This document shows positions 1 to 64,000 of a stretch of 64,000 bases of DNA, one piece after another. Position numbers and translations under genes: made by a program. Within the stretch, counting starts at the first letter, position 1; the number at the start of each line of letters is the position of its first letter. The stretch is from the NCBI GenBank assembly GCA_039197885.1, contig JBCCTY010000001.1:1088-65087 (forward strand). Direction: 5' to 3'. The notes below the pieces were generated by a model. The model did not search any database and was not told where the DNA came from. It saw only the letters and a list, made by a program, of their open reading frames with translations. Origin of the DNA: Actinomycetota bacterium. GTDB lineage: Bacteria > Actinomycetota > Acidimicrobiia > Acidimicrobiales > Poriferisodalaceae.

Positions 1-25
1 AGCTCGATCGTGAGGGGTTCGCATC

Positions 26-1708
26 ATGAGCGTCGTGACGCCCACACAGCTCAGCCTGCCCGGCTTCGAGGCGGCGAAGCAGCGCTGGGAGGACGCCTAC
101 GAGCGGCAACTGCCGATGGAGCGTGCGATCCGGAACCGATCGGGCATCGAGATCAAGCCCCTGTACGGCCCGGACGACTGGGACGGCTCCGGCTACGTGG
201 AGCGGCTCGGCTTCCCGGGTGAGGCGCCGTTCACCCGAGGCATCTATCCGACCATGTACCGGGGGCGTACCTGGACGCAGCGTCAGCTGATCGGACTCGG
301 GACGCCCGCCGACTACAACGAGCGCGTCCGGACCCTGTTGGCCCACGGCGCCACGGCCATCTCCTTGCTGCCGTGCAACTCGGGCTTCCGAGGCATCGAC
401 TGCGACGAGGTGCCGCTGCCGCTCCTCGGCACCTGCGGGACGGTCGTCAACCACGTGGACGACATGGACGTCGCGTTGGGTGGCGTGCCGCTCAGCGAGA
501 TCTCGACCGCGATGAACGACCCGACGCCCTTCACGCTCCTCGCCTTCGTGCTCGGTGTCGCCAAGCGGCGGGGGGTGCCCTTCGACCGGATCACCGGCAC
601 CTCGAACCAGTCGGACTACATCTCGCACTACGTCGCGAACCACATGTTCTACCGGCTGTCCCAGGCGGGTTCCCGGCGGCTGCTCGTCGACCACGTCGAG
701 TACTGCACGGACGTCGTGCCGAACTGGAACCCGGTCTCGGTGGTCGGTCAGCACATGCAGCAGGCCGGTGCGACACCGGCGGAGACCATGGGGTTCACGC
801 TGTCGACCGCGATCCAGTACGCGGAGGACTGCCGGGCGCGAGGGATGGACGCCGACGAGGTGCTGCCCCGCTTCACCTTCTTCTTCGACATCTCGATCTC
901 GCTCTTCGAGGAGGTGGCCAAGTTCCGGGCCGGTCGACGCATCTGGGCCCGCGTCGCGAAGGAGCGGCTCGGTGCGAAGGAACCCCGCTCGTGGCGCTTC
1001 AAGTTCCACGGGCAGACGAGCGGAGTCGACCTCACCGCCCAGCAGCCGCTCAACAACATCGCCCGGGTCGCGGTCCAGGCCGTGGGCGGCATCCTCGGTG
1101 GGCTGCAGTCGATGCACACCGACGCATACGACGAGGCCATCACCTGCCCCACGGAGGAGACGGCCCGGATCGCGGTCGCCACGCAGAACATCCTCCGGGA
1201 GGAGGCCCACCTCTGCGACGTGATCGACCCGCTCGGCGGCTCCTACTACGTCGAGCACCTCACCGATCAGATGGAGGCCGAGATCCTCGCCGTGATGGAC
1301 CGGATCGACGCCGCCGGCGGCATGTACGAGGCGGTCGGCTCCGGCATGGTCCAGGAGATGATCGGGCGCTCAGCGATGGCCGCGCAGGAGCGGATCGACG
1401 ACGGCGAGGAGCGGGTCGTCGGCGTCAACTGCTACGAGCACGACGACGACGGCACGGCGCCGTCGCCGGTGCGGCCGGACCCCGACGTGATGCGCGCCCA
1501 CGTCGAGGCGTTCGTCGCTGCCAAGGAGGCACGCGGCGCGGCGGACGTCGATCGGGCGGTCACGGCCCTCCGCCGAGCCGCTCAGAGCGAGGACGAGAAC
1601 GTGTTCGCCCGCGTCGTCGATGCCGCCGAGGCCGGCGTGACCCACGGCGAGATCGTCGCGGCGCTCCGGGACGAGCTCGGCTTCGGCGACCCCCTGGTGG
1701 TCGCGTGA
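26..1708 (+). CDS. acyl-CoA mutase large (catalytic) subunit, methylmalonyl-CoA mutase family; no B12-binding domain in this ORF
   Basis: 560-aa ORF with the MCM-family N-terminal signature [25 protein letters not shown]. Its stop overlaps the meaB start (GTGA at 1705-1708). Confidence 0.85.
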
Positions 1709-2679
1709 CGGGCACCGGCACCGGTGCCGTCGAGACGGCCGCGCGGTCTCCGTTCGATCGGCTTCGATGTGGCGACCGGACGATGGTTGCCCGGGCGCTC
1801 TCGGCACTGGAGGCGGGAGGGGCGGAGGCGGACGCGCTCCGCCGTCGACTCCACTCGCTCGTCGGCTCGGCACGGGTGGTCGGCTTCGCCGGCCCGCCGG
1901 GCGTGGGGAAGTCCACCCTCGTCGACGCCTACGTCGCGAGGTTGCGGTCCGCCGGCCGGACGGTCGCCGTCCTGGCCGTCGACCCGTCCAGCCCGGTCTC
2001 CGGCGGCGCGATCCTCGGCGATCGCATCCGGATGGGCCGACACACCGGCGATCCCGGCGTCTTCGTGCGCTCCGTCGCCGCCCGAGGCCATCTCGGTGGC
2101 CTCTCGCTCGCGGTCCCGTCGATGCTCGACGTCCTCGACGCCGCCGGCTTCGACGACGTCGTGCTCGAGGCCGTCGGTGCCGGTCAGTCCGAGGTCGAGA
2201 TCAGCCGGTTCACCGACACGACGGTCGTGCTCATCGCGCCCGGCCTCGGTGACGAGGTGCAGGCGAGCAAGGCGGGCCTGCTCGAGGTGGCCGATGTGCT
2301 CGTGGTCAACCGGGCCGATCAACCGCTCGCCGCCGAGACGGCTCGCCGGTTGGAGTCCGTGCTCGAGTTGCGCTCCACCGGTCGCCCGACACCATCGGTG
2401 CTCCTCACCACCGCGATCGACGACGGCGGCGTGGCCGCCCTCGCCGACGCGATCGACGCCACTCACCTCGCCGCCGGCGTCGCATCGGACGGACCCCGGC
2501 GACGGGCGACCGAGTCGTTGCGCCAGACGGCCATCGCCGAGCTGGCTCGGCGGGTGGTCGACGACGAGGCACTCGCACGACTCGGGGGTCAACTCCACCG
2601 CGGCGAGCGCACCCTCGGCGACGCCGTCGACGAGGTGATCGAGCGGGCGTCCCGCCCGAGGGGAGGAGCCCGCCGGTGA
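1705..2679 (+). CDS. meaB: methylmalonyl-CoA mutase-associated GTPase MeaB/ArgK
   Basis: P-loop [27 protein letters not shown] and a VNRAD G4-like motif. It is the downstream part of the 373..2679 frame. GTG 1705 overlaps the mutase stop. Confidence 0.88.
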
Positions 2680-3875
2680 CCGGCCCCACACCTCACGAGA
2701 TCGTGCTCTGCGGCGGCAGGCGCACCCCCTTCGGAGACTTCGGGAGATCCCTGAAGGACGTGACCGGGACCGATCTCGGCGTCCACGCCGCGGTCGCCAC
2801 GCTCGACGAGGCCGGCCTCGACCCTGGCGAGGTCGACCACCTCGTGTGCGGCAACGTGATGCCGGTCGACCAGGGGGGCTACTTCGCCAGTCGGGTCATC
2901 GGCCTCGGTGCCGGGCTGGCTGAGGAGTCGTGTGCGCTCGACGTGTCGCGAGCGTGCGGGTCCGGCACGCAGGCGATCGTGAGCGCGGCCCAGCAGATCA
3001 TGACCGGCCACTCCACGGTGGCCCTCGCCGGTGGCTACGAGAACGCCTCCCGAGCGCCGTACGCGCTGGTCGATGCTCGTTGGGGCATGCGGCGGGGTCA
3101 CGGTCAGGTCGTCGACACGATCGACTACGGCTACCGCGATCCCTTCGACCTCGCCCTCATGGGTGAGACGGCCGAGAACCTGGCGGATGACTTCGGCTAC
3201 GACCGCGCCGACATGGACCTCTACGCGCTCGAGAGCCAGCAGCGAGCGGCCGAGGCCATCGAGAGCGGCTTCCTCGCCGAGCAGATCGCCCCCCTCGACG
3301 TCCCCGCCGGTCGCGACGGCTGGCGCCGTTTCGAGGTCGACGAGTTCCCGCGTCCGAACACGACGCTCGAGGCGCTCCACTCGTTGCGGCCGGTCTTCCG
3401 CCGAGGCGGTCGCGTCACGGCCGGCAACTCCAGCGGCATGACCGACGGTGCCGCCTTCGTCGTGGTCGCCCGGCGCGATCGCGCCGAGGAGCTCGGGCTC
3501 GCTCCGCGGGTGAGGATCGTCGATTGGCAGGTCGTCGGCGTGTCGCCCCGGATCATGGGTTGTGGGCCGGTGCCGGCGATCGGTCGGCTCCTCGATCGCC
3601 GTGGCATGCGGATCGGCGAGGTCGACTACTTCGAGATCAACGAGGCGTTCGCCGTCGTCAACCTCCATGCCGAACGAGAGCTGGGCGTGTCCCGAGCGTC
3701 CTGCAACCTCTACGGCGGCGGGATCTCGATCGGCCATCCGCCCGGCGCGACGGGTGTCCGGATGTCCCTGACGGCGATGCGTCACCTCGAGCTCACCGGT
3801 GAGCGCACGGCGATCGTGTCGATGTGCCTCGGAGCCGGCCAGGGGATGGCGCTCCTGCTCGAGCGGCTCGACTGA
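2676..3875 (+). CDS. acetyl-CoA C-acetyltransferase (thiolase)
   Basis: 399 aa with active-site Cys context SRACGSGTQAI, NEAFA, and GGGISIGHPPGATG near the C-terminus. 4-nt overlap with meaB. Confidence 0.9.
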   Translation: MTGPTPHEIVLCGGRRTPFGDFGRSLKDVTGTDLGVHAAVATLDEAGLDPGEVDHLVCGNVMPVDQGGYFASRVIGLGAGLAEESCALDVSRACGSGTQAIVSAAQQIMTGHSTVALAGGYENASRAPYALVDARWGMRRGHGQVVDTIDYGYRDPFDLALMGETAENLADDFGYDRADMDLYALESQQRAAEAIESGFLAEQIAPLDVPAGRDGWRRFEVDEFPRPNTTLEALHSLRPVFRRGGRVTAGNSSGMTDGAAFVVVARRDRAEELGLAPRVRIVDWQVVGVSPRIMGCGPVPAIGRLLDRRGMRIGEVDYFEINEAFAVVNLHAERELGVSRASCNLYGGGISIGHPPGATGVRMSLTAMRHLELTGERTAIVSMCLGAGQGMALLLERLD

Positions 3876-3904
3876 CCGACCCGACGACCACGAGAGGGGC
3901 CCCG

Positions 3905-4336
3905 ATGCCCGCCATGACCGATGCGCAGATCGAGGAGTTCCTGGAGCCGACCCGCCAGGGCATCCTGCTGCGTACCACCCGCGACGGCACAGCGACCGGC
4001 GCGCCGGTGTGGTTCGACTGGGACGGCGTCGCGGTCCGCTGCTTCTCCGATGCGTCGGCGCCGAAGGTCCGATCCATCGGCCGCGATCCACGGATCAGCC
4101 TGCTCGTCGTCAACGAGCTCGACGAGGCACCGGCGTGGGTCCGCTTCGACGGGGCGGCGGTGCTCGACCACGATGGCGACGTGAACCGGTTCGCCGCCGA
4201 CGTGCTCGCGCCCCGCTACTGGGACCTCTCGAAGCCCGAGCTCGCCGCGACGGTCGATGCGTGGCGGGCGGCTCCGCCAGGGGCGCTGGTCATGATCGAG
4301 CTCCGACCGGAACGCATCCGATCCAGCACCGGTTGA
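3905..4336 (+). CDS. pyridoxamine 5'-phosphate oxidase-like (PPOX/F420-type split-barrel) family protein
   Basis: 143 aa from ATG 3905, with the typical N-terminus MTDAQIEEFL..GILLRTTRDG..PVWF. The family call is by resemblance only. Confidence 0.55.
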   Translation: MPAMTDAQIEEFLEPTRQGILLRTTRDGTATGAPVWFDWDGVAVRCFSDASAPKVRSIGRDPRISLLVVNELDEAPAWVRFDGAAVLDHDGDVNRFAADVLAPRYWDLSKPELAATVDAWRAAPPGALVMIELRPERIRSSTG

Positions 4337-4348
4337 CCAGCGGAGATC

Positions 4349-4362
4349 GACCGGTGCCGGTC
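4349..4362. promoter_or_regulatory. inverted repeat GACCGG-TG-CCGGTC upstream of the TetR gene (candidate operator)
   Basis: 6-2-6 palindrome 46 nt upstream of the TetR start, with a third GACCGG copy at 4366-4371. Confidence 0.3.
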
Positions 4363-4407
4363 CGCGACCGGCGACACTGGTGGGCGGTCGTCGACGTCGT
4401 CGGAGGT

Positions 4408-4977
4408 GTGGTGCCCCGTCCCACCCGTGAGAACAACCGGAGCCGGCAGCTGCTCGACGCAGCCGCCGAGCTCTTCGCGGAGCGCGGCTACACCGCCACG
4501 ACGGTCCGTGACGTCACGGGTGCGGTCGGGATGGGCCCGGGGTCGTCCTACTACCACTTCCGGACCAAGGCCGACCTGCTGCTCGCCGTCTACCAACGGG
4601 GCGTCGCCGAGGTCGACGCATCGGTCGATCGCTGCCTCGGTGAGGCGTCGGACGATCCCTGGGACCGGATCGAGGCGGCGACCGTCGGACACATCGAGGC
4701 GGTGCTCGCTCCGTCGCCGTACGCGAGGGTGATCGTGAGCGTCCTGCCCGAGAACGTCCCCGAGCTGGTCGACGAGCTCCGGGACGCCCGCGAGGGATAC
4801 GAGGATCGCTGGCGCGGCCTGATCGGTGATCTCGACCTGCCCGTGGACGCCACCGTCTTCCGACTCCTCGTGCTGGGAGCCGCCAACTCGACCCAGCTCT
4901 GGTACCGCGAGGGGCGCCGATCGCCGTCGGAGATCGCTCGGACCCTGGTGGCGATCGCCCGCGACCCGATGGTCTGA
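4408..4977 (+). CDS. TetR/AcrR family transcriptional regulator
   Basis: N-terminal HTH RSRQLLDAAAELFAERGYTATTVRDVTGAVGMGPGSSYYHFRTKADLL. The start is GTG 4408 or 4411, after GGAGG. Confidence 0.85.
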   Translation: MVPRPTRENNRSRQLLDAAAELFAERGYTATTVRDVTGAVGMGPGSSYYHFRTKADLLLAVYQRGVAEVDASVDRCLGEASDDPWDRIEAATVGHIEAVLAPSPYARVIVSVLPENVPELVDELRDAREGYEDRWRGLIGDLDLPVDATVFRLLVLGAANSTQLWYREGRRSPSEIARTLVAIARDPMV

Positions 4978-5005
4978 CGCCGCCAAGCGAGGGTGGCGCG
5001 ACGCG

Positions 5006-5266
5006 TCAGTCCTGGGGCGGGTCGCCGTAGGGCGCGCCGGCCTCGTCGTAGCACTGCTCGTGGTAGTGCTCGACGCGGTCCCAGCGGTTCTTGACGTAGA
5101 CGTTGCAGATCACCTGGTACGCCCGGATGCGGGCCCGGAACTTGATGGGCTCGCCGCAGTGGGCGCAGTAGGCGGAGTTGCCCGCATCGATCAGGCGGAT
5201 GACCGCCCGACTCTTCCACTGCTGTCGCTTGGCGGTCGTCGCTTTGGTGGTCTTCGCTGCAGGCAT
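5006..5266 (-). CDS. small conserved hypothetical protein with CxxC...C motif, Lys/Thr-rich N-terminus
   Basis: ORF 5006..5341, with the internal ATG at 5266 (MPAAKTTK...) preferred. High GC3. Confidence 0.45.
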   Translation of the reverse strand: MPAAKTTKATTAKRQQWKSRAVIRLIDAGNSAYCAHCGEPIKFRARIRAYQVICNVYVKNRWDRVEHYHEQCYDEAGAPYGDPPQD

Positions 5267-5451
5267 CGCGGCTCCTGTCGTCCGTTGGCCTCTCGGCTGA
5301 AGCCGTACGACGAGGATCGCCCCACCGACTCCACGGAGCACACTAGTCGCGAGTTCGCAAGGCGTGGGGGACGTTTCACTCTCAGCGGTATCCCTCGGCC
5401 ATCTGATCTCTCAGGGTGGTGTCAAGGAGACGCTACGTCGATGTGTCACCG

Positions 5452-7134
<1,683 letters not shown>

Positions 7135-7225
7135 GTGAGGCCCTCCGTTTCCTCGACGAGGGTACGGACTTCATCGCCCGGCACGCGCTCCCTTGGGCAG
7201 TCGCTACCTAGCGTGACCTGAACCG

Positions 7226-8179
7226 TTGGACATCACGGAAGGTGACGGGCATTCTGACCGTCCCTCGCAACGGGCCACCGCCTCGGAAGGCGCTCAGGTG
7301 GGACGCGGCCCGAACACCTCAACGACGATCCGCCGCTACGTGAAGGAGCGGGATCGGCTCTCCTGGGCGGAGAGCACCTCGAAGACCTCCCGGTGGGTGC
7401 TCCACGACTTCCAGCGCGCTGCGCCGAAGCGAGTCACCGAGGTCCGCCCGAAGCACGTGTCCAAGTGGCTGCGGAGCAGACGCAACGGCCGCATCCCGAA
7501 GGACACCACCCTCCGTACCCGGCTCTCGATCGTGCGAGCCTGGGGCGACTGGCTCATCGACCAGCGCATCGTGAAGGCCAACCCGACCGCCGGTCTCACC
7601 ATCCGGGCCGAACGGCCGGCGATCCCCCGGGCGATCCCCGCAGACGCCGTCCCTCGCCTCCTGGAGGCGTGCCCCGACGAACGAGCACGAGCCATCGTAC
7701 TGCTCTCTCTTCACCTCGGGCTGCGGCGCGCCGAGCTCGCCGGTCTCCGCATCGGCGACATCGACATCGGCCGCCGGCAGCTCGTGATCCGCGGGAAGGG
7801 CGGGTGGACCGACGTGATGCCGGTCCCCGAGGAGGCATGGATCGCGCTCATCAGCTACCTCGCCGAGCATCCGGCCTCGAGCGGGCCGCTGTTCCGGTCC
7901 TTCGTCACCGATGAGGCGCTCAAGCCGGCGTGGATCTACCGCATCACCGCGACCGCGCTCTATGACTCCGGGATCAAGACCGGCCCGCACGACGGCATGT
8001 CGTTGCACTCGCTCCGCCACCGCATGGTCCTCGACGTCCTGGAGCGCACGAAGGACCCGCAACGGGCCCGGCTCGCGTCTCGGCATCGGTCGTGGGCCGG
8101 GTTCCAGGCGTACACGAACGTGACCCTACGAACCGACGACCTGACCGAGATCCTGGATGGTCGCCGCTACCGGCCGTGA
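7226..8179 (+). CDS. tyrosine recombinase / phage integrase
   Basis: C-terminal catalytic region LGLRRAELAGLRIGDID, HSLRHRMVLDVL, and a Tyr near the end (FQAYTNV). The ORF opens with TTG at 7226, so the true start may lie downstream. Confidence 0.85.
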   Translation: MDITEGDGHSDRPSQRATASEGAQVGRGPNTSTTIRRYVKERDRLSWAESTSKTSRWVLHDFQRAAPKRVTEVRPKHVSKWLRSRRNGRIPKDTTLRTRLSIVRAWGDWLIDQRIVKANPTAGLTIRAERPAIPRAIPADAVPRLLEACPDERARAIVLLSLHLGLRRAELAGLRIGDIDIGRRQLVIRGKGGWTDVMPVPEEAWIALISYLAEHPASSGPLFRSFVTDEALKPAWIYRITATALYDSGIKTGPHDGMSLHSLRHRMVLDVLERTKDPQRARLASRHRSWAGFQAYTNVTLRTDDLTEILDGRRYRP

Positions 8180-8218
8180 GGAGGGGACGCGGCGACTGAC
8201 CCGTGCGACGATGAGTGC

Positions 8219-8282
8219 GGCCCCTGGGCCGTCGTCAGTCGGATCCTCGCAACAGGCCACCGTCTGCCGGGGCCCAGGGGCC
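8219..8282. terminator. 12-bp perfect inverted repeat (GGCCCCTGGGCC / GGCCCAGGGGCC) between convergent int and the FtsK-operon end
   Basis: Arms at 8219-8230 and 8271-8282 with a 40-nt spacer. Each arm is itself self-complementary. Confidence 0.4.
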
Positions 8283-8397
8283 ACTCGGAGGGACGGCCTC
8301 CGCCTGTTGTTTCCCGCCCGCCCGAGCTATCGCGAGCGTGTCATGCGAACCTGTGAGCAGGCAGTTTCGGTGCGCGGAGAGTGGTCAGCAGGGACTG

Positions 8398-8793
8398 CTA
8401 TGCCCAGCACCACTCCGACTCTGACCAGGGCGCACGGCCGAGCTCGGACCGGAGGCCCTCGGTGACGAGCACCTGGACGTCGACGTCGGTGTAGAACTCG
8501 GCGAGGGTGGCGCCGTCGCCGTGGCGGGCGACCCGGTCGGCGAGGTACCGCTCGGCGTGCTGGGCGAGCCCGACGTGGCTGCCGTTGCGAGCGTCGGGAT
8601 CGAAGGCCGATTCGCAGGCCATCATCCGCAGCGTCCAGCCCTGGTGCAGGAGCGGCACGTGGCGGTGCACGGCGTCGGCGACGTCGTCGGGCACCTGGTG
8701 GGTGCCGTTGGCGACGGCCACCGTGTCGGGCACGAGACCGACGGTGTGGAGGTACACGGCTGCGGCTGCGACCACGACGAGCAGGACGCGCAT
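8398..8793 (-). CDS. membrane-anchored lysozyme-like / transglycosylase (SLT/Rpf-like) protein
   Basis: N-terminal hydrophobic segment MRVLLVVVAAAAVYL and the motif CESAFDPDARNGSHVGLAQH (CES...GL.Q). The ATG at 8793 shares a base with the upstream stop. Confidence 0.6.
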   Translation of the reverse strand: MRVLLVVVAAAAVYLHTVGLVPDTVAVANGTHQVPDDVADAVHRHVPLLHQGWTLRMMACESAFDPDARNGSHVGLAQHAERYLADRVARHGDGATLAEFYTDVDVQVLVTEGLRSELGRAPWSESEWCWA

Positions 8794-10475
8794 CAGGCCG
8801 CTCGGCGGCCGTGGTGCTTCCCGGCGCACGATCGGCACATCGGCGCGAGGTTGGATGGCTCGAGGTTCGCGCGGTCACCGTCGACCGGAACGACGATCAC
8901 CTGCCGGTCGGCGCGGTTCGACCAGTCGAGCTGCTTGCCGCATCGGTCGCCAACGCAGCGCGGGTGTTCGCCGGCGAGGCTCGTCCAGAGCGCGAGCGCT
9001 GTCGAGGCGACGGTGCCGTCTCGCTTCCGGGCGAGTGGATGATCAGGTAGGTGCACGCGTGCGGGCGGCTCATCCCGCTGCGGGGTGACGCTCTGAGAGG
9101 CCGTCTCCGGGTCGTTGGGCACCTGACCCCGCAACCAGTGCTCGATCTCGTCGCTGAGGGGTGTCTCCGTCGCTGTCGCCGAATCCTGAGGGGGGTGAGT
9201 GAGGTAGGGGGTGGGGCCCTCGGTCTCTGTGGGTCGAAACGGGGGGGTGTGGCCGGTTCCACCCCCCTCCGGTCCACCCCCCTCGCGGGGATCGGGCATG
9301 GCGCGTCGTGGTGCGTACCGCTCGACGACGCTCGGGATCTGGTCGTCAGGAAGCCATGCGTACTGGACTCGTTGGGGCACGCTCATCCCGGCGGAGATCA
9401 TGAACGCCTGGCCGCTGTTGATGGGCAGCAAGTGCGCAGGGGTCTGGTCCGCAAACGAGCCCATCACCACCTCGACGTCGCTGCGCTGGGAGAGGTGCCC
9501 GCAGGACCGGGCAGCGAAGTTCGCACGGATCTCGGTGTCGACCGAGCGATGCCCGGTGGTCTGGGTGGAGGCCACGACCATGACCCCGTCCTTGCGATGC
9601 TCCTTCACGAGCTTCCAGACGAGTCGCGCTGCTGCCTTGTTCGTTAGGACCTGGTGGAGCTCGTCGATGAACACGACGATCGGGGCCGGTCGGCCCTGGA
9701 GGTCACGGCACTGGTACAGGCTGGACCGGCGGTGCGACCGGATCCATCTGCGGTTCGCCTCGGCGTGTTCGACGACTTGCCGGAGCACGCTGGCCCAGTC
9801 CTTGGACTCGAGGGCACAGCCGGTGAAGACCTGTCGGTCGCCGAGCTCCTCTGCTGCGTCAAGCCATCGGGCAGCGTCGACCTCGCCTGGGTCGATGAGG
9901 TACATGTGCACGCCACCACGTGCCAGGTAGCCAGCCATCATGATCGTGGTGAGAGCGGTCTTGCCGGCACCGGTGAGGCCAGCGATGAGGACGTGCGGGG
10001 CGGGTTCTCGTTCGCCTGGGACGGCTTGGACGAGGGTCTTGCCGTTCATGGTCTGGCCGAGCCAGATGTAGGGCGTGTCGCGGTCGCCGGTCGGGGTCCA
10101 GAGCAGAGGTCCGGTGGGTCGTGCTCGGAGATCGATCGCGAGGCGTCCCCGTCGGGAGCCGAGGCCGTTGTCGGCGAGGACCTCGATGTGGGTGGCTTCG
10201 AGGTCCTCGGCCAGACCGGCGGCGACCTTCGCGATGTCTTCGATCTGGCCGCCCATGGGGCACTGCACCGCGAAGATGTAGAGGCCGTCTCGGACGAGCT
10301 CGGGCGCGCCGAGACTGGGCCACTCCTCTCGCTTCGTTTCTCCGATGCCGACCTTGCGGACCAGGCCCCTGGCGGCGCAGGCCTCGTCCCACAGCTCCGC
10401 TACTTGGGTCGGGGTGTAGGAGGCGCGGTCCGAGGGGAGTGATGTGAGGCGCTGCCAGGCGCTGCGGATCCCCAT
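8793..10475 (-). CDS. FtsK/SpoIIIE/TraB-type P-loop DNA translocase with C-terminal degenerate HNH/zinc-finger module
   Basis: Walker A GLTGAGKT, Walker B VVFIDELH and a Pro/Gly/Thr linker. The C-terminus reads C-x4-C ... NLAPMCRSCAGKHH, which is HNH-like but lacks the first DH. Confidence 0.8.
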   Translation of the reverse strand: MGIRSAWQRLTSLPSDRASYTPTQVAELWDEACAARGLVRKVGIGETKREEWPSLGAPELVRDGLYIFAVQCPMGGQIEDIAKVAAGLAEDLEATHIEVLADNGLGSRRGRLAIDLRARPTGPLLWTPTGDRDTPYIWLGQTMNGKTLVQAVPGEREPAPHVLIAGLTGAGKTALTTIMMAGYLARGGVHMYLIDPGEVDAARWLDAAEELGDRQVFTGCALESKDWASVLRQVVEHAEANRRWIRSHRRSSLYQCRDLQGRPAPIVVFIDELHQVLTNKAAARLVWKLVKEHRKDGVMVVASTQTTGHRSVDTEIRANFAARSCGHLSQRSDVEVVMGSFADQTPAHLLPINSGQAFMISAGMSVPQRVQYAWLPDDQIPSVVERYAPRRAMPDPREGGGPEGGGTGHTPPFRPTETEGPTPYLTHPPQDSATATETPLSDEIEHWLRGQVPNDPETASQSVTPQRDEPPARVHLPDHPLARKRDGTVASTALALWTSLAGEHPRCVGDRCGKQLDWSNRADRQVIVVPVDGDRANLEPSNLAPMCRSCAGKHHGRRAA

Positions 10476-10476
10476 C

Positions 10477-11244
10477 TCAGATCTTGATCATCTTGGTGGC
10501 GGTCCACGGGGTGAGGACCGCTGCGGCGATGATCAGCACGGCCTTGGATGCGACAAGGATCGCCATGGAGGTGCCGCCCATCCCGACGATCCAGAGTGGC
10601 GCGATGGGGAGCTGCAGGAGGAACGTGCCGCGGCCGTAGGCGAGGATGAACCCGGTGAGGAGCAGGTAGACGGTCTGGGTGAACACGGCGAACGCCATGG
10701 CTTGAGCCAGGAAGTCGAGCTTCTCGCCCTGCTTGCGGAGGCGCCATCCGACGCTGAGCACGGACCACATGATGACGACGAACACCAGCACGCTCGAGCT
10801 GATGAATGCTCGGTCAGGCAGGTAGATGGTCCAGGCCACGAAGCCGCAGAGCGTCATGCCGGTGAAGAACCATCGGCGTGCCGGGCCCCGTCCGTGGCGG
10901 GACCAGCTGACGAAGGTGACGGTCAGGGTGAAGGCGAAGAAGCTGATGAGGCCGATGACCCAGACGGTCGGCACCTCGCCTGGCTGACGTCGGAGCGGGT
11001 GGGTCCAGTTGTCCCCGGCGAGGGTCAGGTTGTAGTTGCCGATCTGGAGGTCTTCGCCGGCGAGGTCGAGGAGGATCCACCAGAGGTGGCAGGAGCTGTA
11101 GACCCAGGCCGCAGCGAACAGCGCGACCCTCGGGGAGAGGTTTCCGAAGAGGCCCCGCCAGAGCGCGCCCGGGGTCGCCGGGCGGCGCTTGGGTTCTGGT
11201 CGTTCCCGGGTCTCGACGGTCTCAGTGACGTCGAGGATCTCCAT
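10477..11244 (-). CDS. polytopic integral membrane protein (at least 6 hydrophobic segments)
   Basis: 255 aa, Trp/Phe-rich hydrophobic stretches. 1-nt gaps to both neighbouring genes. Confidence 0.7.
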   Translation of the reverse strand: MEILDVTETVETRERPEPKRRPATPGALWRGLFGNLSPRVALFAAAWVYSSCHLWWILLDLAGEDLQIGNYNLTLAGDNWTHPLRRQPGEVPTVWVIGLISFFAFTLTVTFVSWSRHGRGPARRWFFTGMTLCGFVAWTIYLPDRAFISSSVLVFVVIMWSVLSVGWRLRKQGEKLDFLAQAMAFAVFTQTVYLLLTGFILAYGRGTFLLQLPIAPLWIVGMGGTSMAILVASKAVLIIAAAVLTPWTATKMIKI

Positions 11245-11245
11245 G

Positions 11246-11503
11246 TCAGGCTGCCGTGTTGGCGTGGCCGTTCGTTCGGGCCTTCGGCTCGTTCTTGCCC
11301 ATCGCGGCGTTGAACCGGAGGGCGCGCTGCATCTCGGCCTCGGAGAGGGGATCGTCGGCGTCGGTCTTCTCGATGCCGAGCTGAATCAGGTCGGCGATCG
11401 CGGCGCCCTGAGTCGGGTAGCGCACGCCGACGAGTTCGTCGATGCGCTTTCGCAGGTCGTCCGAGAGGAGGAACTGGATCTGGTGCGGGTCGTTCGAGGC
11501 CAT
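11246..11503 (-). CDS. small DNA-binding-like protein (ribbon-helix-helix-like N-terminus)
   Basis: 85 aa from ATG 11503. IQFLLSDDLRKRIDEL fits an RHH strand-helix start. First gene of the four-gene operon. Confidence 0.45.
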   Translation of the reverse strand: MASNDPHQIQFLLSDDLRKRIDELVGVRYPTQGAAIADLIQLGIEKTDADDPLSEAEMQRALRFNAAMGKNEPKARTNGHANTAA

Positions 11504-11522
11504 GACGAGACGGCTCCCTATG

Positions 11523-11642
11523 TCATCGGTTGGAGTACCGATGACGGTGGCACATCTCCAATTCGGGGTCAAGCATGGTCGGTCATGGTCGACCCTGGAG
11601 CGGTCCGATACCGTCCTGGGCGCATCGGTTGGAGCTGATGCG
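11523..11642. promoter_or_regulatory. two related palindromic sites sharing the 12-mer CATCGGTTGGAG (candidate operators)
   Basis: TCATCGGT-TGGAGT-ACCGATGA at 11523-11544 and GCATCGGTTGGAGCTGATGC at 11622-11641. Both lie in the 190-bp divergent intergenic region. Confidence 0.45.
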
Positions 11643-11693
11643 GGGACCGCCCCGGGCCTTCGGGTCCGGGGCCCCTCGCGTCGGGCGTGGGAG

Positions 11694-11930
11694 GTGGGCG
11701 TGGAAGACGAAGACGACGGCGGCACCTGGGACGGTGCACCCGTGTGGCTGTTCCTGCTGGCCGGGTTCATGAGCCTCGCTGCGGTGATCGCCGTCAGCGC
11801 TCCGCTCAACGAGGGTCTCGACCTCGACTTCACCCAACAGGTCGTGCTCCGTGGCGAGTTCGCTGGCCCGTGGCTCATCTCGGCCTCGGTCCTGTGGGCT
11901 GCCGTGGCGCTCTGGCGGCCACGCACCTGA
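11694..11930 (+). CDS. small membrane protein (two hydrophobic segments), plus-strand moron
   Basis: GTG 11694 or 11700 after GGGAGG, high GC3, hydrophobic segments VWLFLLAGFMSLAAVIAV and WLISASVLWAAVAL. Followed by a strong hairpin. Confidence 0.5.
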   Translation: MGVEDEDDGGTWDGAPVWLFLLAGFMSLAAVIAVSAPLNEGLDLDFTQQVVLRGEFAGPWLISASVLWAAVALWRPRT

Positions 11931-11945
11931 CCCCGGACGCGACAA

Positions 11946-11973
11946 CGCCCCCCGGCCCAGAGGCCGAGGGGCG
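11946..11973. terminator. bidirectional stem-loop CGCCCC-C-CGGCC-CAGA-GGCCG-A-GGGGCG
   Basis: 11 bp of stem with one mismatch, lying between convergent stops at 11930 and 12007. Confidence 0.55.
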
Positions 11974-12006
11974 AAGTGGCGAGGCTATCGAGGGTTGACT
12001 GCCGGG

Positions 12007-12936
12007 TCAGGCGGCCAGCGCCAGTCCGTCGGGGTCGGTGTTGCCTTCGATCAGGAGCCCGGGCCCGCGGTCGAGCCGACCCCAGTCCGGACAGGTGTTG
12101 CCCGAGACGACGTTGTCGACGATGCGCCCGGTCGGCGCCGGCCACGACGCCCCGCTCTGGATGTTGACGTAGAGCGCGAGGCACGTCGAGGTGATGAGCC
12201 GGTTCTGCTCGACGACGATGTTGGTGAGCGGGGCCCGGTCGGCGGACTGCTTCATGGCCGAGGTCTGGCCGCCCGTGTCGTGCACGAGCTGGTTGCGGCG
12301 GATCACGATGTCGTTGCCACCGGTGCCCTGCACCGCGTCGTTGTGCGAGCTCCCGACCCGGCGGAGGTCCCCGATCCAGCTGTCTTCGATGAGGACTCGG
12401 GCGTTGGCCTTCGCGCCGTCGATGCACCCGGAGATGAGGACCCGGCGCAGGGTGTAGTCGGAGCGGCCGACGCAGCCCTGGGTGGCGTCGCCGGTGCCGA
12501 AGATTGTCGAATCTTCGATTCGTAAGCCGGTGCAGCCGTCGCACTCGACGACGAGGCGGCGGTTCCCTTCGATCTGGGAGCGGGTGATGGTGACGTTGTC
12601 GGCGCGGACGATGAGCCCGCCGACGATGCGGCGCCCGTCGAGCACGGTGCCGTCGACGTCGACCACGGTGGCCTGCTGCTGGGCGAGCAGGAGCCCGTCG
12701 GGCACGCCGACCTCGTCGCGCTCGGGCCACGGGGTCGGGTCCGACGGGGTCGTGGTGGGCGGAACTTGGGTTGTGGTGGTCGGAGTCCAAGGCTCGGTGG
12801 TGGGACTTGGAACCGTGGTCGTGGGTGGCCCGGACGCGACTTCGCCCTCGCCCCCGACCCGGACCCCAAGGGTCAGGCCGACGACGAGGGCGACGATCAC
12901 GCTGGCGAGCCACCCGATTCGGGTGGCTGCGGTCAT
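12007..12936 (-). CDS. membrane-anchored right-handed beta-helix-like protein with Pro/Thr linker
   Basis: N-terminal TM IGWLASVIVALVVGLTLGV, a PTTT-rich linker, then repetitive N/G/D-rich segments (NVTITRSQIEGN, LRIEDSTIFG, VLIEDSWIG, IVIRRNQL, IVVEQNRL). ATGA overlap with the upstream gene. Confidence 0.6.
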   Translation of the reverse strand: MTAATRIGWLASVIVALVVGLTLGVRVGGEGEVASGPPTTTVPSPTTEPWTPTTTTQVPPTTTPSDPTPWPERDEVGVPDGLLLAQQQATVVDVDGTVLDGRRIVGGLIVRADNVTITRSQIEGNRRLVVECDGCTGLRIEDSTIFGTGDATQGCVGRSDYTLRRVLISGCIDGAKANARVLIEDSWIGDLRRVGSSHNDAVQGTGGNDIVIRRNQLVHDTGGQTSAMKQSADRAPLTNIVVEQNRLITSTCLALYVNIQSGASWPAPTGRIVDNVVSGNTCPDWGRLDRGPGLLIEGNTDPDGLALAA

Positions 12937-13238
12937 GAGTGGTTGCACCACCCTCGACCGCATGACCCGATGCCGGCGTAGCACGTGGCGACCTCATCGA
13001 CGTCGGCCACGGCACCCTGACGATGCCAGTCGTCCGGCATGTCGCACTGGTCCATCTCGACGCTCAGGGTGTACGACTCCAGAGCTTGCTCGGCGGCCAT
13101 CCGCTGGAGCTCGACGAACCGGTGCTTCGTCATCGGCGGCATCAGGGCGTTGTCGCAGATGTCGTCGTGCTCCGGGCCGCCCTGCTCGCACCACTCCGGC
13201 GCACAGGCGCGTTGCGCGGTCTCGACAACCGACATCAC
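12933..13238 (-). CDS. Cys-rich hypothetical protein (8 Cys)
   Basis: 101-aa ORF translationally coupled on both sides within the lysis cassette. Confidence 0.5.
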   Translation of the reverse strand: MMSVVETAQRACAPEWCEQGGPEHDDICDNALMPPMTKHRFVELQRMAAEQALESYTLSVEMDQCDMPDDWHRQGAVADVDEVATCYAGIGSCGRGWCNHS

Positions 13239-13423
13239 GCCATCTCAGGCGTCGAGGTGTTCGGCGTGGCCCACACGAGCAGCGCGGTGGCCGCCGAGGC
13301 GACGAGGCCGTCGGCGTAGACCGAGAGCTCGGCCACGGCGTCGGTGATCGCGAGGGACAGGATCGGGGTCACGACGGCGACGATGGCCTTCGCGATGGTG
13401 GTGAGGCGCTGGATCGGGGTCAC
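13235..13423 (-). CDS. holin-like small membrane protein
   Basis: 62 aa with two hydrophobic segments. AGGAG RBS. Positioned after the endolysin. Confidence 0.55.
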   Translation of the reverse strand: MTPIQRLTTIAKAIVAVVTPILSLAITDAVAELSVYADGLVASAATALLVWATPNTSTPEMA

Positions 13424-13442
13424 GGGGTCTCCTTGGGGTGGG

Positions 13443-13748
13443 TCAGTCGTGGTCGATGAGGCGGTCGACGATCGATCGCACGGAGATGCGGATGTCGTCG
13501 ACGGTGTCTTGGATCCCGGAGATGGCGGTCTCCTGTGCGACCTGGCGGAGCTCCATCCGGGTCTGCCGCTCGTCCATCCGGGTCTGTCGTTCCTCGATGC
13601 GCTGGGCTCGCTCGACGAGACGGGGCTCGCCGGCGGGCGCCTGGTTGGTGGCCCGGTTGGCGCCCTTGGCGTGTCGGAACGTCGCGACCGCAGCGATGGT
13701 CGGAGGAGTCGCTCCGATGAGTGCGACGAGGAGGACGTCGAGGTTCAC
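13443..13748 (-). CDS. lysis-cassette membrane protein (N-terminal TM plus coiled coil)
   Basis: N-terminal TM LLVALIGATPPTIAAVATF, then ERQTRMDERQTRME heptad-like repeats. GTGA overlap with the amidase stop. Confidence 0.5.
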   Translation of the reverse strand: MNLDVLLVALIGATPPTIAAVATFRHAKGANRATNQAPAGEPRLVERAQRIEERQTRMDERQTRMELRQVAQETAISGIQDTVDDIRISVRSIVDRLIDHD

Positions 13749-14632
13749 GTGGCGAGTCGGCCGGACACGTTGACCCGGGTCTTGTCGAGCTCCTGGCGCA
13801 CGATCGCGCGGATCTGAGCATCGCTGGCCCCACCACCCTCGCCGTTCGGGATGGCCTGGAGGACTCGCTGGACGATCTCGGCGATCAGGTCGGCCTGGCC
13901 GGCGAGGAGGGCGTCGACCTTGCCGTTCATCGACAGGATCGGCGTGGCGAGATCGTGCACGGCCACACCAGAGCGCTCGTGGGGCCCGCGCTCGACCCAG
14001 CCGACCAACGTCTCGTGGATGTCGATGAGCATGCGCTTCTCTTCGGGGGTCATCTCGTCCTCCAGGTAGAGGGTGAACGGGGGTTGGAGGCGGCCGAGCT
14101 CGGCGTAGAGCTGCGTGCCGGGGCAGGCCGTGGCCTTGGTGTCTCGGTGCCCGATCGTCGGGCGCGCGCCGATCGGGTCGTCGAGCAGCGAGCCGACCCA
14201 GCGGTAGGCCGAGGCGACGCCCGGGGTGACCGGGTCGTGGATGGTGTTGCCGGCGTAGGCCACGCCGTAGCGGGTGCTGTTGAACCCCTCGGTGTGGGCA
14301 CCGGTGCGACCGAGCCCGCGACCCTCGGCGACGACGGCGTGGTTCGGATCGTCGGTGCGGAACACGACGAAGCTGTACGGCACCTCGGGGCCGAGATCAG
14401 CGGCCCGCACCCGGGTGAGGTTCCGCATGAAGCGGCCGATGTCGTCGAGGTCGCCGTGGGTGATCCCGTCGCGGTCCCAGTCCTGGACGACCGAGACGGT
14501 GTGGTGGGCGACGATTCCCACGAACCTGGATGTCGGCACCACGTGCCCGCGTACCGGGACGGCGCCGAGGCCGACGTCGGTGCGGTCGAGGTAGGTGACT
14601 CGGGTGCCGTCGGCGAGGAGCTGCTCGAGCAT
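13745..14632 (-). CDS. N-acetylmuramoyl-L-alanine amidase endolysin (PGRP/Amidase_2 type)
   Basis: IVAHHTV, AEGRGLGRTGAHTEGFNSTRYGVAYAGN and GHRDTKATACPG motifs. Lies directly downstream of the tail genes. Confidence 0.8.
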   Translation of the reverse strand: MLEQLLADGTRVTYLDRTDVGLGAVPVRGHVVPTSRFVGIVAHHTVSVVQDWDRDGITHGDLDDIGRFMRNLTRVRAADLGPEVPYSFVVFRTDDPNHAVVAEGRGLGRTGAHTEGFNSTRYGVAYAGNTIHDPVTPGVASAYRWVGSLLDDPIGARPTIGHRDTKATACPGTQLYAELGRLQPPFTLYLEDEMTPEEKRMLIDIHETLVGWVERGPHERSGVAVHDLATPILSMNGKVDALLAGQADLIAEIVQRVLQAIPNGEGGGASDAQIRAIVRQELDKTRVNVSGRLAT

Positions 14633-14645
14633 CAGCCGGCGCCGA

Positions 14646-15224
14646 TCAGGCGGCGAGGAAGTCCAGCGCCCCGGCGGCGATCTGGTAGGTCCCGCCGGAG
14701 GGGAACGGGTTCGGGATGGCGTCCTGGACGTAGACGACGCCGTCAGCCGAGATGGTCACCGCGGCGCCGCCCTCGGTCAGGGAGACCTGGAAGGTGTCGG
14801 TGGTGGCCGACACGACGTAGTAGAAGGTCTCGGCTGCGAGCCCGGTGGGGAGGCCCTCGCCGTTGTGCTCTTCGACGATGACCCGGTCGTTGTCGCTGAG
14901 CCCGTGGGCGGGGAGGGTGATGAGGTCACCGGTGTTCTCGACGAGCGCGGGCCGCTTGAACGTCGACCCGGCCGGCGTCTTGGAGTGCTGGGTGCCACCG
15001 CTGAGGGCGGTGTAGCCGGCGACCCAGAACACGGTGCCACCGGCGGTGACGGTGATGTCCTCGGCGTTGGTGTTGTCGCCGATGCGGGAGGCGGCGGCGT
15101 CCCACTCGACGGCGACACGGGCCGAGGCGACCGAGGTGTCGGAGTCGTCGAGCAGGTCGAGGTGGGTGATGAGCCCGGTGACCGCGTCGACGGCGGCGTT
15201 CTTGGCTGCGACGGAGGTGGACAT
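14646..15224 (-). CDS. tail-fibre-associated hypothetical protein
   Basis: 192-aa ORF with an AGGAG RBS at the distal end of the tail module. Confidence 0.45.
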   Translation of the reverse strand: MSTSVAAKNAAVDAVTGLITHLDLLDDSDTSVASARVAVEWDAAASRIGDNTNAEDITVTAGGTVFWVAGYTALSGGTQHSKTPAGSTFKRPALVENTGDLITLPAHGLSDNDRVIVEEHNGEGLPTGLAAETFYYVVSATTDTFQVSLTEGGAAVTISADGVVYVQDAIPNPFPSGGTYQIAAGALDFLAA

Positions 15225-15239
15225 GGTGGTGCTCCTGGG

Positions 15240-15578
15240 TCAGGGGGTGTGGGCGGTGCCTCGCACCCGCACGGTGAGGCGCTGGTCCTTCTTGCGGGCC
15301 GGGCTACGGGTGTCGTGGACGCGGCAGATGACGATCCACTCGCCTTCGACGTCAGGGGCGTCGATGTACGCGGTGACGGTGGTGTCGTCGTTCGTGATGT
15401 TCGAGATGGTCGGGCCGCCGGCCTGGCCGCCCTCCAGGAACACCTGGATGCTGGCAGGGTCGATGGTCTGGCCGTCCTCGAGCCAGGGCCCTCCTTCGGT
15501 GGTGGCCCCGTTGGCGTCCCAGGTCCAGTAGTCACCGTCGTCGGGGTCGAGGTCCATGACGTTGCTCGTGGCCATCAC
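15240..15578 (-). CDS. hypothetical tail-module protein
   Basis: 112-aa ORF overlapping the stop of the repeat-containing fibre gene. Confidence 0.45.
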   Translation of the reverse strand: MMATSNVMDLDPDDGDYWTWDANGATTEGGPWLEDGQTIDPASIQVFLEGGQAGGPTISNITNDDTTVTAYIDAPDVEGEWIVICRVHDTRSPARKKDQRLTVRVRGTAHTP

Positions 15579-17107
15579 GACTCCTTCGGGATGACGGTGC
15601 GGCGCACCTGTCCTGGGATGACCGAGACGCGGATTTGCGCAGGGATCACAGTCGTTCGATGCGCGGGGGCTCGGTGGTGCGGGTCGGGTTCGCTCCCGAC
15701 GACGAGCTCGGCGAGGCAGATCAGCTCGAGGAGGTTCCCGCTGGCGGACTTCGTGGCCGACACGACCTCGGAGACGGCGACGGCTTCGACTGCGGCGCCG
15801 GTGGCGATCTTGGTGCCGGCGACGAGGTCGGCGGCCAGGACGACGTGCACACCGCTGCCTGTCGCGGTGCGGGTCGCGGTGCCGAGCCCTGCGATCGGGA
15901 CGCCTTCGAGTCCACCGCCACCGGCGATCTTGGTGCCGGCGACGAGTTCGGCAAGGTCGATCAGTTCGAACCCTCCGCCGAGCACGACCCCGTCGGGCAC
16001 GTCGATCCCGGTGACCAGATCCCGGAGTGAGATGACCTCGACACCAGCACCTGAAGCGAGGCGCAGCGCGGCGACGAGCTCGGCGACTGCGACGGCTTCC
16101 AGGGCGGCCCCGGTGGCGAGCTTGCTGCCGGTGCCGATGCCGGAGAGAGCGAGGGTCTCTTGGCCTCCGCCGAGGGCGATGCGGAGTCCCGCGGCGAGCT
16201 CCGCGGCGGTGACGATCTCGATGCCCGCCCCGGCGGTGGTCTTCGTTCCCTGGGCGAGGTCGGTGTCCGTGAGTGCTTCCAGGCCAGCCCCGGCGGCGAG
16301 CTTCGCTGCGCCGACGAGCTCGATCGCGCTGAGCTGTTCGACGCCGGCACCGGTCGCGACCTTGGTTGCGGTGGCGAGGTCCGATGCGGTGAGGGCTTCG
16401 AAGCCGCCTCCGGCGACGACGACCCCGCCGGCCGAGATCTCCTTCACGAGGATCTGGACGGCCTGGTAGTTCTCCGTCGAGCTGATCGTCGCGGTGGCGT
16501 CGGCCTGCGCACCGGCGGCCGTGACAGCGCGACGGACGATGAGCCCGCCGGGGCGGATGTTGCCGTTGCTCTGGATGACCCGGGTCCAGCCGGCTGGGTC
16601 GGTGAAGGTCACGGCCGGGTTGTTGGGGTCGGTGCCGTAGACCGCGAACAGCCAGTCGTCGACCGCTGCAGCGGGGGTCGCGTTGTACCCGGGGGCGGTG
16701 ATCGAGGTGCCGTTGCCGGTGCCGATGGTCCCGGCGGTGATGGAGTCGATGCCCTCGGTGGAGCGGAACGTGACGAGCTGGAAGACGCCGAGGCTGATCT
16801 GGCCGTCGTTGCTGCGTCGCAGCCGCACCTGGCCCTGTGCGATGTCGGCGGCCGTGAGCTGGCGGACCGCGACGTAGATCGAGGTCTGGAGACCGGCGAA
16901 GTTGGCGACGAGCATGTCGCCGACGGCGATGATGTCGCCCGCGCCGTCCTCCATCTCGAACTGGGCGTTGTTGATCCCGCCGCTCGAGCAGGTGTAGTGG
17001 GCGAGCAGCCAGTCCCCAGCGACGGGCGATCCGGGGATCGTCTCGGTGTTCGAGATCGGGCCGCCACCGAAGACGTTGGCAGCGGTCCCGAGGACCGAGA
17101 GGGTCAC
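15575..17107 (-). CDS. tail fibre protein with 12 tandem 20-aa repeats
   Basis: GTG 17107 overlaps the upstream stop (GTGA). The C-terminal half carries G-x-G-h-E-x-h-x-x-x-[DE]-L-x-x-[GA]-x-K-h-A-x repeats. Confidence 0.65.
   Translation of the reverse strand: MTLSVLGTAANVFGGGPISNTETIPGSPVAGDWLLAHYTCSSGGINNAQFEMEDGAGDIIAVGDMLVANFAGLQTSIYVAVRQLTAADIAQGQVRLRRSNDGQISLGVFQLVTFRSTEGIDSITAGTIGTGNGTSITAPGYNATPAAAVDDWLFAVYGTDPNNPAVTFTDPAGWTRVIQSNGNIRPGGLIVRRAVTAAGAQADATATISSTENYQAVQILVKEISAGGVVVAGGGFEALTASDLATATKVATGAGVEQLSAIELVGAAKLAAGAGLEALTDTDLAQGTKTTAGAGIEIVTAAELAAGLRIALGGGQETLALSGIGTGSKLATGAALEAVAVAELVAALRLASGAGVEVISLRDLVTGIDVPDGVVLGGGFELIDLAELVAGTKIAGGGGLEGVPIAGLGTATRTATGSGVHVVLAADLVAGTKIATGAAVEAVAVSEVVSATKSASGNLLELICLAELVVGSEPDPHHRAPAHRTTVIPAQIRVSVIPGQVRRTVIPKES
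15680..16411 (-). repeat. 60-bp-period coding tandem repeat (12 units, one of 24 aa)
   Basis: Read from the translation GGGFEALTASDLATATKVAT / GAGVEQLSAIELVGAAKLAA / ... / GNLLELICLAELVVGSEPDP. Confidence 0.8.
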
Positions 17108-18825
17108 GGCGTGCAGACCGTCCCGTCGACGACCCACACGCTCGACGGGTGCACGGTGTCGGTGAACTCGGGGCAGTCCGTCCAGCCGGTGACGACGATG
17201 TCGTCGGGCTGGTTCGAGCCGCCGGCCACGAGCGGACGGTCGACGTCGACGAAGGTCGGGTCGGTGATGAAGGTCGGGCCGAGCGGGGAGAGCTGGTGTC
17301 GGGTGGTGACGATGCCCTGCGGGGAGCTCTCGACGTGGACGTCGACGAACCGCTGACCCGAGGTGTCCTGGCTGACCGAGTGGATCAGGAGTCCGCCGAT
17401 GCCGTTCTCGATCAGACGGAGCCCGGAGTACTCGTACTGGTTGCGGTATGCGCCGTGGCTCGCACCGAATCCGCCGTTGCGGACCGCGGTGAAGTCGGAG
17501 ATCACGTGGTTCGGGGACGACGTGTTCTGCCAGGTGAAGATCCCGTGGCGGGCGTTGTTGTGCGCCAGGTTCCCCTCGAAGACCCAGACCCCGGACTCGC
17601 CGACGGCTTCACCCTCGGACCACATGAAGCCGCTCGAGTCCTTCCGGCCGGCGGTGCCGACGGCGACCGAGTCGCGGATCTCGTTGTCGAAGCCGCGGTT
17701 GAGTTCGTAGGCGGCGAGGCGGAAGTCGTTGCGGTCGACCAGCTTCCGGGTGCCGGAGACGACCATGCGCTCGACGACGGTGCGGTTCGTGGAGTTGATC
17801 TCGTTGCCGCGTGGCCGGTTGACGGCTCGGTCCCACCAGAACCCTGGACCTCGGGTGTCGTGAACGACGGTGTCGGTCCAGGTGGTGCCGTGGGAACCGT
17901 GGGGCACGACCCCTCGGTTCTCGCTGCCGAGCACGAGCAGGCGGGAGAACGTGGAGCCGTCGCTGGTGTCGCCCTGCAGGTGCAGGTGCAGCGGGTACCG
18001 GCCGGTCACCCCGGGCACGCCGAGACCGACGAGGCCGGCGTCGGCGAGGTGCTGCACGCCGGCCGACGGGTGCACGGTCACGTAGCCGTTCTCGCCGCGA
18101 ATCTCGATGTTGCGGGTGAGATTCAGGACCTCGGTGCCAGCACCGTCGATCAGCGGGCGGTCGTCGACGAGAGGCTGGTCGAGCGTGATTGTCGTGCCGT
18201 CGATCGCTGCGATCGTGGCGTCCTGCCCGTCGAAGTCGCCGGGCGCGGACGGGGCGATGTGGAGGCGATCGCCGATCTGCCAGCCGTCTGCCTGGACAAC
18301 CGAGAGGACAGAATCACCCCCCGATAGCGATTCAACGGTGCGTGACCAGGCGGTGCGGTCGGGACCGTCAAGGTCGAGCTCGCCGGGGCCCATGACGTGG
18401 AGGCCGCCGGGGTCGGTCATCATCCCGTCGTCACCGCCGACGAAGTTCGCGACGTCGATGCCGGCGAAGGCGAGGACGTGGCGTTCTTCGATGCTGGGGC
18501 GCATCTCGAGCTCGCCCATGACCTCGACCCGACCGGTGGCGTCACCACCAGCGGAAGCGTCGACCGTGAGTGTGGCGTCACCCTCCCAGCGGAGCGTGCC
18601 GCCAGGCTCGATGCGGATCGATCCGACGAGCCAGTCGCAGTCGACGACGACCTCGGAGATCACTACCGCCTGGTCAGCGGCACCGGGGACGTTCCCGCCG
18701 TCCCAGGTGTCGGTGTCGCACCAGGACCGTGACGGGGTAGACGTCTGCGTGGTGCTGAAGATCACCGCGGCGCCGAGGACGAAGCACACGAGCGCGAGCG
18801 CGACGATGAGGTGGAGACGGCGCAT
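17104..18825 (-). CDS. beta-helix (pectate-lyase-like) protein with N-terminal signal/anchor, embedded in the tail module
   Basis: N-terminus MRRLHLIVALALVCFVLGAAVIF, then WCDTDTWDGGNVPGAADQAVV (G8-domain-like). Later NNARHGIFTW and RNGGFGASHG repeats. GGAGG RBS. Confidence 0.6.
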   Translation of the reverse strand: MRRLHLIVALALVCFVLGAAVIFSTTQTSTPSRSWCDTDTWDGGNVPGAADQAVVISEVVVDCDWLVGSIRIEPGGTLRWEGDATLTVDASAGGDATGRVEVMGELEMRPSIEERHVLAFAGIDVANFVGGDDGMMTDPGGLHVMGPGELDLDGPDRTAWSRTVESLSGGDSVLSVVQADGWQIGDRLHIAPSAPGDFDGQDATIAAIDGTTITLDQPLVDDRPLIDGAGTEVLNLTRNIEIRGENGYVTVHPSAGVQHLADAGLVGLGVPGVTGRYPLHLHLQGDTSDGSTFSRLLVLGSENRGVVPHGSHGTTWTDTVVHDTRGPGFWWDRAVNRPRGNEINSTNRTVVERMVVSGTRKLVDRNDFRLAAYELNRGFDNEIRDSVAVGTAGRKDSSGFMWSEGEAVGESGVWVFEGNLAHNNARHGIFTWQNTSSPNHVISDFTAVRNGGFGASHGAYRNQYEYSGLRLIENGIGGLLIHSVSQDTSGQRFVDVHVESSPQGIVTTRHQLSPLGPTFITDPTFVDVDRPLVAGGSNQPDDIVVTGWTDCPEFTDTVHPSSVWVVDGTVCTP

Positions 18826-18843
18826 TGGGACCTCCGGGGGGGG

Positions 18844-19539
18844 CTAGATGTCGTCGGGGCGGACGAGCTCGACGCTGTAGGTCCACTCGAACGTGGCGCC
18901 GCCTCCGGTGTTCTGGAAGATGCGGACGTCGATGTCGTCGGACGCGGTGCCGTCGCAGTAGACGACCGAGGCGACGGCTGCGCCGATGCGTGCGGTTCCG
19001 CCGTGAACGTTGTCGGAGACGGCGTAGGTGACACCGCCCACCGTGATGCTGAGGACCAGCCGGTCGCCGATCCCGAAGTTGCCGGTCGATCGGCACGACG
19101 CCACGACTCGGTACCAGCCCTCGATCGTCGGCACGACCCGCTCGTTCGCAGCGTCAGCCCACCCGTGCGTGTCGATACCCACGTCGCCACCGGCGAAGGC
19201 GAGCACCTGGTCAGTCGCCGTCGGGATCAGCTGAGAGACGACCCTGGCGCCGATCTTGACCAGCGGTGGACCGACGGCGGTGAGGGTTCCGAGGCAGGTC
19301 CAACTGCCTTGGGAGCCGACGACGAGGACGTGGTCGTCGACCTTGGGGCCGAGGTAGTGGCCGAGGGCGTAGATGCCGGGGACCTCTCCGCCGCCCTCGA
19401 TGTCGACGGTGAGCTTCGCTCTGCCTGAGACCCATGCGACGGCGGTGACGGTGCCGTGGCGGGTCTCGCTGTCGACGACGGGGAGGATCTGATGTTGCGC
19501 TCGTGCGATGCGGCGGCCGGTGGTGCGGGGGTCAGGCAC
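18844..19539 (-). CDS. minor tail protein
   Basis: 231-aa ORF placed by position after the Tal-like gene. Confidence 0.5.
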   Translation of the reverse strand: MPDPRTTGRRIARAQHQILPVVDSETRHGTVTAVAWVSGRAKLTVDIEGGGEVPGIYALGHYLGPKVDDHVLVVGSQGSWTCLGTLTAVGPPLVKIGARVVSQLIPTATDQVLAFAGGDVGIDTHGWADAANERVVPTIEGWYRVVASCRSTGNFGIGDRLVLSITVGGVTYAVSDNVHGGTARIGAAVASVVYCDGTASDDIDVRIFQNTGGGATFEWTYSVELVRPDDI

Positions 19540-20662
19540 TGCGCCGCTTCCTGGTGGTGCCGCTCATCGCGCCGGTGGCGAGGTCGAGCGAGTAGGCGTC
19601 GAGCACCCAGCGGTCGTCAATGCCGGCGTCGGGCAGGGTCACGGCGAACACGTCGCCGAGTTCGTGGGCCGGGTTGGGTGCGGCGTTCCAGGTGACGATC
19701 TCGCCGCTGCCGGGGAGCAGGTTGAGCTGGGCTGCCGCTGCGGCGTTGGCCTGGTCTTCGGTGGCGACGAACCCGTTGCGGACGATCAGGGGGCGTTCGC
19801 CGTAGGACCCGTAGCGGTAGAGCGGGTCGGCGGGGTCTTCGATCCAGGCTTCGCCTCGGACGGGGAAGAGGAGGAACGAGCCGTCACCGATGACGATGAC
19901 GCCGTTGTAGGCCTCGGTGTCGTCGTCGGCGAGCTCGAGGCGTTCGATGGTGACGGTCTCGTTGGCGTAGGTCCAGACCGGGGTGTCGAAGTCGTCGACG
20001 ATCGGGCCGGTGCGGAAGGTGCCGTCGGCGTCGAAGCGGGCGAAGAACCCGGCTGCGGTGGCGAGCTTCTGGACGGCGGCCCAGGGGTCGGCGTCGACGG
20101 TGAACGCGGTCTCTTCGAGTTCGCAGCCGCTGGAGGCCTCGAGGACGACGTCGATGTCGAACGGGATCCGGCTGCGGACGATGTCGATGAGCGTGGAGCA
20201 GGCGGCTCCGGCGGTGATCTGGAAGGCGTCGGTGAAGCGGTCCCGGGCGACTCGACGGCTACGGTCGTACCCGGTGAGCTGCCAGGTCCAGCCGCCACGC
20301 TCGTAGCGGCGGCGGCGCGATGACACCCCGAACACGCCTTGCGTGAAGAGGTCGGTGTCGCTGAGGCCGACGGTGATGCGCAGCTCCCGGCCGGTGGTGG
20401 GTGCGAGCTCGGTGGCGAGGTCGTCGGATGCGGTGTCTGTCTCGACGAGCTGCAGGTTCGCCTGCCGTGGTCGAGCCTGCGGAGTGTCCCCGCCACCGGT
20501 GATCGTGCGGTCCGCGGTGATCGAGCCACCGGTGAGCTTGAGCCCAAGGGACCCGTCCTCGGTAGAGCGCTGCGCGACACCGTCAACGAGGAGCTCGGCT
20601 CGGGCGATGAGCTCGCCGCCGTTGGCGACCAGGTCGGGGTAGGCGGTCGAGTAGGGCCGCAT
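19532..20662 (-). CDS. minor tail protein (Tal/baseplate-hub-like by position)
   Basis: ATG 20662 abuts the upstream stop. Second gene after the tape measure gene. Confidence 0.5.
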   Translation of the reverse strand: MRPYSTAYPDLVANGGELIARAELLVDGVAQRSTEDGSLGLKLTGGSITADRTITGGGDTPQARPRQANLQLVETDTASDDLATELAPTTGRELRITVGLSDTDLFTQGVFGVSSRRRRYERGGWTWQLTGYDRSRRVARDRFTDAFQITAGAACSTLIDIVRSRIPFDIDVVLEASSGCELEETAFTVDADPWAAVQKLATAAGFFARFDADGTFRTGPIVDDFDTPVWTYANETVTIERLELADDDTEAYNGVIVIGDGSFLLFPVRGEAWIEDPADPLYRYGSYGERPLIVRNGFVATEDQANAAAAAQLNLLPGSGEIVTWNAAPNPAHELGDVFAVTLPDAGIDDRWVLDAYSLDLATGAMSGTTRKRRSA

Positions 20663-22725
20663 CAGGAGGGTGGGGCGGCCTGGCGCCACGCGAACGTGAC
20701 GTCGTGGAAGTGGGCCGTGGACCAGTCCGGATCATCGGCACGGGCCCGGACCTGGTCCCGGTTGTTGGACCGGTTCACTCGGATCCACCAGGCCTCACCG
20801 AGGTGGTTGCGGAGCCGGAGCGTCCGGCCGCTCCCCAGCATCGCGAGCAGCGCGTCGTAGTCCGCCTTGCTGTACACCCGCACGGTGAGCGTCGCCATGT
20901 CACCGCGCTCGACCTCGGAGTGGGTGATGCCCTCTTCGCGGCCGATCGGTTCGAAGGTGTGGTGCCGGTCAGCGCTCGAGACGGGGTGGCGGCGGGCCTT
21001 GATCTCGAGCTGCGTGTCGGTGGTCAGGTCCCACAGGTCCCAGCGATCGAGCGCACCGGTCGGGCTGATGGCGAAGGCCTGACCCCAGTCCGAGTCGAGG
21101 CCATCTGCTGCGGACCCGGCGGGCGACGGGCGGGTCCGGGCTCGGTACTGGGCGCTGGCGCGTCCGGCGCTGCCCTTGTCGGTGAGGGTCTCGACTCCGA
21201 GGTGTGCGAAGTCGAAGGTGGTGGACCCGGGGACGGTGGTCCAGCGCTGGCCGTCGTCGGATCGCTGCAGCTCGGCGACCCAGTCGGTCGAGAGGTCGAT
21301 GAAGCTGAGGCCCGGCGACCAGGCCGGGTCGGATCCCAGCTGGATGCACGGGGCGTCGAGCAGGAACTCGATGCCGCCCGAGCTGGACACTTCGACGGCG
21401 AGAGCGAAGGACCAGCCCACCGAGCCGACCAGAGCTGGGAGCGTGGTGGTGATCGAGACCTGACGCCACTCGGTCTCGACGGCGGTGACGTTGCCCGTCA
21501 CGGTGGCGAGGGTTCCGCCGCCGAGTTCGGAGATCACCATCTCGAGGATGAAGAACTTGAACTGCGAGAGGGTGGTGTGTCGGACCCAGAGCGAGGCACT
21601 GAACGTCTCGCCCACTGACCAGACATCGGCGCTGGCTTGCAGGAGGTCGGTGCTGTCGATCTCGGCTCGCGCCGTGCTTCCGGTGGTTGGGGTGAACGAC
21701 GAGTGCTCGGTCCCGACGACGGCGTCGGTGGTCTCGCCGTTGCTGATCGTCGCGTTGGTCGGGTTCTCCAGCTGGGCGTCGAGGGAGCGATCGAGCCGGA
21801 AGATGTTGCCGGCCTGGCGGATCTGGAGGTCGACGTGGTTCGGGGTGCCAGCGGCGACCGTTGCGGCGACGATCTCGGGGGCCTTCGCGACGGCTTCGAT
21901 CACCGGGGTCAGGGCGGAGGCGGCCCAGGGCGACCACCAGGTGTCGGTGTCGATGGTCCAGACCTTCGCCGCTCGGACGTACGCCCAGTAGTTCCCGCCG
22001 CCGAGCTTCGCCCCGGTGGCGTGGCTGCGGAGGTTGCCGACCAGCTCGCCGGAGTCGTAGACGATCGCCGCGGCGGTGAGCGGGTCGAACCCAGCCGTGC
22101 CGGCCGCGTTGGAGCTAGCGTCGAGGGTCCCGTCGGCGACGATGATGACCCGAGCACGCTCGCTGGTGTTGGCCCCGTCGTCGGGATCACTGAACGCCCA
22201 GCTGACGAGCGCGCTCGCTGGCGTGGTCAGCTCCACGGAGCTGGTGGTCGGTTCGTCCTCGTACTCGATCTCGCCGTCGATGTCGGCGACCTCGAGGCCA
22301 CCCTGGAGTCCCGCGTGCAGCCGGACCTGGAGGCCAGCCAGTTCCGCCTCGGTCCAACGGCTGCCGTCGAGCTTCGCGGAGCGAGCGATGACGACACCGG
22401 ACGTCCATGCCGAGCTCGGCACCTGCATCTGTGACTGGGTCGAGATCCCGATCGCGCCGGCGAGCTGCAAGGAGGCCCGCAGATCGTTGGCACCGCCGCT
22501 GGGCTGGCGGGCTCGCGCACGCATCCGAACCTCAACCACTCGCGACCCTGTCGGAAGCGACGGCGACGCGAAGTCGAGGACTAGCGGGCTGGCACTCCCC
22601 CCCAGCGATGCCTCGGCGTAGGTCGCATCCGAGGCGTCGGCGAGAGCGCCGTGGATCGAGCCGCCGCCGACATTGGTCCAGTTCGTGGCCGCCGACCCGT
22701 CGGGCTGGACCGAGACGACGGTCAT
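20662..22725 (-). CDS. minor tail protein (distal tail protein-like by position)
   Basis: 687 aa. ATGA overlap with the tape measure stop. Confidence 0.55.
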   Translation of the reverse strand: MTVVSVQPDGSAATNWTNVGGGSIHGALADASDATYAEASLGGSASPLVLDFASPSLPTGSRVVEVRMRARARQPSGGANDLRASLQLAGAIGISTQSQMQVPSSAWTSGVVIARSAKLDGSRWTEAELAGLQVRLHAGLQGGLEVADIDGEIEYEDEPTTSSVELTTPASALVSWAFSDPDDGANTSERARVIIVADGTLDASSNAAGTAGFDPLTAAAIVYDSGELVGNLRSHATGAKLGGGNYWAYVRAAKVWTIDTDTWWSPWAASALTPVIEAVAKAPEIVAATVAAGTPNHVDLQIRQAGNIFRLDRSLDAQLENPTNATISNGETTDAVVGTEHSSFTPTTGSTARAEIDSTDLLQASADVWSVGETFSASLWVRHTTLSQFKFFILEMVISELGGGTLATVTGNVTAVETEWRQVSITTTLPALVGSVGWSFALAVEVSSSGGIEFLLDAPCIQLGSDPAWSPGLSFIDLSTDWVAELQRSDDGQRWTTVPGSTTFDFAHLGVETLTDKGSAGRASAQYRARTRPSPAGSAADGLDSDWGQAFAISPTGALDRWDLWDLTTDTQLEIKARRHPVSSADRHHTFEPIGREEGITHSEVERGDMATLTVRVYSKADYDALLAMLGSGRTLRLRNHLGEAWWIRVNRSNNRDQVRARADDPDWSTAHFHDVTFAWRQAAPPS

Positions 22726-25700
22726 CCGCCCGCCCGGGTCGTGGCGACCAGCTCGTCGGCGAGATCCTCCATGGCCCGATCGAGCGCGCCGGCGATCAGC
22801 CGGTCGGCAGCGGCTTCGTCGCCGATGACCTCCTCGTTGACGATCGAGATCGTCGGCTGGAAGTTCACGATCGACTCGGCCTGCTGCGAGGGCAGCGGGT
22901 TCGCCTGGTTGGCCTGGTCGATGAAGCCCGGGAGGCGTTCCTGGAGCAGCGACCCGGCGAGCCCTGCGCCGACCTGGTCGATCTCGGCGACGAGCCCGAG
23001 GATCTGGTCGGTTGCGCCGCCCGTGGCGAGGGACTCGACGAGTGCGAGGTTGCCGAGCCCGCTGGTGGCGAGGTCATCGACCAGGCCCGGTCCGACACCC
23101 CGGTCGCGCAGCGCCTGGATCCCGTCGGAGAACCGTCGGGCGGCTTCGAGGCGGTGCTCGAGCTGGGCGACCATCTGGTCCTCGGTGACCGTGGTGAGGT
23201 CGCCGCCGAAGAGGCCGAGGATGTCGCCAGCCTCGTTCGTGCTCGACCGCACCGACTCGACGAAGTCCCGGGCGAGGTCGGTGGCGTCGTCGAGGCGGTC
23301 CTGCAGGACGTCGTTGAGGTCATCGACGGCGTCGGCGAGCATCTCGGCCCGCTTCTCCAGGATCCGGGCCTCCTCTTCGGCGGCCCGCTCTTCCTCGGCC
23401 GCGATGTCGGACAGCTCCCGTTGGCGGAGTCGCCACACCTCGAGCCAGTTCTCGGTGAGCTCGGCCTCGTTCGCGATGAGGACCTCGAGCTCGGCGAGGT
23501 ACTCCTCGCGGTCGATGATCCCGATCTCGTAGACGACCCGGAGGTGGTTGAGCGTGAGCTCGAACTCCGACGGTCCATCAGGGCCGCTCCCGCCGCCTCC
23601 GCCGCCACCACCTCCGCCGCCTCCGCTGGCGGCACCGCGGCGATCGATCACCCGCCCGGGCGTGGAGACTCGGCCGACGTCGCCGACGTCGATGATCGGG
23701 ACGTTGGGGTTCCCGATGCCGGGGATCACGCCGAAGGCGTTGAACGCGTTGCGGAGCTCCTGGAGGGCGGCGGCGATCGGGGAGAGGTCGGCGCCGAAGG
23801 CGACTTCGATGCCTCCGGGCACTGAGGAGATCGCCGCGTTCACGGCGTTCACGGCGGCGAGCGCGTCGTTCGGGTCGCCGAGGATCTCGGTGAGCACCGA
23901 CGACGGGATCAGGCCGAGCGCGACGAGGTAGTCGAAGACCTCGGCGGTGGTGAACCCGAGCTGTTGGGCGACGGCGAAGATCGCGCCGATCTGCCCGTTG
24001 AACGCGAGGCGGGCCTGGTCCACCGAGCCGGTCTGCTCGAGGACGGCCTGGGAGTGGGCTCGAGCGGCATCGACGGCGCCGGCCAGGATGTCCTGGTTCC
24101 GGCGCCCAATGTCGGAGTAGTCGTCGAGCGACGTGCCCGCCTCGTCGACGTGATCGATCAGCTCGATCAGAGCGTCCTCGACGTCACGGTTCGCCGCGGC
24201 GACATCCGACGCCACACCGATCAGGCCGTCGAGCTCGCTCTGTAGGCGCTCGAGCTCCTCGCTCGCGTCGGTCGCTCCGGCGCTGAGATCGCCGAGCGCA
24301 GCTTCGACCTCGGCAGCGGCGGTGGAGCCTCGCCCGAGCTCTTCGTTCACGAGCCCCATCGCGTCGTCGCCCGCCTGGAGACTCCCCGAGAGGTCGTCGA
24401 TCTCGCGACCGAGCAACTGGTAGGTGTCGACCAGCTGCATCGTCGGGTCATCGACGCCCTCGATGCTCTCCCGGAGCCGCAACAGTGCAGCGAGCGCCGC
24501 CTCGGTGCCCTCGTCACCGATCTCGCGGATCGTGTCCCGGAGTTCGATGAGCTCCAGCGAGGCGCCGACGCCGCCGGATCCGAAGTCGCCGGCGAGGAAG
24601 CTCTCGATTCGATCGATGGCTTCGCCGAACTCGGCCTGGAACTCGTCGGCGCTGGTGCTGAGGATTCCGTCGATCTTGTCCCCGGTGGTCTGAGCTTCGT
24701 CCCCGAGGATCCCCATGATGATGGCGGCACCGCCGATCGCGGTCGCCAGGAGGCCGGCGGCACCAGCCGCGGCGCCGAGGCCGGCGGTGACTCGACTGAT
24801 GCCGGTCGTGCCAGCCGCCCGGAGGTTCGTGAACTGGGTGCGGACGTTGCTGATGCGGTCGCCGAGCAGTCGGCTCGCTGCGGCTGCGGCGAGAGAGGCG
24901 GCAGTGACGCCGGTGAGCACGACCACGGCTTGGCGTGCCGGGCCAGGCATGCTGCCGATCGCTTCGGCGGCGTCGGCGAGAGCGGACGCAGTGGGACCGA
25001 TGACGGGCAGCAAGACGTCGCCGAAGGCGATCCCGACGTCGAGGAGGTTGACGGCGAGCTGGCGCAGCTGGAAGGCGGCGGTCTCCGTGCGCTCGGCGAA
25101 CTCCGCCTGGAGGGCGCTGTTCTCGGCGTAGGCGCCTTCGGCGGTCGTGAGGGTGCGGTTCACGAGGTCGCCGGCGCCTGCGAGGGACTGGAAGGTGCGA
25201 ACGACGCGGACGTCGGAGAGGCCGAGCTCGTCGAGGACCTGAGTGACGCTGGCGCCGCGCTCCTCGACGCGTCCCAGTCCGATCACGAACTCGTTGAACG
25301 CTGCGGCGGCGTCCTCGGCGAAGAGCCCGGCGAAGGCGTCCTCGCTGAGCCCGGCCACCTCGGCGAAGGTCGCCAGGGAGTCAGTGCCGTCGGCGACGGC
25401 CGTCGACATCTCGTTGAGCGCTCGTCCGATGGCCGTGCCGGCTGCTTCGGCGGGCAGACCGACCGAGACGGCGGCCGTCGCCAGGGCGAGGGTCTGGGCT
25501 TCGGTGAAGCCGGCGACCTCGCCGTAGGAGGCGAGCCGGTTGGTGAGCTCGAGGATCTCGGCTTCGGTGGCCGCGAAGTTGTTGCCCAGCGCGACGAGCG
25601 TCGACCCGAACTCGTCGAACTGGTCCTCGGCGAGGCCGGTGATCTCGCTGATCCGGGCGAGGCTGAATGCGGCCTCGTCGGCGTTGAGGACCGTGGTCTG

Positions 25701-26102
25701 GACGAGCTGACCGATGACGTCGGTGAACTCGTCGATGCCCTGCGTGGAGATGCCGAGCTGACCGGCGGACTCGGCGATCTGAGCGATCTCTCCGGGCAGG
25801 AGTCCGAGCTCACCGGCGAGGCTCCGGAGTGCGACCTCGAGCTCGGCGAACTCGGCGGGCGTGCCCTCGACGGTCTTGCGGACCCCGGTGAAGTCCGACT
25901 GCCACCGGACGGCCGCAGCGGCCGACAGACCGAGCGCGCCGGCCAGGCCGGCGGAGAGACCGAGGCCGACCTGGGCGACCTCGTCGCTGAAGCCCCGCAT
26001 GTCGCGAGCGGCTCGGTCGAGACCGAGTGACCAGCGGCGTGCGTCGGCGACGAGGAACCCGGTGACGGTCGGGCCACGGCCACGTCCGAGGGCAGCGGTC
26101 AT
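22722..26102 (-). CDS. tape measure protein
   Basis: 1126 aa, Ala/Gly/Leu-rich helical repeats, an internal run of 14 Gly. Located after the chaperone pair. Confidence 0.9.
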   Translation of the reverse strand: MTAALGRGRGPTVTGFLVADARRWSLGLDRAARDMRGFSDEVAQVGLGLSAGLAGALGLSAAAAVRWQSDFTGVRKTVEGTPAEFAELEVALRSLAGELGLLPGEIAQIAESAGQLGISTQGIDEFTDVIGQLVQTTVLNADEAAFSLARISEITGLAEDQFDEFGSTLVALGNNFAATEAEILELTNRLASYGEVAGFTEAQTLALATAAVSVGLPAEAAGTAIGRALNEMSTAVADGTDSLATFAEVAGLSEDAFAGLFAEDAAAAFNEFVIGLGRVEERGASVTQVLDELGLSDVRVVRTFQSLAGAGDLVNRTLTTAEGAYAENSALQAEFAERTETAAFQLRQLAVNLLDVGIAFGDVLLPVIGPTASALADAAEAIGSMPGPARQAVVVLTGVTAASLAAAAASRLLGDRISNVRTQFTNLRAAGTTGISRVTAGLGAAAGAAGLLATAIGGAAIIMGILGDEAQTTGDKIDGILSTSADEFQAEFGEAIDRIESFLAGDFGSGGVGASLELIELRDTIREIGDEGTEAALAALLRLRESIEGVDDPTMQLVDTYQLLGREIDDLSGSLQAGDDAMGLVNEELGRGSTAAAEVEAALGDLSAGATDASEELERLQSELDGLIGVASDVAAANRDVEDALIELIDHVDEAGTSLDDYSDIGRRNQDILAGAVDAARAHSQAVLEQTGSVDQARLAFNGQIGAIFAVAQQLGFTTAEVFDYLVALGLIPSSVLTEILGDPNDALAAVNAVNAAISSVPGGIEVAFGADLSPIAAALQELRNAFNAFGVIPGIGNPNVPIIDVGDVGRVSTPGRVIDRRGAASGGGGGGGGGGGGSGPDGPSEFELTLNHLRVVYEIGIIDREEYLAELEVLIANEAELTENWLEVWRLRQRELSDIAAEEERAAEEEARILEKRAEMLADAVDDLNDVLQDRLDDATDLARDFVESVRSSTNEAGDILGLFGGDLTTVTEDQMVAQLEHRLEAARRFSDGIQALRDRGVGPGLVDDLATSGLGNLALVESLATGGATDQILGLVAEIDQVGAGLAGSLLQERLPGFIDQANQANPLPSQQAESIVNFQPTISIVNEEVIGDEAAADRLIAGALDRAMEDLADELVATTRAGG

Positions 26103-26546
26103 CTACGCCTCCTCGGGGTCGGGGTCGTTGGGGACCAGCACGATGCGGTGGTGGCGAGGGATCTGGCCGCCGTTGGCGTCCCGCACCTCCTTCGCCGCCT
26201 CCTCGCGCATCTCGCACCCGGGGCAGCTGAGGACCTCGGCGCGGTAGATCGGTGGACGGCGGAGGCGCCCTCGGTCGTCGAGGTGATCGGCTGGCCGGGT
26301 GCCGCAGGACTGGCAGAGCTCGTCGAGGTGGCTGCGATAGGCGAGCTGGACGTCGAGGTCGGCCTCGCTCCAGCGGCCGGGCTCGTCGGATCCTCGGATC
26401 GTGGAGAGGGGCAGGTGGTACGCCTCGGCCAGCCGGAGCTCTTCGACCGATCGAGGCGTCAGGATTTCCCCAGGTCGACCTTCCTGGCCTGCTGGTTGAT
26501 CTGGTGCGCTGCGTTGACCACCTCGCGAACCTCGCCCATCGACCAC
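26103..26546 (-). CDS. -1 frame extension of the tail assembly chaperone (GT-like product), not an independent gene
   Basis: In the -1 frame relative to 26459..26944 and overlapping it by 88 nt. Ends exactly at the tape measure start. Confidence 0.6.
   Translation of the reverse strand: MVDGRGSRGGQRSAPDQPAGQEGRPGEILTPRSVEELRLAEAYHLPLSTIRGSDEPGRWSEADLDVQLAYRSHLDELCQSCGTRPADHLDDRGRLRRPPIYRAEVLSCPGCEMREEAAKEVRDANGGQIPRHHRIVLVPNDPDPEEA
26420..26471 (-). promoter_or_regulatory. candidate programmed -1 frameshift site: GGGGAAA plus downstream stem-loop
   Basis: Minus-strand CTG GGG AAA TCC TGA at 26473-26459. An 8-bp stem ACGCCTCG/CGAGGCGT (26459-26452 / 26427-26420) starts 5 nt after the A-run. 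Confidence 0.5.
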
Positions 26547-26944
26547 TCGGGGTCGGTGACGAAGGCCAGGGCCTCGTCGAGCGTCATGGCCGGCTCGATG
26601 AGGCAGGCGGCGAGCAGGTGCGCGCCTTGCGAGGTGCCGCGGTCCTTCTCGGCGGGGTGTTCGGTGACGAGCTCCTCGTAGGCGGCCCGGCCGATCGAGC
26701 GGAGCCGGAACTCCACGGTGTGCTCGGCAGCGGCGTCGCTGGCGTCATCGAGCCGCTGCCGAGCGGCAGCGAGAGCGGCCTGGGCATCGTCGTTCTCGGG
26801 GACGCGAGTCGACCGGGCCTCGGCCGCTGCGAGAGCGGCACGGGCCCGGTCGAGCTCGTCGAGCACGTCGTCGTCGTCGAGCGCGAGCACGACGGTGGTC
26901 TCGCGGGGCTGCTTGCGAGCCCGGATCTCGGACCAGGTGCTCAC
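26459..26944 (-). CDS. tail assembly chaperone (G-like)
   Basis: 161 aa, acidic, lying between the major tail and tape measure genes. GTGA overlap with the major tail stop. Confidence 0.65.
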   Translation of the reverse strand: MSTWSEIRARKQPRETTVVLALDDDDVLDELDRARAALAAAEARSTRVPENDDAQAALAAARQRLDDASDAAAEHTVEFRLRSIGRAAYEELVTEHPAEKDRGTSQGAHLLAACLIEPAMTLDEALAFVTDPEWSMGEVREVVNAAHQINQQARKVDLGKS

Positions 26945-27411
26945 GCCGCCTGGACACCCTCGGTCGGGCTGCCCTGGAGGCCGAACTGGACGACGACCGT
27001 GGGGGCCTCGTTCATGACCTGGAGGTCACGGGTGTTCTGCTTCTTCACCTGGACCGGCCAGATCTTCGAGTCCTTCGTCTCAGCCTGGCCGTCGTAGAGG
27101 AAGGCCAGCCAACCGACGGTGTCCTCGGCCAGGGCGGTGCGCATGGCGGCGACGCCGTCGTCGTCGCGGTAGAGCGTGATGCTCGAGCTGGGCGCCGAGG
27201 TGGTCCCGTTGCCGGTCTTGTCGAAGTCGTCGCTGAGGTCGGCGGTGTCGAGGTCGGCGACGTTCTCGTCGAAGCCTTCGATGGCTCGCACGCTCGGAGT
27301 GAGCGCGGTGCCGGCGGTCAGCTCGGCCTGCGTCGGTGCGGCGAGATCGGATGGCGCGCTGGCGAGGAAGATCGCCACACCGCGACCACGGGTGATCGTT
27401 CGTGCTGCCAT
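26941..27411 (-). CDS. major tail (tube) protein, by position
   Basis: 156 aa from ATG 27411, immediately upstream of the chaperone pair. Confidence 0.55.
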   Translation of the reverse strand: MAARTITRGRGVAIFLASAPSDLAAPTQAELTAGTALTPSVRAIEGFDENVADLDTADLSDDFDKTGNGTTSAPSSSITLYRDDDGVAAMRTALAEDTVGWLAFLYDGQAETKDSKIWPVQVKKQNTRDLQVMNEAPTVVVQFGLQGSPTEGVQAA

Positions 27412-27413
27412 GG

Positions 27414-27698
27414 TCAGGCCTCCTTCGTCTCGGGCTTCAGGGCGGCGGCGGGTGCCGCTGCCTTCTTGGCCGGCGCCGGCTTCGTCGGCTCGTCGGCGGC
27501 GGTCGCGTCGGGCTTCGGCCCCTCGGCCTCGGCGGTGTCGATGGCGGCGGTGGTCTCCTCGTCGTTCTCCTCCTCCACGAGCTCCCAGCCCTTCGTGGCC
27601 CAGTGCTCGGCCTGGAAGTCGAAGCAGACCAGGTCGTTCTTGATGTCCTCGTGGGGGTGACGCATGGTCACCCGCTTGGCGTTGGTGTTGGCTCCCAT
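27414..27698 (-). CDS. hypothetical head-tail region protein with acidic core and Ala/Pro/Lys-rich tail
   Basis: 94 aa from ATG 27698 with an AGGAGG RBS. Confidence 0.5.
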   Translation of the reverse strand: MGANTNAKRVTMRHPHEDIKNDLVCFDFQAEHWATKGWELVEEENDEETTAAIDTAEAEGPKPDATAADEPTKPAPAKKAAAPAAALKPETKEA

Positions 27699-27724
27699 GG
27701 GTCCTCCTCGGGGGGTTGGGGAGA

Positions 27725-28207
27725 TCAGGTGGTCGGGATGCCGGCGCCGTGGAGGGCGTCGGTTGCTGCTGCGGCGATCGCTGTGGCGACGTCGTCGTGG
27801 GACTCGTCGATGGCGGGCTCGATGAACGCTCGGCGGGGCTGCGCGACCCAGGTCCAGGTGCGGCGCTCGCCTCGGGCGAAGACGGGGTGGCGGCCCTGCT
27901 TGCGTCCGAAGGAGCCGACGCCGGGCTGTTCGAAGACGTGGGCGTAGGGGGCGCCCTTGCCGCCGGCTCGGATGAACACGCCGCGGCGATCGATGCCGAG
28001 CTTGATGGTGCTGGCGAGGTGGCCATCGAGGCGTGGGGCGTGGGCCTTGGCGCGCAGGACGGCCTTGGTACCGGCACGGCGCATCCTGCTGCGGACCCGG
28101 CGGTTGGTCGATCGGCCGGCTTCGCGAAGCTGGCGGATGAGGATCTCGTGGCCGTCGAGAACGAACGCGCCGCCGGTGCCGACGGTGCGGTCGATCGGTG
28201 CGGTCAC
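27725..28207 (-). CDS. HK97 gp10-like head-tail joining protein
   Basis: GTG 28207 (GTGA overlap). The RAKAHAPRLDGHLASTIK...GAPYAHVFE pattern is typical of the gp10 family. Confidence 0.55.
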   Translation of the reverse strand: MTAPIDRTVGTGGAFVLDGHEILIRQLREAGRSTNRRVRSRMRRAGTKAVLRAKAHAPRLDGHLASTIKLGIDRRGVFIRAGGKGAPYAHVFEQPGVGSFGRKQGRHPVFARGERRTWTWVAQPRRAFIEPAIDESHDDVATAIAAAATDALHGAGIPTT

Positions 28208-28671
28208 TGGGCGGCGAGCAGGGAGAGGATCTCGAAGCTGCCGCCAACACGGGCAAGTGACCCGGCGTCGGTGGTGCCGTGGTCGAGGAACTCGACCGAG
28301 ACGGTGCACCAGCTGCAGGCCCCGCCGAGGGTGACGTCGGCGCTGATGAGGGCCTGGAGGCGCTCGAGGTGGGCTCGGATCTCGGCCCGGAGCTCGGCGG
28401 CGGTGAGTCCGCCGCGGCCTTCGTTGCCGACGATGGCCCACTCGATGGAGAACTGCTCGTCGCGCGAGATCGGGTCGCCGAGGTCGCGGTCGAGTTCGGT
28501 CTCGGAGCCTGCCTCGGAGGCGTTGCCGATCCAGAGCGCCCAGCGGTGGACCGGCTTGTCGTCGTTGTCGAGGAACTGCTCGCCCTGGAGGGTCTCGTCG
28601 ACCACCCAGGCGGGGAGGAGGCCGGTGAGGGCGTCGTAGACGTCGAAGATGGTGGTGGGGAGGTCGCTCAT
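28204..28671 (-). CDS. head-tail connector/completion protein (hypothetical)
   Basis: 155 aa. ATGA overlap at 28668-28671. Confidence 0.45.
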   Translation of the reverse strand: MSDLPTTIFDVYDALTGLLPAWVVDETLQGEQFLDNDDKPVHRWALWIGNASEAGSETELDRDLGDPISRDEQFSIEWAIVGNEGRGGLTAAELRAEIRAHLERLQALISADVTLGGACSWCTVSVEFLDHGTTDAGSLARVGGSFEILSLLAAQ

Positions 28672-29546
28672 CCGAATCCTGGGGTGTCGTCGCTGTGTCG
28701 GGCGTAGATCGCATCGACCGTCTGGTCGCCGGTGCGCTTCGCCTCGGGGCGCTGGAGGGTGATCTGCTGTCCGCCGGGCAACACGGTGGAGAACGCGCCG
28801 ACGGGGACCTTGGATTCGGTGGCGTCGAGGCCGTACTTCGCTCGGCGGAGGTGTGCGGTGAGCATGTCGGCGGGCGGGCGGTCCCAGCCGTGGAGGTACT
28901 CGGCGACGAACCGGCCGCGACCCGGGGTCCAGTAGCCGCTGTCGAGGCGCAGGATGGCGTCCTCGACGATGACCGCTGCAACCTCGTCGGCGGACCAGGC
29001 GACACCGTCTTCGGTGATCGAGAGGAGCTGACGGATCCGGGGGTGGTCGGTGACGAGCTCGTCGCGACCGGTGCCGTCGAGGCGGACCCGTGCGAAGCGG
29101 GGCACGAACGCGACTTCGCAGATCTCCTCGCATTCCCGCTCGGCGGCGTCGCGCGCTCGGCGGATGAACTCGTCGGGGTAGGTCGTCGGGTTGTGCATCC
29201 CGCCTTCCTCGGCGCGGGCCTGGCCGAGCGTGAAGTAGACGCCGCCGACGAGCTCGTGGGTGCTGGTCCGCACCGCGCCGTCGTCGCGCGTCCAGGTCAC
29301 GGTCAGCCATCGGGGGCGCGTCGTGAGCGAGGCGTTGAGCGCGAGCGTGGCGCGCCCGACCGCAGTGAGGTCGACGCTGGCCGAGCCTGACTGGAGCTCG
29401 GTTCCGTCAGCATCCGCGACCGAGTAGGTCGCGGTGTTGGTGGTGATGTCGGCCGGCTCACCGTCGGAGTCGGGCCAGAACACCTCGAGGGTGAGTGGCC
29501 CGGCTCCGACGACGTGTCGGCTCTGCGCGACGAAGGTCTCGATCAC
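28668..29546 (-). CDS. head-tail adaptor-like hypothetical protein
   Basis: 292-aa ORF in the head-completion block. Confidence 0.45.
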   Translation of the reverse strand: MIETFVAQSRHVVGAGPLTLEVFWPDSDGEPADITTNTATYSVADADGTELQSGSASVDLTAVGRATLALNASLTTRPRWLTVTWTRDDGAVRTSTHELVGGVYFTLGQARAEEGGMHNPTTYPDEFIRRARDAAERECEEICEVAFVPRFARVRLDGTGRDELVTDHPRIRQLLSITEDGVAWSADEVAAVIVEDAILRLDSGYWTPGRGRFVAEYLHGWDRPPADMLTAHLRRAKYGLDATESKVPVGAFSTVLPGGQQITLQRPEAKRTGDQTVDAIYARHSDDTPGFG

Positions 29547-29548
29547 GC

Positions 29549-29932
29549 TCAGGCGACCGGGGCCACCCGGGGGCTGCCCTTCACCACGTGGGCGCCGTAG
29601 ACACCGCCGGTGGTGCTGCCGGCGCCGGTGACGACGGTCCGGATGTAGCGGGCCGTGCCGAGGTAGCCGACCTTCTGGGCGGTGTCGTCGGCGAGGTCGA
29701 CGAGGGTGCCGTCGAGGTCGCCGGCGGCGACGTCGGACCAGGCCGAGTTGTCCGCCGACTCCTGGACCTTCGGGGTGTGCGTCCCGTCGGTGATCGTGCC
29801 GGGCACGAAAACCACCGCTGCCGACCCGAAGTCGACGAGGTCGACGCCGGTGCCGTCCTGCGCTCCGTCGGTTCGGGCTGCGGGGGTCAGGGACTGGACG
29901 ACGCCGATGTTGGATGCGATGTCGCTGTGCAT
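29549..29932 (-). CDS. small head protein (possible decoration/cement), hypothetical
   Basis: 127 aa with an AGGAG RBS, two genes after the capsid gene. Confidence 0.4.
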   Translation of the reverse strand: MHSDIASNIGVVQSLTPAARTDGAQDGTGVDLVDFGSAAVVFVPGTITDGTHTPKVQESADNSAWSDVAAGDLDGTLVDLADDTAQKVGYLGTARYIRTVVTGAGSTTGGVYGAHVVKGSPRVAPVA

Positions 29933-29947
29933 GGGGTTCTCCTCGGA

Positions 29948-30580
29948 TCAGGTGGTGAGCATCTGGCCGAGGGCGTCGACCAGGGTCGGGCGGGGCTTCT
30001 CGCGTCGCTGTTCGGCCTCGAGGGCCAGCGAGGCGCGAGCGGGGTTGCCGTCGACGTTCTCGACGATTTCCTCGACCTTCCCGGTGGGCAGGTCGGCGGG
30101 GACGGAGTAGGGCTCGTCCTCGGCGTGGTAGTGCTTCCCGTCGAAGGCGAAGGTGGCCATGCGGAGCTCGCCGTCGACCCGGTAGGCGGCCTCGCCGCCG
30201 TCGGCCTCGATGGCACCGACGGCGACGAGGGTCACCTCGCTTCCCGGATGGGCGTCGGCCAGCGCCCCGGTGAGCGCCTCGGCGCCCGGTCGCTGGTCGT
30301 CACCCTCCCCGACCGGGGGGAGCCCTCCCGCTCCGGCCGGTCCTGCCGGTTCTCCGGCGCCGGTCGAGCTTCCGCTGTCCTCGGCGGGCGCCGGTCCGCG
30401 GTCCTCGACGACGGGCGGGTACGGGGCCTTGGTGGGTTCCGCATCGGCCGGTGCCTCCTTCGCTCGGACGCTGTCGCACCACTTCGCCGCCTCGGCGTCG
30501 TCCATGGGGACGATGTCGCCGGGCACCCAGTTGAAGTCGACGCCCGAGACGCTGGTGAGCACCTCGACGTTGACGGTCAT
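29948..30580 (-). CDS. hypothetical head-module protein with Pro/Gly/Ala-rich centre
   Basis: 210 aa. Its start shares a base with the capsid stop. Confidence 0.45.
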   Translation of the reverse strand: MTVNVEVLTSVSGVDFNWVPGDIVPMDDAEAAKWCDSVRAKEAPADAEPTKAPYPPVVEDRGPAPAEDSGSSTGAGEPAGPAGAGGLPPVGEGDDQRPGAEALTGALADAHPGSEVTLVAVGAIEADGGEAAYRVDGELRMATFAFDGKHYHAEDEPYSVPADLPTGKVEEIVENVDGNPARASLALEAEQRREKPRPTLVDALGQMLTT

Positions 30581-31860
30581 CAGCTGGCCGCCATCTGCAG
30601 CGTCTTCGCTGCGTTCGGGTCCTGGACGGCGCCGTCCATCTCCTGGAAGCCGAGGAACCCGACCTGCAGGCGACGGGCGTAGAGCTCCTCAAGGCGCAGC
30701 ATCCGGAACGCCTGGATCATCCGGACGATGTAGGCGGCCTGGAAGTCGCCGAACGCGATCGGCTTGGCGCTGGCGGCCACCGCCGGCATGTCCTGGTCGA
30801 TCGAGTACGGCCGGCCGGCGAACTGCGACGGAACACCGACCTGGACCGACGGGTCCCACAGCGGGCGGTTGTCGCCGTCCTTGAGCTTGCGGACCAGCTT
30901 CAGGGTGCCGTCGGCGAAGACCCAGCGGGACCGCTCGTTGCGGTAGGCCGGGTCGACCGAGTGCTCGAGGTCGATGAAGTCGTCGTAGGTCAGCGAGGTG
31001 GTCTGGCCGCCGGGGGTGGTGTGGCCGACGTTGAGGCCGACGGTGACGCCCTGGGGCTCCTGGGCGCCGGTGCCGACGACCCAGTGCTCGGCGGACGCAC
31101 GGCCGATCCGCTCACCGCTCTTCCGGGAGATGTAGTTCTCCAGGTCGAAGGCCTCATCGCGCAGGAGTCGCATCGACACCCGGACGACCTTGGAGGTGTA
31201 GATGTGGGCGTAGAGCTTGCGCTGCCCGAAGGTCAGATCCTGTTCGCCGATGTCCTCGTTCGGGTTCTCCCGGATGATCTCGCCCTTGTTGGACGTGTCA
31301 TCGTTGGTCGGCCAGGGCAGCTCGGCGGACGTGCTCGTCGTGATCTCATCAGAGATCGCGGCGAGGCCGCCGAAGGCCTTCATCGTCTCGACCATCGTGG
31401 CGCGGAACTCCGGCGGAACGAGGTAGCCGCCGGCGTCGTCGGGCACGGTGCCCTGGGCCCGCTCCTGGGTGCCGTCGACGAAGTTCGCCTCGAGCAGCGC
31501 CCGGGCCTCGGCGTCGAGACGCTGATCGCCGGCACGCAGGTAGGCGCCGAAGGCCTCGCGGTACCGCTCGCTGGTGTCGGTGTCGTCGGTGCGCTCGCCG
31601 GCTCCGTCATTCACATCGAACGGGGCGTCGCGGAGGGTCTCGTGCTCGCGCTGGCGTCGGTCGGCGCCCTCGTAGCGCTTGATGTCGGCCTCAAGCTCGT
31701 CGAGGCGGACCTCGTGACGGTCGTAGGCCTCGCGCTGCTCGGCGGTGAGCTGGCCGTTCTCGTTCTCGGTCTCGGCTCGCTGGAGGATGGCGTCGGCCTG
31801 GTTCCAGACGTTGGCTCGCTCCTCGATCGCAACCTGGGCGCGCTCGCGGTAGGTGGGCAT
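30580..31860 (-). CDS. major capsid protein, HK97 family
   Basis: ATG 31860 after GGGAGGAA. N-terminal coiled-coil delta-like region, then the capsid body. The longer 539-aa track ORF overlaps the protease gene. Confidence 0.85.
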   Translation of the reverse strand: MPTYRERAQVAIEERANVWNQADAILQRAETENENGQLTAEQREAYDRHEVRLDELEADIKRYEGADRRQREHETLRDAPFDVNDGAGERTDDTDTSERYREAFGAYLRAGDQRLDAEARALLEANFVDGTQERAQGTVPDDAGGYLVPPEFRATMVETMKAFGGLAAISDEITTSTSAELPWPTNDDTSNKGEIIRENPNEDIGEQDLTFGQRKLYAHIYTSKVVRVSMRLLRDEAFDLENYISRKSGERIGRASAEHWVVGTGAQEPQGVTVGLNVGHTTPGGQTTSLTYDDFIDLEHSVDPAYRNERSRWVFADGTLKLVRKLKDGDNRPLWDPSVQVGVPSQFAGRPYSIDQDMPAVAASAKPIAFGDFQAAYIVRMIQAFRMLRLEELYARRLQVGFLGFQEMDGAVQDPNAAKTLQMAAS

Positions 31861-31876
31861 CGTGGGTTCCTCCCGG

Positions 31877-32755
31877 TCAGGGGGTTGGTGCGCCGTGCCG
31901 CTCACGCAGCCGTCGGCGCAGGATCTTCGGGTCGTGGATCCCGCCGTGCCGGGTGGCGGCGGCAGGGGTGTCCTCGTCCCGAGTGGTGCTGGCCGGCTCG
32001 GGGGAGGTCGGGTCCTCCGAGCGCCCGTCGGCGCTCGGAGGGGCGGCCAGCTCGTCCAGCGCGCCTGAGACGGTGCGGAGGAGTCCAGCCACATCGGGGT
32101 CGAGCTCGTCCGAGCGCAGCGCCTTGGCCATGCGGGCCTGGTCGCGGTCGGAGAGCCCGGCGAAGCGACACACCTCGGTGAAGGTGCGCAGCCCGGCATC
32201 GGTGTCGTCGTACGCCGGGTAGGTCACGGTCGAGACGTCGAAGAGTTCGACCTCGAGGATCCGGTAGAGGCTCTTCCCGTCGTCGAGGATCTCGTGCTCC
32301 TCCCGGACGATCCGGAAGGCGAACGACATCTGGTCGAGGTCGCCCCGGTCGAGGGAGATCGCGACGTCGTGACCGACGCTGTGCGGTGCGATGTCGGCGT
32401 CGACGAAGAGTCCGGTGCCGTCGGTGGAAAGTCGCATCGTGTCCTCGGCGACCCGGCGGTACCGGCCGAGGAGGCGAGCGGGGTCGTGCTGGTCGAGGAA
32501 CCGGCAGTCGCACTCCTGGAGCGTCTTGTTGAACGCCTCCGGTGCGACCTCCTCGTAGAACCCCCAGTAGGAGCTCCCGATCCAGGTGCGGCTGTCGAAC
32601 ACCGCGGCGTGCCCCTCGAACGGGATGGAGTCGTCGGGCCCGAGCTCGGAGAGGTCGGTGGCGCGGAGCTGGGCGGTGTCGAGCGTGTAGTTGCGGCGGT
32701 GCACGCCCTGGGCGTCGGCCAGGTCGGCGCGCGTGAGGGTCTTCAGCTTCGGCAC
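31877..32755 (-). CDS. prohead protease, HK97 family
   Basis: FEGHAAVFDSRTWIG...FYEEVAPEAFNKTL...FLDQHD pattern. Lies between the portal and capsid genes. Confidence 0.8.
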   Translation of the reverse strand: MPKLKTLTRADLADAQGVHRRNYTLDTAQLRATDLSELGPDDSIPFEGHAAVFDSRTWIGSSYWGFYEEVAPEAFNKTLQECDCRFLDQHDPARLLGRYRRVAEDTMRLSTDGTGLFVDADIAPHSVGHDVAISLDRGDLDQMSFAFRIVREEHEILDDGKSLYRILEVELFDVSTVTYPAYDDTDAGLRTFTEVCRFAGLSDRDQARMAKALRSDELDPDVAGLLRTVSGALDELAAPPSADGRSEDPTSPEPASTTRDEDTPAAATRHGGIHDPKILRRRLRERHGAPTP

Positions 32756-32798
32756 GAGCGCTCCTCGTCGTCGGGTGAGGCGCCGCGGCGCCGGGAGG

Positions 32799-34052
32799 TC
32801 AGGCGGGCGCCGGGTTCGGCGCGTCCGGGTCCTGGTCGTCGGGATCGGCGTCGTCGGGGCCGCCGACGACGGTCATGTTCTGCGGGATCATCCAGCCACC
32901 GATGGCCGGGTCGCTCGGCAGGTTGATGCGCTGGCGGGCCTCGTTGCCCTCGAAGATCCCCCACTGTCGGCCCTTCACCAGGGCCTCGAGGGTGCTCTTG
33001 AAGTCGGTGCGGAGGAACCCGGCGACGTCGTGCTCGGCGAACCGGCCGGCCGGGTTCAGCCACTCGGCCGAGATCCGCTGGCTGATGCGCTGGAGCAGCT
33101 GGCCGAAGGTGTAGATCAGCGTGACGATCTGCTGCTGCTCGAGCCCGGTGCCCCAGTTGGACGAGCTGTCGAAGTCGGCCAGCGTGAACGGCGGGAGCCC
33201 GAACCATCGGGCCGCCTCCCGGACCTGGAAGCCGCGGGACTCGATGAACTGGGCGTCCTCGGGTGGCATGTCGAGCCGCTGGTACTTCGCGCCGTTGTCG
33301 AGCACGGCGACGTCGTGGGCGTTGCGCAGGCCGGCGGCGACCTGACGCCACCGGGCCCGGATGCGCTGCGCCTTCACCGGCGACAGCGCGGCGTCGGTCG
33401 TGATCATCCCGCCGACGAGAGTGCCGTTGGCGAAGAGCCGACCGCCGTACTCCTCGGCGGCCAACGCGAGGCCGATGCCCTGGCGGGCCAGCCCGATCAC
33501 CGAGAGGCCCTGCACCCCGTCGAGGCTGATCGACGGGATGTGGAAGATGTCGGCGCTGGTGACACCGCGCTGGACGTTGCCGTCGGCGTCGGTGATGTCG
33601 AACACCTTCCCGAACGGGTTCGACGCCGTGCGCCGGTCCCGGTCGCGGTAGGGCTTCGCGTGCCGGGGGTGGATCGGCTCCACGTAGCGCAGCCGGCCAG
33701 CCATGTCGTGGTACTTCAGGCCGTAGAAGTTGCCGTGCGCGACGACCCGGTCGACGAGGAGCTCGTAGAACTCGAACGGGGTCATGTCCGGGTGCGGAGC
33801 GTCGACGATCGTGCCTCGGACCCGCTGGCGTGCAGACTCATCGCCCTCGTACACCTTCAGCGGCAGACTCGCCGTCACCCCGGCCACGATCGCCCGAGCT
33901 CGGAAGATCGCCGAGAACCGCATCGCGGTGTCCTCGTTCACGGTGATGCCCGACGCCGTTGGCGGAGCGCCCATGAACGCCAGCGCGGCATCGCTCGAGG
34001 ACTCGACCAGCTGGGAGACGGTGGCCCGCTTGATGGCGTCGCCGAGGGTCAC
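32799..34052 (-). CDS. portal protein
   Basis: 417 aa, positioned between TerL and the protease. Confidence 0.8.
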   Translation of the reverse strand: MTLGDAIKRATVSQLVESSSDAALAFMGAPPTASGITVNEDTAMRFSAIFRARAIVAGVTASLPLKVYEGDESARQRVRGTIVDAPHPDMTPFEFYELLVDRVVAHGNFYGLKYHDMAGRLRYVEPIHPRHAKPYRDRDRRTASNPFGKVFDITDADGNVQRGVTSADIFHIPSISLDGVQGLSVIGLARQGIGLALAAEEYGGRLFANGTLVGGMITTDAALSPVKAQRIRARWRQVAAGLRNAHDVAVLDNGAKYQRLDMPPEDAQFIESRGFQVREAARWFGLPPFTLADFDSSSNWGTGLEQQQIVTLIYTFGQLLQRISQRISAEWLNPAGRFAEHDVAGFLRTDFKSTLEALVKGRQWGIFEGNEARQRINLPSDPAIGGWMIPQNMTVVGGPDDADPDDQDPDAPNPAPA

Positions 34053-34375
34053 TCGTCGTCACCCCGGCTGCCGGCGGCCAGCCGGAGCCCGATGAGGGTG
34101 CCGACGTTCTCGGCGTTCGCTGCGAGCACCAGCAACAGCCCACCGACGAGCAGCCCGAGCGCCGGTGCGACCAGCCACCCCGCCGCGGCGACCATTACCG
34201 CACCGGCCTTCTCGGCCAGCTGACGCCCCACCGACCGCCACGGCACCGCCAGCGCAACTGCGACCACACTGGCGAGGACCGCTCGCGCAACCCGCTCCGG
34301 GACCATCGACACCCACAGGAGAGCGGCGGTCGTTGAGTTCGAGGCCGAGCGCGCCGGCCGAAGGATGCTCACCAC
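34049..34375 (-). CDS. small membrane protein between TerL and portal
   Basis: 108 aa with three hydrophobic segments, overlapping both neighbours. Confidence 0.45.
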   Translation of the reverse strand: MVSILRPARSASNSTTAALLWVSMVPERVARAVLASVVAVALAVPWRSVGRQLAEKAGAVMVAAAGWLVAPALGLLVGGLLLVLAANAENVGTLIGLRLAAGSRGDDE

Positions 34376-36012
34376 AGGTTCGGCTCCTTCGAGTCGGTCG
34401 GCATGCCGGCGCCGGCAGCGATGGCGTCGCGCCGGGCCTCATGGGCGAGCACGGCGCAGACGTGCAGGTCGATCTTGCGGCCGTCGTCGGGCTTGCCGAT
34501 CGTCCACCCGCGGGTGTCGGTATCGATCCAGGTCTTCGATGGCCGGCGGTCGGCAGCCAGGATGTGCGAGCGGAGCAACGGGTCCCCGTCGTGCACGATC
34601 GACGGCGGACTCTCCTCGGTCCCACCGAGGTCGACCCAGAAGGCGTAGACCGCCAGGGTCATCTTGCGGTCCTGGATCGTGTGGAACGGCTTCACGACCT
34701 TCTCTCCGTAGGCGGCCTGCCAGTCGGCGATCTCGGAGTCCCAGCCCGGCGGATCCGGGTACATCGCCACCACCCGGTAGCGGCGGAACGCCTCGGCCAC
34801 GGCGTCGTGGACCTCGCGGCGGGGGATCTCGCTGTAAGGCCCGGTCACGCCGGGCTCCCAGTACCCGAGCACCTTCGTGTAGCCGTCGGAGAGCCGAGCA
34901 GCCACCAAGCCGGTGCCGTCCCGGAACCGCGAGCCGTCGAAGCCCAGAGCGATCGCCTCGCCCGGACGGAGACCGGCCTCGCCGAGACGTGCATCGCGAG
35001 CGGCGTCCCACCGGTCCACTCCGACGGCCTTGCGGTCGCTGGAGCGGCGCCAGTTCAGCCACACCCGCGCCCAATAGGTCCGGTCCGTCTTCGGGTCGTC
35101 GTAGCGGCGGGCGATGCCCCACAGGTCCGACCAATCCAGGCCCGAGTCGAAGTCGAGACCCGAGGCCTCCTCCAGCGCGGCGACGCGCTGCTCCGGGTCG
35201 TCGAGGTCGTAGTGCTCACTCGCCGAGAGCTCGATGAACAACCGATCGGTGTCGACCCGCTCGTTCGCGATGTCGTCGTCGACCGCGAGCATGATCTCCT
35301 CGAGCAACGAACCCTCGCCGGGCTCGAACTCGGTGGAGGTGATGAACGACCAGGCGTCGTTCGCGGCGACCTTGTAGAGGTTCTCCGACATCGTGTCGTA
35401 CGCCTGGATGTGACGATGCGTCGTCATCCGGTGCGGCTCGTCGAAGTGCTGGAACGTCGTCAGCGCACCATCACGAGCACCAGGCGAACCGGCCATCGCC
35501 CGGATCAGGCCGCCGCCGTCGGCTCGAGTGATGCGCTCCTCGCCCACGCTGTAGACGGCGCCGAGCGGGCAGGCATCGGACCGGAGCATGGACTGCAGCG
35601 TGCTGAACGCCAGTTCCTCGGACTGCTCCGAGGTGAAAGCGATCATCGGGATGTACGGCGACCGCAGCCCGGCACCGATCGGCTGGCCGTCCTCGTCCCA
35701 GCCAACGCAGCGCACCGGGGCTTCCGGATCGGCCTCCATTGCCGTGATCCCCGAGGCCGCCTCGGTCTTCGCCGTCCCCTTGCGGAGGACGACCACGACT
35801 TCCTTCCAGCGGCGACGACCCGCCTGCGGGTGGCTCTGCGGCCAGACCTCGTAGGCCCGCACCATGATCGCCTGCCACAGCTTCGCCAGCCGCAGCGGTT
35901 CGTCTTGCTGCGGCCCGGGGCCGTGCACCAGGTTGGCGTGCATCCGCCGGATCAACTGCGGACCCAGCGACGGCAGCGGCTCAGCCGGCGCCGGCGGCCA
36001 CGACCGGATCAC
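34369..36012 (-). CDS. terminase large subunit
   Basis: 547 aa. GTGA overlap with the TerS stop. Called from size and position in HNH-TerS-TerL-portal order. Confidence 0.8.
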   Translation of the reverse strand: MIRSWPPAPAEPLPSLGPQLIRRMHANLVHGPGPQQDEPLRLAKLWQAIMVRAYEVWPQSHPQAGRRRWKEVVVVLRKGTAKTEAASGITAMEADPEAPVRCVGWDEDGQPIGAGLRSPYIPMIAFTSEQSEELAFSTLQSMLRSDACPLGAVYSVGEERITRADGGGLIRAMAGSPGARDGALTTFQHFDEPHRMTTHRHIQAYDTMSENLYKVAANDAWSFITSTEFEPGEGSLLEEIMLAVDDDIANERVDTDRLFIELSASEHYDLDDPEQRVAALEEASGLDFDSGLDWSDLWGIARRYDDPKTDRTYWARVWLNWRRSSDRKAVGVDRWDAARDARLGEAGLRPGEAIALGFDGSRFRDGTGLVAARLSDGYTKVLGYWEPGVTGPYSEIPRREVHDAVAEAFRRYRVVAMYPDPPGWDSEIADWQAAYGEKVVKPFHTIQDRKMTLAVYAFWVDLGGTEESPPSIVHDGDPLLRSHILAADRRPSKTWIDTDTRGWTIGKPDDGRKIDLHVCAVLAHEARRDAIAAGAGMPTDSKEPNLW

Positions 36013-36482
36013 GCCGTCTCGGCGCCGCCGTTGATCACACTGAAGATCGGGTGATCGACCTCGACGACGTCCTGGGCATCCGACTGCCGCGCGGCCTGTG
36101 CCTTCGGCGACGGCGACGCCGCCCCGGTCGCCCGGATCCGCAGCGCCATCCGATCAGCGACCGTCGCGCCCAAGCGCTGGCCGGCGAGGCGGAGCTCCGA
36201 CGCCAGCTCCTTTGGGTGCCCCTCGCGCTGGAAGCGCTCCATCAGCGGCAGCATCACGCCCTCGAGGTAGGCCCAGTCGGTGTCGTCGTAGAGCGTCGCC
36301 ATCGACGACGACGTCATCGCCCGCCACCACGACTTCGTGGCCTTGTGCCAGCCGCCACGCTGGCCCTTCTTCGGGATCCCGCGAAGCTGCTTGCCCGGCG
36401 CTGCGGGGAGCTCCGTCCACGGAGCCTGACCACCCGAACGGCGCGCTCGGTTCGGATCGGGAGCGGGACCACGACCAGCCAT
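36009..36482 (-). CDS. terminase small subunit
   Basis: ATG 36482 after GAGGAGG. N-terminus MAGRGPAPDPNRARR is typical of P27-type small terminases. Confidence 0.7.
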   Translation of the reverse strand: MAGRGPAPDPNRARRSGGQAPWTELPAAPGKQLRGIPKKGQRGGWHKATKSWWRAMTSSSMATLYDDTDWAYLEGVMLPLMERFQREGHPKELASELRLAGQRLGATVADRMALRIRATGAASPSPKAQAARQSDAQDVVEVDHPIFSVINGGAETA

Positions 36483-36514
36483 CGAGCACCTCCTCAAGAC
36501 GCGAGACTCGCTCC

Positions 36515-36793
36515 ATGGCCAACTGGTACCCGACGAACGTGAACGAACGAGACCCGTGGGGCATGGCGTTCTACGAACAGCGCGGTTATGAGCTCTACCC
36601 GACGTCGGCCAACAACCGGGACGAGTGGGGAACGCCCGCCTTCCGGATCGACGGCAGGCACGTGTACCCGTCGAGGACCAACACCGACTACCGAAGCGGG
36701 CGGGTCGCCTTCGAGATTCGCGACTCGCAGGTCTTCCCGGCGCCCGAGAACAGCTACTACCCGCAGGGCCATCCGGTGTTCGACATCCGCTGA
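36515..36793 (+). CDS. plus-strand moron: 92-aa protein made of four ~22-aa [YF]P-x3-N-x2-[DY]-x2-G-x3-F repeats
   Basis: High GC3 on the plus strand, whereas the antisense ORF is Arg/Val-rich. The four repeats are read directly from the translation. Confidence 0.6.
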   Translation: MANWYPTNVNERDPWGMAFYEQRGYELYPTSANNRDEWGTPAFRIDGRHVYPSRTNTDYRSGRVAFEIRDSQVFPAPENSYYPQGHPVFDIR

Positions 36794-36883
36794 AGCTTCG
36801 GCAAGCCCCAGACTTGCGCGGCCCCCGGGGCCAACCTCACCGGCGGTCGTGGAGGCCCAGGTCAGAGAGGTTTGCCCGCCCCC

Positions 36884-37324
36884 CTACTCCAGGTCGACCG
36901 GCAGTGAGCGATCGGCGAGCTTGAAGTGATCACGGACCAGCACGAGGTACTCACGTCGGGCCTGGACGCGCTCTGGTCGCGGCTTCTGGGCGCTGACGGC
37001 GCCGACCATCTCTCGGGCTGCGTTGATCATCGGTTTCGGTAGGAGCATCTCGGCTCGCGCGTACGCCTCGAAGACTCGGTCCACTCGCTCCATCGCACCC
37101 GTGGGTTGATCGAAGCTCATGTGCAGCAGGTAGACGGCTCTGGCCAGCTCGTCTGCCGCCTCAAACTGCTCAGAGCGGATGCGTTCGTAGTCCTCCCGAG
37201 CCGCCCTGCGTCGCTCCCGCCTGATCTCGAACCACTGAGCCAGTGCGGTGGCGGTAACGGTGATGAGCGCTCCGGCGATCCCGAACAGGCCGGCGATCGC
37301 TACGTCCGAGAGCGCGAGGGTCAC
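36884..37324 (-). CDS. hypothetical protein with N-terminal TM and helical cytoplasmic domain
   Basis: 146 aa. GTGA overlap with the HNH stop. N-terminal segment VAIAGLFGIAGALITVTATALA. Confidence 0.55.
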   Translation of the reverse strand: MTLALSDVAIAGLFGIAGALITVTATALAQWFEIRRERRRAAREDYERIRSEQFEAADELARAVYLLHMSFDQPTGAMERVDRVFEAYARAEMLLPKPMINAAREMVGAVSAQKPRPERVQARREYLVLVRDHFKLADRSLPVDLE

Positions 37325-37716
37325 TGGCTCAGCCTCTCACGCTCGGCTCGCCTCACCGCGCCCTGCCTGCTGTTCTCGCTGCGGCAGAGCACCCGCCGTC
37401 CGATCACCACGCCGCCGGTGTCTTGGAGCGGTGGCACGTGGTCGCTGGTGAGCTGGCCGGGTGCAACGGGGTGGGGCTGGTGTCCGGTCTCGGGTGCGCC
37501 GGGGCACCACCACCCGTGGGTCTCGACGTGCTCGGCGATGAGGCGCTCGGCTGCTCGGCGCTCGGCGTTGGTGGCTCGGACTCGGGCGCCGGGGTCGTCG
37601 GCTCGGTGCGAGCGGGCGGGCACGTGCTGGTGCTTGGGGCACGGTGCGGGGAGGGGGCAGGCGGCGACTGGGCAGCGGCTCATTGGACGCACATCTCGAA
37701 CCCGTAGCGACACCAT
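37321..37716 (-). CDS. HNH endonuclease (packaging-associated)
   Basis: Cys/His-rich with TSDHVPPLQDTGG...LCRSENSRQG (H-N-N type). Lies upstream of the terminase genes. Confidence 0.7.
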   Translation of the reverse strand: MVSLRVRDVRPMSRCPVAACPLPAPCPKHQHVPARSHRADDPGARVRATNAERRAAERLIAEHVETHGWWCPGAPETGHQPHPVAPGQLTSDHVPPLQDTGGVVIGRRVLCRSENSRQGAVRRAERERLSQ

Positions 37717-37762
37717 ACACGAGGGCTCGCTGACCTGCAGGGATGGTGCGGCGCTTCCGTCG

Positions 37763-37936
37763 TCACTCGGGCATCTCGATCTCGATGCTGTCGCCTACGG
37801 CCCACAGGTCGCGTTCGGGTGAGTGGATCTCGAAGACGTAGGTCGCACCCACCGACACCCAGTGCTCCAACTCGCTGAGCCTGCTGGCGTCTACGGAACG
37901 GGCCCGAACCTCGGTGATGGTTCCAATGAGCTTCAC
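37763..37936 (-). CDS. small hypothetical protein
   Basis: GTG 37936 makes a GTGA overlap with the upstream stop. The 95-aa track ORF would overlap its neighbour by 118 nt. Confidence 0.4.
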   Translation of the reverse strand: MKLIGTITEVRARSVDASRLSELEHWVSVGATYVFEIHSPERDLWAVGDSIEIEMPE

Positions 37937-38646
37937 GATGCCTCCCGGTGGTGGACCTTGGGCCACTTGCCTCGGTCTCGGTGGTGTTGGAGCTCGGCGA
38001 TCGACGGGGCCCGCAGGTGCCTCGACGCGAACGTGTGGCAGCTCTTGCACACTGGGATCCGGGGCGGCTCTTCGCCTGCGTCAGCGACGAGCGGGCCGGC
38101 GTTGCGGTCCCCGATCCTCGGCTCGTCGCCCTCGCGCATGACCTGGCCGTGCCAGCGGCAGGCGGGCCGCCACTTGGTGCCGTCCCACACCGTGTCGGTG
38201 CCTTCCTTGCCGGTGGTCTCGGCTTCGACCGTGGCGGTGACCTTCAGGATCGCGAACCGCAGGCGCCTGGTCGCGGCCTCGGCCTCCTCGGCGGCTTCGA
38301 GGATCTCGCGCTCGAGCTGACGGCTGTGCTGTCGTCGGGATCGTCGACCCTCGACGCGTGCGACTGCACCTGCCTCGACGGAAGTGAGTGGCACGGTGAC
38401 CTTCCGGTCGGGGTGCTCGGGATCGTCGATCTCGGCGCCGCCACCTCCGCGACCGGTGCCGTCGAGGTTGGGCGAGCGAAGGCCGTCATCAGCGTCGTCG
38501 ACATCGGGGTCGTCGAGCAGCGTCAGCGCGAGCTCGAGGCGGGACATCTTCGGTCGGCCGGACACCTTCACCTCGTCGCTGACGTGGAGCATGTCGCGGC
38601 GCGCCTGGTCAACGACGCCGGGAAGCCGGCCTCGGGGGATGCTCAT
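37933..38646 (-). CDS. hypothetical replication-module protein with C-terminal Cys/His cluster
   Basis: 237 aa. ATGA overlap with the DUF3987 stop. Acidic N-terminal half, with CRWHG...CKSCH in the C-terminal half. Confidence 0.5.
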   Translation of the reverse strand: MSIPRGRLPGVVDQARRDMLHVSDEVKVSGRPKMSRLELALTLLDDPDVDDADDGLRSPNLDGTGRGGGGAEIDDPEHPDRKVTVPLTSVEAGAVARVEGRRSRRQHSRQLEREILEAAEEAEAATRRLRFAILKVTATVEAETTGKEGTDTVWDGTKWRPACRWHGQVMREGDEPRIGDRNAGPLVADAGEEPPRIPVCKSCHTFASRHLRAPSIAELQHHRDRGKWPKVHHREAS

Positions 38647-40391
38647 GCTGCGTCTCCTGGGTCGGGGTCGGGTAGGGCGTTGGCGCCGGCGATGAGCTCG
38701 TCGAGGAGTTCGTCGTTGGCGACGACGTGCAGCGAACGGTCGTTCGGTTGGCGCGCATGGCGCGCAGATCCAGGTTCAGGGGCAGAGGGAGTGCTCAGGG
38801 AAGGAGGAGGAGGAACGCGCGAACCTTTAGTGACATGCGCGCCATGCGCGCCACCTTCGTCGACGCTGAGTGGTTCTGACCCGTTTCCGTGGTCAAGGTG
38901 GCGCGCATGGCACAAGGTGGCGCGCAGGTCGGGGTGGCACTCGAACTCGTTCCTCTGGCCTCGCTTCGGGGTCCGCCAGTTGGGCCGGAGGGGCCTGACG
39001 AGGTCTCGCTCGACGAGTCGGGCGACGAGGTCGAGGAGTTCCTCGGCGGTGTCACGGGACCGCCGGAAGCGGCCACCACGGTTGATGTCCCGAGTCGTGA
39101 AGATCGGGTTGTCGTGCTCGTTCACGAGCCAGTCGATGAGGTCCTGGGCTTCAGCCATCTCGGGGCTCAGGTCGCCGTAGGCGGCGACGGCGTGCCCGAG
39201 CCACCACTCGCCGACGGCTTCGGCGCGACGGTAGGTGTGGATGTCGACGTCGTCGTTGGGGGTGAAGCCGTCGGCGACGTGGAGGATGAGGGCGAGGCGG
39301 AGCACGGAGCTGGTGACCTTCTCGGGGATCCCGGCGAGGGGGCTCAGGGGGCCGTCGGCGCCTCGTCGTGCTTCGAGGGTGTTCCGCCAGGCGTTGAACG
39401 CGTTGTAGGCGTCGGTGGCGAGCCGGTAGGTGATGTCGTCGGTGCGGCCCCATGGGTGGGTGCGGGTGATCTCGGTGAGGTGCTCGGTCCACTGGTGGGC
39501 GGCGACGGGGTCGAGGGGGTCGATGGTGGTGTAGTCCCGCTGGCCGACGAGGGAGGGCGGCACGGCGATCATGAACCGGTCGGAGAGCCCGCGGCCGGTG
39601 AAGTCGGGGTCGGCCTTGATGAGGGACTCGACGATGCGGGGCTGCGGGGTGAGGAGCATGGTGGCTCGGGCCCGTCGGATCTGGGCTGAGCGGGAGAGGC
39701 GGCTGACCTTCACGTCGCCGCCGGACCAGGCTTGGAGGAGGGTCTGGATGTTGGCGGAGCGTCCGGTCTCGACGAGGCGGCTCACGGTGTCGAGCACGCC
39801 GGCTTCGTCGGAGAGCACGGCGACGGTGCCGCGGTTGGCGGCGAGGGCCTTCTCGAGGCTCTCGGTGTTGGTGTCGTCGAGGATCGGCTCTGGTTCGTCG
39901 GGGAGGGCGGCGTCGTCGAGGGCTTCGAGCGCGGCGATGAGCTCGTCGGTGTTGCCGCTCATCTCGGCGTCCTTCACGGCGAGCTCGGCGACCTTGCGGT
40001 GGGCGAGCGCGTGGCGGGCGGCGTCTTCGTGCTGGCGCTTCCACTGGTCGGCGAGGTCGTCGAGAGGGGCGGTGAGCGCGTTAAACACGGGGCTCTTGCC
40101 GCTCCCCGGTGGCATGGCGCAGACGAGGTAGAGGTTCGCTGCTTCGGTCCAGCCGTCGGTGACGGTGAGGGTGGCGCGGCCGTGGGTGAGCGCAGCGGAC
40201 AGGGTCCCCAGGGCGACGGTGACGGGCAGCTCGACGGGTACCCGCATGTGGGCGGCCAGGTTGTCGCACCGGGCCTGGATCCAGTGGGGGAGCACCCCTC
40301 GGGGGAACTCGGGGGCTGGTGGGGCGACGGGGAGCGGTACGGGCGGGTCCCAGGGGTCGCCGGCTCGTTGCTCGATGTCGTCGATGCTCAC
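38643..40391 (-). CDS. DUF3987-type replication protein (primase-associated helicase-like)
   Basis: 582 aa with a P-loop-like PPGSGKSPV and overall resemblance to YfjI/DUF3987 phage/plasmid replication proteins. The family call is by eye. Confidence 0.6.
   Translation of the reverse strand: MSIDDIEQRAGDPWDPPVPLPVAPPAPEFPRGVLPHWIQARCDNLAAHMRVPVELPVTVALGTLSAALTHGRATLTVTDGWTEAANLYLVCAMPPGSGKSPVFNALTAPLDDLADQWKRQHEDAARHALAHRKVAELAVKDAEMSGNTDELIAALEALDDAALPDEPEPILDDTNTESLEKALAANRGTVAVLSDEAGVLDTVSRLVETGRSANIQTLLQAWSGGDVKVSRLSRSAQIRRARATMLLTPQPRIVESLIKADPDFTGRGLSDRFMIAVPPSLVGQRDYTTIDPLDPVAAHQWTEHLTEITRTHPWGRTDDITYRLATDAYNAFNAWRNTLEARRGADGPLSPLAGIPEKVTSSVLRLALILHVADGFTPNDDVDIHTYRRAEAVGEWWLGHAVAAYGDLSPEMAEAQDLIDWLVNEHDNPIFTTRDINRGGRFRRSRDTAEELLDLVARLVERDLVRPLRPNWRTPKRGQRNEFECHPDLRATLCHARHLDHGNGSEPLSVDEGGAHGAHVTKGSRVPPPPSLSTPSAPEPGSARHARQPNDRSLHVVANDELLDELIAGANALPDPDPGDAA
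38748..38930. repeat. iteron cluster: six GGCGCGCA copies in three pairs (candidate ori) inside the DUF3987 gene 3' end
   Basis: Plus-strand copies at 38750, 38759, 38900 and 38919; minus-strand copies at 38836-43 and 38845-52. The 13-mer AAGGTGGCGCGCA occurs three times. A purine tract lies at 38798-38815. Confidence 0.6.
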
Positions 40392-40414
40392 CAGACGCCG
40401 ATCGTCGTGGAAAA

Positions 40415-40463
40415 GCGGCGTCGTCTATTGACTTCGATTATGCGGCGTCGGATAATGGCTTCA
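40415..40463 (+). promoter_or_regulatory. sigma-70-like promoter TTGACT-17-GATAAT with ATG 7 nt after the -10 (leaderless), bracketed by GCGGCGTCG direct repeats
   Basis: -35 at 40428-33, -10 at 40451-56, ATG at 40463. 9-mer repeats at 40415-23 and 40442-50. Confidence 0.6.
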
Positions 40464-40678
40464 TGAACGCCACGCAGATCTCGGCCACCAGCGACCGTAT
40501 CCGCCACAACGTCGACGTCATCCGCTCGACCGAGTGGTCCGACGGGCACCCCGTCGAAGAGGACGACCTCGTCCCTGGGCGCATGGCTGCCATCGGTGGG
40601 TTCTCGCTTCCCGACGAGTGCCGAGGCGGCTCCACCGACGACGTGATGCGCCTCCTGGAGTCCTGGGGCGCGTCGTGA
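40463..40678 (+). CDS. small acidic hypothetical protein (plus-strand cassette, gene 1)
   Basis: 71 aa with high GC3. Its stop overlaps the next start (GTGA). Confidence 0.5.
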   Translation: MNATQISATSDRIRHNVDVIRSTEWSDGHPVEEDDLVPGRMAAIGGFSLPDECRGGSTDDVMRLLESWGAS

Positions 40679-40830
40679 GCCAGGGCCGTGGCCGACCGGC
40701 CGTGGGTCCTCGGGTCGCGGTGCGACTGCCAGTCGACGTGCTGGCTGAGGTCGATGCGTGGGCCGAGCAGCACGACTCGACGCGTGCCGAGGTGCTCCGG
40801 CAGATCGTGACCGACTGGGCGCGGCAGTAG
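40675..40830 (+). CDS. ribbon-helix-helix (CopG/Arc-like) protein (plus-strand cassette, gene 2)
   Basis: 51 aa. RVAVRLPVDVLAEVDAWAEQHDSTRAEVLRQIV fits a strand-helix-helix pattern. Confidence 0.55.
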   Translation: MSQGRGRPAVGPRVAVRLPVDVLAEVDAWAEQHDSTRAEVLRQIVTDWARQ

Positions 40831-40834
40831 CCAT

Positions 40835-41494
40835 CTAGGCCGCCTCTCGCTGCGCCCGGATCGTGGCGTGGAGCTGGCGGCCGAGGAACTCGGTGTAGAC
40901 CGGTGGGATGGCCTGCGACAGGGTTTCGAGGGGCAGCCAGTCGATCTCCATGCCGATGCGCTGCCGAGCGATGGGGATCCGGTAGACACCGACCTCGATG
41001 GTGCGGCGGAGGTTGGTGCGGTTCGTGGCCGGCGGGAACCGCGGCGTCTGCCACCCGTGACTGCAGGGAGGAGCGACGAGGCGGACGTTGCTCTCGAAGA
41101 GGCGATGGCGACGGACATCGAGGCCGAAGCTCGAGCCACAGAGCCGCACGGGGTCCACGAGGTGTGCTGCGGCCTGCTCGACGTTCTCGATGATCCAGGG
41201 CAGTCCGGTGGCCTCGAGCAGCTCGCGGGTCTGAGGGATCAGGTTCAGGGCGCCGTCACCGACGCCGTGACCCTTCCGGCGGTAGGCGGTGGCGAACTGG
41301 CACGGCGGGGATGCGTGGACAGCGTCAAACCCGTCGGCGATCAGGCCCGGGAACTGCTCCAGGGCGTCGGCCTTGACGAACTCGAATGGGTAGTCGGGCT
41401 GGTCGTGGAGGTCGATGCCGACGACGTCAAAGCCGGCGCGGTGGTAGCCCATGGCGGCGCCACCGCCGCCGCAGAACAGGTCGAGGAGCCTCAT
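40835..41494 (-). CDS. compact DNA (cytosine-5)-methyltransferase
   Basis: DLFCGGGG (motif I), SPPCQ (IV), ENV (VI), RRHRLF (VIII), QAIPP (X). About 219 aa from ATG 41494. Confidence 0.85.
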   Translation of the reverse strand: MRLLDLFCGGGGAAMGYHRAGFDVVGIDLHDQPDYPFEFVKADALEQFPGLIADGFDAVHASPPCQFATAYRRKGHGVGDGALNLIPQTRELLEATGLPWIIENVEQAAAHLVDPVRLCGSSFGLDVRRHRLFESNVRLVAPPCSHGWQTPRFPPATNRTNLRRTIEVGVYRIPIARQRIGMEIDWLPLETLSQAIPPVYTEFLGRQLHATIRAQREAA

Positions 41495-41509
41495 CGCACA
41501 CCTGCGATG
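41492..41509. promoter_or_regulatory. palindrome CATCGCA-CACC-TGCGATG covering the C5-MTase start codon
   Basis: Perfect 7-bp arms, and the ATG (41494-41492) lies in one arm. Confidence 0.35.
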
Positions 41510-41558
41510 TCGCACCCCTTCGCTTCCCTCTCGAACACCTGTTCCCTACGGTTGGGGG

Positions 41559-41765
41559 ATGGCGAGGTACGTGCTGAGGGGCGGTCCGGTGCAGCTTGAC
41601 GGGGAAGTGGTCGAGGGTCCCGGCGGGGCGCAGGAGATGGTGTGGCCGAACTACGAGTCGGGGCCGCAGCGGTCGTGTGTGCTGCGGTACCGGTCGCAGA
41701 TGGGCACGCTCGAGACGCTGGACGATGGTCGCCAGGCGATGGTGCTGCGCTTCGACGACGGGTGA
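41559..41765 (+). CDS. small hypothetical protein, plus strand, divergent from the C5-MTase
   Basis: 68 aa from ATG 41559 after TTGGGGG, with high GC3. Convergent with the next minus-strand gene, 3-bp gap. Confidence 0.5.
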   Translation: MARYVLRGGPVQLDGEVVEGPGGAQEMVWPNYESGPQRSCVLRYRSQMGTLETLDDGRQAMVLRFDDG

Positions 41766-41768
41766 CCG

Positions 41769-42053
41769 TCATGCCGCTACCGAGTCCCCGCGGGCGAGCC
41801 GGAGCTCCTGGCACTCGGTCTCGAGGCGTTCGATGCGGTCGATGAGCCGGCCGATCACCCGGCTGAGCCGCTCGACGTCATCGACGGCGCGCCGGGATCG
41901 TTCGGGGTCGGTCTTGAGCAGGGCGAGGCGGGTGTAGAGGTCCACGGCGACGGTGCCGGAAGCGCGAGCGACGAGGTCGCCGTCGTGCAGTCCGCGGTCG
42001 TAGAGCAGTGCGAGCGCGTCGGCAGGATCGAGGTAGTTCGGGGTGCCGGTCAT
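41769..42053 (-). CDS. hypothetical coiled-coil protein
   Basis: 94-aa ORF whose ATG lies immediately after the tRNA-like element. Confidence 0.5.
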   Translation of the reverse strand: MTGTPNYLDPADALALLYDRGLHDGDLVARASGTVAVDLYTRLALLKTDPERSRRAVDDVERLSRVIGRLIDRIERLETECQELRLARGDSVAA

Positions 42054-42104
42054 GCGTCCCCGCCCAGGGCTCGAACCTGGGTGCCTGCCAGCCGGGGGGA
42101 AGGG
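42054..42104 (-). other. tRNA top-half-like element (T-arm plus acceptor-like helix), not a complete tRNA
   Basis: Minus strand TCCCCCC-GGCTGGCAGGCAC-CCAGG-TTCGAGC-CCTGG-GCGGGGA-C. It fills the whole 51-nt intergenic gap. Confidence 0.5.
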
Positions 42105-42323
42105 TCAGGACTCGTCGGCCCACAGGCCGAGGTCGATGTAGAGCTCGCCGCTCTCGGTGGCCCGCACATCGACGGACATCGACACGACTCCGCCGTCTTG
42201 GTCCTCGACGGTCACCTCCTCGATGAAGGCTTTGGCCTCGGTGATCGACATCAGGTCGGGCATCCAGAAGCCGTCGCCGGTGCCGTCGCCCTCCGGCCAG
42301 CGGCACTTCACGCGCAGGCGCAT
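42105..42323 (-). CDS. small acidic hypothetical protein
   Basis: 72-aa ORF whose start shares a base with the upstream stop. Confidence 0.5.
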   Translation of the reverse strand: MRLRVKCRWPEGDGTGDGFWMPDLMSITEAKAFIEEVTVEDQDGGVVSMSVDVRATESGELYIDLGLWADES

Positions 42324-42835
42324 CAGAACGGCCGGTTGGGGTCGGCCGGTTCGCTGGCCGCTGGGGCGGGGTCCTCGCTCGGGGCCTGGGCGGGCGGCTG
42401 CGCCGCGGGCTGCGGTGAGCTCGTGCGGACGTGGGCGACGATGTAGTTGCGCATCGGGTTGCCGCCGTGCGGGTTCGGCTTGTCGGTGAGGCGCTTGATG
42501 CCCATCGAGCCGCGGAGGTCGATGCCGCCGTTGTCGATGACGTTCTGGATGGCCTCGCGTCCGATGTGGCAGTTCAGGTGCACGGCCCAGCGGCGGCCGG
42601 CGACCTGGCGTCCTTCTCGGTCGGTGGAGGTGAGGTCCTCGTTGGTGTGGCCGGTGACGATCGGGAACTTCGGCGGCAAGGTGCCGTTGGGGCGAGCGTC
42701 GGGCTGCTTCCAGTCGATCGACTCGAGCGTGGCGAAGTCGATGCGTTGGCCTTCGGCGAGGAGCATCGCCGGGGCGTAGTCCCGGTTCGCGTTCTCCTCG
42801 GCCTGCTTCATGAGGTCGTCGAGCGGGTCGCTCAT
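42323..42835 (-). CDS. hypothetical protein with Pro/Ala/Gln linker and SSB-like C-terminal tip (..DPNRPF)
   Basis: 170 aa. ATGA overlap with the upstream gene. No canonical OB-fold SSB N-terminus recognised. Confidence 0.45.
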   Translation of the reverse strand: MSDPLDDLMKQAEENANRDYAPAMLLAEGQRIDFATLESIDWKQPDARPNGTLPPKFPIVTGHTNEDLTSTDREGRQVAGRRWAVHLNCHIGREAIQNVIDNGGIDLRGSMGIKRLTDKPNPHGGNPMRNYIVAHVRTSSPQPAAQPPAQAPSEDPAPAASEPADPNRPF

Positions 42836-43425
42836 CGGTGGGTCTCCTTGGGTTCGGTGTGCTTGAGGACGGTGTTGGCGATGGAGTGGGCGGCGGTGCC
42901 GTCGATCTCGACGGTCGTCCAGAGCGTCCCGGTGGGGTGTTGGACGGTGACGACGCAGCGCCAGCCGTCTCGGTTGGTCATGGCGGTCACGGCGCGGCGG
43001 TGGCCGAGCTCGCTGCCTTCGCCGGCTTCGACGACGGTCCAGTACTCGACGCCGTCGTCTTCGTCGTCGACGTGCACGACCAGCTCGCCGGCGGCGATCC
43101 GGTCGAGCACCTGGGTGGCGGCGGTGACGCCGTCGTAGGTGTCGATGTCGGCGTCGGCGAAGGCGAGCACCGCGGCCATCTGGTCCTTCAGGGTGACGCC
43201 GGCGTCCCGCATCGAGTTCATGAGGCGGGCCTTGGCCTCACCGAGCACCCGGGGGTCAGCGTCGGCGTTGAACCCGACCCGGGCGTCGATCGAGGCGTTG
43301 ATCGCTGCCTCCTGGGCGGGCGTCCACGGGCCAGGAGGAGGTGGGATGTGGTCGGGCCACTTGGCCCACAGGTCGGCCTTGGTGTCCTCGTCGAGGGCTC
43401 GGAGGGTGTCGAGGGTGGAAGTCAT
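42832..43425 (-). CDS. hypothetical recombination-module protein
   Basis: 197 aa from ATG 43425 (ATGA overlap). Confidence 0.45.
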   Translation of the reverse strand: MTSTLDTLRALDEDTKADLWAKWPDHIPPPPGPWTPAQEAAINASIDARVGFNADADPRVLGEAKARLMNSMRDAGVTLKDQMAAVLAFADADIDTYDGVTAATQVLDRIAAGELVVHVDDEDDGVEYWTVVEAGEGSELGHRRAVTAMTNRDGWRCVVTVQHPTGTLWTTVEIDGTAAHSIANTVLKHTEPKETHR

Positions 43426-43670
43426 GCCGCCGCGCCGTTCGTCGGTGGCACGAGGGCGGCGATCGCTTCGTCGAGGGTCACGGGGAGTTCGTAGCCGAGC
43501 ACCAAGGTCCCGGCCTTGTGGAGGGCGCGCACGCAGTCCTCGCAGAGCCAGGCGAATCCGAGCCCGCACGGATTGAGGAGCCACTCGCCGTCGTCCCCGA
43601 CATGCCGGTGCGGAGCGACCTCGGCGACGGCCATCTTGATCCGCTCCTCCTGCTCCCGGGTGAGCGACAT
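43422..43670 (-). CDS. small hypothetical protein
   Basis: 82 aa from ATG 43670, abutting the nuclease stop. Confidence 0.4.
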   Translation of the reverse strand: MSLTREQEERIKMAVAEVAPHRHVGDDGEWLLNPCGLGFAWLCEDCVRALHKAGTLVLGYELPVTLDEAIAALVPPTNGAAA

Positions 43671-44491
43671 CAGGCCGCTTCCCCGAGCTCGGCCTGGTCC
43701 CGGTTCACGGCCCAGGCCTTCATGTCCTGGCGGATCGCCTTCGTGTCGGCGCCGATGGTCGCTTCGAGGGCGGCGGCGATCTTGGCGTAGCGCCAGCCCC
43801 GCTCGAGGTCGAGCATGTAGAAGTCGCAGAACGGGGGCCGGTCTCCGGTGTGGAACGGGACGTGCGCTGCGACACCCCATCGCTGGTCGCACTCGTGGGG
43901 CACCCACTGGTCCTCCCAGTCATCCCACCGCCACCGCGCCCGGGCGTAGATCGCGATCTGCACCTCCCAGGCGAGGATCGTGTAGGGCGTCACGCTCTTT
44001 GAGGTCTTGAGGTCGAACGGGAACCCGGCGGAGAGCATCCCGTCGACCCGGCCGGCGACGGGCAGGTCGAGGTCGACGTTGACGACCTGGTACTCAACTC
44101 GTTCGAACGTCCAGTCCATCTCGGTCATGCGTCGCCGGAACGCTGCGGCCTGCGGGGCGATCAGGTCGGTGACGACCGGGTCCTTGCCGCGGGCCTTGAG
44201 CTCGACGGCGAGGTGAAGCGCGCTGCCCTTGATGCGGCCCTCGTTGGCTCCGCCGACGTCGGCGGCCATCTCGACGGTCTCGCGGAGCTCGCCGCCGTCG
44301 GCGTTCACGGCGAGCGCGGCGAGGTCGGAGCGTTGGGCGATGCCCTTGGCGACGCAGCCGCCGTACCACTGCTTCAGGTCGCCGTTGTCGATGCGCTTCG
44401 CGATCGAGGTGGATCGGCGGAACCCGGTGCGGTTGCCGGTCTCGGGGTGTGGACCCCAGTACCAGCCGTACTGCCCGACTTCGAGGCTCAT
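43670..44491 (-). CDS. PD-(D/E)XK-type nuclease (exonuclease-like)
   Basis: GRVDGMLSAGFPFDLKTSK fits D...D-x-K. 273 aa from ATG 44491 (ATGA overlap). Confidence 0.55.
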   Translation of the reverse strand: MSLEVGQYGWYWGPHPETGNRTGFRRSTSIAKRIDNGDLKQWYGGCVAKGIAQRSDLAALAVNADGGELRETVEMAADVGGANEGRIKGSALHLAVELKARGKDPVVTDLIAPQAAAFRRRMTEMDWTFERVEYQVVNVDLDLPVAGRVDGMLSAGFPFDLKTSKSVTPYTILAWEVQIAIYARARWRWDDWEDQWVPHECDQRWGVAAHVPFHTGDRPPFCDFYMLDLERGWRYAKIAAALEATIGADTKAIRQDMKAWAVNRDQAELGEAA

Positions 44492-44859
44492 GCGGTCTCC
44501 AGTCGTCGCTTGTTGTTGCGGAGGTTCCGAGCGGCGTGTGCCTCGCGGCAGGCCATGCAGGTGGGCTCCTCTCGGCGAAGGTGGCGTGCGTAGCTGGCCG
44601 CCGTCCCGCACTGAGCGGGCTGGCGGAGGCCTCCCCGGTCGGGTCGGATCCGGTTGCGTTCCTGCGGCGTCATGCCGGCTCGGTAGCCCTGGTCGTGGGA
44701 GGCGATCTGGGTGAGGGCATCGGCCAGGCACTCGTCGATCACTGGGCAAGCACGACACAACTCGCGCGCTTGAGCGGGAACCGGGTTGCTGACCTCCGGA
44801 AAGAACCACGACGTGGGCATGTGCCGGCACGCCGCCTGTTTGATCCAGCTCGCGCTCAC
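44488..44859 (-). CDS. WhiB-family protein with extra C-terminal Cys motif
   Basis: C-x(~27)-CRAC-x5-C cluster, G[VI]WGG replaced by AGMTPQER, then CGTAASYARHLRREEPTCMAC. GTGA overlap at the start. Confidence 0.7.
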   Translation of the reverse strand: MSASWIKQAACRHMPTSWFFPEVSNPVPAQARELCRACPVIDECLADALTQIASHDQGYRAGMTPQERNRIRPDRGGLRQPAQCGTAASYARHLRREEPTCMACREAHAARNLRNNKRRLETA

Positions 44860-45380
44860 GCCGCCCCCTCGGGCTGCGGGCGGAGCTTGTCGAGCACCGA
44901 CCAGTGCACCTTCGGCACCTCGGCGCAGGGCTGCTCGGTGAGGGCGAGGCCGATCTGGCGGAGCCACAGGGCGTCGGCCACGTTGTCGTCCTGGCCGTCG
45001 TAGCCGAGGCGGTCGCGAGCGGCGATGACCATGGCGACCTTGTCGACGTTGCCCTTGCCGGTGGCGTACTTCTTCAGCTGGGTCGGGGCGACATCGAGCC
45101 ACTCGATGCCGGCGAGCATCAGGGTGTGGCGGATAACGCCGTGCAGTGATCCGAGGCGAGCACCGTTGAACCGGGAGGCGTGCGACGGTGCCTCGATCAC
45201 CACGAGCGCATCGGCCGGCGCCTCGTAGCGCACAGCCTTCGCGATGATGTCGGCGCGTCGCACGTCGTCATCGGTCTTGCTGGTCGGCTGGATCGCCCAC
45301 GTGTCGGCGAAGGCGATCGCCGTGGCCGTGTAGCTCGGGTCGACCCCGATCACGGGCCTGGCGGCCATCGGGCGGGTCAT
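44856..45380 (-). CDS. RuvC-like Holliday junction resolvase
   Basis: IGVDPS, VVIEAP and NVADAL acidic-residue pattern. 174 aa. Confidence 0.65.
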   Translation of the reverse strand: MTRPMAARPVIGVDPSYTATAIAFADTWAIQPTSKTDDDVRRADIIAKAVRYEAPADALVVIEAPSHASRFNGARLGSLHGVIRHTLMLAGIEWLDVAPTQLKKYATGKGNVDKVAMVIAARDRLGYDGQDDNVADALWLRQIGLALTEQPCAEVPKVHWSVLDKLRPQPEGAA

Positions 45381-46711
45381 GCTGCTTCCTCTCGGTCGTC
45401 GTGCACGGTGAGCAGGAGCGGTCCGACTCGTTCGGCGGCGAGGTCGGCGTTGCGGCGGTCGAGGTCGATGCCGACGGCGTAGCGGCCGTGTCCGGTGGCG
45501 ACGGCGAGGGTGGTGCCGCTGCCGGCGAAGGGGTCGAGCACGATCCCGGGCCGGTACTGACCATCGGCGTCGGTGTCGGTCCAGCCGAGGGTTTCGGTGA
45601 TAGCCGTACGCGACGAGTCCGAGCCGATGGGCCGTGTGCTGTTGCCCGTTTTCATCCTCGCCTCGGTGAGCGATCCGCCAGGCTTCCCACCTGACTGATA
45701 GCGAGTCGCCACCACGTCACCCCGCCGGTTCATGTAGGTCGGTTCTCCCACGATCCGCCGTCGCCCTTCACCGGTGGCGATCGACACCTCGGTCGGGCAC
45801 ATGGACAGGATCGGGCGGCGGCAGAGCTCGCGGGGCCAGGTGGCGTAGTGGCTGCCCTTGTACGGCTCGGTGCTGATCTCCCACCAGTCGAGAGGTGGGG
45901 CGCTGGTGATCTCACCGATCGTGTCGAGCGTGTCGAAGTTGCCGTCGTGCTGCTCGGCTCGCTTGCCGGTGGTCTTCCGACGCTCGACACCCTTCGCCGT
46001 GCGAGAGTTGGTCTTCGGCGAGGGTGGCTGGCGCACGGCGTCGAGGTCGAACCACCGCTTCTCGTCGCGACAGGCGACCACGAGGTCCGACGTGGCGGGC
46101 CGGTACTTGTCGCCGAGCGAGCCGACCGGGGGGTTGGGTCGTGCCCAGGTGACGACGTTGCGGACCCGCCAGCGGCCGGCCGGTGACTCGGCACCGGTGA
46201 GCGGGTTGATGCCGTAGGCCAGGGCGATGCGGTAGAGCTCGGGAATCAGGGTCTTGCACTTCGCCAGGGGCCATCCCTCGTTGCGACCAGATCGCGCCGG
46301 CCGACCTCCATCCGTGATCCCGGCTTCGATGCGCTTGCGAGCCGAGCCAGACCACTGCGCCTGCGCCTCGCGCATCCCACCCTCGGCGTAGTCCCCACCA
46401 GCACCGCCGCTGCCGGAGTAGGTGTCACCGAGCTCGACCGCGAGCGAGCCCTCCGGGGAGAGCAGGTCGGCGCAGGCGGCGGTCCAGTCGAGCAGGGCGT
46501 CGAGGAACGCGGCCGGGGTGGGCTCGCTGCCCATCTCCAGGTCCTTGGCCGGGTCGTCGTCGGGGAGGTAGGAGCGGAGCGCGAGGAACGGCGGCGAAGT
46601 GAGGATCAGGTGCGCCTGCTGCGGACCCCACGGGGTTGGGATCCCACCGTTGGTGGCCCAGCGGCGCATGACGGCCCGGCTGTCGCCGATGTGGAAGTCG
46701 GCGGTGCTCAC
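45377..46711 (-). CDS. beta-class N6-adenine/N4-cytosine DNA methyltransferase
   Basis: Motif IV TSPPF near the N-terminus and motif I VLDPFAGSGTT near the C-terminus. GTG 46711 overlaps the upstream stop. Confidence 0.8.
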   Translation of the reverse strand: MSTADFHIGDSRAVMRRWATNGGIPTPWGPQQAHLILTSPPFLALRSYLPDDDPAKDLEMGSEPTPAAFLDALLDWTAACADLLSPEGSLAVELGDTYSGSGGAGGDYAEGGMREAQAQWSGSARKRIEAGITDGGRPARSGRNEGWPLAKCKTLIPELYRIALAYGINPLTGAESPAGRWRVRNVVTWARPNPPVGSLGDKYRPATSDLVVACRDEKRWFDLDAVRQPPSPKTNSRTAKGVERRKTTGKRAEQHDGNFDTLDTIGEITSAPPLDWWEISTEPYKGSHYATWPRELCRRPILSMCPTEVSIATGEGRRRIVGEPTYMNRRGDVVATRYQSGGKPGGSLTEARMKTGNSTRPIGSDSSRTAITETLGWTDTDADGQYRPGIVLDPFAGSGTTLAVATGHGRYAVGIDLDRRNADLAAERVGPLLLTVHDDREEAA

Positions 46712-46920
46712 GCCTCGTACCTCGTGCGGTAGGGCTCGGGGTCGCGTTTGGTGAACTGGCGGCGGTAGGGCACGCCGGGCTGGTCGCAACACCAGCACGT
46801 GCCGTGGGGCTGGGTGTCCCACCAGCTGGTGCCACCGTCGATGGGGCACTGCAGATGCACCCGACCGGACGGTCGGGGTTCGAGTACGGGAGATGGCGCC
46901 GCGGCGGGGAGACGGATCAT
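46708..46920 (-). CDS. small Cys/Trp-rich hypothetical protein
   Basis: 70 aa from ATG 46920 (ATGA overlap). Contains CPIDGG...HGTCWCC. Confidence 0.45.
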   Translation of the reverse strand: MIRLPAAAPSPVLEPRPSGRVHLQCPIDGGTSWWDTQPHGTCWCCDQPGVPYRRQFTKRDPEPYRTRYEA

Positions 46921-47927
46921 GACGGCATCTCGTCCCAGGTGCGGCCGTCGAGCTGCCGGCCGGCGGTCTTCTTGCCGACCCTGCTCATGATCGTCGACCG
47001 ACCGTCCCCCACATCGACCGGTTCGACGCGTCGGCCGTGCCAGCCGCCGGAACGCCACTCGCCCCACTGCTTGAAGAAGAACGCCGGGCGCTGAGCGAGC
47101 TCGACGGTGACGCCGTCGGGCAGGTCGCCGGCCGCAGCGGCTTCATCGCCGAGGCGTTCGATGCTGTGCCGGCACCCGTCCTCCGCAGGCGGGTGGCACC
47201 GGTTGCGGAGGTCGCGCACCCAGTCGGGGTGCATCGGCCGGGCCTGCGGTCCGGACTCGCCGCCGACGATGAGCCAGTCGATCCCGGTGAGGTCGAGCGA
47301 CGGGAGCGGCCCGAGCAGGGGCTCGGCGCTGATGAAACGGACAGCGGCCGGAGTGCGGCGGAGGTGGTCGGCCCGGAACGCGTACCGGTCGGACTCGATG
47401 CTGGTGCCGAGCCACACGTTCGGGATGAGCATGCCGTCCGACATGCCGCCCGGGAGGACGGGGAAACCTCGCTCCATCCGACGCCGGTTCACGTGCATCC
47501 AGAACGCCGGGTCGGTGAGGATCTGCGCCATCCGCTGCGGGCGCTTTGTCAGCACCTGGAACTGGTGGTCGGACGCGATCGACATGACCACGAACACCTC
47601 GGCCACGAACGCGACGCCGTCGGTGCCGTGCTGCTCCACGATCTCCCGTGAGAACAGGTCGCTCATGCTGTTCACGAACACCCGGCGCGGCTTCCGCCAC
47701 CGGAGGGGCTGGTCGAGCCGGTCCGGGTGGAGACGGATCTCGCCGGTGAAGCGAGCGGGCTCGCCTTCGGGGCGCACGGCGAGCCCTTCGTAGGCCGGGT
47801 GGTGGGAAAGCCGGCCGGCGGCTTCGCGGGCGGCGTAGCAGCGATCGCAGCCGGGGCTGACGTGGGCGCACCCGGTCAACGGGTTCCAGGTGACGTCGGT
47901 CCACTCGATGCCGGTCTTGCCGCTCAT
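46917..47927 (-). CDS. phage Gp37/Gp68 family protein (DUF5131)
   Basis: N-terminus TGIEWTDVTWNPLTGCAHVSPGCDRCYA is the family hallmark. Confidence 0.8.
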   Translation of the reverse strand: MSGKTGIEWTDVTWNPLTGCAHVSPGCDRCYAAREAAGRLSHHPAYEGLAVRPEGEPARFTGEIRLHPDRLDQPLRWRKPRRVFVNSMSDLFSREIVEQHGTDGVAFVAEVFVVMSIASDHQFQVLTKRPQRMAQILTDPAFWMHVNRRRMERGFPVLPGGMSDGMLIPNVWLGTSIESDRYAFRADHLRRTPAAVRFISAEPLLGPLPSLDLTGIDWLIVGGESGPQARPMHPDWVRDLRNRCHPPAEDGCRHSIERLGDEAAAAGDLPDGVTVELAQRPAFFFKQWGEWRSGGWHGRRVEPVDVGDGRSTIMSRVGKKTAGRQLDGRTWDEMPS

Positions 47928-47949
47928 CGCTCGTCTCCGAACCGGCGGG

Positions 47950-48294
47950 TCATGCGTCGGCCCCGTCGAGGATGCGGCGGAGGCGGCGTTCGGCTCCGGG
48001 CAGGTGCAGCTCGTGAGCCATCGCCTGCACCGCTGCGATCACGGCCCGGGCGTCGTCACGCTCCCGGCGCATGGCTGCTCGCTCTGCCCGCATCTCCTCT
48101 CGGCGCACGTCGGCGGTATGGCGCTCGGCGGTCAGCTCGGCGACGCGGGCGGCGGCCAACGTGCACGTCTTGACCCGATGGGTTGCCCGGCCACTTGTCG
48201 CGACCTCGTACAGCCCCTCGATCAGCTCGTCGTCCGCGGTCATGGCGGACACCTGCTTGCGCAACATCTCCGTGGCGCGCTCGTCGGAGTTCAT
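47950..48294 (-). CDS. hypothetical coiled-coil protein
   Basis: 114-aa ORF with an Arg/Glu/Ala-rich central helix. Confidence 0.5.
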   Translation of the reverse strand: MNSDERATEMLRKQVSAMTADDELIEGLYEVATSGRATHRVKTCTLAAARVAELTAERHTADVRREEMRAERAAMRRERDDARAVIAAVQAMAHELHLPGAERRLRRILDGADA

Positions 48295-48890
48295 CCCGCC
48301 TCCCCGTTCACCTCGATGTCGAACGGGTCGCCGTCGGGGAGCGGCACGAGCCCGGGCACTGGCGTGTCGGGGTCGCTGCGGTCGATGACGATGGGGGCCC
48401 AGCCGTCGGCGGCGAGATGGTCGTAGTCGACGATGTCGATGTCGGTGCCGATCTGGGTGGAGCTGTCGGGGTGCACCCAGACGGTGACCTCGTCGAGCTC
48501 GTAGCTCCCGCCGACGGGGCCGGGCAGGTCAGGGGTGCGCCACTCGATGCCGTGCTCGACGACGACCGGGGTCGCTCCGGGCACGTCGGGCAGATCGGCG
48601 GGGATCTCGGCGGGGCCGACCTCGAGACCGCCGTCGGACACGCCGTGTTGGCCGCCGCCCTCGGAGCCGGGGGTAGGAGTGTCCGGCTCCGAGGGGGCGT
48701 CACCTGCGGTGCTCGACTCCGCAGGCGGTTGGGTGGCCGGCCCCGCCAGGGGGCGCGAGGCCGGCCGTGGCTCGGGGCTCGCCAGAGGCGTGGCCACCGA
48801 GACGATCGTGGGATCGAGGCGGAGGTGACGGGCGTGCTCGGCGGCATCGAAGCCGTCGAGGGCCAGGGCGATGATCGCTGCGCGAATCAC
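48291..48890 (-). CDS. hypothetical protein with Pro-rich linker
   Basis: 199-aa ORF with 4-nt overlaps on both sides. Confidence 0.5.
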   Translation of the reverse strand: MIRAAIIALALDGFDAAEHARHLRLDPTIVSVATPLASPEPRPASRPLAGPATQPPAESSTAGDAPSEPDTPTPGSEGGGQHGVSDGGLEVGPAEIPADLPDVPGATPVVVEHGIEWRTPDLPGPVGGSYELDEVTVWVHPDSSTQIGTDIDIVDYDHLAADGWAPIVIDRSDPDTPVPGLVPLPDGDPFDIEVNGEAG

Positions 48891-49141
48891 GACGCCTCCT
48901 CGGCGGCGACGAACAGGATCCCGTCGTCGGGGTCACGGTCGAGGTCGATGAAGATCGCGACCCACTGGTCGTCAGACAGCTGGATGGCTGCCGTGATGAA
49001 CAGCACCCGACCGTCCTCGTGTCGTCCGGTAGCCGCTGTGCACGCGCCGCCGAACTTCTCGCACGTCTCGCGCAACCGGTCGAGCGAAGCCTCGACATGG
49101 GCCGGCAGGTCGTCGTCGGTGAGGGGGTTCCAGTTGGACAT
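48887..49141 (-). CDS. hypothetical acidic protein
   Basis: 84-aa ORF with an AGGAG RBS just after the hairpin. Confidence 0.5.
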   Translation of the reverse strand: MSNWNPLTDDDLPAHVEASLDRLRETCEKFGGACTAATGRHEDGRVLFITAAIQLSDDQWVAIFIDLDRDPDDGILFVAAEEAS

Positions 49142-49158
49142 CTAGGCTCCTGGTGTCG

Positions 49159-49197
49159 GAGCCCCCGGTCCTCGTCTGCCAGGACGGCCGGGGGCTC
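49159..49197 (-). terminator. strong stem-loop (10-bp perfect arms GAGCCCCCGG/CCGGGGGCTC) inside the early operon
   Basis: Arms at 49159-68 and 49188-97, with an inner TCCT/AGGA extension. No U-tract follows on the minus strand. Confidence 0.4.
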
Positions 49198-49203
49198 TGG
49201 TGT

Positions 49204-49305
49204 TCAGCGGGTGATGCGGACGCGGGCGTCGGCGAGCAGGTGCGCCCAGGCAAGGGCGACGAAGGGCGCCGGGATCAGCAGCAGGTGCAGGGGGCGCTCG
49301 GTCAT
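49204..49305 (-). CDS. 33-aa hydrophobic micro-protein
   Basis: MTERPLHLLLIPAPFVALAWAHLL... with an ATGA overlap to the upstream ORF. Confidence 0.35.
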   Translation of the reverse strand: MTERPLHLLLIPAPFVALAWAHLLADARVRITR

Positions 49306-49469
49306 CGGCGACCCTTCACGGTGATGACGTGGGTGCCGTTGGGGTACGTCTGGACGCTCGCCTGATAGCAGGTGCCGGCGCAGACCAGGACGTAGTCGTC
49401 CTCGATGTCGATCGACTGCACGTCCTCGATGTCGTCGAGGTCCATGCTCGTGACGCGAACCGCCATCAC
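49302..49469 (-). CDS. 55-aa hypothetical protein (not in ORF track)
   Basis: Hand translation (V)MAVRVTSMDLDDIEDVQSIDIEDDYVLVCAGTCYQASVQTYPNGTHVITVKGRR. High GC3 and coupled at both ends. Confidence 0.45.
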   Translation of the reverse strand: MMAVRVTSMDLDDIEDVQSIDIEDDYVLVCAGTCYQASVQTYPNGTHVITVKGRR

Positions 49470-49612
49470 GCACCCGCCTTCGCTCGGTCGAACTCGGCGT
49501 CCGGGCAGGTGCCACGGCCGAGCGTGTCGACGTGAGCGGCGAGCGCCGGGCTCATCGGCTGCCGGCGGCCGTGGTTGTCGGTGAGGTGACGGAGGATCCG
49601 GCGGCGCTTCAT
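49466..49612 (-). CDS. 48-aa basic hypothetical protein
   Basis: MKRRRILRHLTDNHG... with an ATGA overlap at 49609-12. Confidence 0.4.
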   Translation of the reverse strand: MKRRRILRHLTDNHGRRQPMSPALAAHVDTLGRGTCPDAEFDRAKAGA

Positions 49613-49857
49613 GGCGTGACCTCGTCCGGGTCGGCGACGTAGTTCTCGGGGGCGGGGACGCAGAGCCAGAAGGCGAGGAACCCGAGGAGGATCCAGCACG
49701 CGATCCAGGCGATGGCGACCCAGGCCCACGGGATGAACGCGACGGGGGTGAACCCGATGAGGCCGTAGGCGGCGAGCACGCCGAGGCGAAGCATGGCGCC
49801 CTGGCGGTCGACCTCTTCGGTGTAGGCGTCGGGGATGCGGTCGGGATGGACGGTCAT
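49609..49857 (-). CDS. 82-aa membrane protein (two Trp-rich TM segments)
   Basis: Hydrophobic segments LGVLAAYGLIGFTPVAFIPWAWVAIAWIACWILLGFLAFWL. Confidence 0.5.
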   Translation of the reverse strand: MTVHPDRIPDAYTEEVDRQGAMLRLGVLAAYGLIGFTPVAFIPWAWVAIAWIACWILLGFLAFWLCVPAPENYVADPDEVTP

Positions 49858-50000
49858 GCCGCACCGTCCCGACGGCCTTGGTCGATAACTCGGTCGGGCC
49901 AGCCGTGATGATCGGTGACCCGACCGCATCGGCATCGGCCGTCGACGGTGAGGCGCTGCCCGCATGTGAGGCAGGTGATGGAGGCTCGGACCGCGGTCAC
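49854..50000 (-). CDS. 48-aa zinc-ribbon-like protein (not in ORF track)
   Basis: Hand translation (V)TAVRASITCLTCGQRLTVDGRCRCGRVTDHHGW..., giving CxxC...CxC. GTGA and ATGA coupling at its two ends. Confidence 0.45.
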   Translation of the reverse strand: MTAVRASITCLTCGQRLTVDGRCRCGRVTDHHGWPDRVIDQGRRDGAA

Positions 50001-50263
50001 GATGCGCCTCCGGCGAGTTCGCCGAGGTAGGCCTCGATGGCGGCGATCCCGACCCGGGCTTCGATGCTGGCCTGCGCGACGGTGGAAACTCGGACCATGC
50101 CCGTGGCCATGCGGAACTGACGGACCAGCTCGATGTAGTGGGCGGTGCTGATGGGGAGGTGCGCCCGGTGGCGGGCCTCGATCTCGGCCATCTCCCGCTT
50201 GATCTCGGCGAGTTCCTTGACCCAGAACTGGCGGTAGCGTTTCGCGTCATCGAGCTCGGTCAC
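49997..50263 (-). CDS. 88-aa helical hypothetical protein
   Basis: GTG 50263 (GTGA overlap). Begins TELDDAKRYRQFWVKELAEIKREMAEIEARH. Confidence 0.45.
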   Translation of the reverse strand: MTELDDAKRYRQFWVKELAEIKREMAEIEARHRAHLPISTAHYIELVRQFRMATGMVRVSTVAQASIEARVGIAAIEAYLGELAGGAS

Positions 50264-50493
50264 GGGAGGGTCACCATCCCGGCCGCGTTGAGGCCGTAGA
50301 AGATGGCGCCCATGCCGACGGTTCCGCCGGCGAGGCGGGTGATGAGCCCTCCGCCGAGGTGTGCGCCGATGAAGAACGCTCCGGCGGCCAGAGCGGCGAA
50401 GAGGCCGAGCTGCTCCTGGTAGCTGGTGACGAGCACCGCGGCGAGCAGGAGGAGGCCGATGGTGACGGCCATGAACATCGAGTCGGGCTTCAT
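50260..50493 (-). CDS. 77-aa Gly/Ala-rich membrane protein
   Basis: Hydrophobic segments FMAVTIGLLLLAAVLV and GLFAALAAGAFFIGAHLGGG. ATGA overlap with the HTH gene stop. Confidence 0.5.
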   Translation of the reverse strand: MKPDSMFMAVTIGLLLLAAVLVTSYQEQLGLFAALAAGAFFIGAHLGGGLITRLAGGTVGMGAIFYGLNAAGMVTLP

Positions 50494-50690
50494 GCCGCAC
50501 CACCAGCCGGGTGGGCCTCGCGCGAGGTGCTCTGCTCGAGCGCCTCGACGTCGCTGATGCGGATTCGGTACTGGCCGCCCGGCAGACGGAAGTAGGGGAG
50601 AGTGCCCGCCTTCATCCAACGGGTGACCGTGTCCCGGTGCACCCGCAGCCGCTCGGCCACCTCGTTGATCGAGAGGGTGTTCTGCGTCAT
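50490..50690 (-). CDS. excisionase/MerR-type HTH protein (Xis or Cro-like early regulator)
   Basis: LSINEVAERLRVHRDTVTRWMKAGTLPYFRLPGGQYRIRISDVE. ATG 50690 after GGGAG. Confidence 0.7.
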   Translation of the reverse strand: MTQNTLSINEVAERLRVHRDTVTRWMKAGTLPYFRLPGGQYRIRISDVEALEQSTSREAHPAGGAA

Positions 50691-50700
50691 GGCTCCCATC

Positions 50701-50770
50701 GTTGCCACGCCATGCTGCAAATGTCAACACGATGCCGCAACAGTCGGAGAAGGGTGGCAATTGCGGGCAT
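50701..50770. promoter_or_regulatory. immunity-region operator-like repeats (TTGCRGCAT x3; GTTGCCAC/GTGGCAA inverted repeat)
   Basis: ATGCTGCAA at 50712-20, ATGCCGCAA at 50732-40, TTGCGGGCAT at 50761-70. A minus-strand TTGACA lies at 50727-22. Confidence 0.45.
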
Positions 50771-50784
50771 CGTCCCGTAACGTC

Positions 50785-51045
50785 ATGCATATGAGCGCAG
50801 GGAGTGACGTACTAGAGGCGATGAAGCGGCTGAGTGGTCACACGGATGTGTCCATCTCGGAGGCGACGGGCATCCATCGCGACCGACTTCAGCGAATCCG
50901 GCGCGGACGGAGCTCCGTGACAGCCGACGACATCGTCGTCCTGTCCGAGTTCTTCAACGTCGAGCCTGCGAGCTTCTTCATGCAGGTAGAGGAGGCCGTG
51001 GGCCACTTCATGGAGAGGAACCAGGTGATCAGCGCATCTAGATGA
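50785..51045 (+). CDS. XRE/cI-like HTH repressor
   Basis: SISEATGIHRDRLQRIRRGRSSVTADDIVVLSEFFNV. Alternative starts at 50791 and 50821. Confidence 0.7.
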   Translation: MHMSAGSDVLEAMKRLSGHTDVSISEATGIHRDRLQRIRRGRSSVTADDIVVLSEFFNVEPASFFMQVEEAVGHFMERNQVISASR

Positions 51046-51170
51046 ACTGCGCGTTCGACACGGGGGCGAGGCTACCGGCGGCATCCGCCGCGGCGGGGGA
51101 GCAGGAGCTCGGATCGGCGGTGTCGGAAGGGGCCCGGATCCGGGTCGTGGCGCCCGGTACGCTCCGGTTC

Positions 51171-54100
51171 GTGGCGCTTTCCGATGACTCCCTGCTCGGG
51201 CCGAACTCCTGGCTCGTCGACGAGATGTACGACCGCTGGAGGGAGAACCCCTCCTCGGTGAGCTCCGAGTGGCAGGAGCACTTCGCCAACGGGGGAGGGC
51301 CGGCGATCGACACCGAGCTCGCGAGCCCGCCGAGTCCCGCCCCGCCGCCGGCCGGCAACGGGTCCACCGGCAACGGGTCCACCGGCAACGGCGCAGCCGC
51401 CGCCCCGTCAGCCGCCCCCGCCCCCGCCCCCGCCCCGGCGCCGGCCGCCCCCGCCCCGGCAGCTCCCTCGCCGAAGCCCGCCGCCCCGTCAGCCGCCGCC
51501 GAGGAGCCCGAGGGCGAGCCACTCCGGGGTGCTGCCGCCCGGATCGTCGCCAACATGGAGGCCAGCCTCGAGGTCCCGACGGCGACGAGCTATCGCCAGA
51601 TCCCGAGCCGCCTGATCGAGGTGAACCGGGCGGTGATCAACAGCTACCTCGGGCGCATCCGGGGCGGGAAGGTCTCCTACACCCACCTGATCGGCTACGC
51701 GGTCATCCGGGCCATGGACGAGATCCCGGGCATGCGCCAGACCTACGTCGAGGGACCCGACGGCAAACCACGCGTCATCAAGCACGAGCACGTCGGACTC
51801 GGCATCGCCGTCGACGTCGAGAAGTCCGACGGCAGCCGATCGCTGCTGGTGCCCGCCATCAAGGAGGCGGGAGCGATGGACTTCAAGGGCTACTGGCAGG
51901 AGTACGAGTCGCTCATCCGCAAGGTCCGCGACAACAAGCTCTCGGTCGACGACTTCTCCGGCGCCACGCACAGCCTGACCAACGTGGGGACCATCGGCAC
52001 GCTCCAGTCGGTGCCGCGCCTGATGCCGGGCCAGGCCGCCATCATCGGCGTCGGGGCCATCGACTTCCCGGCCGAGTTCCGGGGGAGCGACCCCGTGAAG
52101 CTCGCCGAGTTCGGCATCTCCAAGGTCATCACGGTCTCGAACACCTACGACCACCGGGTGATCCAGGGCGCCGAGTCGGGCCTGTTCCTCAAGCGAGTCG
52201 AGGAGCTCCTGCTCGGGCAGGACGGCTTCTACGACGACCTCTTCGCCACGCTCGACGTGCCGTACGAGCCCGTGCGCTGGCGGCGTGACGTCAACCCGAT
52301 CGACCGCGAGGGCACGCTGCTCCAGAAGCAGATGCAGGTGCGCAAGATCATCCAGATGTACCGGGTCCGGGGCCACCTCATCGCCGACCTCGACCCGCTG
52401 CGGATGCGACCACCGTCGCTGCACGCCGAGCTCGATCCGGCCACCTACGGCCTCACGATCTGGGACAACGACCGGGAGTTCCTGACCGACGACCTCCCCG
52501 GCCCCGACCGGATGAAGTTCGGCGACATCCTCCACCTGCTGCGCGATGCCTACTGCCGGACGATCGGCGTGGAGTACATGCACATCTCGGATCCGAAGGA
52601 GAAGTCCTGGATCCAGCAGCGCGTCGAGGGGCCGCAGGCGGAGTTCACCTCCGACGAGGTGGTCCACATCATGCGTCGGCTCAACGCCGCCGACGCGTTC
52701 GAGAAGTTCCTCCACAAGCGCTACGTCGGCCACAAGCGGTTCGGCGTCGATGGAGGCGAGGCGGTCATCCCACTCGTCGACGCCATCCTCCAGGAGGCGG
52801 CCGACGACCGACAGGTCACGGCCTCGGTGATCGGCATGGCGCACCGAGGACGGCTGAACGTCCTGTCGAACATCATGAACAAGTCGCTGGGCCGGATGTT
52901 CCTGCAGTTCGAGGGGGGCGTCGACCCGAGCACCGTGCAGGGCTCCGGCGACGTGAAGTACCACCTCGGTCAGAAGAGCACCTTCACCAGCCAGGCCGGC
53001 AACGACCTCGACGTCGAGCTCGCGGCGAACCCGAGCCACCTCGAAGCGGTCGACCCGGTCGTGATCGGCATGGCCCGTGCCCGCGAGGACATCACGCCGC
53101 CTGCCGGGTCCTTCCCGGTGCTGCCCGTCCTGCTCCACGGCGACGCCGCCTTCGCCGGCCAGGGCGTGGTCGCCGAGACCCTCAACATCTCGAAGATCCC
53201 GGGCTACCGCGTGGGCGGCACCGTTCACGTCGTCATCAACAACCAGGTCGGCTACACGACGCCGCCGAGCCAGGCTCGCTCCTCGGAGTACGCCACCGAC
53301 GTCGCCAAGATGGTGCAGGCCCCGATCTTCCACGTGAACGGCAACGATCCCGAGGCGTGCGTGCGAGTGGCCCGCCTGGCCTACGACTACCGCCAGGAGT
53401 TCCACAAGGACGTCGTCATCGACATGCTCTGCTATCGGCGTCACGGGCACAACGAGGGCGACGATCCCAGCTACACCCAGCCGCTGATGTACCAGCGGAT
53501 CGACGAGATGAAGTCGGTCCGCGAGCTCTACGTCGAGGCGCTCATCGATCGCGGCGATCTCACGCCCGAGCAGGTCGCCGAGTTCGAGGCCGACTTCGAG
53601 AGCCGTCTCCAGGGCGCGCTCGACGAGACCCGTGCGAACGCACCCGACGAACCGCCGACGATCGCGGCGGGCCAACATCCGCCACCCCCGCCCGACGTCG
53701 AGACCGGCGTCGACCGCGCCGTGCTCGATCGGATCCATACGGCCTTGAACGACCTGCCGGAGGGCTTCACGCTCCACCCGAAGCTGGCCAAGCAGTTCGC
53801 GACGCGGACGAAGATGTTCGAGTCGGGCGAGGCCGACTTCGGGTTGGGTGAGACCTTCGCCTACGGCTCGTTGCTGCTGTCGGGCACACCGGTGCGCATC
53901 GCCGGGCAGGACTCGCGTCGGGGCACCTTCGCCCACCGCCACGCCGTCTACCGCGACTACCACACCGAGGACGAGTACTTCCCGCTGCAGTCGCTCTCGG
54001 ACGACCAGGCCACCTTCTGGATCTACGACTCGATGCTGTCGGAGTACGCCGCGCTCGGCTTCGAGTTCGGCTACTCGACCCAGCGTCCGGAGACCCTGGT

Positions 54101-54854
54101 GATCTGGGAGGCGCAGTTCGGCGACTTCGTCAACGGCGCGCAGATCATCATCGACCAGTTCATCGCGGCGTCCGAGGACAAGTGGGGCCAGCGGTCCGGG
54201 CTCGTGATGCTCCTGCCGCACGGCTACGAGGGTCAGGGCCCCGAGCACAGCTCGGGTCGTCTCGAGCGCTTCCTGATCCTGTGCGCCGAGAACAACATGT
54301 GCGTCGCCAACGTCACCACCGCGGCGCAGTTCTTCCACCTGCTCCGGCGTCAGATGGTGGGTGACCTCCAACGGCCGCTCGTCGTGTTCACGCCGAAGTC
54401 GCTGCTCCGCGCCAGGCAGGCCCGCTCACCGATCGAGGCGTTCACCAGCGGCAGCTTCCAGGAGACCATCGACGACCCCGAGGTCGCTGATCGCGACGCC
54501 GTGCGCTCGGTCGTGCTGTGCTCGGGCAAGATCGCCTACGAGGCGATGCAGCACCGCGACCAACGGGGTGCGCCGTCGGCGATCGTCCGGATCGAGCAGC
54601 TGTACCCGTGGCCCGAGGACGAGATCGACGCCATCATCCGCGGCTACCCCGGCGCGGAGGAGATCGTCTGGCTGCAGGAGGAGCCGGCCAACATGGGGGC
54701 CGCGAACTTCGTCGGCGCCCGGCTCTTCCGCACCTACGGCTCCGAGTACGGCGTGCGCACCGCCAGCCGCCCCGAGTCGGGGAGCCCGGCGTGCGGCAGC
54801 GCGGTGGTCCATGCCCAGGAAGCCGAGCGCCTCATGGCGGAGCTGTTCGCCTGA
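51171..54854 (+). CDS. kgd: multifunctional 2-oxoglutarate dehydrogenase/decarboxylase Kgd (E1o with E2o-like acyltransferase domain)
   Basis: N-terminus NSWLVDEMYDRWRENPSSVSSEWQEHF, an Ala/Pro linker, an acyltransferase core, then a ThDP E1 domain. The start is uncertain (51042-51171). Confidence 0.9.
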   Translation: MALSDDSLLGPNSWLVDEMYDRWRENPSSVSSEWQEHFANGGGPAIDTELASPPSPAPPPAGNGSTGNGSTGNGAAAAPSAAPAPAPAPAPAAPAPAAPSPKPAAPSAAAEEPEGEPLRGAAARIVANMEASLEVPTATSYRQIPSRLIEVNRAVINSYLGRIRGGKVSYTHLIGYAVIRAMDEIPGMRQTYVEGPDGKPRVIKHEHVGLGIAVDVEKSDGSRSLLVPAIKEAGAMDFKGYWQEYESLIRKVRDNKLSVDDFSGATHSLTNVGTIGTLQSVPRLMPGQAAIIGVGAIDFPAEFRGSDPVKLAEFGISKVITVSNTYDHRVIQGAESGLFLKRVEELLLGQDGFYDDLFATLDVPYEPVRWRRDVNPIDREGTLLQKQMQVRKIIQMYRVRGHLIADLDPLRMRPPSLHAELDPATYGLTIWDNDREFLTDDLPGPDRMKFGDILHLLRDAYCRTIGVEYMHISDPKEKSWIQQRVEGPQAEFTSDEVVHIMRRLNAADAFEKFLHKRYVGHKRFGVDGGEAVIPLVDAILQEAADDRQVTASVIGMAHRGRLNVLSNIMNKSLGRMFLQFEGGVDPSTVQGSGDVKYHLGQKSTFTSQAGNDLDVELAANPSHLEAVDPVVIGMARAREDITPPAGSFPVLPVLLHGDAAFAGQGVVAETLNISKIPGYRVGGTVHVVINNQVGYTTPPSQARSSEYATDVAKMVQAPIFHVNGNDPEACVRVARLAYDYRQEFHKDVVIDMLCYRRHGHNEGDDPSYTQPLMYQRIDEMKSVRELYVEALIDRGDLTPEQVAEFEADFESRLQGALDETRANAPDEPPTIAAGQHPPPPPDVETGVDRAVLDRIHTALNDLPEGFTLHPKLAKQFATRTKMFESGEADFGLGETFAYGSLLLSGTPVRIAGQDSRRGTFAHRHAVYRDYHTEDEYFPLQSLSDDQATFWIYDSMLSEYAALGFEFGYSTQRPETLVIWEAQFGDFVNGAQIIIDQFIAASEDKWGQRSGLVMLLPHGYEGQGPEHSSGRLERFLILCAENNMCVANVTTAAQFFHLLRRQMVGDLQRPLVVFTPKSLLRARQARSPIEAFTSGSFQETIDDPEVADRDAVRSVVLCSGKIAYEAMQHRDQRGAPSAIVRIEQLYPWPEDEIDAIIRGYPGAEEIVWLQEEPANMGAANFVGARLFRTYGSEYGVRTASRPESGSPACGSAVVHAQEAERLMAELFA

Positions 54855-54882
54855 TCGTCGGCGGTGCCGTCGGTCGACCCCG

Positions 54883-55533
54883 TCAGAGCTCGAGGCCGGT
54901 GATGTCGGCGAGCTCGGCGCGGGCGTCGTCGGGGTCGACCACCTTGATGGTCCGCATGCCCATGGCGCGCGCCGGCTTCAGGTTGATGCCGAGGTCGTCG
55001 AGGTAGACGACGTCCTCGGCCGCGCAACCGGCCGCCTCCAGCGCGAGCTCGTAGAACCGGCGCTCGGGCTTGCGCACGCCCACGATGCTCGATTCGACGA
55101 TCACGTGGAACAACCCCATCACCTCGTCGATGGCTGCGGCACGCTCTGCCGTCGTCGCCATGCCCGGTCCCTCGCCCGCGCGGACGTTGTTCGTGACGCA
55201 CACGCACCGCAGCTCCGCTCGGCACCGGCGCAGCGCCTCGACCATCTCCGGGCGGAGGTCACCGGAGAGGCAGTCGAGCACCCGTCGTCCGCTGACCTCG
55301 TGACCGAGCGCAGCGGCCTCCGCCTCGAACGCGACGACGAACTCGTCGACGGTCAGCTCGCTGCGCTCGAGACCGGCCCACGCGTTCGTGTCGGGGTCGG
55401 TCGCGTTGATCGTCCGGATGAGATCGACGGGCAGCCCGGCCTCGGTCTCGTAGCGACGGAAGGCCTCGAACGGGCTCGTCGTCACGACGCCTCCGAAGTC
55501 CCAGAACACGGTGGTGGGTCGCGGTCGCGTCAT
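54883..55533 (-). CDS. HAD-superfamily hydrolase
   Basis: Motif I FWDFGGVV, and C-terminal VYLDDLGINLKPA (motif IV context). Confidence 0.7.
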   Translation of the reverse strand: MTRPRPTTVFWDFGGVVTTSPFEAFRRYETEAGLPVDLIRTINATDPDTNAWAGLERSELTVDEFVVAFEAEAAALGHEVSGRRVLDCLSGDLRPEMVEALRRCRAELRCVCVTNNVRAGEGPGMATTAERAAAIDEVMGLFHVIVESSIVGVRKPERRFYELALEAAGCAAEDVVYLDDLGINLKPARAMGMRTIKVVDPDDARAELADITGLEL

Positions 55534-55636
55534 GGCGCGCAGGGTAGGTGGCGCGCTGGTCGCCGCCCCAGATGCAGCGGTGACTCGGTGGTATCCGTTG
55601 CACGCAACGCAGCACGTGGTTCACTTGACACCCGTC

Positions 55637-57244
55637 ATGGTCTCTCACGTCGTCGTCGACGGATCGAACCTCGCCACCGAGGGGCGCAAGGTCCCGAGCC
55701 TCGCCCAGCTGCGCGACGCCGTCGCCGAGTTCCGGGCCGAGTTCGCCCCCGAGCAGTGCACCGTGATCGTCGACGCCACCTTCCCCAACCGGATCGATCC
55801 GAGCGAGGCCGACGACTACCAGCGCGCCATCGACGAGAACGAGTTGCTGACCCCGCCAGCCGGAGCGGTCGGGCGCGGCGACGCCTTCGTGCTGCAGATC
55901 GCCGACAAGGCCGACGCAGTCGTCCTCTCGAACGACTCGTTCCAGGAGTTCCACGGTGAGTACCGCTGGCTCTTCGCCGACGAGCGCTTGATCGGTGGCA
56001 AGCCGGTACCCGGCGTCGGCTGGGTCTTCGTCGAGCGAACGCCGGTCCGTGGGCCCCGCAGCCGTCGCGCCGTGCGCGAGGCCAAGGAGAAGGGCGCCAA
56101 GCAGTCGGAGCCGACGAGCCGCGCGCCGGCCAGGAAGAAGAAGTCGTCGGCCAAGAAGGCAGCGGCAGAGCGATCGGCAGCTTCGACGGCCGGGAGCGAC
56201 GAGGGCGACCAGCCCCGCCGTCGTCGTCGGTCGCGTCGCAAGCAGGCCGCTCCCGAGGTCGAGGCCGAGTCGAGCCCAGCCGCGGAGGATGCGGTCGAGC
56301 CGGACGGCGCCGAGGCCGCCGACGACGGGGCCTCGTCGGGCTCGGGCACGCGTCGCCGACGCCGTCGCCGTCGGTCGACCACGCGCACCGACGGCGCGGC
56401 CGACGTCGACACCGACGCCAGCGGCACCGATGCCGAGGCCGACGCCAGCGGTGGCCGCTCGGGCGGCAGGCGCCGGAGCGCGAAGAGCGAGCCGCTCAAC
56501 GAGGTGTTGCCCTTCCTCGAGTTCGCCGGCGCGAACCCGCCGGGCGCCGAGGTCGACGGCGTGGTGGAGCGCTTCTCGTCGCACGGTGCCTACGTGCTGG
56601 TCGACGCGGTGCTCTGCTACATCCCGCTGAAGTCGATGGGCGACCCACCGCCGAACCGGGCCCGCGACCTGTTGACCAAGGGCGAGACGCAGCGGTTCGT
56701 CGTCGACAGCGTCGACGCCCCGAACCGCGGCGTCGACCTCGCTCTGCCCGGCTTCCGTCAATCCGACGACGGACCGGACGACCTTGATCTGGACGAGCCC
56801 GACGACGGTGACGTCGTCGACTCGTCCTCCTCGACCCCTGACACTGGGAGCACAGCAACGATGGCAGCAAAGAAGAAGGCGTCGGCCAAGAAGGCCGCCA
56901 CCAAGAAGAAGGCCGCCGCCAAGAAGGCGCCGGCGAAGAAGAAGGTGGCAGCGAAGAAGGCCCCGGCCAAGAAGAAGGTCGCGGCGAAGAAGAAGGTCGC
57001 CGCGAAGAAGGCGCCGGCGAAGAAGAAGGTGGCAGCGAAGAAGGCCCCGGCGAAGAAGAAGACCGCAGCGAAGAAGGCCACCTCGAAGAAGAAGGCCGCC
57101 ACCAAGCGGGCCCCGGCCAAGAAGAAGGCCCCGGCGAAGAAGAAGACCGCTGCGAAGAAGGCCCCGGCGAAGAAGAAGACCGCCGCCAAGAAGGCGCCGG
57201 CGAAGAAGAAGGCGGCAGCGAAAAAGCGCTCCGCTCGCCGCTGA
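55637..57244 (+). CDS. NYN/Zc3h12a-like RNase domain - S1-like domain - Lys/Ala/Pro histone-H1-like tail protein
   Basis: VVVDGSNLATEG...VLSNDSFQEF (NYN-like), EVDGVVERFSSHGAYVLVD (S1-like), and a ~125-aa AKKAPAKKK repeat tail. Confidence 0.65.
   Translation: MVSHVVVDGSNLATEGRKVPSLAQLRDAVAEFRAEFAPEQCTVIVDATFPNRIDPSEADDYQRAIDENELLTPPAGAVGRGDAFVLQIADKADAVVLSNDSFQEFHGEYRWLFADERLIGGKPVPGVGWVFVERTPVRGPRSRRAVREAKEKGAKQSEPTSRAPARKKKSSAKKAAAERSAASTAGSDEGDQPRRRRRSRRKQAAPEVEAESSPAAEDAVEPDGAEAADDGASSGSGTRRRRRRRRSTTRTDGAADVDTDASGTDAEADASGGRSGGRRRSAKSEPLNEVLPFLEFAGANPPGAEVDGVVERFSSHGAYVLVDAVLCYIPLKSMGDPPPNRARDLLTKGETQRFVVDSVDAPNRGVDLALPGFRQSDDGPDDLDLDEPDDGDVVDSSSSTPDTGSTATMAAKKKASAKKAATKKKAAAKKAPAKKKVAAKKAPAKKKVAAKKKVAAKKAPAKKKVAAKKAPAKKKTAAKKATSKKKAATKRAPAKKKAPAKKKTAAKKAPAKKKTAAKKAPAKKKAAAKKRSARR
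56861..57228 (+). repeat. coding low-complexity tandem repeat (A-K-K-A-P-A-K-K-K-x-A units)
   Basis: Read from the translation and from recurring gccaagaagaaggc/gcgaagaagaag strings. Confidence 0.8.
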
Positions 57245-57261
57245 GGTCTAACGTCTCCCGG

Positions 57262-58035
57262 GTGCGCATCGCGACCTGGAACGTGAACTCGCTGCAGGCT
57301 CGCCTCGAGCGGGTCGAGCACTGGTTGTCCAGTGCTCGGCCCGACGTGGTCTGCCTGCAGGAGACGAAGCTCGCCGACGACGCCGTGCCCGCCTTGGCCT
57401 TCCAGGCCCTCGGCTACGACTGCGTCCACCACGGAGAAGGCCGCTGGAACGGCGTCGCGATCCTGTCCAGGGTCGGCATCGACGACGTCGTGAGCGGCTT
57501 CGCCGAGGGCATCGAACCCGACACCGACGCGCGCCTCGTCACCGCGACCTGCGCTGGCGTGCGCGTCACGTCGGTCTACGTCCCCAACGGACGGTCGGTC
57601 GACGACGACCACTACCGCTACAAGCTCTCCTGGCTCGCGCGACTCCGCGAGCATCTCGATGCGACCTCGAGCCCGGACGACGACGTGGTCGTGCTGGGTG
57701 ACTGGAACGTCGCGCCGACCGACGACGACGTGTGGAGCCCCGAGCAGGTCCACGGCTCGACGCACATCACCGCGCCCGAGCGCGACGCCGTCGAGGCCCT
57801 GCGTGACTGGGGGCTCGTCGACGTGTTCCGCCGGCACCACCCCGAGACCGGGCTCTACTCGTGGTGGGACTACCGACGGGGTGACTTCCACCAGCGCAAG
57901 GGTCTGCGCATCGACTTCGCGCTCGCGTCGACGTCGGTGGTCGAGCGCACCGAGTTCGTCGTGATCGACCGCAACGCCCGGAAGGGCAAGCAGCCGTCCG
58001 ATCACGCGCCCGTCGTGCTCGATCTCGCCGCATGA
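57262..58035 (+). CDS. xthA: exodeoxyribonuclease III
   Basis: MRIATWNVNSL..., CLQETK, SDHAPV at the C-terminus. Confidence 0.9.
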   Translation: MRIATWNVNSLQARLERVEHWLSSARPDVVCLQETKLADDAVPALAFQALGYDCVHHGEGRWNGVAILSRVGIDDVVSGFAEGIEPDTDARLVTATCAGVRVTSVYVPNGRSVDDDHYRYKLSWLARLREHLDATSSPDDDVVVLGDWNVAPTDDDVWSPEQVHGSTHITAPERDAVEALRDWGLVDVFRRHHPETGLYSWWDYRRGDFHQRKGLRIDFALASTSVVERTEFVVIDRNARKGKQPSDHAPVVLDLAA

Positions 58036-58742
58036 GCATGTCGGCCGACGGGCACGGCCCGGACCCCGCGCACGTCGTGGCCGAGTGGGCCGAGAGCACC
58101 GATCGGCCGGGGACCGAACGCGATGTCGCGCTCCTCGCCGTGGCCGAGGCGACGCGCCGGCTGGTCCATCGACTCCACGCCACCGAGGCGCCGCTCGAGG
58201 TGCTCGACGGCCTCGCGACCGCGATCTCGGGCATGGCCCGGCTCGTCGAGGCCCACCCCCAGGGCCGGCTCTACGAGGGCTTCGCCGAGGCCTCCACAGC
58301 CGGCGCACCGACGGCCTTCTTCGAGTTCAGCCCCATCATCGGGCGGGCCAACCCGCTCGCTCCGCCGCTGGCCATGCGGGTCGACGACGACGTCGTCCAC
58401 TGCACGGGCAGCTTCGGGAACGCCTACGAGGGCCCGCCGGGCCACGTGCACGGCGGCTACATCGCCGCCGCCTTCGACGAGCTCCTCGGCATGGCCCAGA
58501 GCCTCACCGGCAACCCGGGCATGACCGGCACGTTGACGGTGCGCTACCGCACGCCGACACCGCTCCACACCGAGCTGCGGCTCGTGGGTGCCGTGGACCG
58601 AGTCGAGGGACGGAAGATCTTCACCTCCGGCCGCATGTACGCCGGTGACCGGCTCACGGCCGAGGCGGAGGGCGTCTTCGTGTCGATCGATCGGGCTCGC
58701 ATGGCGGCGCTGGCCGAGGAGCGGGCCGCCCTCGAGCCCTGA
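58032..58742 (+). CDS. PaaI/hotdog-fold thioesterase family protein
   Basis: HVHGGYIAAAFDELLG motif. ATGA overlap with xthA. Confidence 0.7.
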   Translation: MSMSADGHGPDPAHVVAEWAESTDRPGTERDVALLAVAEATRRLVHRLHATEAPLEVLDGLATAISGMARLVEAHPQGRLYEGFAEASTAGAPTAFFEFSPIIGRANPLAPPLAMRVDDDVVHCTGSFGNAYEGPPGHVHGGYIAAAFDELLGMAQSLTGNPGMTGTLTVRYRTPTPLHTELRLVGAVDRVEGRKIFTSGRMYAGDRLTAEAEGVFVSIDRARMAALAEERAALEP

Positions 58743-58754
58743 GGGTCGCGGTAC

Positions 58755-60440
58755 TCAGCCACACATGCCGAGCGCATCGGCGAGCGGGCCGCCGTAGCGG
58801 TCGAGCGAGGCGGCGCCCCAGCCGGTGCGGCGTCCGAGGTCGGCGACGTCGGACGGCGGGTCCTCGGCCAACGACCGCACGAGCGCGTCGTCGGCGATGA
58901 CCTCCGGCAGGCATCGGGCCTGCTCGGCGAGCTCGGCCCGCCAGGCGAGGACGGCGGCGTGACGCTGCCGGACGGCCGGCTGGTGGTGGGGGCCGAGCGC
59001 CGTCCGACATCGCTCGAGCTCGACGCGCCAGGGGGCGGGCGGTGTGGGTGTGGGCGCGGACCGGAGCTCGCTCACCCACGGGGACGGACCGGTCTCGACG
59101 GTGCTCGTCGCAGTGCGCCGGACCTCGGTCCACGACAGGTGCAGACGATCGATGGCACGCGTCATCGCGACGTAGAGCAACCGGCGCTCCTCGTCGAGCT
59201 CGTCCGGCGACGAGGCGTTGCGGTGGGGCACGCGTCCGTCCTCGACCCCGGCGAGCACCACCTCGGGCCACTCGAGCCCCTTCGCGGCGTGGAAGGTCGC
59301 GACCACGACCCCGTTGTCGTCGGAGCCCGGGACGGCGACGGGCACGCCGGCGGCCCCGCAGGCAGCGCGGAGCTCGTCGGCGTGGGCGCGGGTGCGTGTG
59401 AGCACGGCGAGGTCGCGGTGCTCGCGTCCAGCGGCACGGGCGGCCGTGAGGACGGCCACGATCCCCGTCCGTTCGTCGTCGCCATCCGCGAACTCGTGGA
59501 GGATCGGCTCGTCGCCGTCCCGGACGGTCCGTGGTGGCGTGCGTCCGAGCACCGAGGCAGCGGCCTCGACGACCGGCCGCGTGCAGCGGTAACTGGTCGT
59601 GAGCTCCACGGTCTCGAGACCGGGTACCTCCCGGTCGAGCCCGACCAGCACGCCGCGCTCGGCGCCGTTCCACCCGTAGATCGACTGGTCGGGGTCGCCC
59701 ACGACGGTGAGCGAGGTGTCGTCGTCGAGGAGCGTCTCGAGCACCTCGAGCTGACCCGGGTTGACGTCCTGGAACTCGTCGACGAAGAGCTCGCGGAATC
59801 GCCATCGCTGGGCTCGACCGAACTCGGGATCGTCGCGCAGGGCGGCGACCCAGGCGGCGAGGAGGTCGTCGAAGTCGAGCAGGCCGCGGCGGGTCTTCCA
59901 GTCGGCGTAGTCGCCCAGCAGCCGGGCGATCTCACCGGGATCGACCACGGTCGGACGTCGGGCGTCGCGAGCCGCCTCGGCGTAGTCGTCGGCCTGGACT
60001 CGTCGGGCGCCGGCCCAGGCCCACTCGGCGAGCACCGACGGTCGCACCGATCGGTCGAGCCCCGGTGCGACGTGGTCGAGCGCCTCGCCCGGATCGGTGA
60101 GGACCTTCGGCTCGGCACGGCGCTGGTCGACGGCACGCTGGCGGAGCTGGGTCATGGCGAGGCCGTGGAAGGTGCCGACCGACGCACCCTCGACGCCGAG
60201 CGCCGCCAGGCGGCGGCGCAGCTCCCCGGCGGCCCGCCGGGTGAAGGTGACGACGAGGACGCGGGACGGGCCGACCCCGCCGGCCACCCGCCACGCCACC
60301 CGGCGGGTCAGCACCCGGGTCTTGCCCGACCCGGGTGGGGCCAGGATGCGGAGTCGGGCCGCAGGGTGGGCGACCGCTGCCGTCTGGGCGTCGTCGAGGC
60401 CCGGACCGACCGGGGGAGCGGGTGCCGACGACATGCCCAC
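58755..60440 (-). CDS. UvrD/Rep-family ATP-dependent DNA helicase with C-terminal HRDC-like region
   Basis: Walker A APPGSGKT, VDEFQD and TFHAAKGLEW motifs. Confidence 0.85.
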   Translation of the reverse strand: MGMSSAPAPPVGPGLDDAQTAAVAHPAARLRILAPPGSGKTRVLTRRVAWRVAGGVGPSRVLVVTFTRRAAGELRRRLAALGVEGASVGTFHGLAMTQLRQRAVDQRRAEPKVLTDPGEALDHVAPGLDRSVRPSVLAEWAWAGARRVQADDYAEAARDARRPTVVDPGEIARLLGDYADWKTRRGLLDFDDLLAAWVAALRDDPEFGRAQRWRFRELFVDEFQDVNPGQLEVLETLLDDDTSLTVVGDPDQSIYGWNGAERGVLVGLDREVPGLETVELTTSYRCTRPVVEAAASVLGRTPPRTVRDGDEPILHEFADGDDERTGIVAVLTAARAAGREHRDLAVLTRTRAHADELRAACGAAGVPVAVPGSDDNGVVVATFHAAKGLEWPEVVLAGVEDGRVPHRNASSPDELDEERRLLYVAMTRAIDRLHLSWTEVRRTATSTVETGPSPWVSELRSAPTPTPPAPWRVELERCRTALGPHHQPAVRQRHAAVLAWRAELAEQARCLPEVIADDALVRSLAEDPPSDVADLGRRTGWGAASLDRYGGPLADALGMCG

Positions 60441-60504
60441 AACGTACCGACGGGGTGTGTCGCGCCGGGGGAGGCCACCGGCCCGAGCGGGGAACGTCGG
60501 GCGC

Positions 60505-60849
60505 TCAGGCCCAGCCGAGCTCGTCGAGGCGGTCGTCGTCGATGCCGAAGTGGTGGGCGACCTCGTGGATGACCGTGATGCGCACCTGCTCCACGATGTC
60601 GTCCTCGGTGGCGCAGAAGTCGAGGAGCGACGACCGGTAGATGCTGATCTTGTCGGGCAGCACGCCGTGGTAGCCGCCGTCGCGCTCGGTCAACGGGATC
60701 CCCTCGTAGAGGCCGAGGAGGCCGGGCTCGGGTGGGCGCTCCACGACGGTCACGACGACGTTGTCCATCCGCTCCCACAGCGCGTCGGGGATCTCGTCGA
60801 GCGCCCGCCCGACCAGCTCCTCGAAGCGCTCCCGCGAGACGTCCAGCAC
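60505..60849 (-). CDS. small zinc metallopeptidase family protein
   Basis: HEVAHHFG (HExxH) in a 114-aa protein. Confidence 0.7.
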   Translation of the reverse strand: MLDVSRERFEELVGRALDEIPDALWERMDNVVVTVVERPPEPGLLGLYEGIPLTERDGGYHGVLPDKISIYRSSLLDFCATEDDIVEQVRITVIHEVAHHFGIDDDRLDELGWA

Positions 60850-60884
60850 GCTGGCGAGCGTACGGCCTGACTACCATCCCCGCG

Positions 60885-61499
60885 ATGGGCTTCCCGGAGA
60901 GCAACCTCAACGAGGGCGAGGAGCTCGCGCTCGACCTCAAGCCGCACTGGTGGGTGTTCGCCCTCCCGGGCGCCTCGCTGGTGGGGTTGATCGCGCTGCT
61001 GCTCGTCGTGACCGCGACGACCGACGTCGCCGCGCTCCAGGTGGTCGTCGTCCTCGTGATCGTGGGCGTCCTCGGGTGGATCGCCGTGAGGTACTCCCAG
61101 TGGGTCACGACGGCCTTCGTGGTGACGAATCGCCGCCTGATCTACCGGAGCGGCGTCGTGACCAAGTCGGGCATCGAGATCCCGCTCGACCGGGTCAACA
61201 ACGTGATCTTCCGCCAGACCGTCTTCGAGCGGCTGCTCGGTGCCGGTGACCTCATGATCGAGTCGGCGGGCGAGAGCGGGCAGCAGCACTTCCACAACGT
61301 CCGCAAGCCGAACGCCGTGCAGAACGAGATCTATCGGCAGATGGAGGAGCTCGAGCGCGGCCGCATCACCCCGGTCGCTGCACCGGTCGAGGAGTCCATC
61401 CCCGACCAGATCGCCCAGCTCGCCCGCCTGCGCGACGAGGGCGTGCTCACCCAGGACGAGTTCGAGACCAAGAAGCGAGACCTCCTGGACCGGATGTGA
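60885..61499 (+). CDS. membrane bPH (YdbS/YdbT-like) domain protein with C-terminal SHOCT motif
   Basis: Two TM segments, VTNRRLIYRSG...IPLDRVNNV, and C-terminal LARLRDEGVLTQDEFETKKRDLL. Confidence 0.7.
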   Translation: MGFPESNLNEGEELALDLKPHWWVFALPGASLVGLIALLLVVTATTDVAALQVVVVLVIVGVLGWIAVRYSQWVTTAFVVTNRRLIYRSGVVTKSGIEIPLDRVNNVIFRQTVFERLLGAGDLMIESAGESGQQHFHNVRKPNAVQNEIYRQMEELERGRITPVAAPVEESIPDQIAQLARLRDEGVLTQDEFETKKRDLLDRM

Positions 61500-62200
61500 C
61501 CGACGTACGGGTGGTCAGCCTGGTCCCGTCGGTCACCGAGACACTGCACGCCTGGGGCCGCGAGGCCGTCGCCTGCACCCGCTTCTGCGAGCGCGACGAC
61601 CTGCCCCACGTGGGCGGCACCAAGAACCCCGACGTCGCGGCGATCGTCGAGCTCGCGCCCGACCTGGTCGTGGTCGACGCCGAGGAGAACCGCCGCGAGG
61701 ACGCCGAGGCGTTGCGAGCCGCCGGTCTGGAGGTGCACGTCCTCCACGTCCGGTCGCTCGCCGACGTCGACGAGCAGCTCCCGCGCCTCTCCGTCGCCGT
61801 CGGTGCCGATCCGCTCGCCGGCGACTCCGTGGTCCCGGCTCCGGTGGAGGCCCGGCTCCGGGCGGTCGTGCCGATCTGGCGTCGCCCGTGGATGACGATC
61901 GGTCCGGCCACCTACGGCGCCTCCCTGCTCCGGGCGGTGGGCGTCGAGGTCGTGCCGGGAGACCGTGGCGACTACCCCGAGGCCGAGCTCGACGAGCTCG
62001 CAGCGCTCTCGCCCGACCTGCTGCTGGTCCCCGACGAGCCCTACGCCTTCTCCGAGCGTCACCGCGACGAGCTCGAGGTGGTCGCGCCGGTCACCTTCGT
62101 CGACGGCAAGGACCTGTTCTGGTGGGGAGCGCGCACCGCCGGGGCGATCCACCGGCTCGGAGAGCTCGTCGCCGGGCTCCACGCGCGGCCACTCACCTGA
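61496..62200 (+). CDS. BtuF/periplasmic-binding-protein-like (cobalamin-binding-like) protein, no signal peptide seen
   Basis: VVSLVPSVTETL...PDLVVVDAEENR pattern. The family call is by resemblance only. Confidence 0.5.
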   Translation: MTDVRVVSLVPSVTETLHAWGREAVACTRFCERDDLPHVGGTKNPDVAAIVELAPDLVVVDAEENRREDAEALRAAGLEVHVLHVRSLADVDEQLPRLSVAVGADPLAGDSVVPAPVEARLRAVVPIWRRPWMTIGPATYGASLLRAVGVEVVPGDRGDYPEAELDELAALSPDLLLVPDEPYAFSERHRDELEVVAPVTFVDGKDLFWWGARTAGAIHRLGELVAGLHARPLT

Positions 62201-63105
62201 TGCGCGCGCCGGTCGGCGGGCACGAGCTCGAGTACGAGACCTTCGGCGACCCGGCTGCACCGACCTTCGTGCTCCTGAACGGCCTCGGCAGCCAGCTGAT
62301 CGCCTCGCCGTCGGGCCTCTGCGAGCAGCTCGCGGTCGAGGGGTTCCACGTCGTGCGCTACGACCACCGCGACGTCGGCCGGTCGACCCGGTCGCAGGTG
62401 CCACCGCCCGGGCTCGGCGCCGTGCGTGCGGCCATCCGTCGGGGCGAGGTGCCCGACCTCCCGTACACGCTGTCCGACCTCGCCGCCGACGCCGTGGGCC
62501 TCCTCGACCACCTCGGTGTCGAGCGGGCGCACGTCTCGGGGGTCTCGATGGGCGGGATGGTGGTGCAGCACCTCGCCATCGAGCACCCCGATCGCCTGAT
62601 CTCGGCGACATCGATCATGTCGACGACGGGCGCCCGCGAGGTCGGCGCGCCCACCGAGGAGGCCTGGGCGGCGCTCACGTCGATACCGCCCGCCGACCGG
62701 GACGGCCACGTCGAGCACGCGGTGCGGACCGGCCGGGTCCTCGCGGGGCCGCACTTCGACCCGGTCGTCGCCCGTCGGCGGGCCGAGGAGGCCTTCGACC
62801 GGTCGTACCGACCGGACGCCGCCGTCTTCCAACTCGCCGCGATCTGGGCGTCGGGCGACCGGACCGACCGCCTGCGCGGCGTCGAGGTGCCCTTCCTCGT
62901 GATCCACGGCCGGGACGACCGGCTCATCGACCTCGACGGCGGCGAGGCGACCGCCATGGCGGTGCCCGGCGCCCGACTCCTGGTGCTGCGTGGCATGGGC
63001 CACGACCTGCCCGAACCGCTCTGGCCCAGGATCGTCGACGCCCTGGCCCACCACGCCGCCTCCGCCTCCAGCGTTGCCCACCCGACCCCACCATCGAGAG
63101 GCTGA
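62200..63105 (+). CDS. alpha/beta hydrolase
   Basis: Nucleophile elbow GVSMGG and an HG.DD region. The ATG overlaps the upstream TGA. Confidence 0.85.
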   Translation: MRAPVGGHELEYETFGDPAAPTFVLLNGLGSQLIASPSGLCEQLAVEGFHVVRYDHRDVGRSTRSQVPPPGLGAVRAAIRRGEVPDLPYTLSDLAADAVGLLDHLGVERAHVSGVSMGGMVVQHLAIEHPDRLISATSIMSTTGAREVGAPTEEAWAALTSIPPADRDGHVEHAVRTGRVLAGPHFDPVVARRRAEEAFDRSYRPDAAVFQLAAIWASGDRTDRLRGVEVPFLVIHGRDDRLIDLDGGEATAMAVPGARLLVLRGMGHDLPEPLWPRIVDALAHHAASASSVAHPTPPSRG

Positions 63106-63109
63106 TCCC

Positions 63110-63988
63110 ATGCCCGAGCTCGTCGCGAACGACATCACGATCCACTACGACACCCACGGCGACCCGACCGATCCCACCGTGCTCCTGGTCATGGGTCTCG
63201 GCGCCCAGATGACGCTCTGGGACGTCGACTTCGTGGCGGAGCTGGTCGGCCGCGGCTTCCACGTCGTGCGCTTCGACAACCGCGACGTCGGCCTCTCGTC
63301 GAAGACCGACGGCCCGCCCCCGAACGTCATGGCCATGTTCATGGCCGCGCTCTCCGGGCAGGCGGTCACCGGCTCCGCCTACCTGCTCTCCGACATGGCC
63401 GACGACGCGGTCGCCGTCCTCGACCACCTCGGCGTCGACCGCGCCCACATCGTCGGCGCCTCGATGGGCGGGATGATCGTGCAGACCATGGCCATCGACC
63501 ATCCCGACCGCGTCGCGAGCCTCACGTCGATCATGTCGACCACGGGCGAGCCCGGCGCGGGCCAGGCCGAGGGCGACACGCTCATGCAGCTGATGGCGCC
63601 GACGCCCGATGACCGCGAGGCCGCCGTCTCGCGGTCGGTGAAGATCAGCGAGCTGATCTCGGGGCCCCACTTCGACGAGGCCCGCTCCCGCTCCCTGGCC
63701 GAGCTCAACTTCGATCGGTGCTTCCATCCGATCGGCGTCGCCCACCAGATGGCGGCCATCATCGCCTCGGGTGACCGGACGCCGAAGCTGGCCGAGCTCG
63801 ACGTCCCGACGGTGGTCATCCACGGCGAGGTCGATCCGCTCGTCACCATCTCCGGGGGCGAGGCCACCGCGGCGGCGATCCCCGGCGCCGAGCTGGTCCG
63901 CTTCGCCGAGATGGGCCACGACATGCCGCCGAAGCTCTGGCCCGAGATCGGCGATGCGATCGAGGGTGTGGCTCGACGCGCGTCCTGA
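63110..63988 (+). CDS. alpha/beta hydrolase (tandem paralogue)
   Basis: GASMGGMIVQTMAIDHPDRV, collinear with the preceding gene product. Confidence 0.85.
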   Translation: MPELVANDITIHYDTHGDPTDPTVLLVMGLGAQMTLWDVDFVAELVGRGFHVVRFDNRDVGLSSKTDGPPPNVMAMFMAALSGQAVTGSAYLLSDMADDAVAVLDHLGVDRAHIVGASMGGMIVQTMAIDHPDRVASLTSIMSTTGEPGAGQAEGDTLMQLMAPTPDDREAAVSRSVKISELISGPHFDEARSRSLAELNFDRCFHPIGVAHQMAAIIASGDRTPKLAELDVPTVVIHGEVDPLVTISGGEATAAAIPGAELVRFAEMGHDMPPKLWPEIGDAIEGVARRAS

Positions 63989-64000
63989 GGCAGGACGGTC

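Follow-up and report, generated by a model that had tools for sequence, protein, structure and literature searches.

What is the function of a four-gene cassette, centred on an FtsK-type DNA motor, that occupies the integrase-side end of a complete tailed prophage, and does it belong to any described system? The prophage lies in the window analysed here, a 64,000-nt stretch of DNA from an Actinomycetota bacterium, and comprises terminase, portal, tape measure, endolysin and excisionase genes as well as the integrase. Our preferred answer, to which we give rather less than even credence, is that the cassette is a conserved, self-regulated accessory unit of a small actinobacterial tailed-phage lineage and builds a membrane-tethered dsDNA translocase, whose role may be to carry phage or prophage DNA, independently of virions, from one cell or hyphal compartment to its neighbour.

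Gene order, insulation and control

The cassette consists of four minus-strand ORFs (11246-11503, 10477-11244, 8793-10475 and 8398-8793) encoding proteins of 85, 255, 560 and 131 aa and separated by 1 nt or overlapping by 1 nt. A reading made earlier from the sequence only had described this tight packing, and the junctions bear it out: the first stop codon and the second start read TGAcATG, the next junction reads TGAgATG, and the stop of the FtsK gene is fused to the start of the fourth as TGATG, the A at 8793 being common to both. Since GC3 is 0.83-0.93 across the four genes, as is typical of coding DNA in a 70% GC genome, and all four have homologues in other contigs, we regard them as real genes.

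Strong hairpins flank the cassette, which the lysis cassette directly precedes. The upstream one, a GC-rich inverted repeat (11938-11981, core 11946-11973), closes the late/lysis unit and a convergent small plus-strand ORF. Its proposed part as an insulator agrees with RNA folding, in which the 12-bp GC stem reaches a dG of -36.9 kcal/mol (z -4.07; 0 of 200 shuffles equally stable), and an equivalent hairpin (dG -38.8, z -4.84) precedes the related cassette on metagenomic contig L002. At the other end, the predicted repeat facing the convergent integrase gene is present as a perfect 12-nt inverted repeat, GGCCCCTGGGCC / GGCCCAGGGGCC, at 8219-8282 (arms 8219-8230 and 8271-8282; dG -47.4, z -3.54), and it is probably a bidirectional terminator. 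A smaller hairpin at 8286-8302 is followed by a T-run on the integrase strand.

The cassette had also been credited with an upstream region of its own carrying two related palindromes. These elements stand, as a proximal palindrome GTCATCGGT-N6-ACCGATGAC at 11522-11545 and a distal box ACCGATGCG at 11621-11629, but the space between hairpin and first gene is not all non-coding. The opposite strand holds a probable 76-aa two-TM gene at 11700-11930 (RBS GGGAGG, GC3 0.83), which the gene finder also calls on the Logan copy; the true upstream region is therefore 11504-11699 (minus strand), a divergent promoter region that further contains TTGACC at 11567-11572 and, ahead of the 85-aa gene, the RBS GGGAG at 11514-11518. 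A consensus sigma-70 scan of this region gave no match, and the promoter assignment is accordingly a putative one. The region is 76% identical to its L002 counterpart at the nucleotide level, with both ACCGATG boxes and CATGCTTGACCCC invariant, whereas the flanking proteins are just 42-56% identical.

The 85-aa protein (11246-11503; GC3 0.91) is probably a DNA-binding autoregulator; its homologues head the cassette in L002 (56% identity) and in a second metagenomic contig, L007 (47% over the part present), and share a conserved C-terminal tail, ...NGH..AA. The earlier designation as ribbon-helix-helix (RHH)-like, for which an apparent beta-strand/helix/helix pattern is the sole basis, found no support in Pfam, NCBIfam or a PDB profile search; hhalign against CopG aligned the expected strand-helix register with a score that was not significant, and the one family matched was PHROG 24852, of unknown function (E 0.0056). 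A small first gene with such an N-terminal pattern, a conserved tail of about 40 residues ending in Ala-Ala and translational coupling onward might suggest a toxin-antitoxin-like or abortive-infection unit, in which gene 1 would encode an RHH antitoxin or a regulator, its C-terminal tail being labile, and the toxic effector would be the membrane protein, the ATPase or both. We consider this very improbable, given that Pfam, NCBIfam and PADLOC returned no toxin-antitoxin or abortive-infection family, that the RHH fold rests on a pattern, and that toxin-antitoxin systems do not typically span four genes and 3.1 kb or include a complete FtsK motor.

The motor and its degenerate HNH tail

Sequence profiles and structure prediction identify the central 560-aa protein as a soluble FtsK-family alpha/beta motor, as its Walker motifs had suggested. 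The motor part (9291-10475, minus strand) comprises a predicted alpha-like N-domain (aa 20-125) and a RecA-like beta domain (aa 135-395), in which the Walker A motif reads GLTGAGKT and the Walker B motif VVFIDE. It matches Pfam FtsK_SpoIIIE (PF01580; 31.2 bits, cutoff 24) and, by phmmer, Pseudomonas aeruginosa FtsK 2IUT (E 1.8e-9), and the AF2 model (pLDDT 80.8) finds the FtsK motor structures 6T8O, 2IUT and 2IUS in Foldseek at E 1e-20 over about 417 columns, followed by the conjugative coupling protein TcpA (E 2.5e-18) and then EccC and HerA. Prediction of TM segments in the protein gave none. In the alignment to 2IUT the arginine of the FtsK ATQRP motif is replaced by Thr, so that ATPase competence is assumed here; we count this replacement against DNA transfer.

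The motor is followed by a disordered Pro/Gly/Thr-rich linker at about aa 396-470 (9066-9290, minus strand), also anticipated from the sequence, with AF2 pLDDT below 50 for residues 404-470, variable length and poor conservation (alignment A1). The remainder, aa 471-560 (8796-9065, minus strand), is a Cys4 domain derived from an HNH nuclease. Two PHROG HNH families match it (E 7.7e-6 and 1.8e-3), hhalign aligns it with three phage HNH endonucleases at a probability of 98.5% (E 3.2e-15), and AF2 predicts a terminal beta-beta-alpha element at pLDDT 85-94. Alignment A7 shows that C507, C512, C547, C550 and the Asn of NL are retained, while the catalytic D-H has become V-P, EHR is lost and the Asn of the final CxxC-N is Ala. 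The suspicion of an HNH-like block without Asp-His was thus well founded, and in the comparison with both folds the C-terminus matched HNH and contained no TraB-type wHTH. A zinc-binding HNH domain without catalytic residues takes the place of the sequence-reading domain usual in these motors, FtsK gamma or the TraB wHTH.

Could the cassette be the remnant of an AICE or plasmid transfer region inserted into the prophage, in effect a true but divergent TraB/Spd set? Plasmid_TraB is indeed the top NCBIfam match of the motor (E 5e-11), and the best plasmid matches by tblastn come from FtsK-like genes carried by Micromonospora and Verrucosispora plasmids. Yet the TraB model, whose cutoff is 800 bits, scores the protein at 41.8 bits and aligns with nothing beyond the ATPase core, and the plasmid matches extend over 45% of the protein, at 25-27% identity. 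With neither a membrane domain of its own nor a wHTH, the protein was rejected as a TraB. There are, moreover, no Rep, Nudix or Spd-like genes, the integrase belongs to the complete tailed prophage, the corresponding position downstream of the lysis cassette is filled in related phage contigs, and the IMG/VR, JGI metagenome and GTDB genome scans yielded no close relatives. We give this origin very little weight.

Phage relatives of the motor bear on another possibility. PHROG 1358, 'FtsK/SpoIIIE-like protein', matches its ATPase core (E 2e-20, core only), and viral FtsK-like proteins are its best BFVD matches. FtsK-like proteins of Cluster J mycobacteriophages lack a membrane domain, have divergent C-terminal domains and are presumed to translocate along phage DNA (PMC3706429); Streptomyces phages likewise encode FtsK-like proteins without a membrane domain and with a divergent C-terminus (PMC13587820). 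The cassette motor might similarly handle phage DNA within the cell, in replication, recombination, concatemer resolution, clearing or degradation of host DNA, or partition to daughter cells or spores, the membrane and lysozyme-like proteins then being functionally part of the lysis region immediately before the cassette. Among distant relatives of the FtsK-Cys4 type, P0234 lies in an early region adjoining a DNA methylase, and P0031 and P0044 each have a GIY-YIG-like domain at the N-terminus; such relatives, in early regions without a membrane partner or joined to GIY-YIG, point to intracellular DNA transactions and speak against transfer. We nevertheless hold this role to be unlikely, because a strong hairpin and a conserved control region of its own separate the cassette from the lysis genes, and because joint action of membrane protein and motor is indicated by the close translational coupling of their genes (1-nt gaps, overlap) and by their having diverged in step in three genomes.

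Partners, relatives and a working model

The gene upstream of the motor gene, with which it is translationally coupled, encodes a 255-aa polytopic membrane protein (10477-11244, minus strand), in agreement with the sequence-only reading: a charged, cytoplasmic N-terminal stretch of 37 residues is predicted, then about seven TM helices by hydropathy of three homologues. The protein is 64% identical to its L007 and 42% to its L002 homologue, matched no family in Pfam, PHROGs, NCBIfam or PADLOC, and gave no tblastn match in phages or plasmids. We propose that it is the membrane tether or channel partner of the motor.

Downstream of the motor, two of the three cassette versions encode an exported lysozyme-like wall hydrolase, here of 131 aa (8398-8793, minus strand). 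The assignment, which upholds the earlier call of an anchored lysozyme-like protein, is transitive. A hydrophobic helix is predicted at aa 3-21 and a candidate catalytic Glu lies in a CES motif; the L007 homologue occupies the same position (66% identity); hhalign matches the protein to a TM-anchored phage protein, 'lyZ1' (probability 94.3%, E 1e-7), whose Pfam matches to SLT_3, SLT, Lys and Transglycosylas are all sub-threshold; and a three-sequence profile of the family finds C-type lysozymes (E 6e-5) and, more weakly, MltC, Slt and RpfC, with the Glu aligned. These suggest a C-type lysozyme, SLT or Rpf-like protein; AF2 from the single sequence gave a pLDDT of 47. The gene is absent from L002, which we count against DNA transfer, and the hydrolase is therefore not essential to the cassette core.

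The cassette is very rare. It is known from three instances, in the window, L002 and L007, and its genes do occur together elsewhere: L007 carries all four at 47-72% amino acid identity, and L002 the first three (42-56%) with their control region. An exhaustive scan of 1.84 billion representatives returned a single full-length relative and a single fragment, together with three distant relatives of similar architecture. The phage, plasmid and reference-genome collections that were searched yielded no close relative. For the motor, tblastn of 50,697 phage records gave no match at E <= 1e-5; the membrane and wall proteins had no detectable similarity in 72,556 plasmids, which again counts against transfer. 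The earlier remark that an FtsK-HNH fusion with these partners was undescribed is consistent with all these collections. The distant relative L006 has an FtsK-Cys4 gene in the corresponding place, where the late operon ends, behind the lysis cassette and the gene for a beta-helix protein (44% identical); ahead of this FtsK-Cys4 gene lie a small gene and one for a polytopic membrane protein. Such constancy of position speaks for a function that is stable within the lineage, and against a moron with fast turnover.

This retention also bears on superinfection exclusion or defence, in which a lysogen-expressed, membrane-tethered motor would intercept incoming phage or conjugative DNA and expel or block it, recognition falling to the dead HNH finger or a host nuclease partner. 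The moron-like insulation (integrase-side end of the prophage, own upstream region, flanking hairpins) and a fourth gene that varies between versions would suit such a role; mad8 of MADS is the best defence-library match (E 5e-18), ahead of the FtsK/HerA-type defence ATPases SspH and HerA, and antiphage HerA complexes are among the Foldseek matches. Prophage defence loci, however, typically turn over rapidly, unlike a cassette kept at 42-72% identity, whose FtsK-Cys4 slot persists in a far more distant phage. The mad8 match extends no further than the generic ATPase core, not one of the seven remaining MADS genes is present, PADLOC matched none of the other three proteins, there is no active nuclease, and an exported wall hydrolase has no obvious use in defence. 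On balance we regard this role as rather unlikely.

Under the preferred transfer model, the small first protein would bind the two ACCGATG boxes and regulate its own expression, the 7-TM protein would recruit a hexameric motor to the membrane, as in SpdB2-TraB and in SmeA-SffA of Streptomyces, the dead-HNH finger could load the motor on specific DNA, and the hydrolase may open the peptidoglycan locally. The four would jointly act as a dsDNA pump working at, or through, the cell envelope or a septum. A tailed phage already has its own means of moving DNA, which we count against transfer, as we do the finding of no clt-like cluster of short repeats within or beside the cassette.

Comparison with known systems

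Membership in TraB, cellular FtsK and MADS was considered and rejected in all three cases. The ATPase core matches nearly the full length of the mad8 model (PADLOC PDLC04140), but mad8 (314 positions) has neither the HNH tail nor the cassette's partners and is one of eight operon genes that include a methyltransferase. With cellular FtsK/SpoIIIE the motor shares the alpha/beta fold at about 19% identity to the FtsK structures; unlike them it is phage-encoded, has no 4TM N-domain or Ftsk_gamma (PF09397), and does not conserve the ATQRP arginine. The proposed placement of a DNA pump at a membrane or septum has its parallel in these systems and in SmeA-SffA, where targeting falls to a separate small membrane protein.

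The last 90 residues align full length with phage HNH endonucleases of the HPL...G.V.EHR...DH...N...CxxCN type (Vibrio phage 1.029.O NVP1029O_69, Rhodococcus phage E3 gp151), from which the N-terminal HPLA extension, both Cys pairs and the structural Asn are kept, while the terminal Asn lost is a metal ligand; those enzymes are free-standing next to terminase, whereas this domain is fused to a translocase. Like phage FtsK/SpoIIIE-like proteins (PHROG 1358; the Omega gp203 family of Cluster J mycobacteriophages; those of Streptomyces phages Jaresh and AndoPrime), the motor has no N-terminal membrane domain and a non-canonical C-terminus, but the published proteins keep a gamma-like domain, and a dedicated membrane partner, putative regulator and wall hydrolase are undescribed for them.

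The closest functional parallel is the TraB/Spd apparatus of Streptomyces plasmids and AICEs (pSVH1, pSG5, pSAM2). TraB, a single FtsK-like protein, translocates unprocessed dsDNA in actinomycete conjugation, and envelope-spanning DNA-transfer machines are accompanied by specialised wall hydrolases (PMC2440964). In both settings a lone FtsK-family motor is the only ATPase, polytopic membrane proteins work with it at the envelope (presumptively so in the cassette), neither relaxase nor T4SS is present, and the genes lie beside an integrase in a high-GC actinobacterial mobile element with a small dedicated regulator, putative here. The cassette motor differs from TraB in having no membrane-association region of its own and in carrying a dead HNH zinc domain instead of the wHTH that reads clt/TRS repeats; its partners are unrelated in sequence to the plasmid proteins, its regulator is not of the GntR type, and the element that carries it is a complete tailed phage. 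The cassette is built like a DNA-transfer machine, yet is no member of any described one, and most likely it works like the TraB/Spd apparatus without belonging to it.

Setting and control DNA of the cassette

The cassette of four minus-strand genes lies in a complete tailed prophage that spans positions ~7,200 to 51,040 of the window (GC 68-72%) and carries nearly all of its genes on the minus strand. Host genes flank the prophage, with an ABC-F ATPase (5452-7134) on one side and a 2-oxoglutarate dehydrogenase E1 (from 51042, plus strand) on the other, and between them are found genes for an excisionase-like protein (50490-50720), a helicase and a DNA methyltransferase, the large terminase (34369-36012), portal (32799-34052), tape measure (22722-26102) and an amidase endolysin (13745-14632). 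Downstream of the endolysin follow small holin-like genes and the gene of a membrane-anchored beta-helix protein (12007-12984), and the cassette takes up the final 3.1 kb of this run of minus-strand genes, bounded by the beta-helix gene and by the convergent tyrosine integrase gene (7226-8179, plus strand). An identical copy is carried by a Logan contig.

Several features of the prophage and its flanks deserve mention in their own right. The Logan copy of the phage contig stops ~200 nt past the integrase start, and the prophage ends (7134-7226 versus 50720-51045) share no direct repeat of at least 12 nt that could serve as an attL/attR core. At the right end, an XRE-like gene (50602-51045, plus strand) overlaps the start of the host gene, which just beyond that end contains tandem 15-nt and 6-nt repeats (51352-51500); these encode GNGST as well as Ala/Pro-rich repeats, close to the N-terminal end of its 2-oxoglutarate dehydrogenase E1-like product. 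Another host gene (55511-57244, plus strand), outside the prophage, holds 13 copies of CGAAGAAG within ~340 bp (56873-57215), a Lys/Ala-rich repeat at the C-terminus of its product. Inside the phage helicase gene (38643-40391, minus strand), in its 3' part, six direct and inverted copies of ATGCGCGCCA(CCTTG) flank a CT-rich stretch (38749-38930), an iteron-like array that is a candidate phage replication origin. The beta-helix protein, encoded on the minus strand between the lysis genes and the cassette, joins its membrane anchor through a Pro/Thr-rich linker to a right-handed beta-helix domain and may be an envelope polysaccharide depolymerase.

All four open reading frames proposed by the sequence-only reading are present, encoding proteins of 85 (11246-11503), 255 (10477-11244), 560 (8793-10475) and 131 amino acids (8398-8793) with GC3 values of 0.83-0.93, and their junctions (TGAcATG, TGAgATG and TGATG) are a signature of translational coupling. 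The two boundary structures it described also hold: the hairpin at 11946-11973 has a 12-bp GC stem (dG -36.9 kcal/mol, z -4.1), and for the perfect 12-nt inverted repeat at 8219-8230/8271-8282 the folding energy is -47.4 kcal/mol (z -3.5). The cassette is an insulated unit. Its claimed upstream region does contain control DNA, but the segment between the hairpin and gene 1, which encodes the 85-aa protein, is partly coding. A probable gene for a 76-aa protein with two TM segments (11700-11930, plus strand; GC3 0.83), which gene calling on the Logan copy also recovered, begins with a GTG 5 nt after GGGAGG, diverges from gene 1 and converges with the beta-helix gene. The control region proper is therefore the divergent intergenic region 11504-11699. 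The ~250-bp segment with the 76-aa gene is missing from the homologous region of L002, a metagenomic contig with a related cassette, in which a matching hairpin precedes the cassette, the upstream DNA is 76% identical to that of the window, and both ACCGATG boxes and CATGCTTGACCCC are invariant. Between these two loci, the control DNA is more conserved than the cassette proteins. We further observed that gene 1 homologues end in ...TAA or ...PAAA in three of three cases (window 11246-11260) and that the motor ends in ...GRRAA in both the window (8793-8810) and L007, a second metagenomic contig with a related cassette; such C-terminal Ala-Ala resembles ssrA-type protease degrons and would hint at proteolytic control.

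An FtsK-type motor with an HNH-derived tail

That the 560-aa protein is an FtsK-type motor, as proposed from its Walker motifs, is supported by profile, sequence and structure searches alike. It carries a Walker A/B motor domain and matches Pfam FtsK_SpoIIIE (PF01580) with 31.2 bits (cutoff 24), and phmmer retrieves the FtsK motor structures of P. aeruginosa and E. coli (E 1.8e-9). AlphaFold, run with a 55-sequence alignment, gave a model (mean pLDDT 80.8) that comprises a folded N-terminal domain (residues 20-125), which models as a soluble FtsK alpha-like domain, a RecA-like ATPase (135-395), a disordered Pro/Gly/Thr linker (404-470) and a well-predicted C-terminal domain (471-556, pLDDT 85-94). 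Against the PDB, Foldseek aligns ~417 columns to FtsK alpha+beta motor chains of ~395 residues (E 1e-20), followed in rank by TcpA, the conjugative coupling protein of pCW3 (E 2.5e-18), and then by EccC/EssC and HerA; the best matches among viral models are phage FtsK-like proteins. No TM segment in the protein exceeds the hydrophobicity threshold. In the alignment to FtsK structures, the arginine of the ATQRP motif is replaced by Thr, and an Arg four residues further on (R310) is invariant between the two closest homologues. We assume from its sequence that the motor is catalytically competent.

The sequence-only reading had also described the C-terminus as a degenerate HNH/zinc module, and correctly so. 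Residues 476-555 match PHROG HNH families (PHROG 9443, E 7.7e-6), the Pfam HNH family PF01844 reaching E 0.14 only. Weak tblastn matches to annotated phage HNH endonucleases supplied three reference enzymes, two of which exceed the Pfam HNH cutoff, and hhalign of the three cassette domains against these enzymes gave a probability of 98.5% (E 3.2e-15, 85 columns). The N-terminal HPLA..G.V motif, the structural Asn of NL and both Cys pairs (C507, C512, C547 and C550, invariant in all relatives) are retained, and the model ends in a beta-beta-alpha element (pLDDT 85-94). The catalytic residues are lost: EHR is gone, the catalytic D-H has become V-P (window), V-A (L002) or V-H (L007), the last alone keeping the catalytic His, and in each of the three cassette tails Ala replaces the Asn that follows the second CxxC. 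Since the tail occupies exactly the position of the FtsK gamma domain and the TraB wHTH, we infer that it may, by analogy, serve in DNA recognition or motor loading, and it would then represent a clean case of exaptation, in which an HNH nuclease domain has become the module by which a translocase recognizes DNA. The claim that an FtsK-HNH fusion is undescribed stands, in that we found no description of one in the literature searched.

Partner proteins and recurrence of the gene set

The motor gene is coupled translationally to the gene of the 255-aa membrane protein, and the two co-diverge. This protein has a charged N-terminal tail and about seven hydrophobic helices, conserved in three homologues; it matched no family in any library searched and had no tblastn match in phages or plasmids. 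The 131-aa protein carries a single N-terminal hydrophobic helix followed by AVA-N, which indicates a predicted signal peptide or, alternatively, an anchor, as well as the motif MACESAFDPDARNGSHVGLAQ...PWSESEWCW. Its proposed lysozyme-like nature finds no direct match in Pfam or the PDB but receives transitive support, first through a TM-anchored phage protein annotated lyZ1 (hhalign 94.3%, E 1e-7), which itself matches, below the Pfam threshold, SLT_3, SLT, C-type lysozyme and an Rpf-type transglycosylase-like domain, and second through a joint three-sequence profile that matches C-type lysozymes (E 6e-5) and, at E 0.1-0.6, MltC, Slt70 and RpfC, with the catalytic Glu aligned. By this transitive link the protein is probably lysozyme-like; a single-sequence AlphaFold model (pLDDT 47) was unusable. 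The ribbon-helix-helix (RHH) label given earlier to the 85-aa protein could not be upheld by Pfam, NCBIfam, PDB phmmer or PDB profile searches, none of which returned a match. The protein shows a strand-helix-helix pattern as in RHH proteins and aligns with CopG in the right register, at an hhalign probability of 1.3% and with an approximate CopG sequence, and we retain RHH identity as a hypothesis.

Relatives of the set are few. Exhaustive searching of 1.84 billion cluster representatives with phmmer yielded 2,275 FtsK-like proteins, few of which resemble the 560-aa protein outside the ATPase core. P0028 (48% identity) is the one close relative along the full length, P0029 is a fragment that corresponds to the C-terminal domain, and three clusters at greater distance (P0031, P0044 and P0048/P0234) likewise combine the motor with a Cys4 tail. 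The 3.2-kb contig L002 (source run SRR29906532), which carries P0028, holds homologues of genes 1, 2 and 3 arranged as in the window (identities of 56%, 42% and 46%) and does not contain gene 4, which in the window encodes the 131-aa protein. All four genes (47-72% identity) are found on the 3.9-kb contig L007 (source ERZ23491063), which carries P0029, its motor gene being broken solely by a scaffold gap of Ns. Close relatives were absent from INPHARED phages, PLSDB plasmids, IMG/VR, JGI metagenomes and one genome per GTDB species; a locus search with a two-sequence alignment found nothing in IMG/VR or GTDB genomes, and degenerate DNA patterns for IRANF[AG]ARSCG and PMCRSCAG[KR]H found nothing in IMG/VR, JGI metagenomes or GTDB, a single JGI pattern match (L008) being dismissed as a chance match. 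A word-indexed protein search with a six-sequence profile returned generic FtsK proteins alone and did not recover P0028, and a tblastx comparison of these loci with the window yielded nothing further, the GC-rich DNA producing too much noise. From the gene content of the two contigs and these database results, the expected co-occurrence of the four genes is borne out in full by L007 and for genes 1-3 by L002, gene 4 being the exception; the core of the set is genes 1-3 and the family, with the cassette known from three short instances, is very rare.

Downstream of the cassette, L002 (about 3085-3209) and L007 (about 3300-3583) have in common a strong sigma-70-like promoter (in L002, TTGACT-17-GATAAT) that drives a leaderless gene for a 77-aa HTH-like protein. 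All that is left of this gene in the window is ATGACACGCTCGCGATAG (8327-8344, minus strand), a six-codon remnant that ends in a stop codon, and this suggests that the integrase region replaced what once came after the cassette.

A more distant locus, on contig L006, displays this wider gene order as well: it has an endolysin end, holin-like genes, a beta-helix protein (1176-2081) 44% identical to that of the window and at the same relative position, a small gene and a polytopic membrane gene, and continues with three small genes, a GIY-YIG-FtsK-Cys4 gene and convergent genes. Its small and membrane proteins give no significant hhalign match to proteins 1 and 2 of the window (2% and 11%), and our claim is one of synteny, not of orthology of these genes. 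This locus bears on the possibility that the cassette is expressed from the prophage for exclusion or defence, which would constitute a new mechanistic class of entry-blocking defence; the persistence of the slot in diverged phages speaks to some extent against a defence moron with fast turnover, and we regard such a role as unlikely, if deserving of serious consideration.

The distant relatives P0031 (contig L005, 596-2518) and P0044 (L006, 3817-5658) possess an extra N-terminal GIY-YIG-like nuclease domain (for P0044, Pfam PF01541 E 2.6e-4), giving the architecture nuclease-translocase-dead-nuclease. P0234 lies in a phage early region, adjoining a DNA methylase. Early-region and nuclease-fused relatives point to DNA work inside the cell. 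The wall hydrolase and the apparently obligate membrane partner of the cassette argue for a function at the envelope. An intracellular DNA-handling role appears to us rather improbable.

A possible DNA transfer role in the light of known systems

FtsK-like motors of actinobacteriophages have been noted for more than 10 years, and no function has been assigned to any of them. The cassette is unusually informative in this respect. Its motor is accompanied by what looks like an obligate membrane partner, by its own putative regulator and conserved operator-like boxes, and by a wall hydrolase, and it bears a nuclease domain that is predicted to have turned into a DNA-binding finger; from this combination one would expect the motor to be recruited to the membrane, to load at specific sequences and to move DNA at the envelope. 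It is a well-defined generator of hypotheses, its role being proposed here from sequence and models. A soluble FtsK alpha/beta motor bears a dead-nuclease zinc finger at the position of the recognition domain, and two of the three cassette versions are predicted to encode an exported lysozyme-like enzyme. We envisage that the gene 1 protein would bind the two ACCGATG boxes and autoregulate, that the 7-TM protein would tether the hexameric motor to the membrane, that the HNH-derived finger would load it onto particular DNA and that the wall hydrolase would open the wall locally; together, these parts could move dsDNA at or across the envelope. A conjugation-like reading is plausible, and a role of the cassette in transfer or spread is the one that we tentatively favour, while giving it somewhat less than an even chance; if true, it would make the distinction between transduction and conjugation in actinobacteria less sharp. 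Its most specific form, a phage-encoded, conjugation-like dsDNA conduit by which the phage or prophage genome, recognized by the dead-HNH finger, would be pumped across the membrane and, where the wall is opened locally, on into neighbouring cells or hyphal compartments, is decidedly speculative, and would provide a tailed phage with a second, virion-independent route of spread.

The working logic proposed for the cassette is the same as that of TraB with SpdB2 in Streptomyces and as that of SmeA-SffA at sporulation septa. During Streptomyces conjugation, a single FtsK-like protein, TraB, moves unprocessed dsDNA (PMC2440964). The 560-aa protein also shares with TraB an FtsK/SpoIIIE-type motor domain. 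Likeness of logic does not extend to membership, and the placement of the cassette in the TraB/Spd systems is rejected, as the TraB-specific features fail. The match to NCBIfam plasmid_TraB (NF041214) scores 41.8 bits against an equivalog cutoff of 800 and is confined to residues 144-333. TraB has an N-terminal membrane-association/TM region of its own, which the 560-aa motor lacks, and its C-terminal winged helix reads the 8-bp TRS repeats of the clt locus, whereas the tail described here is HNH-derived and no clt- or KOPS-like cluster of repeated 7-8-mers occurs in or beside the cassette, the clusters that the search did find lying elsewhere. TraB, moreover, resides in plasmids or AICEs with Rep and Spd genes. 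The cassette is housed in a tailed prophage that has genes for terminase, portal, tape measure, endolysin and excisionase, and neither its membrane protein nor its wall protein has a match in plasmids.

Other assignments were likewise discarded. In MADS, an eight-gene operon (mad1-mad8) that includes a modification module (bioRxiv 10.1101/2023.03.30.534895), only the generic mad8 ATPase core is matched, the other three cassette proteins having no PADLOC match. An inovirus-like or PRD1-like mini-element with an FtsK/HerA packaging ATPase, a transglycosylase and membrane proteins was dropped because the cassette has no replication or capsid gene and sits in a conserved tailed-phage slot. Cellular FtsK/SpoIIIE proteins share the alpha + beta motor fold (Foldseek E 1e-20), but the 560-aa protein matches neither the 4TM domain (PF13491) nor the gamma domain (PF09397), both of which are carried by the cellular FtsK hits from the same searches, and a cellular FtsK identity is rejected for want of these domains.

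FtsK/SpoIIIE-like proteins are known from both Cluster J mycobacteriophages and Streptomyces phages. A search of the 560-aa protein against phage records by tblastn at 1e-5 gave no match, and its match to PHROG 1358 (E 2e-20) pairs residues 139-391 with positions 587-830 only of a 1382-position profile. We place the protein loosely with these phage FtsK/SpoIIIE-like proteins, from which the cassette differs by the HNH-derived tail of its motor and by its dedicated partners.

Follow-up and report, generated by a model that had tools for sequence, protein, structure and literature searches.

The helicase gene and its repeat cluster

The window, by which we mean the whole 64-kb stretch of DNA that was analysed, carries replication genes of a complete tailed prophage, whose host is a high-GC actinobacterium. 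One of them (38643-40391, minus strand) codes for a 582-aa protein with a DUF3987 domain at aa 51-406 (Pfam, E 5e-67), assigned to the DNA helicases of phrog_2373; its stop codon overlaps the ATG of the next gene (ATGA). [quoted passage not shown] Helicase activity was shown for one PriCT-DUF3987 protein, the only characterised DUF3987 helicase, which unwinds in the 5'-3' direction (PMC11724360). The AF2 model of the prophage protein found its best PDB matches among MCM2-7 and archaeal MCM (E 6e-6); no PDB chain matched a profile of 8 homologues at E ≤ 0.1, Rep2 being perhaps absent from the PDB. From the AF2 secondary structure, a wHTH is predicted at aa 410-487 (38931-39164, minus strand), with a basic wing, LRPNWRTPKRGQR; residue R477 is invariant in the 8 homologues. 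The following DNA codes for a linker that is disordered in the model (aa 495-564, pLDDT ~30; 38700-38909, minus strand) and for an acidic C-terminal tip (38646-38699, minus strand; …DELLDELIAGANALPDPDPGDAA). The tail peptides listed by the initial annotation (CHARH, AHGAH, ARHAR and PPPP) are indeed present in this C-terminal part.

Just upstream, a gene for a C5 methyltransferase is present, as it is in two of the homologous loci; by sequence it has no PDB relative. The scan of the early genes identified neither a primase nor a polymerase, several ORFs being without family match. A 131-aa ORF (37321-37716), earlier called an HNH endonuclease, had no match in Pfam, PHROGs or NCBIfam, and NCBIfam likewise gave none for the helicase, the methyltransferase or a 237-aa neighbour encoded downstream.

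The 3' end of the helicase gene holds, within 38749-38926, six exact copies of a 9-mer, TGGCGCGCA, the core of which is GCGC/CGCG. They are arranged as a direct pair, an inverted pair and again a direct pair. The 8-mer GGCGCGCA, found at 38750 and 38759 (plus strand), 38836 and 38845 (minus strand) and 38900 and 38919 (plus strand), had been annotated as occurring six times in three pairs, and every coordinate was confirmed. Pair 1 (38749-38766, plus strand) consists of two abutting exact TGGCGCGCA units in 9-bp phasing; on the gene strand it reads TGCGCGCCA twice and codes for S-ARHAR-Q. Pair 2 (38836-38857, minus strand) is made of two abutting inverted 9-mers (38836-38844 and 38845-38853) and of an AAGGT flank that this pair has in common with units 5 and 6. 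In pair 3 (38895-38926, plus strand), the units (38899-38907 and 38918-38926) belong to two copies of AAGGTGGCGCGCA placed 19 nt apart (38895 and 38914). The third annotated copy of this 13-mer, inverted at 38845-38857, was also found, and the genome contains no other. The ORF encloses all six units, which are 104-284 nt upstream of the helicase stop codon and fall within aa 489-548 or at the border of this segment; the DNA coding for the disordered linker overlaps units 1-5 and both spacers, and that coding for the wHTH ends 5 nt from unit 6.

Two perfect inverted repeats are formed, one of 18 nt (38749-38766/38836-38853) and one of 17 nt (38841-38857/38895-38911), so that the middle inverted arm has two mutually exclusive pairing partners, the upstream arm (18 bp) and the downstream one (17 bp). 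The convergent pairs 1 and 2 are separated by 69 nt (38767-38835), a candidate DNA-melting segment, and the divergent pairs 2 and 3 by 37 nt (38858-38894), which form the second low-GC segment of the region (GC of 0.53 over 30 nt). The first spacer contains a purine run, the longest of the window; a tract had been noted between the pairs, and only its length had to be corrected, from 18 to 19 nt (38797-38815). The locally AT-richest stretch had been placed among the pairs as well, and the 30-40-nt segments of lowest GC do fall between pairs 1 and 2, at 38797-38836 (GC of 0.53-0.55, near the 1st percentile of the window); even these low-GC spacers have 53-55% GC, the genome as a whole having 70%.

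The 8-mer core is present in 414 copies in the 4.25-Mb genome, i.e. 0.097 per kb, which gives 0.017 expected copies per 177 bp and a Poisson estimate of ~4e-14 per window for six copies. Elsewhere in the genome, no 200-bp stretch holds more than two copies, so that the local enrichment is genuine and the 8-mer is not equally frequent throughout. Inside the 64-kb window, the 9-mer occurs at chance rate outside 38749-38926, even with one mismatch allowed, and forms no second cluster; no other mixed-orientation cluster of non-trivial k-mers was found there. For any 8-mer, at least six mixed-orientation copies within 220 nt were counted at five places in the genome. Two of the other places, C69:1600 and C143:1729, considered as further origins, were rejected upon inspection, being long tandem repeats rather than iteron sets.

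Constraint on the DNA and recurrence in homologous loci

The constraint on the repeats acts on the DNA and not on the protein. This follows from three features: the identical 14-mers of pair 3, 19 nt apart, are translated in two frames, as LRATL and HARHL; two of the six units are inverted relative to the others; and GC3 drops to 0.61 over aa 481-550, versus 0.92 in the remainder of the gene.

The phage collection and 40 related genomes contained no DNA-level relative, the search of 300 genomes of the same order returned two distant matches, and tblastn against phage records gave matches of at most 26% identity. Pattern scans of the genome and viral contigs with the single protein revealed no relatives, and an 8-sequence alignment was too divergent for such scans; with a 2-sequence alignment, one metagenome locus (L012) was recovered, and no match in viral or genome contigs.

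Homologous genes carry equivalent clusters at the matching place: 9 of 13 homologous loci have mixed-orientation repeats of their own there, often 9-bp phased, some of them within an extended ORF and some just past the stop codon. In an unbiased k-mer scan, the sole mixed-orientation cluster of the locus was at the helicase 3' end in the window, L009, L012, L018 and L020; those of L011 and L016 were detected by repeat search, and in L022 and L024 the repeats start 1-2 nt after the helicase stop codon. The element is thus untranslated, downstream of the stop, in L012, L022 and L024. No cluster was found in L010, L014, L019 and L023 (4 of the 13 loci) at the thresholds used. The sequence of the unit varies from locus to locus and the layout recurs, with different numbers of direct and inverted units. 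The 9-bp phasing is seen in the window, L009, L018, L020 and L022, and partly also in L012 and L024. Measurements showed a low-GC core in the window, L011, L016, L018 and L020, the AT-richest 30-mers of the homologues being at the equivalent place.

The closest relative, L009 (55% amino-acid identity), shares the layout of the window, each of its units differing by one base. Its unit is TGCGCGACA where the window has TGCGCGCCA, a concerted change that affects units of either orientation; an additional G is present in one L009 unit. Identity between the two loci is 31/36 in the units, against 23/60 in the spacers and 54/109 in the wHTH-coding DNA, a conservation that goes beyond codon needs, for which the initial annotation had suggested a test. 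The ARHAR peptide and the acidic tip are both kept in L009, and analogues of the tip exist in the other homologues where the ORF reads through.

Comparison with known origins

The nearest counterpart is the Rep-ori module of the SaPI/PICI elements of Staphylococcus aureus (Rep1, Rep2/SaPIbov1 Rep and PriRep5). SaPI origins comprise 6-12 iterons placed at the rep end, two or more of which flank an AT-rich region on either side, in opposite orientation; the iterons are bound by the C-terminal winged helix of Rep, Rep2 being SF6/MCM-like, and SaPI Reps, like MCM, unwind 3'-5' (PMC9371898). For SaPI5, the wing of PriRep5 was found to read the iterons, adjacent ones being 9-bp phased (7 nt + 2 nt) (preprint 10.64898/2026.10.17.759575). 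The prophage locus shares with these modules an AAA+ ring helicase encoded beside repeats; a C-terminal winged helix, predicted here, that makes the SaPI Rep its own initiator and would do so for the prophage helicase; six short units at the 3' end of the gene, with convergent pairs 1 and 2 around a lower-GC core; the 9-bp phasing of SaPI5; and, for Rep2, membership of the SF6/MCM-like helicases, as for DUF3987.

The differences are several. SaPI iterons are non-coding and lie downstream of the rep stop codon, whereas those of the prophage are inside the ORF and code for a disordered linker, ahead of an acidic tip; the SaPI layout does occur in the homologues L012, L022 and L024. Unlike those of SaPIs, the units are GC-rich 9-mers and the core is only relatively AT-rich. 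The prophage helicase has no detectable sequence similarity to solved Reps or Cch, and the element is a complete tailed prophage of a high-GC actinobacterium rather than a satellite. The polarities also differ, since the only assayed DUF3987 helicase moves 5'-3' and SaPI Reps 3'-5', so that the transfer of the mechanism from SaPI is not guaranteed.

As to the position of the repeats within a gene, the precedent is phage lambda. Lambda O, which is no helicase itself, brings in host DnaB via P; lambda ori has four iterons of 19 bp, which are internally symmetrical and all in direct orientation. In both cases the iterons are in the ORF of the initiator itself, in the flexible-linker part between the DNA-binding domain and a C-terminal partner-binding part, with an adjoining AT-richer stretch that shows purine/pyrimidine strand asymmetry, and transcription of the gene necessarily crosses the origin, which in the prophage is a proposed one. 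The proteins are however unrelated, the one here being a helicase-family ATPase, and six 9-bp units of mixed orientation replace the four direct ones. The placement is that of a known kind of origin inside coding sequence.

Two other systems are partly similar. The alpha protein of phage P4 is a primase-helicase with a C-terminal winged-helix origin-binding domain that recognises 8-bp repeats in both orientations; P4 also depends on crr, a second cis site at a distance of kilobases, and its ori is outside the alpha gene. The likeness lies in the predicted C-terminal winged helix and the short repeats in both orientations, but alpha is an SF3 helicase fused to a primase, and the window has no second cluster that would correspond to crr. 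The Streptomyces linear plasmids pSLA2/pSCL reportedly have a 'phage-like' origin inside rep1 (Chang, Kim and Cohen 1996); these too are actinobacterial replicons with iterons within a replication gene and a helicase-like partner, with other proteins and another repeat layout.

Proposed origin and alternative explanations

Taking these observations together, we consider that the six units are probably the SaPI-type origin of the prophage, serving a self-loading initiator helicase and overprinted by its ORF as lambda ori is by O. An iteron-type phage origin at the 3' end of the DUF3987 gene had been proposed in the initial annotation, and the frequency of the 8-mer, the clusters of the homologues and the conservation of the units all speak for it; of the parallel drawn with lambda, the in-gene placement holds, the SaPI/PICI module being the closer model for the mechanism. 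Winged-helix binding, melting and origin activity we infer. The 237-aa neighbour had been mentioned as a possible binder of the repeats, which was not borne out: its gene has no homologue in any related locus, and it was rejected as a constant binding partner. The constant partner of the repeats is therefore the helicase gene, and their likely reader is the helicase's own C-terminal winged helix, which we propose to bind the units. In this scheme, the DUF3987 protein would assemble as a ring, its flexible C-terminal winged-helix domains would dock on the 9-bp-phased units, and rings or half-complexes would build on pairs of opposite orientation; opening would begin in the spacers between inverted units, which are low in GC and rich in purines, and the helicase would load itself and then unwind the DNA. 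The position of the origin would be fixed, directly after the winged-helix-coding DNA, and in this phage clade the ORF would run on through the origin rather than stopping before it.

An alternative, which we find unlikely without dismissing it, is that the units bind the winged helix or another phage factor for control (autoregulation of the helicase operon, handcuffing and copy control, or a switch to the late and packaging genes), the true origin being elsewhere. Plasmid iterons commonly double as autoregulatory and handcuffing sites, the cluster sits where the replication genes give way to those that lead to terS/terL, and 100 nt downstream of it comes the ATGA that couples the next gene. 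However, no promoter-like or terminator-like site was detected in 38300-39300, the 64-kb window is devoid of another iteron-like cluster that could act as the real origin, and the downstream genes vary among homologous loci when the repeats stay with the helicase gene. Inverted pairs around a low-GC core are, moreover, the layout of SaPI origins (PMC9371898).

Less probable still is that the inverted repeats act as RNA or single-stranded-DNA structures, with alternative mRNA hairpins tuning translation, mRNA stability or coupling to the next gene. The mRNA strand does fold better than shuffled sequences (z = -3.76, none of 200 shuffles being as stable), its arms are mutually exclusive partners, and the concerted C/A change of L009 preserves the pairing, so that this change alone cannot separate protein sites from nucleic-acid structure. 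Against hairpins, each arm repeats a 9-mer exactly in tandem, a feature that stem formation does not require, and the long stems of four loci are perfect Watson-Crick duplexes without G-U pairs (18/18 and 17/17 in the window, 20/20 and 17/17 in L009, 17/17 and 15/15 in L018, which also has a 30-nt arm pair at 90%, and 23/23 in L020), the signature of identical DNA sites. Loci differ in how many direct and inverted units they have, the element is untranslated past the stop codon in L012, L022 and L024, and no RNA family was recognised, Rfam giving three sub-threshold chance matches only (E 0.16-0.72).

A packaging signal, i.e. a pac or cos accessory site for the small terminase, is very improbable. 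Terminase sites can be short repeat arrays, and terS (36009-36497) is transcribed in the same direction, the cluster being ~2.2 kb upstream of it; yet such sites are normally in or adjoining terS, and the position of the repeats is fixed to the winged-helix-coding end even in loci with no terminase nearby, among them the integrase-bearing islands L022 and L024. That the cluster is a low-complexity repeat of a disordered tail, due to chance or to the protein and devoid of function at the DNA level, is already disfavoured and hardly credible, for although coding k-mer clusters are many in high-GC genomes (~55 places with at least six copies of some 8-mer in this one) and ARHAR is kept in L009, the units are in two frames and both orientations, with an abnormal codon bias, they are better conserved than the adjoining domain-coding DNA, and distant homologues show their layout again with units of unrelated sequence.

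To return to the origin, since the ORF reads through it, the origin DNA would also encode the disordered linker that ties the acidic C-terminal tip to the protein. We may then speculate, at rather long odds, that in this actinobacterial phage clade the same 180 bp serve both as origin DNA and as the code for a disordered tether with an acidic partner-binding tip, the linker sequence being dictated by the origin, and that the coupling in cis of transcription and translation across the origin, of its occupancy by the newly made protein and possibly of cytosine methylation could provide a built-in licensing or copy-control switch for phage replication. Methylation is evoked because of the GCGC/CGCG core of the iterons and of the C5 methyltransferase gene just upstream.

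To our knowledge, the origins of actinobacterial phages and of phages with DUF3987/MCM-like helicases are essentially unmapped, and we found no mention of replication origins in the DUF3987 literature searched. If our reading is correct, a rule for finding such origins would be to look directly after the DNA that codes for the winged helix of the helicase, and the self-loading helicase model would extend beyond the satellites of staphylococci to tailed phages whose hosts are high-GC bacteria. The locus would also be a clear natural case of dual coding, where origin DNA overrides codon usage, and the helicase gene, together with the origin inside it, is a candidate minimal replicon on which actinobacterial vectors could be built.

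The repeat array and its genomic background

The minus-strand gene run that GC3-based gene calling shows from about 8.4 to 50.8 kb, followed at 51042 by a host 2-oxoglutarate dehydrogenase gene, belongs to a tailed prophage; the genome is of high GC content and presumably actinobacterial. The run contains, all on the minus strand, terL (34369-36012), terS (36009-36497), a C5 methyltransferase gene (40835-41515) and genes for an exonuclease, a RuvC-like resolvase, an N6/N4 methylase and a DUF5131 protein. The 131-aa ORF at 37321-37716 (minus strand), named a packaging HNH endonuclease in the initial annotation, had no match in Pfam, PHROGs or NCBIfam. The gene for a 582-aa DUF3987 helicase (38643-40391, minus strand) contains the repeats at its 3' end, and its stop codon overlaps the start of a 237-aa ORF (ATGA). 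Between the methyltransferase and helicase genes is a 148-aa Arg/Pro/Ala-rich ORF (40388-40834, minus strand) for which a family search gave no match; it may be a shadow frame, and the ~450 nt directly upstream of the helicase start would then be without a gene.

Of the 12 copies of the 8-mer GGCGCGCA in the 64-kb window, six are, as initially annotated, clustered inside 38750-38926. The actual repeat unit is longer, i.e. the 9-mer TGGCGCGCA, with six exact copies: two abutting on the plus strand at 38749 and 38758 (pair 1), two abutting on the minus strand at 38836 and 38845 (pair 2) and two 19 nt apart on the plus strand at 38899 and 38918 (pair 3). An AAGGT flank is common to the last three. 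The copies generate two perfect inverted repeats, of 18 nt (38749-66/38836-53) and 17 nt (38841-57/38895-911). The purine tract said to lie between the pairs is present and is the longest of the window, but it measures 19 nt (38797-38815) and not 18. The low-GC stretch was also found again: between pairs 1 and 2, GC over 30-40 nt drops to 0.53-0.55, a minimum for the region that is at about the 1st percentile for the window.

Local enrichment was confirmed against the whole assembly (4.25 Mb, 437 contigs; the window is C1:1088-65087). The 8-mer occurs 414 times genome-wide (0.097 per kb), with at most two copies per 200 bp elsewhere; from these counts, the Poisson chance of the array is estimated at ~4e-14 per window. 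The 13-mer and 18-mer of the array are unique to the site in the whole genome. Clusters of k-mers are per se frequent in this high-GC genome and are mainly tandem coding repeats; at least six copies of an 8-mer in mixed orientation are found at just five places. Two of the other such places were inspected and neither is an iteron set: C69:1600-1751 is a tandem repeat of 49 bp that contains a CCAGGCGCCTG palindrome and lies directly downstream of a ligA-like gene, and C143:1729-1873 is a coding repeat of 39-51 nt (…STSEVGLAPTQFA…) from the tail of an AraC-like protein. Within the window, CGAAGAAG and AAGAAGGC occur 11 and 8 times, respectively, in 220 nt (56985-57206). They lie within ORF 55511-57244 (plus strand) and are probably part of a tandem coding repeat, rich in lysine and glutamate, of a host gene.

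The helicase and its coding of the repeats

The DUF3987 domain covers aa 51-406 of the helicase (E 5e-67), which also matches phrog_2373 ('DNA helicase'). In an AlphaFold2 model built on 8 homologues (pLDDT 72), aa 410-487 form a winged helix-turn-helix (wHTH) with a very basic wing, LRPNWRTPKRGQR, whose residue R477 is invariant in the homologue alignment; the repeat zone (aa 495-564) is disordered and is followed by a short acidic C-terminal segment. The top Foldseek matches of the model are MCM2-7 and archaeal MCM (E 6e-6), in agreement with the classing of DUF3987 proteins as phage SF6 helicases, distant kin of MCM with a C-terminal wHTH (Kazlauskas et al. 2016, PMC4889955). ATP-dependent helicase activity has been demonstrated for a PriCT-DUF3987 protein (PMC11724360).

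The sixth unit is five bases away from 38931, where the wHTH-coding DNA ends. The two 14-mers of pair 3 are identical but fall in different frames on the gene strand (…LRATL… versus …HARHL…), while the inverted pair 2 gives GAHGAH and pair 1 ARHAR. GC3 is 0.92 for aa 1-480, 0.61 for aa 481-550 and 0.78 for the last 32 codons. Since both other gene-strand frames carry stop codons, the region is probably translated with its codon usage overridden. The constraint on the repeats is at the DNA level, not at the protein level.

Homologous loci

Searches returned few close relatives, and the comparison was made on 13 distinct homologous loci, the window included. In a scan for any canonical 8-mer with at least four copies in 220 nt, the sole mixed-orientation cluster of each locus was at the DUF3987 gene's 3' end in the window and in L009 (TGCGCGACA), L012 (GCCCCACG), L018 (CACAACCAT, 6283-6437; gene end 6517) and L020 (CGCGTGCAA, 6184-6298, with a degenerate copy at 6421; gene end 6411). 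A repeat search added L011 (GAGTTGCGCGT, with a 38-nt inverted repeat, 1605-1731; gene end 1835) and L016 (ATTCGCGC units, 5961-6096; gene end 6131). In L022, from a Streptomyces genome, and L024, where more distant DnaB_N-DUF3987 genes are carried by integrase-bearing islands, the units (CGTCAGCA; five to seven copies, of both orientations and with 9-bp phasing in part) begin 1-2 nt past the helicase stop codon (5039-5212 and 5026-5200, respectively). Both islands are of the Streptomyces integrative type; an 86-aa gene called across the L022 units is probably spurious. No cluster was detected in L010, L014, L019 and L023 at the thresholds used. As 2+2 mixed-orientation clusters occur about once per 29 kb in the source genome, their presence in the same 300-nt target in 9 of 13 loci is far beyond chance. 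The unit sequence varies by locus but the layout is kept: units abut, often with 9-bp phasing, and have opposite orientations, and between inverted units GC3 is again at a minimum and the locus has its AT-richest 30-mers.

Where repeats are intergenic (L012, L022, L024) or lacking (L019, L023), the protein ends 10-15 residues past the last winged-helix strand, marked by a '(V)HP' motif. Where they are in the ORF (window, L011, L016, L018, L020), a 90-110-residue extension crosses them. The position of the element is therefore fixed to the end of the wHTH-coding DNA; the ORF ends short of the element in some loci and continues across it in others. The extensions end in an acidic tip, frequently with a terminal aromatic or hydrophobic residue; those of L011, L016 and L018 include …DPDDDGNLW, …DPDPNLPDLF and …ETPPWL, and that of the window is …PDPDPGDAA (38646-38699). 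Such tips recall those of SSB, which dock partner proteins. Three observations make translation of the extension probable: no stop codon interrupts it in five or six independent loci, in the window it is coupled to the gene that follows, and its C-terminal part is kept as protein between the window and L009.

L009 is the nearest relative (55% amino-acid identity) and has its units in the same direct, inverted, direct order. Nucleotide identity with the window is 31/36 in well-aligned units against 23/60 in the spacers between them and 54/109 in the wHTH-coding DNA, so that no other part of the 3' end is as well conserved as the units. A C of the window units is A in every L009 unit (G to T in inverted copies), and one L009 unit has an extra G. 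Such a concerted single difference is the pattern that would be expected of binding sites co-evolving with their reader. In L009 (Logan contig of SRR060545), a frameshift at 1247-1284 splits the helicase gene just upstream of the iterons; it may reflect an error of sequencing or a true pseudogene, and alignment of the tail continues in the second frame.

The concerted change keeps hairpin pairing and is thus, by itself, compatible with a role of the repeats as an RNA or single-stranded DNA structure; the mRNA strand also folds better than its own shuffles (z = -3.76). Against this, each arm is repetitive in itself, in four loci the long stems pair perfectly by Watson-Crick rules with no G-U pair, the number and orientation of units differ among loci, the element is also found past a stop codon, and Rfam families gave no match. 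A regulatory operator or handcuffing site devoid of origin function is a less probable alternative: no promoter-like or terminator-like site was found in 38300-39300 and the window has no other candidate origin cluster. A packaging site is unlikely because the element accompanies the helicase gene also in loci that lack a terminase in the vicinity.

Candidate reader and likeness to known origins

The 237-aa downstream ORF had been put forward as a possible binder; no homologue of it was found in any related locus. Downstream genes vary (a WhiB and an HNH_3 protein in L011, unknown proteins in L018, an HTH_17 protein in L022), and, among the genes adjoining the repeats, the helicase gene alone is constant. 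In the window and in two distant loci (L016, 1335-2984; L020, 1771-3198), a gene for a C5 cytosine methyltransferase stands just upstream of the helicase gene. Five of the seven phage-clade iteron types have a GCGC or CGCG core (TGCGCGCCA, TGCGCGACA, TTGCGCGT, TTCGCGC and CGCGTGCA), and it is conceivable that the predicted enzyme methylates the origin units.

In the Staphylococcus aureus pathogenicity islands (SaPI), the Rep helicase (SF3; Rep2 is SF6/MCM-like) doubles as initiator and needs no loader. It binds, through its C-terminal winged helix, an array of 6-12 iterons that directly follows rep and is arranged around an AT-rich region, with two or more iterons per side and the two sides in opposite orientation (PMC9371898). 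According to a 2026 preprint on the PriRep5 origin (10.64898/2026.10.17.759575), iteron recognition by the wing takes place in the major groove, consecutive C-terminal domains of one hexamer bind iterons spaced 7 nt + 2 nt = 9 bp, and the AT-rich stretch between inverted iterons is an initial melting point. Judging from sequence and predicted structure, with the predicted winged helix as candidate reader of the units, the window element would share these features, with two exceptions. It lies inside the ORF, as in lambda O, whereas SaPI iterons are downstream of rep. No sequence similarity was detected between the helicase and the solved Reps. The reported unwinding polarities differ (5'-3' for one DUF3987 helicase, 3'-5' for SaPI Reps), and details of helicase loading may therefore differ too.

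The phage-origin interpretation of the initial annotation is supported. The repeat array is likely to be an origin of the SaPI type, served by a self-loading helicase and overprinted, as in lambda, by the ORF of that helicase.

Follow-up and report, generated by a model that had tools for sequence, protein, structure and literature searches.

We identified a two-gene cassette in a prophage of an Acidimicrobiia-like marine actinobacterium that we read, with moderate confidence, as an autonomous and self-limiting accessory operon, in which a leaderless transcript would be held in check by a small ribbon-helix-helix (RHH) autorepressor and whose build resembles that of acr-aca operons of the Aca14 type and of P22 arc-ant. 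The cassette is well formed yet unsurprising, its layout being familiar from phage counter-defence and immunity operons.

The prophage occupies ~7.2-51 kb of the window, by which we mean the whole 64-kb stretch of DNA analysed; the window is 70% GC and its sequence was present in one marine DNA metagenome run. The cassette sits where the sequence-only reading had placed it, with coordinates and Pfam/PHROG assignments agreeing that it converges on an orphan C5 cytosine DNA methyltransferase gene and diverges from a DUF3987 gene (Table 1), from which a 71-nt intergenic region of 55% GC separates it. The methyltransferase, a 219-aa gene call on the source contig, probably starts at ATG 41494 (MRLLDLFCGGGG), with the longest ORF beginning at 41515. 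The source run yielded one contig without variants, and we observed no population variants, inversion or excision in that run. Likewise, no phage record near-identical to the window was found, no att repeats of at least 15 nt were present at the prophage ends, and no Rfam families were detected across the 64-kb window. A pattern search for relatives of the DUF3987 gene returned none in GTDB genomes or IMG/VR, and the best protein homologue (55%) is encoded on a 1.5-kb contig that begins within the gene, leaving the upstream context absent.

On sequence grounds, the cassette is an accessory insertion. We rejected it as the main immunity repressor or locus because a separate switch is found at 50.5-51.0 kb, 10 kb from the cassette, where an XRE HTH_3 gene (50791-51045) and an excisionase-type HTH gene (50490-50720) form a divergent pair at the right end of the prophage.

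Table 1 Coordinates of the cassette, its promoter elements and the adjoining genes, numbered by position in the window.
Feature	Position	Strand	Description
DUF3987 helicase-like replication protein	38643..40391	−	Pfam DUF3987, 5e-67; PHROG 2373 DNA helicase
Direct repeat R1 GCGGCGTCGTCTATTGACTTC	40415..40435	+	GC-rich 9-mer, then −35; candidate operator; reference copy
−35 hexamer TTGACT	40428..40433	+	5/6 consensus
Imperfect palindrome ATTATGCGGC/GTCGGATAAT	40437..40456	.	8/10 pairs; spacer and −10; alternative operator candidate
Direct repeat R2 GCGGCGTCGGATAATGGCTTC	40442..40462	+	17/21 (81%) identical to R1; candidate operator
−10 hexamer GATAAT	40451..40456	+	5/6 consensus; A at position 2, T at position 6
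orfA	40463..40678	+	71 aa; pI 4.43; ORFan
orfB	40675..40830	+	51 aa; minimal RHH protein; GTG start
Gap between convergent stops, orfB/C5-methyltransferase	40831..40834	.	4 bp; methyltransferase stop 40835-37 (−)
Orphan C5 cytosine DNA methyltransferase	40835..41494	−	Pfam DNA_methylase; PHROG 363, 2.5e-31

Promoter and predicted leaderless start

The proposal of a near-consensus promoter upstream of orfA held to the nucleotide. The sequence TTGACT-17-GATAAT (40428-40456), with its hexamers spaced by 17 nt, matches consensus at 10 of 12 positions and is the best σ70-like match in the 64 kb. A promoter scan of 36-46 kb returned this one site, against 0.3 expected from shuffles, and the same rule applied to both strands of the full 64 kb returned two sites, with this one ranked top. 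The window contains a single GATAAT, two copies of TTGACT and no TATAAT.

The A of the orfA start codon (ATG 40463) lies 7 nt past the last T of the −10 element, and no Shine-Dalgarno sequence precedes the gene; most of the phage genes have GGAG, GAGG or AGGA. Because the ATG is this close to the −10 element and a Shine-Dalgarno sequence is absent, the mRNA is predicted to be leaderless, in keeping with the original suggestion, and transcription is predicted to start at the A of the ATG. The arrangement follows that of leaderless genes in Actinomycetota, in which a −10 element carrying A at its second and T at its sixth position ends 6-8 nt before an ATG or GTG first codon that lacks a Shine-Dalgarno sequence. 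Elsewhere in the window, where TANNNT is rare (13 per strand), we observed this motif 7-8 nt before gene starts at no fewer than five sites, namely host genes 55546, 57249, 60446 and 60862 and phage ORF 41547, compared to a chance expectation of ~0.1 by our own estimate from ~75 gene starts in 128 kb.

Coding evidence and the two predicted proteins

Both ORFs were recovered with the lengths, coordinates and GTGA overlap initially reported, and codon-position GC shows both to be the coding frames: the values at the three positions are 0.64/0.51/0.89 in orfA and 0.85/0.50/0.83 in orfB, a pattern shared with the neighbouring real genes and missing from the overlapping minus-strand ORFs. The GTG of orfB overlaps the orfA stop within GTGA and is preceded by SD-like GGAG/GGGG motifs, and its reading frame ends with TAG at 40828-30. 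The gene caller on the source contig missed orfB.

By every search applied, orfA is a genuine ORFan: no relative turned up in ~15 billion proteins. A word-indexed search of 5.8 billion clusters retrieved only orfA itself, and an exhaustive HMMER search of 1.84 billion representatives retrieved itself plus P0002, a repeat protein matched through five stretches that we rejected as spurious. No match was obtained in Pfam, PHROGs, PADLOC or NCBIfam, nor by tblastn against 50,697 phage records, and the single-sequence AF2 model (pLDDT 56) was too poor for a fold search. The description of orfA as acidic was correct in that its net charge is ~−7 at the tabulated pI, but this is not a distinctive property, as 21% of the 52 prophage proteins (median pI 5.13) are at least as acidic. 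We thus set aside acidity as a clue to DNA mimicry; it is ordinary for this prophage and uninformative.

The identification of the second gene product as a genuine RHH protein is well borne out. orfB scores 22.7 bits against Pfam RHH_1, above the cut-off of 20.5 (its equal score against RHH_5 falls below that family's cut-off of 26), and matches PHROG 4738, annotated 'transcriptional repressor', at 3e-8 (3.1e-8). The AF2 model, a monomer fold with pLDDT 88, comprises an extended arm followed by helices at residues 20-32 and 37-50, and its top Foldseek matches in the PDB are Arc, the Rv0298 antitoxin and CopG, with probabilities up to 0.99. The best 50 PDB matches are essentially all RHH proteins, with E-values of at least 0.08 for so tiny a domain. 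Taken together, the profile match and the modeled beta-alpha-alpha fold mark orfB as a minimal RHH protein of the Arc/CopG type, and it is probably a DNA-binding autorepressor of its own promoter. A PDB sequence search gave only noise, and the word-indexed search returned no candidate for orfB, not even itself, because the gene is uncalled on the source contig.

Amongst sequenced phages, the closest relatives of orfB are RHH proteins of mycobacteriophages, also assigned to PHROG 4738 (Fruitloop gp72, QueenHazel gp63 and Babsiella gp70), which share ~50% identity over 40 residues at marginal E-values of 5e-3 to 1e-2. These proteins are longer, at 67-77 aa, and their genes are co-oriented with their neighbours and have no orfA-like partner. 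Locus searches based on the RHH gene returned only an unrelated RHH-ParE pair (L005) and a lone RHH gene on a soil contig (L006), and no second instance of orfA paired with an RHH gene emerged from the homology and locus searches.

At its 3′ end, the cassette stops 4 bp from the convergent methyltransferase stop, as first described. We detected no terminator at this junction in a scan, and folds of both strands scored z ~+0.2 relative to shuffles. Because the gap contains no terminator-like structure, antisense read-through is to be expected from either side. Another leaderless unit on the plus strand (41559-41765) flanks the other side of the methyltransferase gene, again with a convergent gap, here of 3 bp. 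The plus-strand ORF of 68 aa next to the cassette has a LexA-box-like motif, GAAC-N4-GTTC, at its −10 element.

Repeats over the core promoter and a model of self-limitation

The 9-mer GCGGCGTCG occurs at 40415-40423 and again at 40442-40450, both copies being where the sequence-only reading had seen them, and the match extends to an imperfect 21-nt direct repeat (R1 and R2). In R2, the 9-mer occupies the 3′ end of the promoter spacer and the remainder spans the −10 element up to the start codon. Spaced 27 nt apart (~2.6 helical turns), the two copies overlie the −35 and −10 elements and are placed where a repressor would block RNA polymerase.

We compared this repeat with shuffled and real sequence. 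None of 2000 dinucleotide-shuffled versions of the 71-nt intergenic region contained a pair matching at 17 of 21 positions, and 1.1% of real 71-nt segments of the same sequence did; for an exact repeat of at least 9 nt, the figures were 0.8% among shuffles and 6.7% among real segments. The 21-nt direct repeat thus stands out at about the 1% level, a departure that is not overwhelming, and the 9-mer by itself is a frequent word, present 16 times in the 64-kb window. The imperfect palindrome across the spacer and −10 element, an alternative operator candidate, was not significant, being equalled by 8% of shuffles and by 17% of real segments. In known Aca operators, and in most RHH operators, the repeats are inverted or stand close together. 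Calling the arrangement a classical repressor-operator layout was an overstatement, given that the 9-mer is common, that direct repeats 27 bp apart are unlike the usual adjacent RHH half-sites, and that the spacer palindrome is not significant.

A related box, GCGGCATCG (8/9 identical), is found on the minus strand (50738-50721), 2 nt upstream of a TTGACA −35 element that precedes the excisionase-type early gene, and its counterpart lies 4 nt upstream of the −35 element at the orfA promoter. By our own estimate, ~0.8 one-mismatch 10-mer matches are expected per 100-nt region.

These elements can be assembled into a simple model of the proposed operon. The housekeeping-sigma RNA polymerase of the host would read TTGACT-17-GATAAT and begin at the A of ATG 40463, producing a leaderless bicistronic mRNA. 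The orfA 'payload' would be translated from the 5′ end of this mRNA, and orfB would follow by coupling through the GTGA overlap together with its own GGAG/GGGG motif. As orfB accumulates, it may bind the repeated element GCGGCGTCG-nn-TAwTGrCTTC, covering the −35 element in R1 and the spacer, −10 element and start site in R2, thereby excluding RNA polymerase and capping expression. The need for a cap would arise from the orientation of the promoter, which points head-on at the methyltransferase gene and the minus-strand early/replication operon with no intervening terminator. Given the adjoining orphan methyltransferase, the most likely role for orfA is that of a host-directed or counter-defence factor, which would be expressed at entry and kept at a low level in the lysogen. 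If this model is correct, the cassette shows in compact, self-contained form how accessory genes can be expressed by a phage of uncultured marine actinobacteria, with a promoter of consensus type, a leaderless message and a brake in the form of a minimal RHH protein, all set head-on against the phage's own early genes. It would also carry the recently recognized control of anti-defence operons by RHH proteins over to Actinomycetota and to leaderless mRNAs, and would mark the 71-aa ORFan as a candidate inhibitor. The promoter and RHH gene might further be used together as a compact autoregulated part for driving expression in high-GC hosts.

Related systems and alternative readings

The general architecture of acr-aca operons has been described (PMC9410906, PMC6765145), and their promoters contain near-consensus −35 and −10 elements with the regulator site placed within the core promoter (PMC9410906). 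The cassette shares this organization, with a strong promoter driving overlapping, co-oriented ORFs in which a small, poorly conserved payload comes first and a small DNA-binding regulator, here a predicted autorepressor, comes last. It further resembles these operons in that its candidate operator repeats lie within the core promoter and that it resides in a prophage beside an anti-defence-type gene, the orphan methyltransferase. There is precedent for an RHH regulator in place of an HTH protein, the RHH-type Aca14 being a repressor both of its own operon and of anti-defence operons nearby, and such operons can include RM/methyltransferase genes (bioRxiv 10.64898/2026.07.27.740549). However, the likeness is one of architecture, with no demonstrable homology to a known Acr or Aca, and several features set the cassette apart: its candidate sites are direct repeats 27 bp apart instead of an inverted repeat, its host is an Acidimicrobiia-like actinobacterium and not a proteobacterium, and the 51-aa orfB has no counterpart to the long helical extension of Aca14. 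In addition, RNA control through a 5′-UTR would be impossible in the cassette, because its transcript is predicted to be leaderless.

A more specific version of this reading, which we offer tentatively and judge less probable than the general one, would make orfA a new anti-CRISPR or anti-restriction protein, and hence an anti-defence factor, encoded in a leaderless operon of the acr-aca type, with the 51-aa RHH protein acting on direct repeats and the same box at the early lytic promoter tying counter-defence to the lysis-lysogeny switch. If so, this would be the first such operon for Acidimicrobiia and a leaderless variant of the acr-aca design.

Small RHH regulators of other mobile elements offer further comparisons. 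The 45-aa CopG of pMV158 is similarly a minimal RHH protein with no extra domain, and it autoregulates a bicistronic operon through a promoter-overlapping site, as is predicted for orfB. Unlike orfB, CopG is the product of the first gene and controls a replication initiator (copG-repB) through a 13-bp pseudosymmetric site, and although it is amongst the top Foldseek matches, the two proteins are only 12-13% identical.

The alternative that survives best, although we regard it as unlikely, is that the cassette is a secondary immunity or induction-control module akin to P22 immI (Pant-arc-ant), in which orfA would be a small antirepressor or partner acting on the XRE repressor or the switch and the Arc-like RHH protein would throttle its promoter, perhaps also touching the early lytic promoter. 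Among known structures, orfB is matched best by Arc, a 53-aa RHH protein of similarly minimal size (Foldseek probability 0.99, E-value 0.08; ~30% identity across 36 residues), and both units combine a strong, near-consensus promoter and an RHH gene co-transcribed with its partner with a repression site between and over the hexamers (a candidate site in the cassette), away from the main immunity region. The box near the −35 element of the excisionase-type gene mirrors that at the orfA promoter, and the LexA-box-like motif of the 68-aa ORF suggests that the area may serve induction control. On the other hand, the shared box is weak given the number of such matches expected, the switch is 10 kb away, and gene order is opposite to that of arc-ant. 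orfA, an ORFan of 71 aa compared to the ~300-aa Ant, resembles neither Ant nor any antirepressor family and contains no ANT or antirepressor domain by Pfam and PHROGs, and no Mnt equivalent was seen, with no further RHH gene adjoining the cassette.

We consider it very unlikely that the promoter itself is the functional element, whether as a convergent interference or antisense device against the methyltransferase gene and early operon or as a barrier that, in the lysogen, would keep leaky read-through out of the replication and late genes downstream, with the RHH protein setting its strength and orfA incidental. The head-on orientation across a 4-bp gap lacking a terminator would suit such a device, as would the second leaderless unit that brackets the same methyltransferase gene, but interference is a side effect to be expected of any such insert, and the clean coding signature of orfA (GC3 0.89) together with its translational coupling to orfB argues that the proteins matter.

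Still more doubtful is the notion of a chance or decayed feature, namely an AT-richer intergenic patch that happens to resemble a promoter, followed by ORFs that are unexpressed or relics. Long ORFs arise easily at 70% GC, orfA has no homologue and orfB went uncalled on the source contig; yet chance would have to account at once for the best promoter match in 64 kb, the exact start-codon geometry, the strong codon-position GC periodicity of both ORFs, and an orfB that exceeds the RHH_1 threshold with a confidently modeled RHH fold.

Finally, the sequence-only reading had raised a toxin-antitoxin-like moron, and we find a type II toxin-antitoxin or addiction-like pair with the RHH protein as autoregulating antitoxin the least credible option. 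An RHH domain is a typical antitoxin feature, Rv0298, TacA, ParD, VapB and MazE6 are all on the Foldseek list, a weak HicB-like Pfam match was seen (E = 0.013), and a small, phage-carried, overlapping two-gene operon with repeats in its promoter recalls modules such as ParD-ParE, but RHH antitoxins of this kind are 70-95 aa long with a C-terminal toxin-binding tail and are usually encoded first, whereas the RHH fold fills residues 12-50 of the 51 in orfB and leaves no toxin-binding extension, its gene lies downstream of its partner, and the 71-aa orfA, with its charge of ~−7, has no match among the toxin models of Pfam, NCBIfam, PADLOC or PHROGs. By comparison, the genuine phage-borne pair returned by the same query (L005) consists of a 90-aa RHH protein encoded first, followed by a 104-aa ParE toxin.

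Promoter and coding content of the cassette

The sequence-only reading had described the promoter, the 9-mer repeats, the two plus-strand ORFs (orfA and orfB), their GTGA overlap and the 4 bases separating the orfB stop from that of the convergent minus-strand gene, and every position proved exact. In a consensus scan, TTGACT-17-GATAAT was the sole promoter-like site in the 36-46 kb region (0.3 expected) and ranked best among 2 sites when the same rules were applied to both strands of the whole 64-kb window. The window, at 70% GC, contains one GATAAT, two TTGACT and no TATAAT, and the 71-nt intergenic region has a GC content of 55%.

Features of the cassette, the surrounding prophage and a comparison locus (window coordinates, except for the last row, which refers to the IMG/VR contig L005)
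Feature	Position	Strand	Remarks
Prophage	tyrosine integrase 7226-8179 to ~51.0 kb	+ (integrase)	~44 kb, between host ABC-F gene and kgd
DUF3987 gene	38643-40391	-	divergent from cassette
9-mer GCGGCGTCG	40415-23 and 40442-50		repeated sequence
-35 TTGACT	40428-33	+	
-10 GATAAT	40451-56	+	17-nt spacer after -35
orfA	40463-40678	+	71 codons, start ATG
orfB	40675-40830	+	51 codons, start GTG, GTGA overlap with orfA
C5-methyltransferase	40835-41494	-	convergent with cassette, 4-bp gap
68-aa ORFan	41559-41765	+	GC3 0.90, ATG 41559, apparently leaderless
Excisionase/MerR-type HTH gene	50490-50720	-	divergent from XRE gene; TTGACA upstream
XRE HTH_3 gene	50791-51045	+	leaderless from TAACGT 50778-83, ATG 50791
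RHH antitoxin and ParE toxin pair (L005)	3001-3587		just after portal-like gene; AT-rich promoter-like stretch upstream

Codon statistics, a check for non-coding ORFs that bore directly on the proposed cassette, gave both genes the coding pattern of their neighbours: GC at codon positions 1/2/3 was 0.64/0.51/0.89 in orfA and 0.85/0.50/0.83 in orfB, the same pattern as in the flanking genes (0.71/0.48/0.88 and 0.73/0.50/0.87), and it was absent from the minus-strand ORFs overlapping the cassette. A 119-codon ORF opening at 40319 was rejected as the true gene because the coding signal in the orfA frame starts only at ~40420-40480.

The first gene had been proposed to be leaderless, and the start region agrees: the A of its ATG at 40463 lies 7 bases past the -10, and the upstream motif check found no Shine-Dalgarno motif. 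Most prophage genes have GGAG, GAGG or AGGA, and orfB is preceded by GGAG and GGGG. The geometry recurs at other gene starts. TANNNT is scarce in the window (13 sites per strand), in which TA dinucleotides are also very scarce; such sites nonetheless lie 7-8 nt ahead of start codons with good coding signal at host genes 55546, 57249, 60446 and 60862 and at the phage ORF at 41547, with like spacing at the prophage XRE gene and leaderless-type geometry again at the probable true kgd start (51158). Taking ~75 gene starts over the 128 kb of both strands, ~0.1 such coincidences were estimated to arise by chance. Leaderless mRNAs are thus evidently in wide use in this organism, and the start of orfA has a geometry that fits; we regard the promoter and leaderless operon as likely. 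A large share of the window's TANNNT sites sit 7-8 nt 5' of start codons, and TANNNT mapping would serve as a simple, useful predictor of leaderless genes for this genome.

The product of orfA is an ORFan. It matched only itself in a 5.8-billion-cluster search, exhaustive HMMER comparison with 1.84 billion representatives returned itself and one spurious repeat protein, Pfam, PHROGs, PADLOC and NCBIfam gave no match, and tblastn of phage genomes was empty. AF2 modelled it poorly (pLDDT 56), with two terminal helices. The protein is acidic, as first described (pI 4.43), an unremarkable property in a prophage whose median pI is 5.13 and in which 21% of 52 proteins are as acidic or more.

The RHH protein and the repeated element

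The second gene had been called a ribbon-helix-helix (RHH) protein, an identity that the profile and structure searches bear out. orfB exceeds the Pfam RHH_1 threshold (22.7 bits vs 20.5), matches PHROG 4738 'transcriptional repressor' (3e-8) and is modelled by AF2 (pLDDT 88) as an extended arm and two helices. In the structure search, P22 Arc, the Rv0298 antitoxin and CopG ranked first, ahead of other RHH proteins (probability at most 0.99). At 51 aa, it is predicted by this model to be a bare DNA-binding domain. Its closest phage relatives are mycobacteriophage RHH proteins (~50% identical across 40 residues, at E-values that are marginal); unlike orfB, these are encoded in the same orientation as their neighbours, and they have no orfA-like partner.

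The 9-mer is a common word, with 16 copies within the window. The repeat extends, however, to 21 nt (GCGGCGTCGTCTATTGACTTC vs GCGGCGTCGGATAATGGCTTC, 17/21 identical, starts 27 nt apart), with the first copy holding the -35 and the second holding the spacer end and the -10 and reaching the orfA start codon. A pair as good as 17/21 arose in none of 2000 dinucleotide-shuffled versions of the region; among real 71-nt windows drawn from the sequence itself, 1.1% contained one. The repeat pair is therefore unusual at the ~1% level. An imperfect palindrome at 40437-56, ATTATGCGGC|GTCGGATAAT, covers the spacer and -10 and is not significant, since 8% of shuffles and 17% of real windows contain one as good.

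Proposed regulation and candidate roles of the cassette

Judged from its sequence, the cassette appears to be an RHH-autoregulated accessory operon of the prophage. Host polymerase would start at the orfA ATG, orfB would be produced through translational coupling, and the RHH protein would act back on the repeated element that covers the -35, -10 and start site, repressing transcription. Such a brake would make sense because the strong promoter, if unchecked, would drive antisense transcription of the methyltransferase gene and put it on a collision course with the phage's own early and replication transcription. We consider autorepression by the RHH protein fairly probable, and a counter-defence or host-directed payload a tentative proposal with the odds against it.

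P22 Pant-arc-ant and CopG-RepB have the same design as that proposed here, and Arc and CopG are at the top of the orfB fold search. The design is also shared by acr-aca operons, which pair an anti-defence payload gene with an Aca regulator and have near-consensus promoters with the regulator site inside the core promoter (PMC9410906). The RHH protein Aca14 can act as such a regulator, repressing its own and a neighbouring operon, and Aca14 operons can associate with RM or methyltransferase genes (bioRxiv 10.64898/2026.07.27.740549). In a narrower and less probable reading, marine Acidimicrobiia phages would have a leaderless operon of the acr-aca type, with orfA encoding a new anti-defence protein.

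The prophage right end carries a conventional XRE/excisionase-type arrangement, with 50690-50800 the probable lysis-lysogeny switch; we therefore rejected the cassette as the main immunity locus. A P22-immI-like control module is a possible alternative, slightly supported by a GCGGCATCG box (8/9 match to the cassette 9-mer) 2 nt 5' of the TTGACA -35 of an early promoter, although in a region of that kind a match as good has roughly even odds of arising by chance. A toxin-antitoxin pair, an option in the sequence-only reading, is disfavoured: orfB is an RHH protein without a toxin-binding tail, it comes second in the operon, and no toxin match was obtained for orfA, whereas a true RHH-ParE pair that the RHH query retrieved consists of a 90-aa RHH protein followed by a 104-aa ParE. 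The earlier interpretation is weakened on this point and supported for the promoter, the leaderless start, the RHH gene and a role outside main immunity. The clean coding signal argues against a purely interference-based role, and the promoter, coding and fold evidence together speak against a chance feature.

Prophage and host surroundings

The contig comes from a marine metagenome, and the source run gave one contig and no variants. The host ABC-F protein shares ~73% identity with its counterparts in Acidimicrobiales and Ilumatobacteraceae MAGs, which makes an actinobacterium of the class Acidimicrobiia the probable host. Prophage genes lie almost all on the minus strand and include structural genes, a terminase small subunit, a DUF3987 helicase-like protein, an exonuclease, a RuvC-like resolvase, an N6/N4 methyltransferase, DUF5131 and a WhiB-like gene. 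The cassette is close to the prophage in GC (0.675 vs 0.698), which speaks against its recent acquisition from a genome of different composition. No terminator-like fold was found across the 4-bp gap between orfB and the C5-methyltransferase gene.

The excisionase-type gene has a likely minus-strand promoter (TTGACA at 50726-21, 18 nt, AACGAT, then ATG 50690) and a weak MAD1 match. In the 51042-51180 region, the longest ORF for kgd (2-oxoglutarate dehydrogenase) has a first ATG that overlaps the XRE stop. A TACGCT -10 at 51158, with an in-frame GTG 8 nt after it, suggests that the true leaderless kgd start is ~130 nt further in, with the prophage end between; no att repeats of at least 15 nt were found between the two prophage ends. 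Next to the integrase, 8398-11244 (-) encodes a 560-aa FtsK/HerA-type ATPase flanked by unannotated ORFs, with a match (5e-18) to mad8, a PADLOC model of methylation-associated defence systems; this region may be defence cargo at the left end. Both DNA methyltransferases, the C5 type and the N6/N4 type (within 45377-47927), are on the minus strand, the latter followed by the DUF5131 protein, and no restriction enzyme was recognised.

The 68-aa ORFan flanks the C5-methyltransferase on the far side from the cassette, and its stop is 3 bp from a convergent 94-aa minus-strand gene. TCGAACACCTGTTCCC, a Cheo/SOS-box-like GAAC-N4-GTTC, adjoins its TACGGT -10 (41547-52), 7 nt before the ATG, and the window contains 3 copies of GAACNNNNGTTC (0.63 expected). 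This plus-strand unit (41531-41765) may represent a small leaderless gene under LexA control. Two further small plus-strand ORFs inside the minus-strand prophage, 36515-36793 (92 aa) and 49153-49365 (70 aa), have coding-like GC3 and no family matches, and the 92-aa ORF is also called on the source contig.
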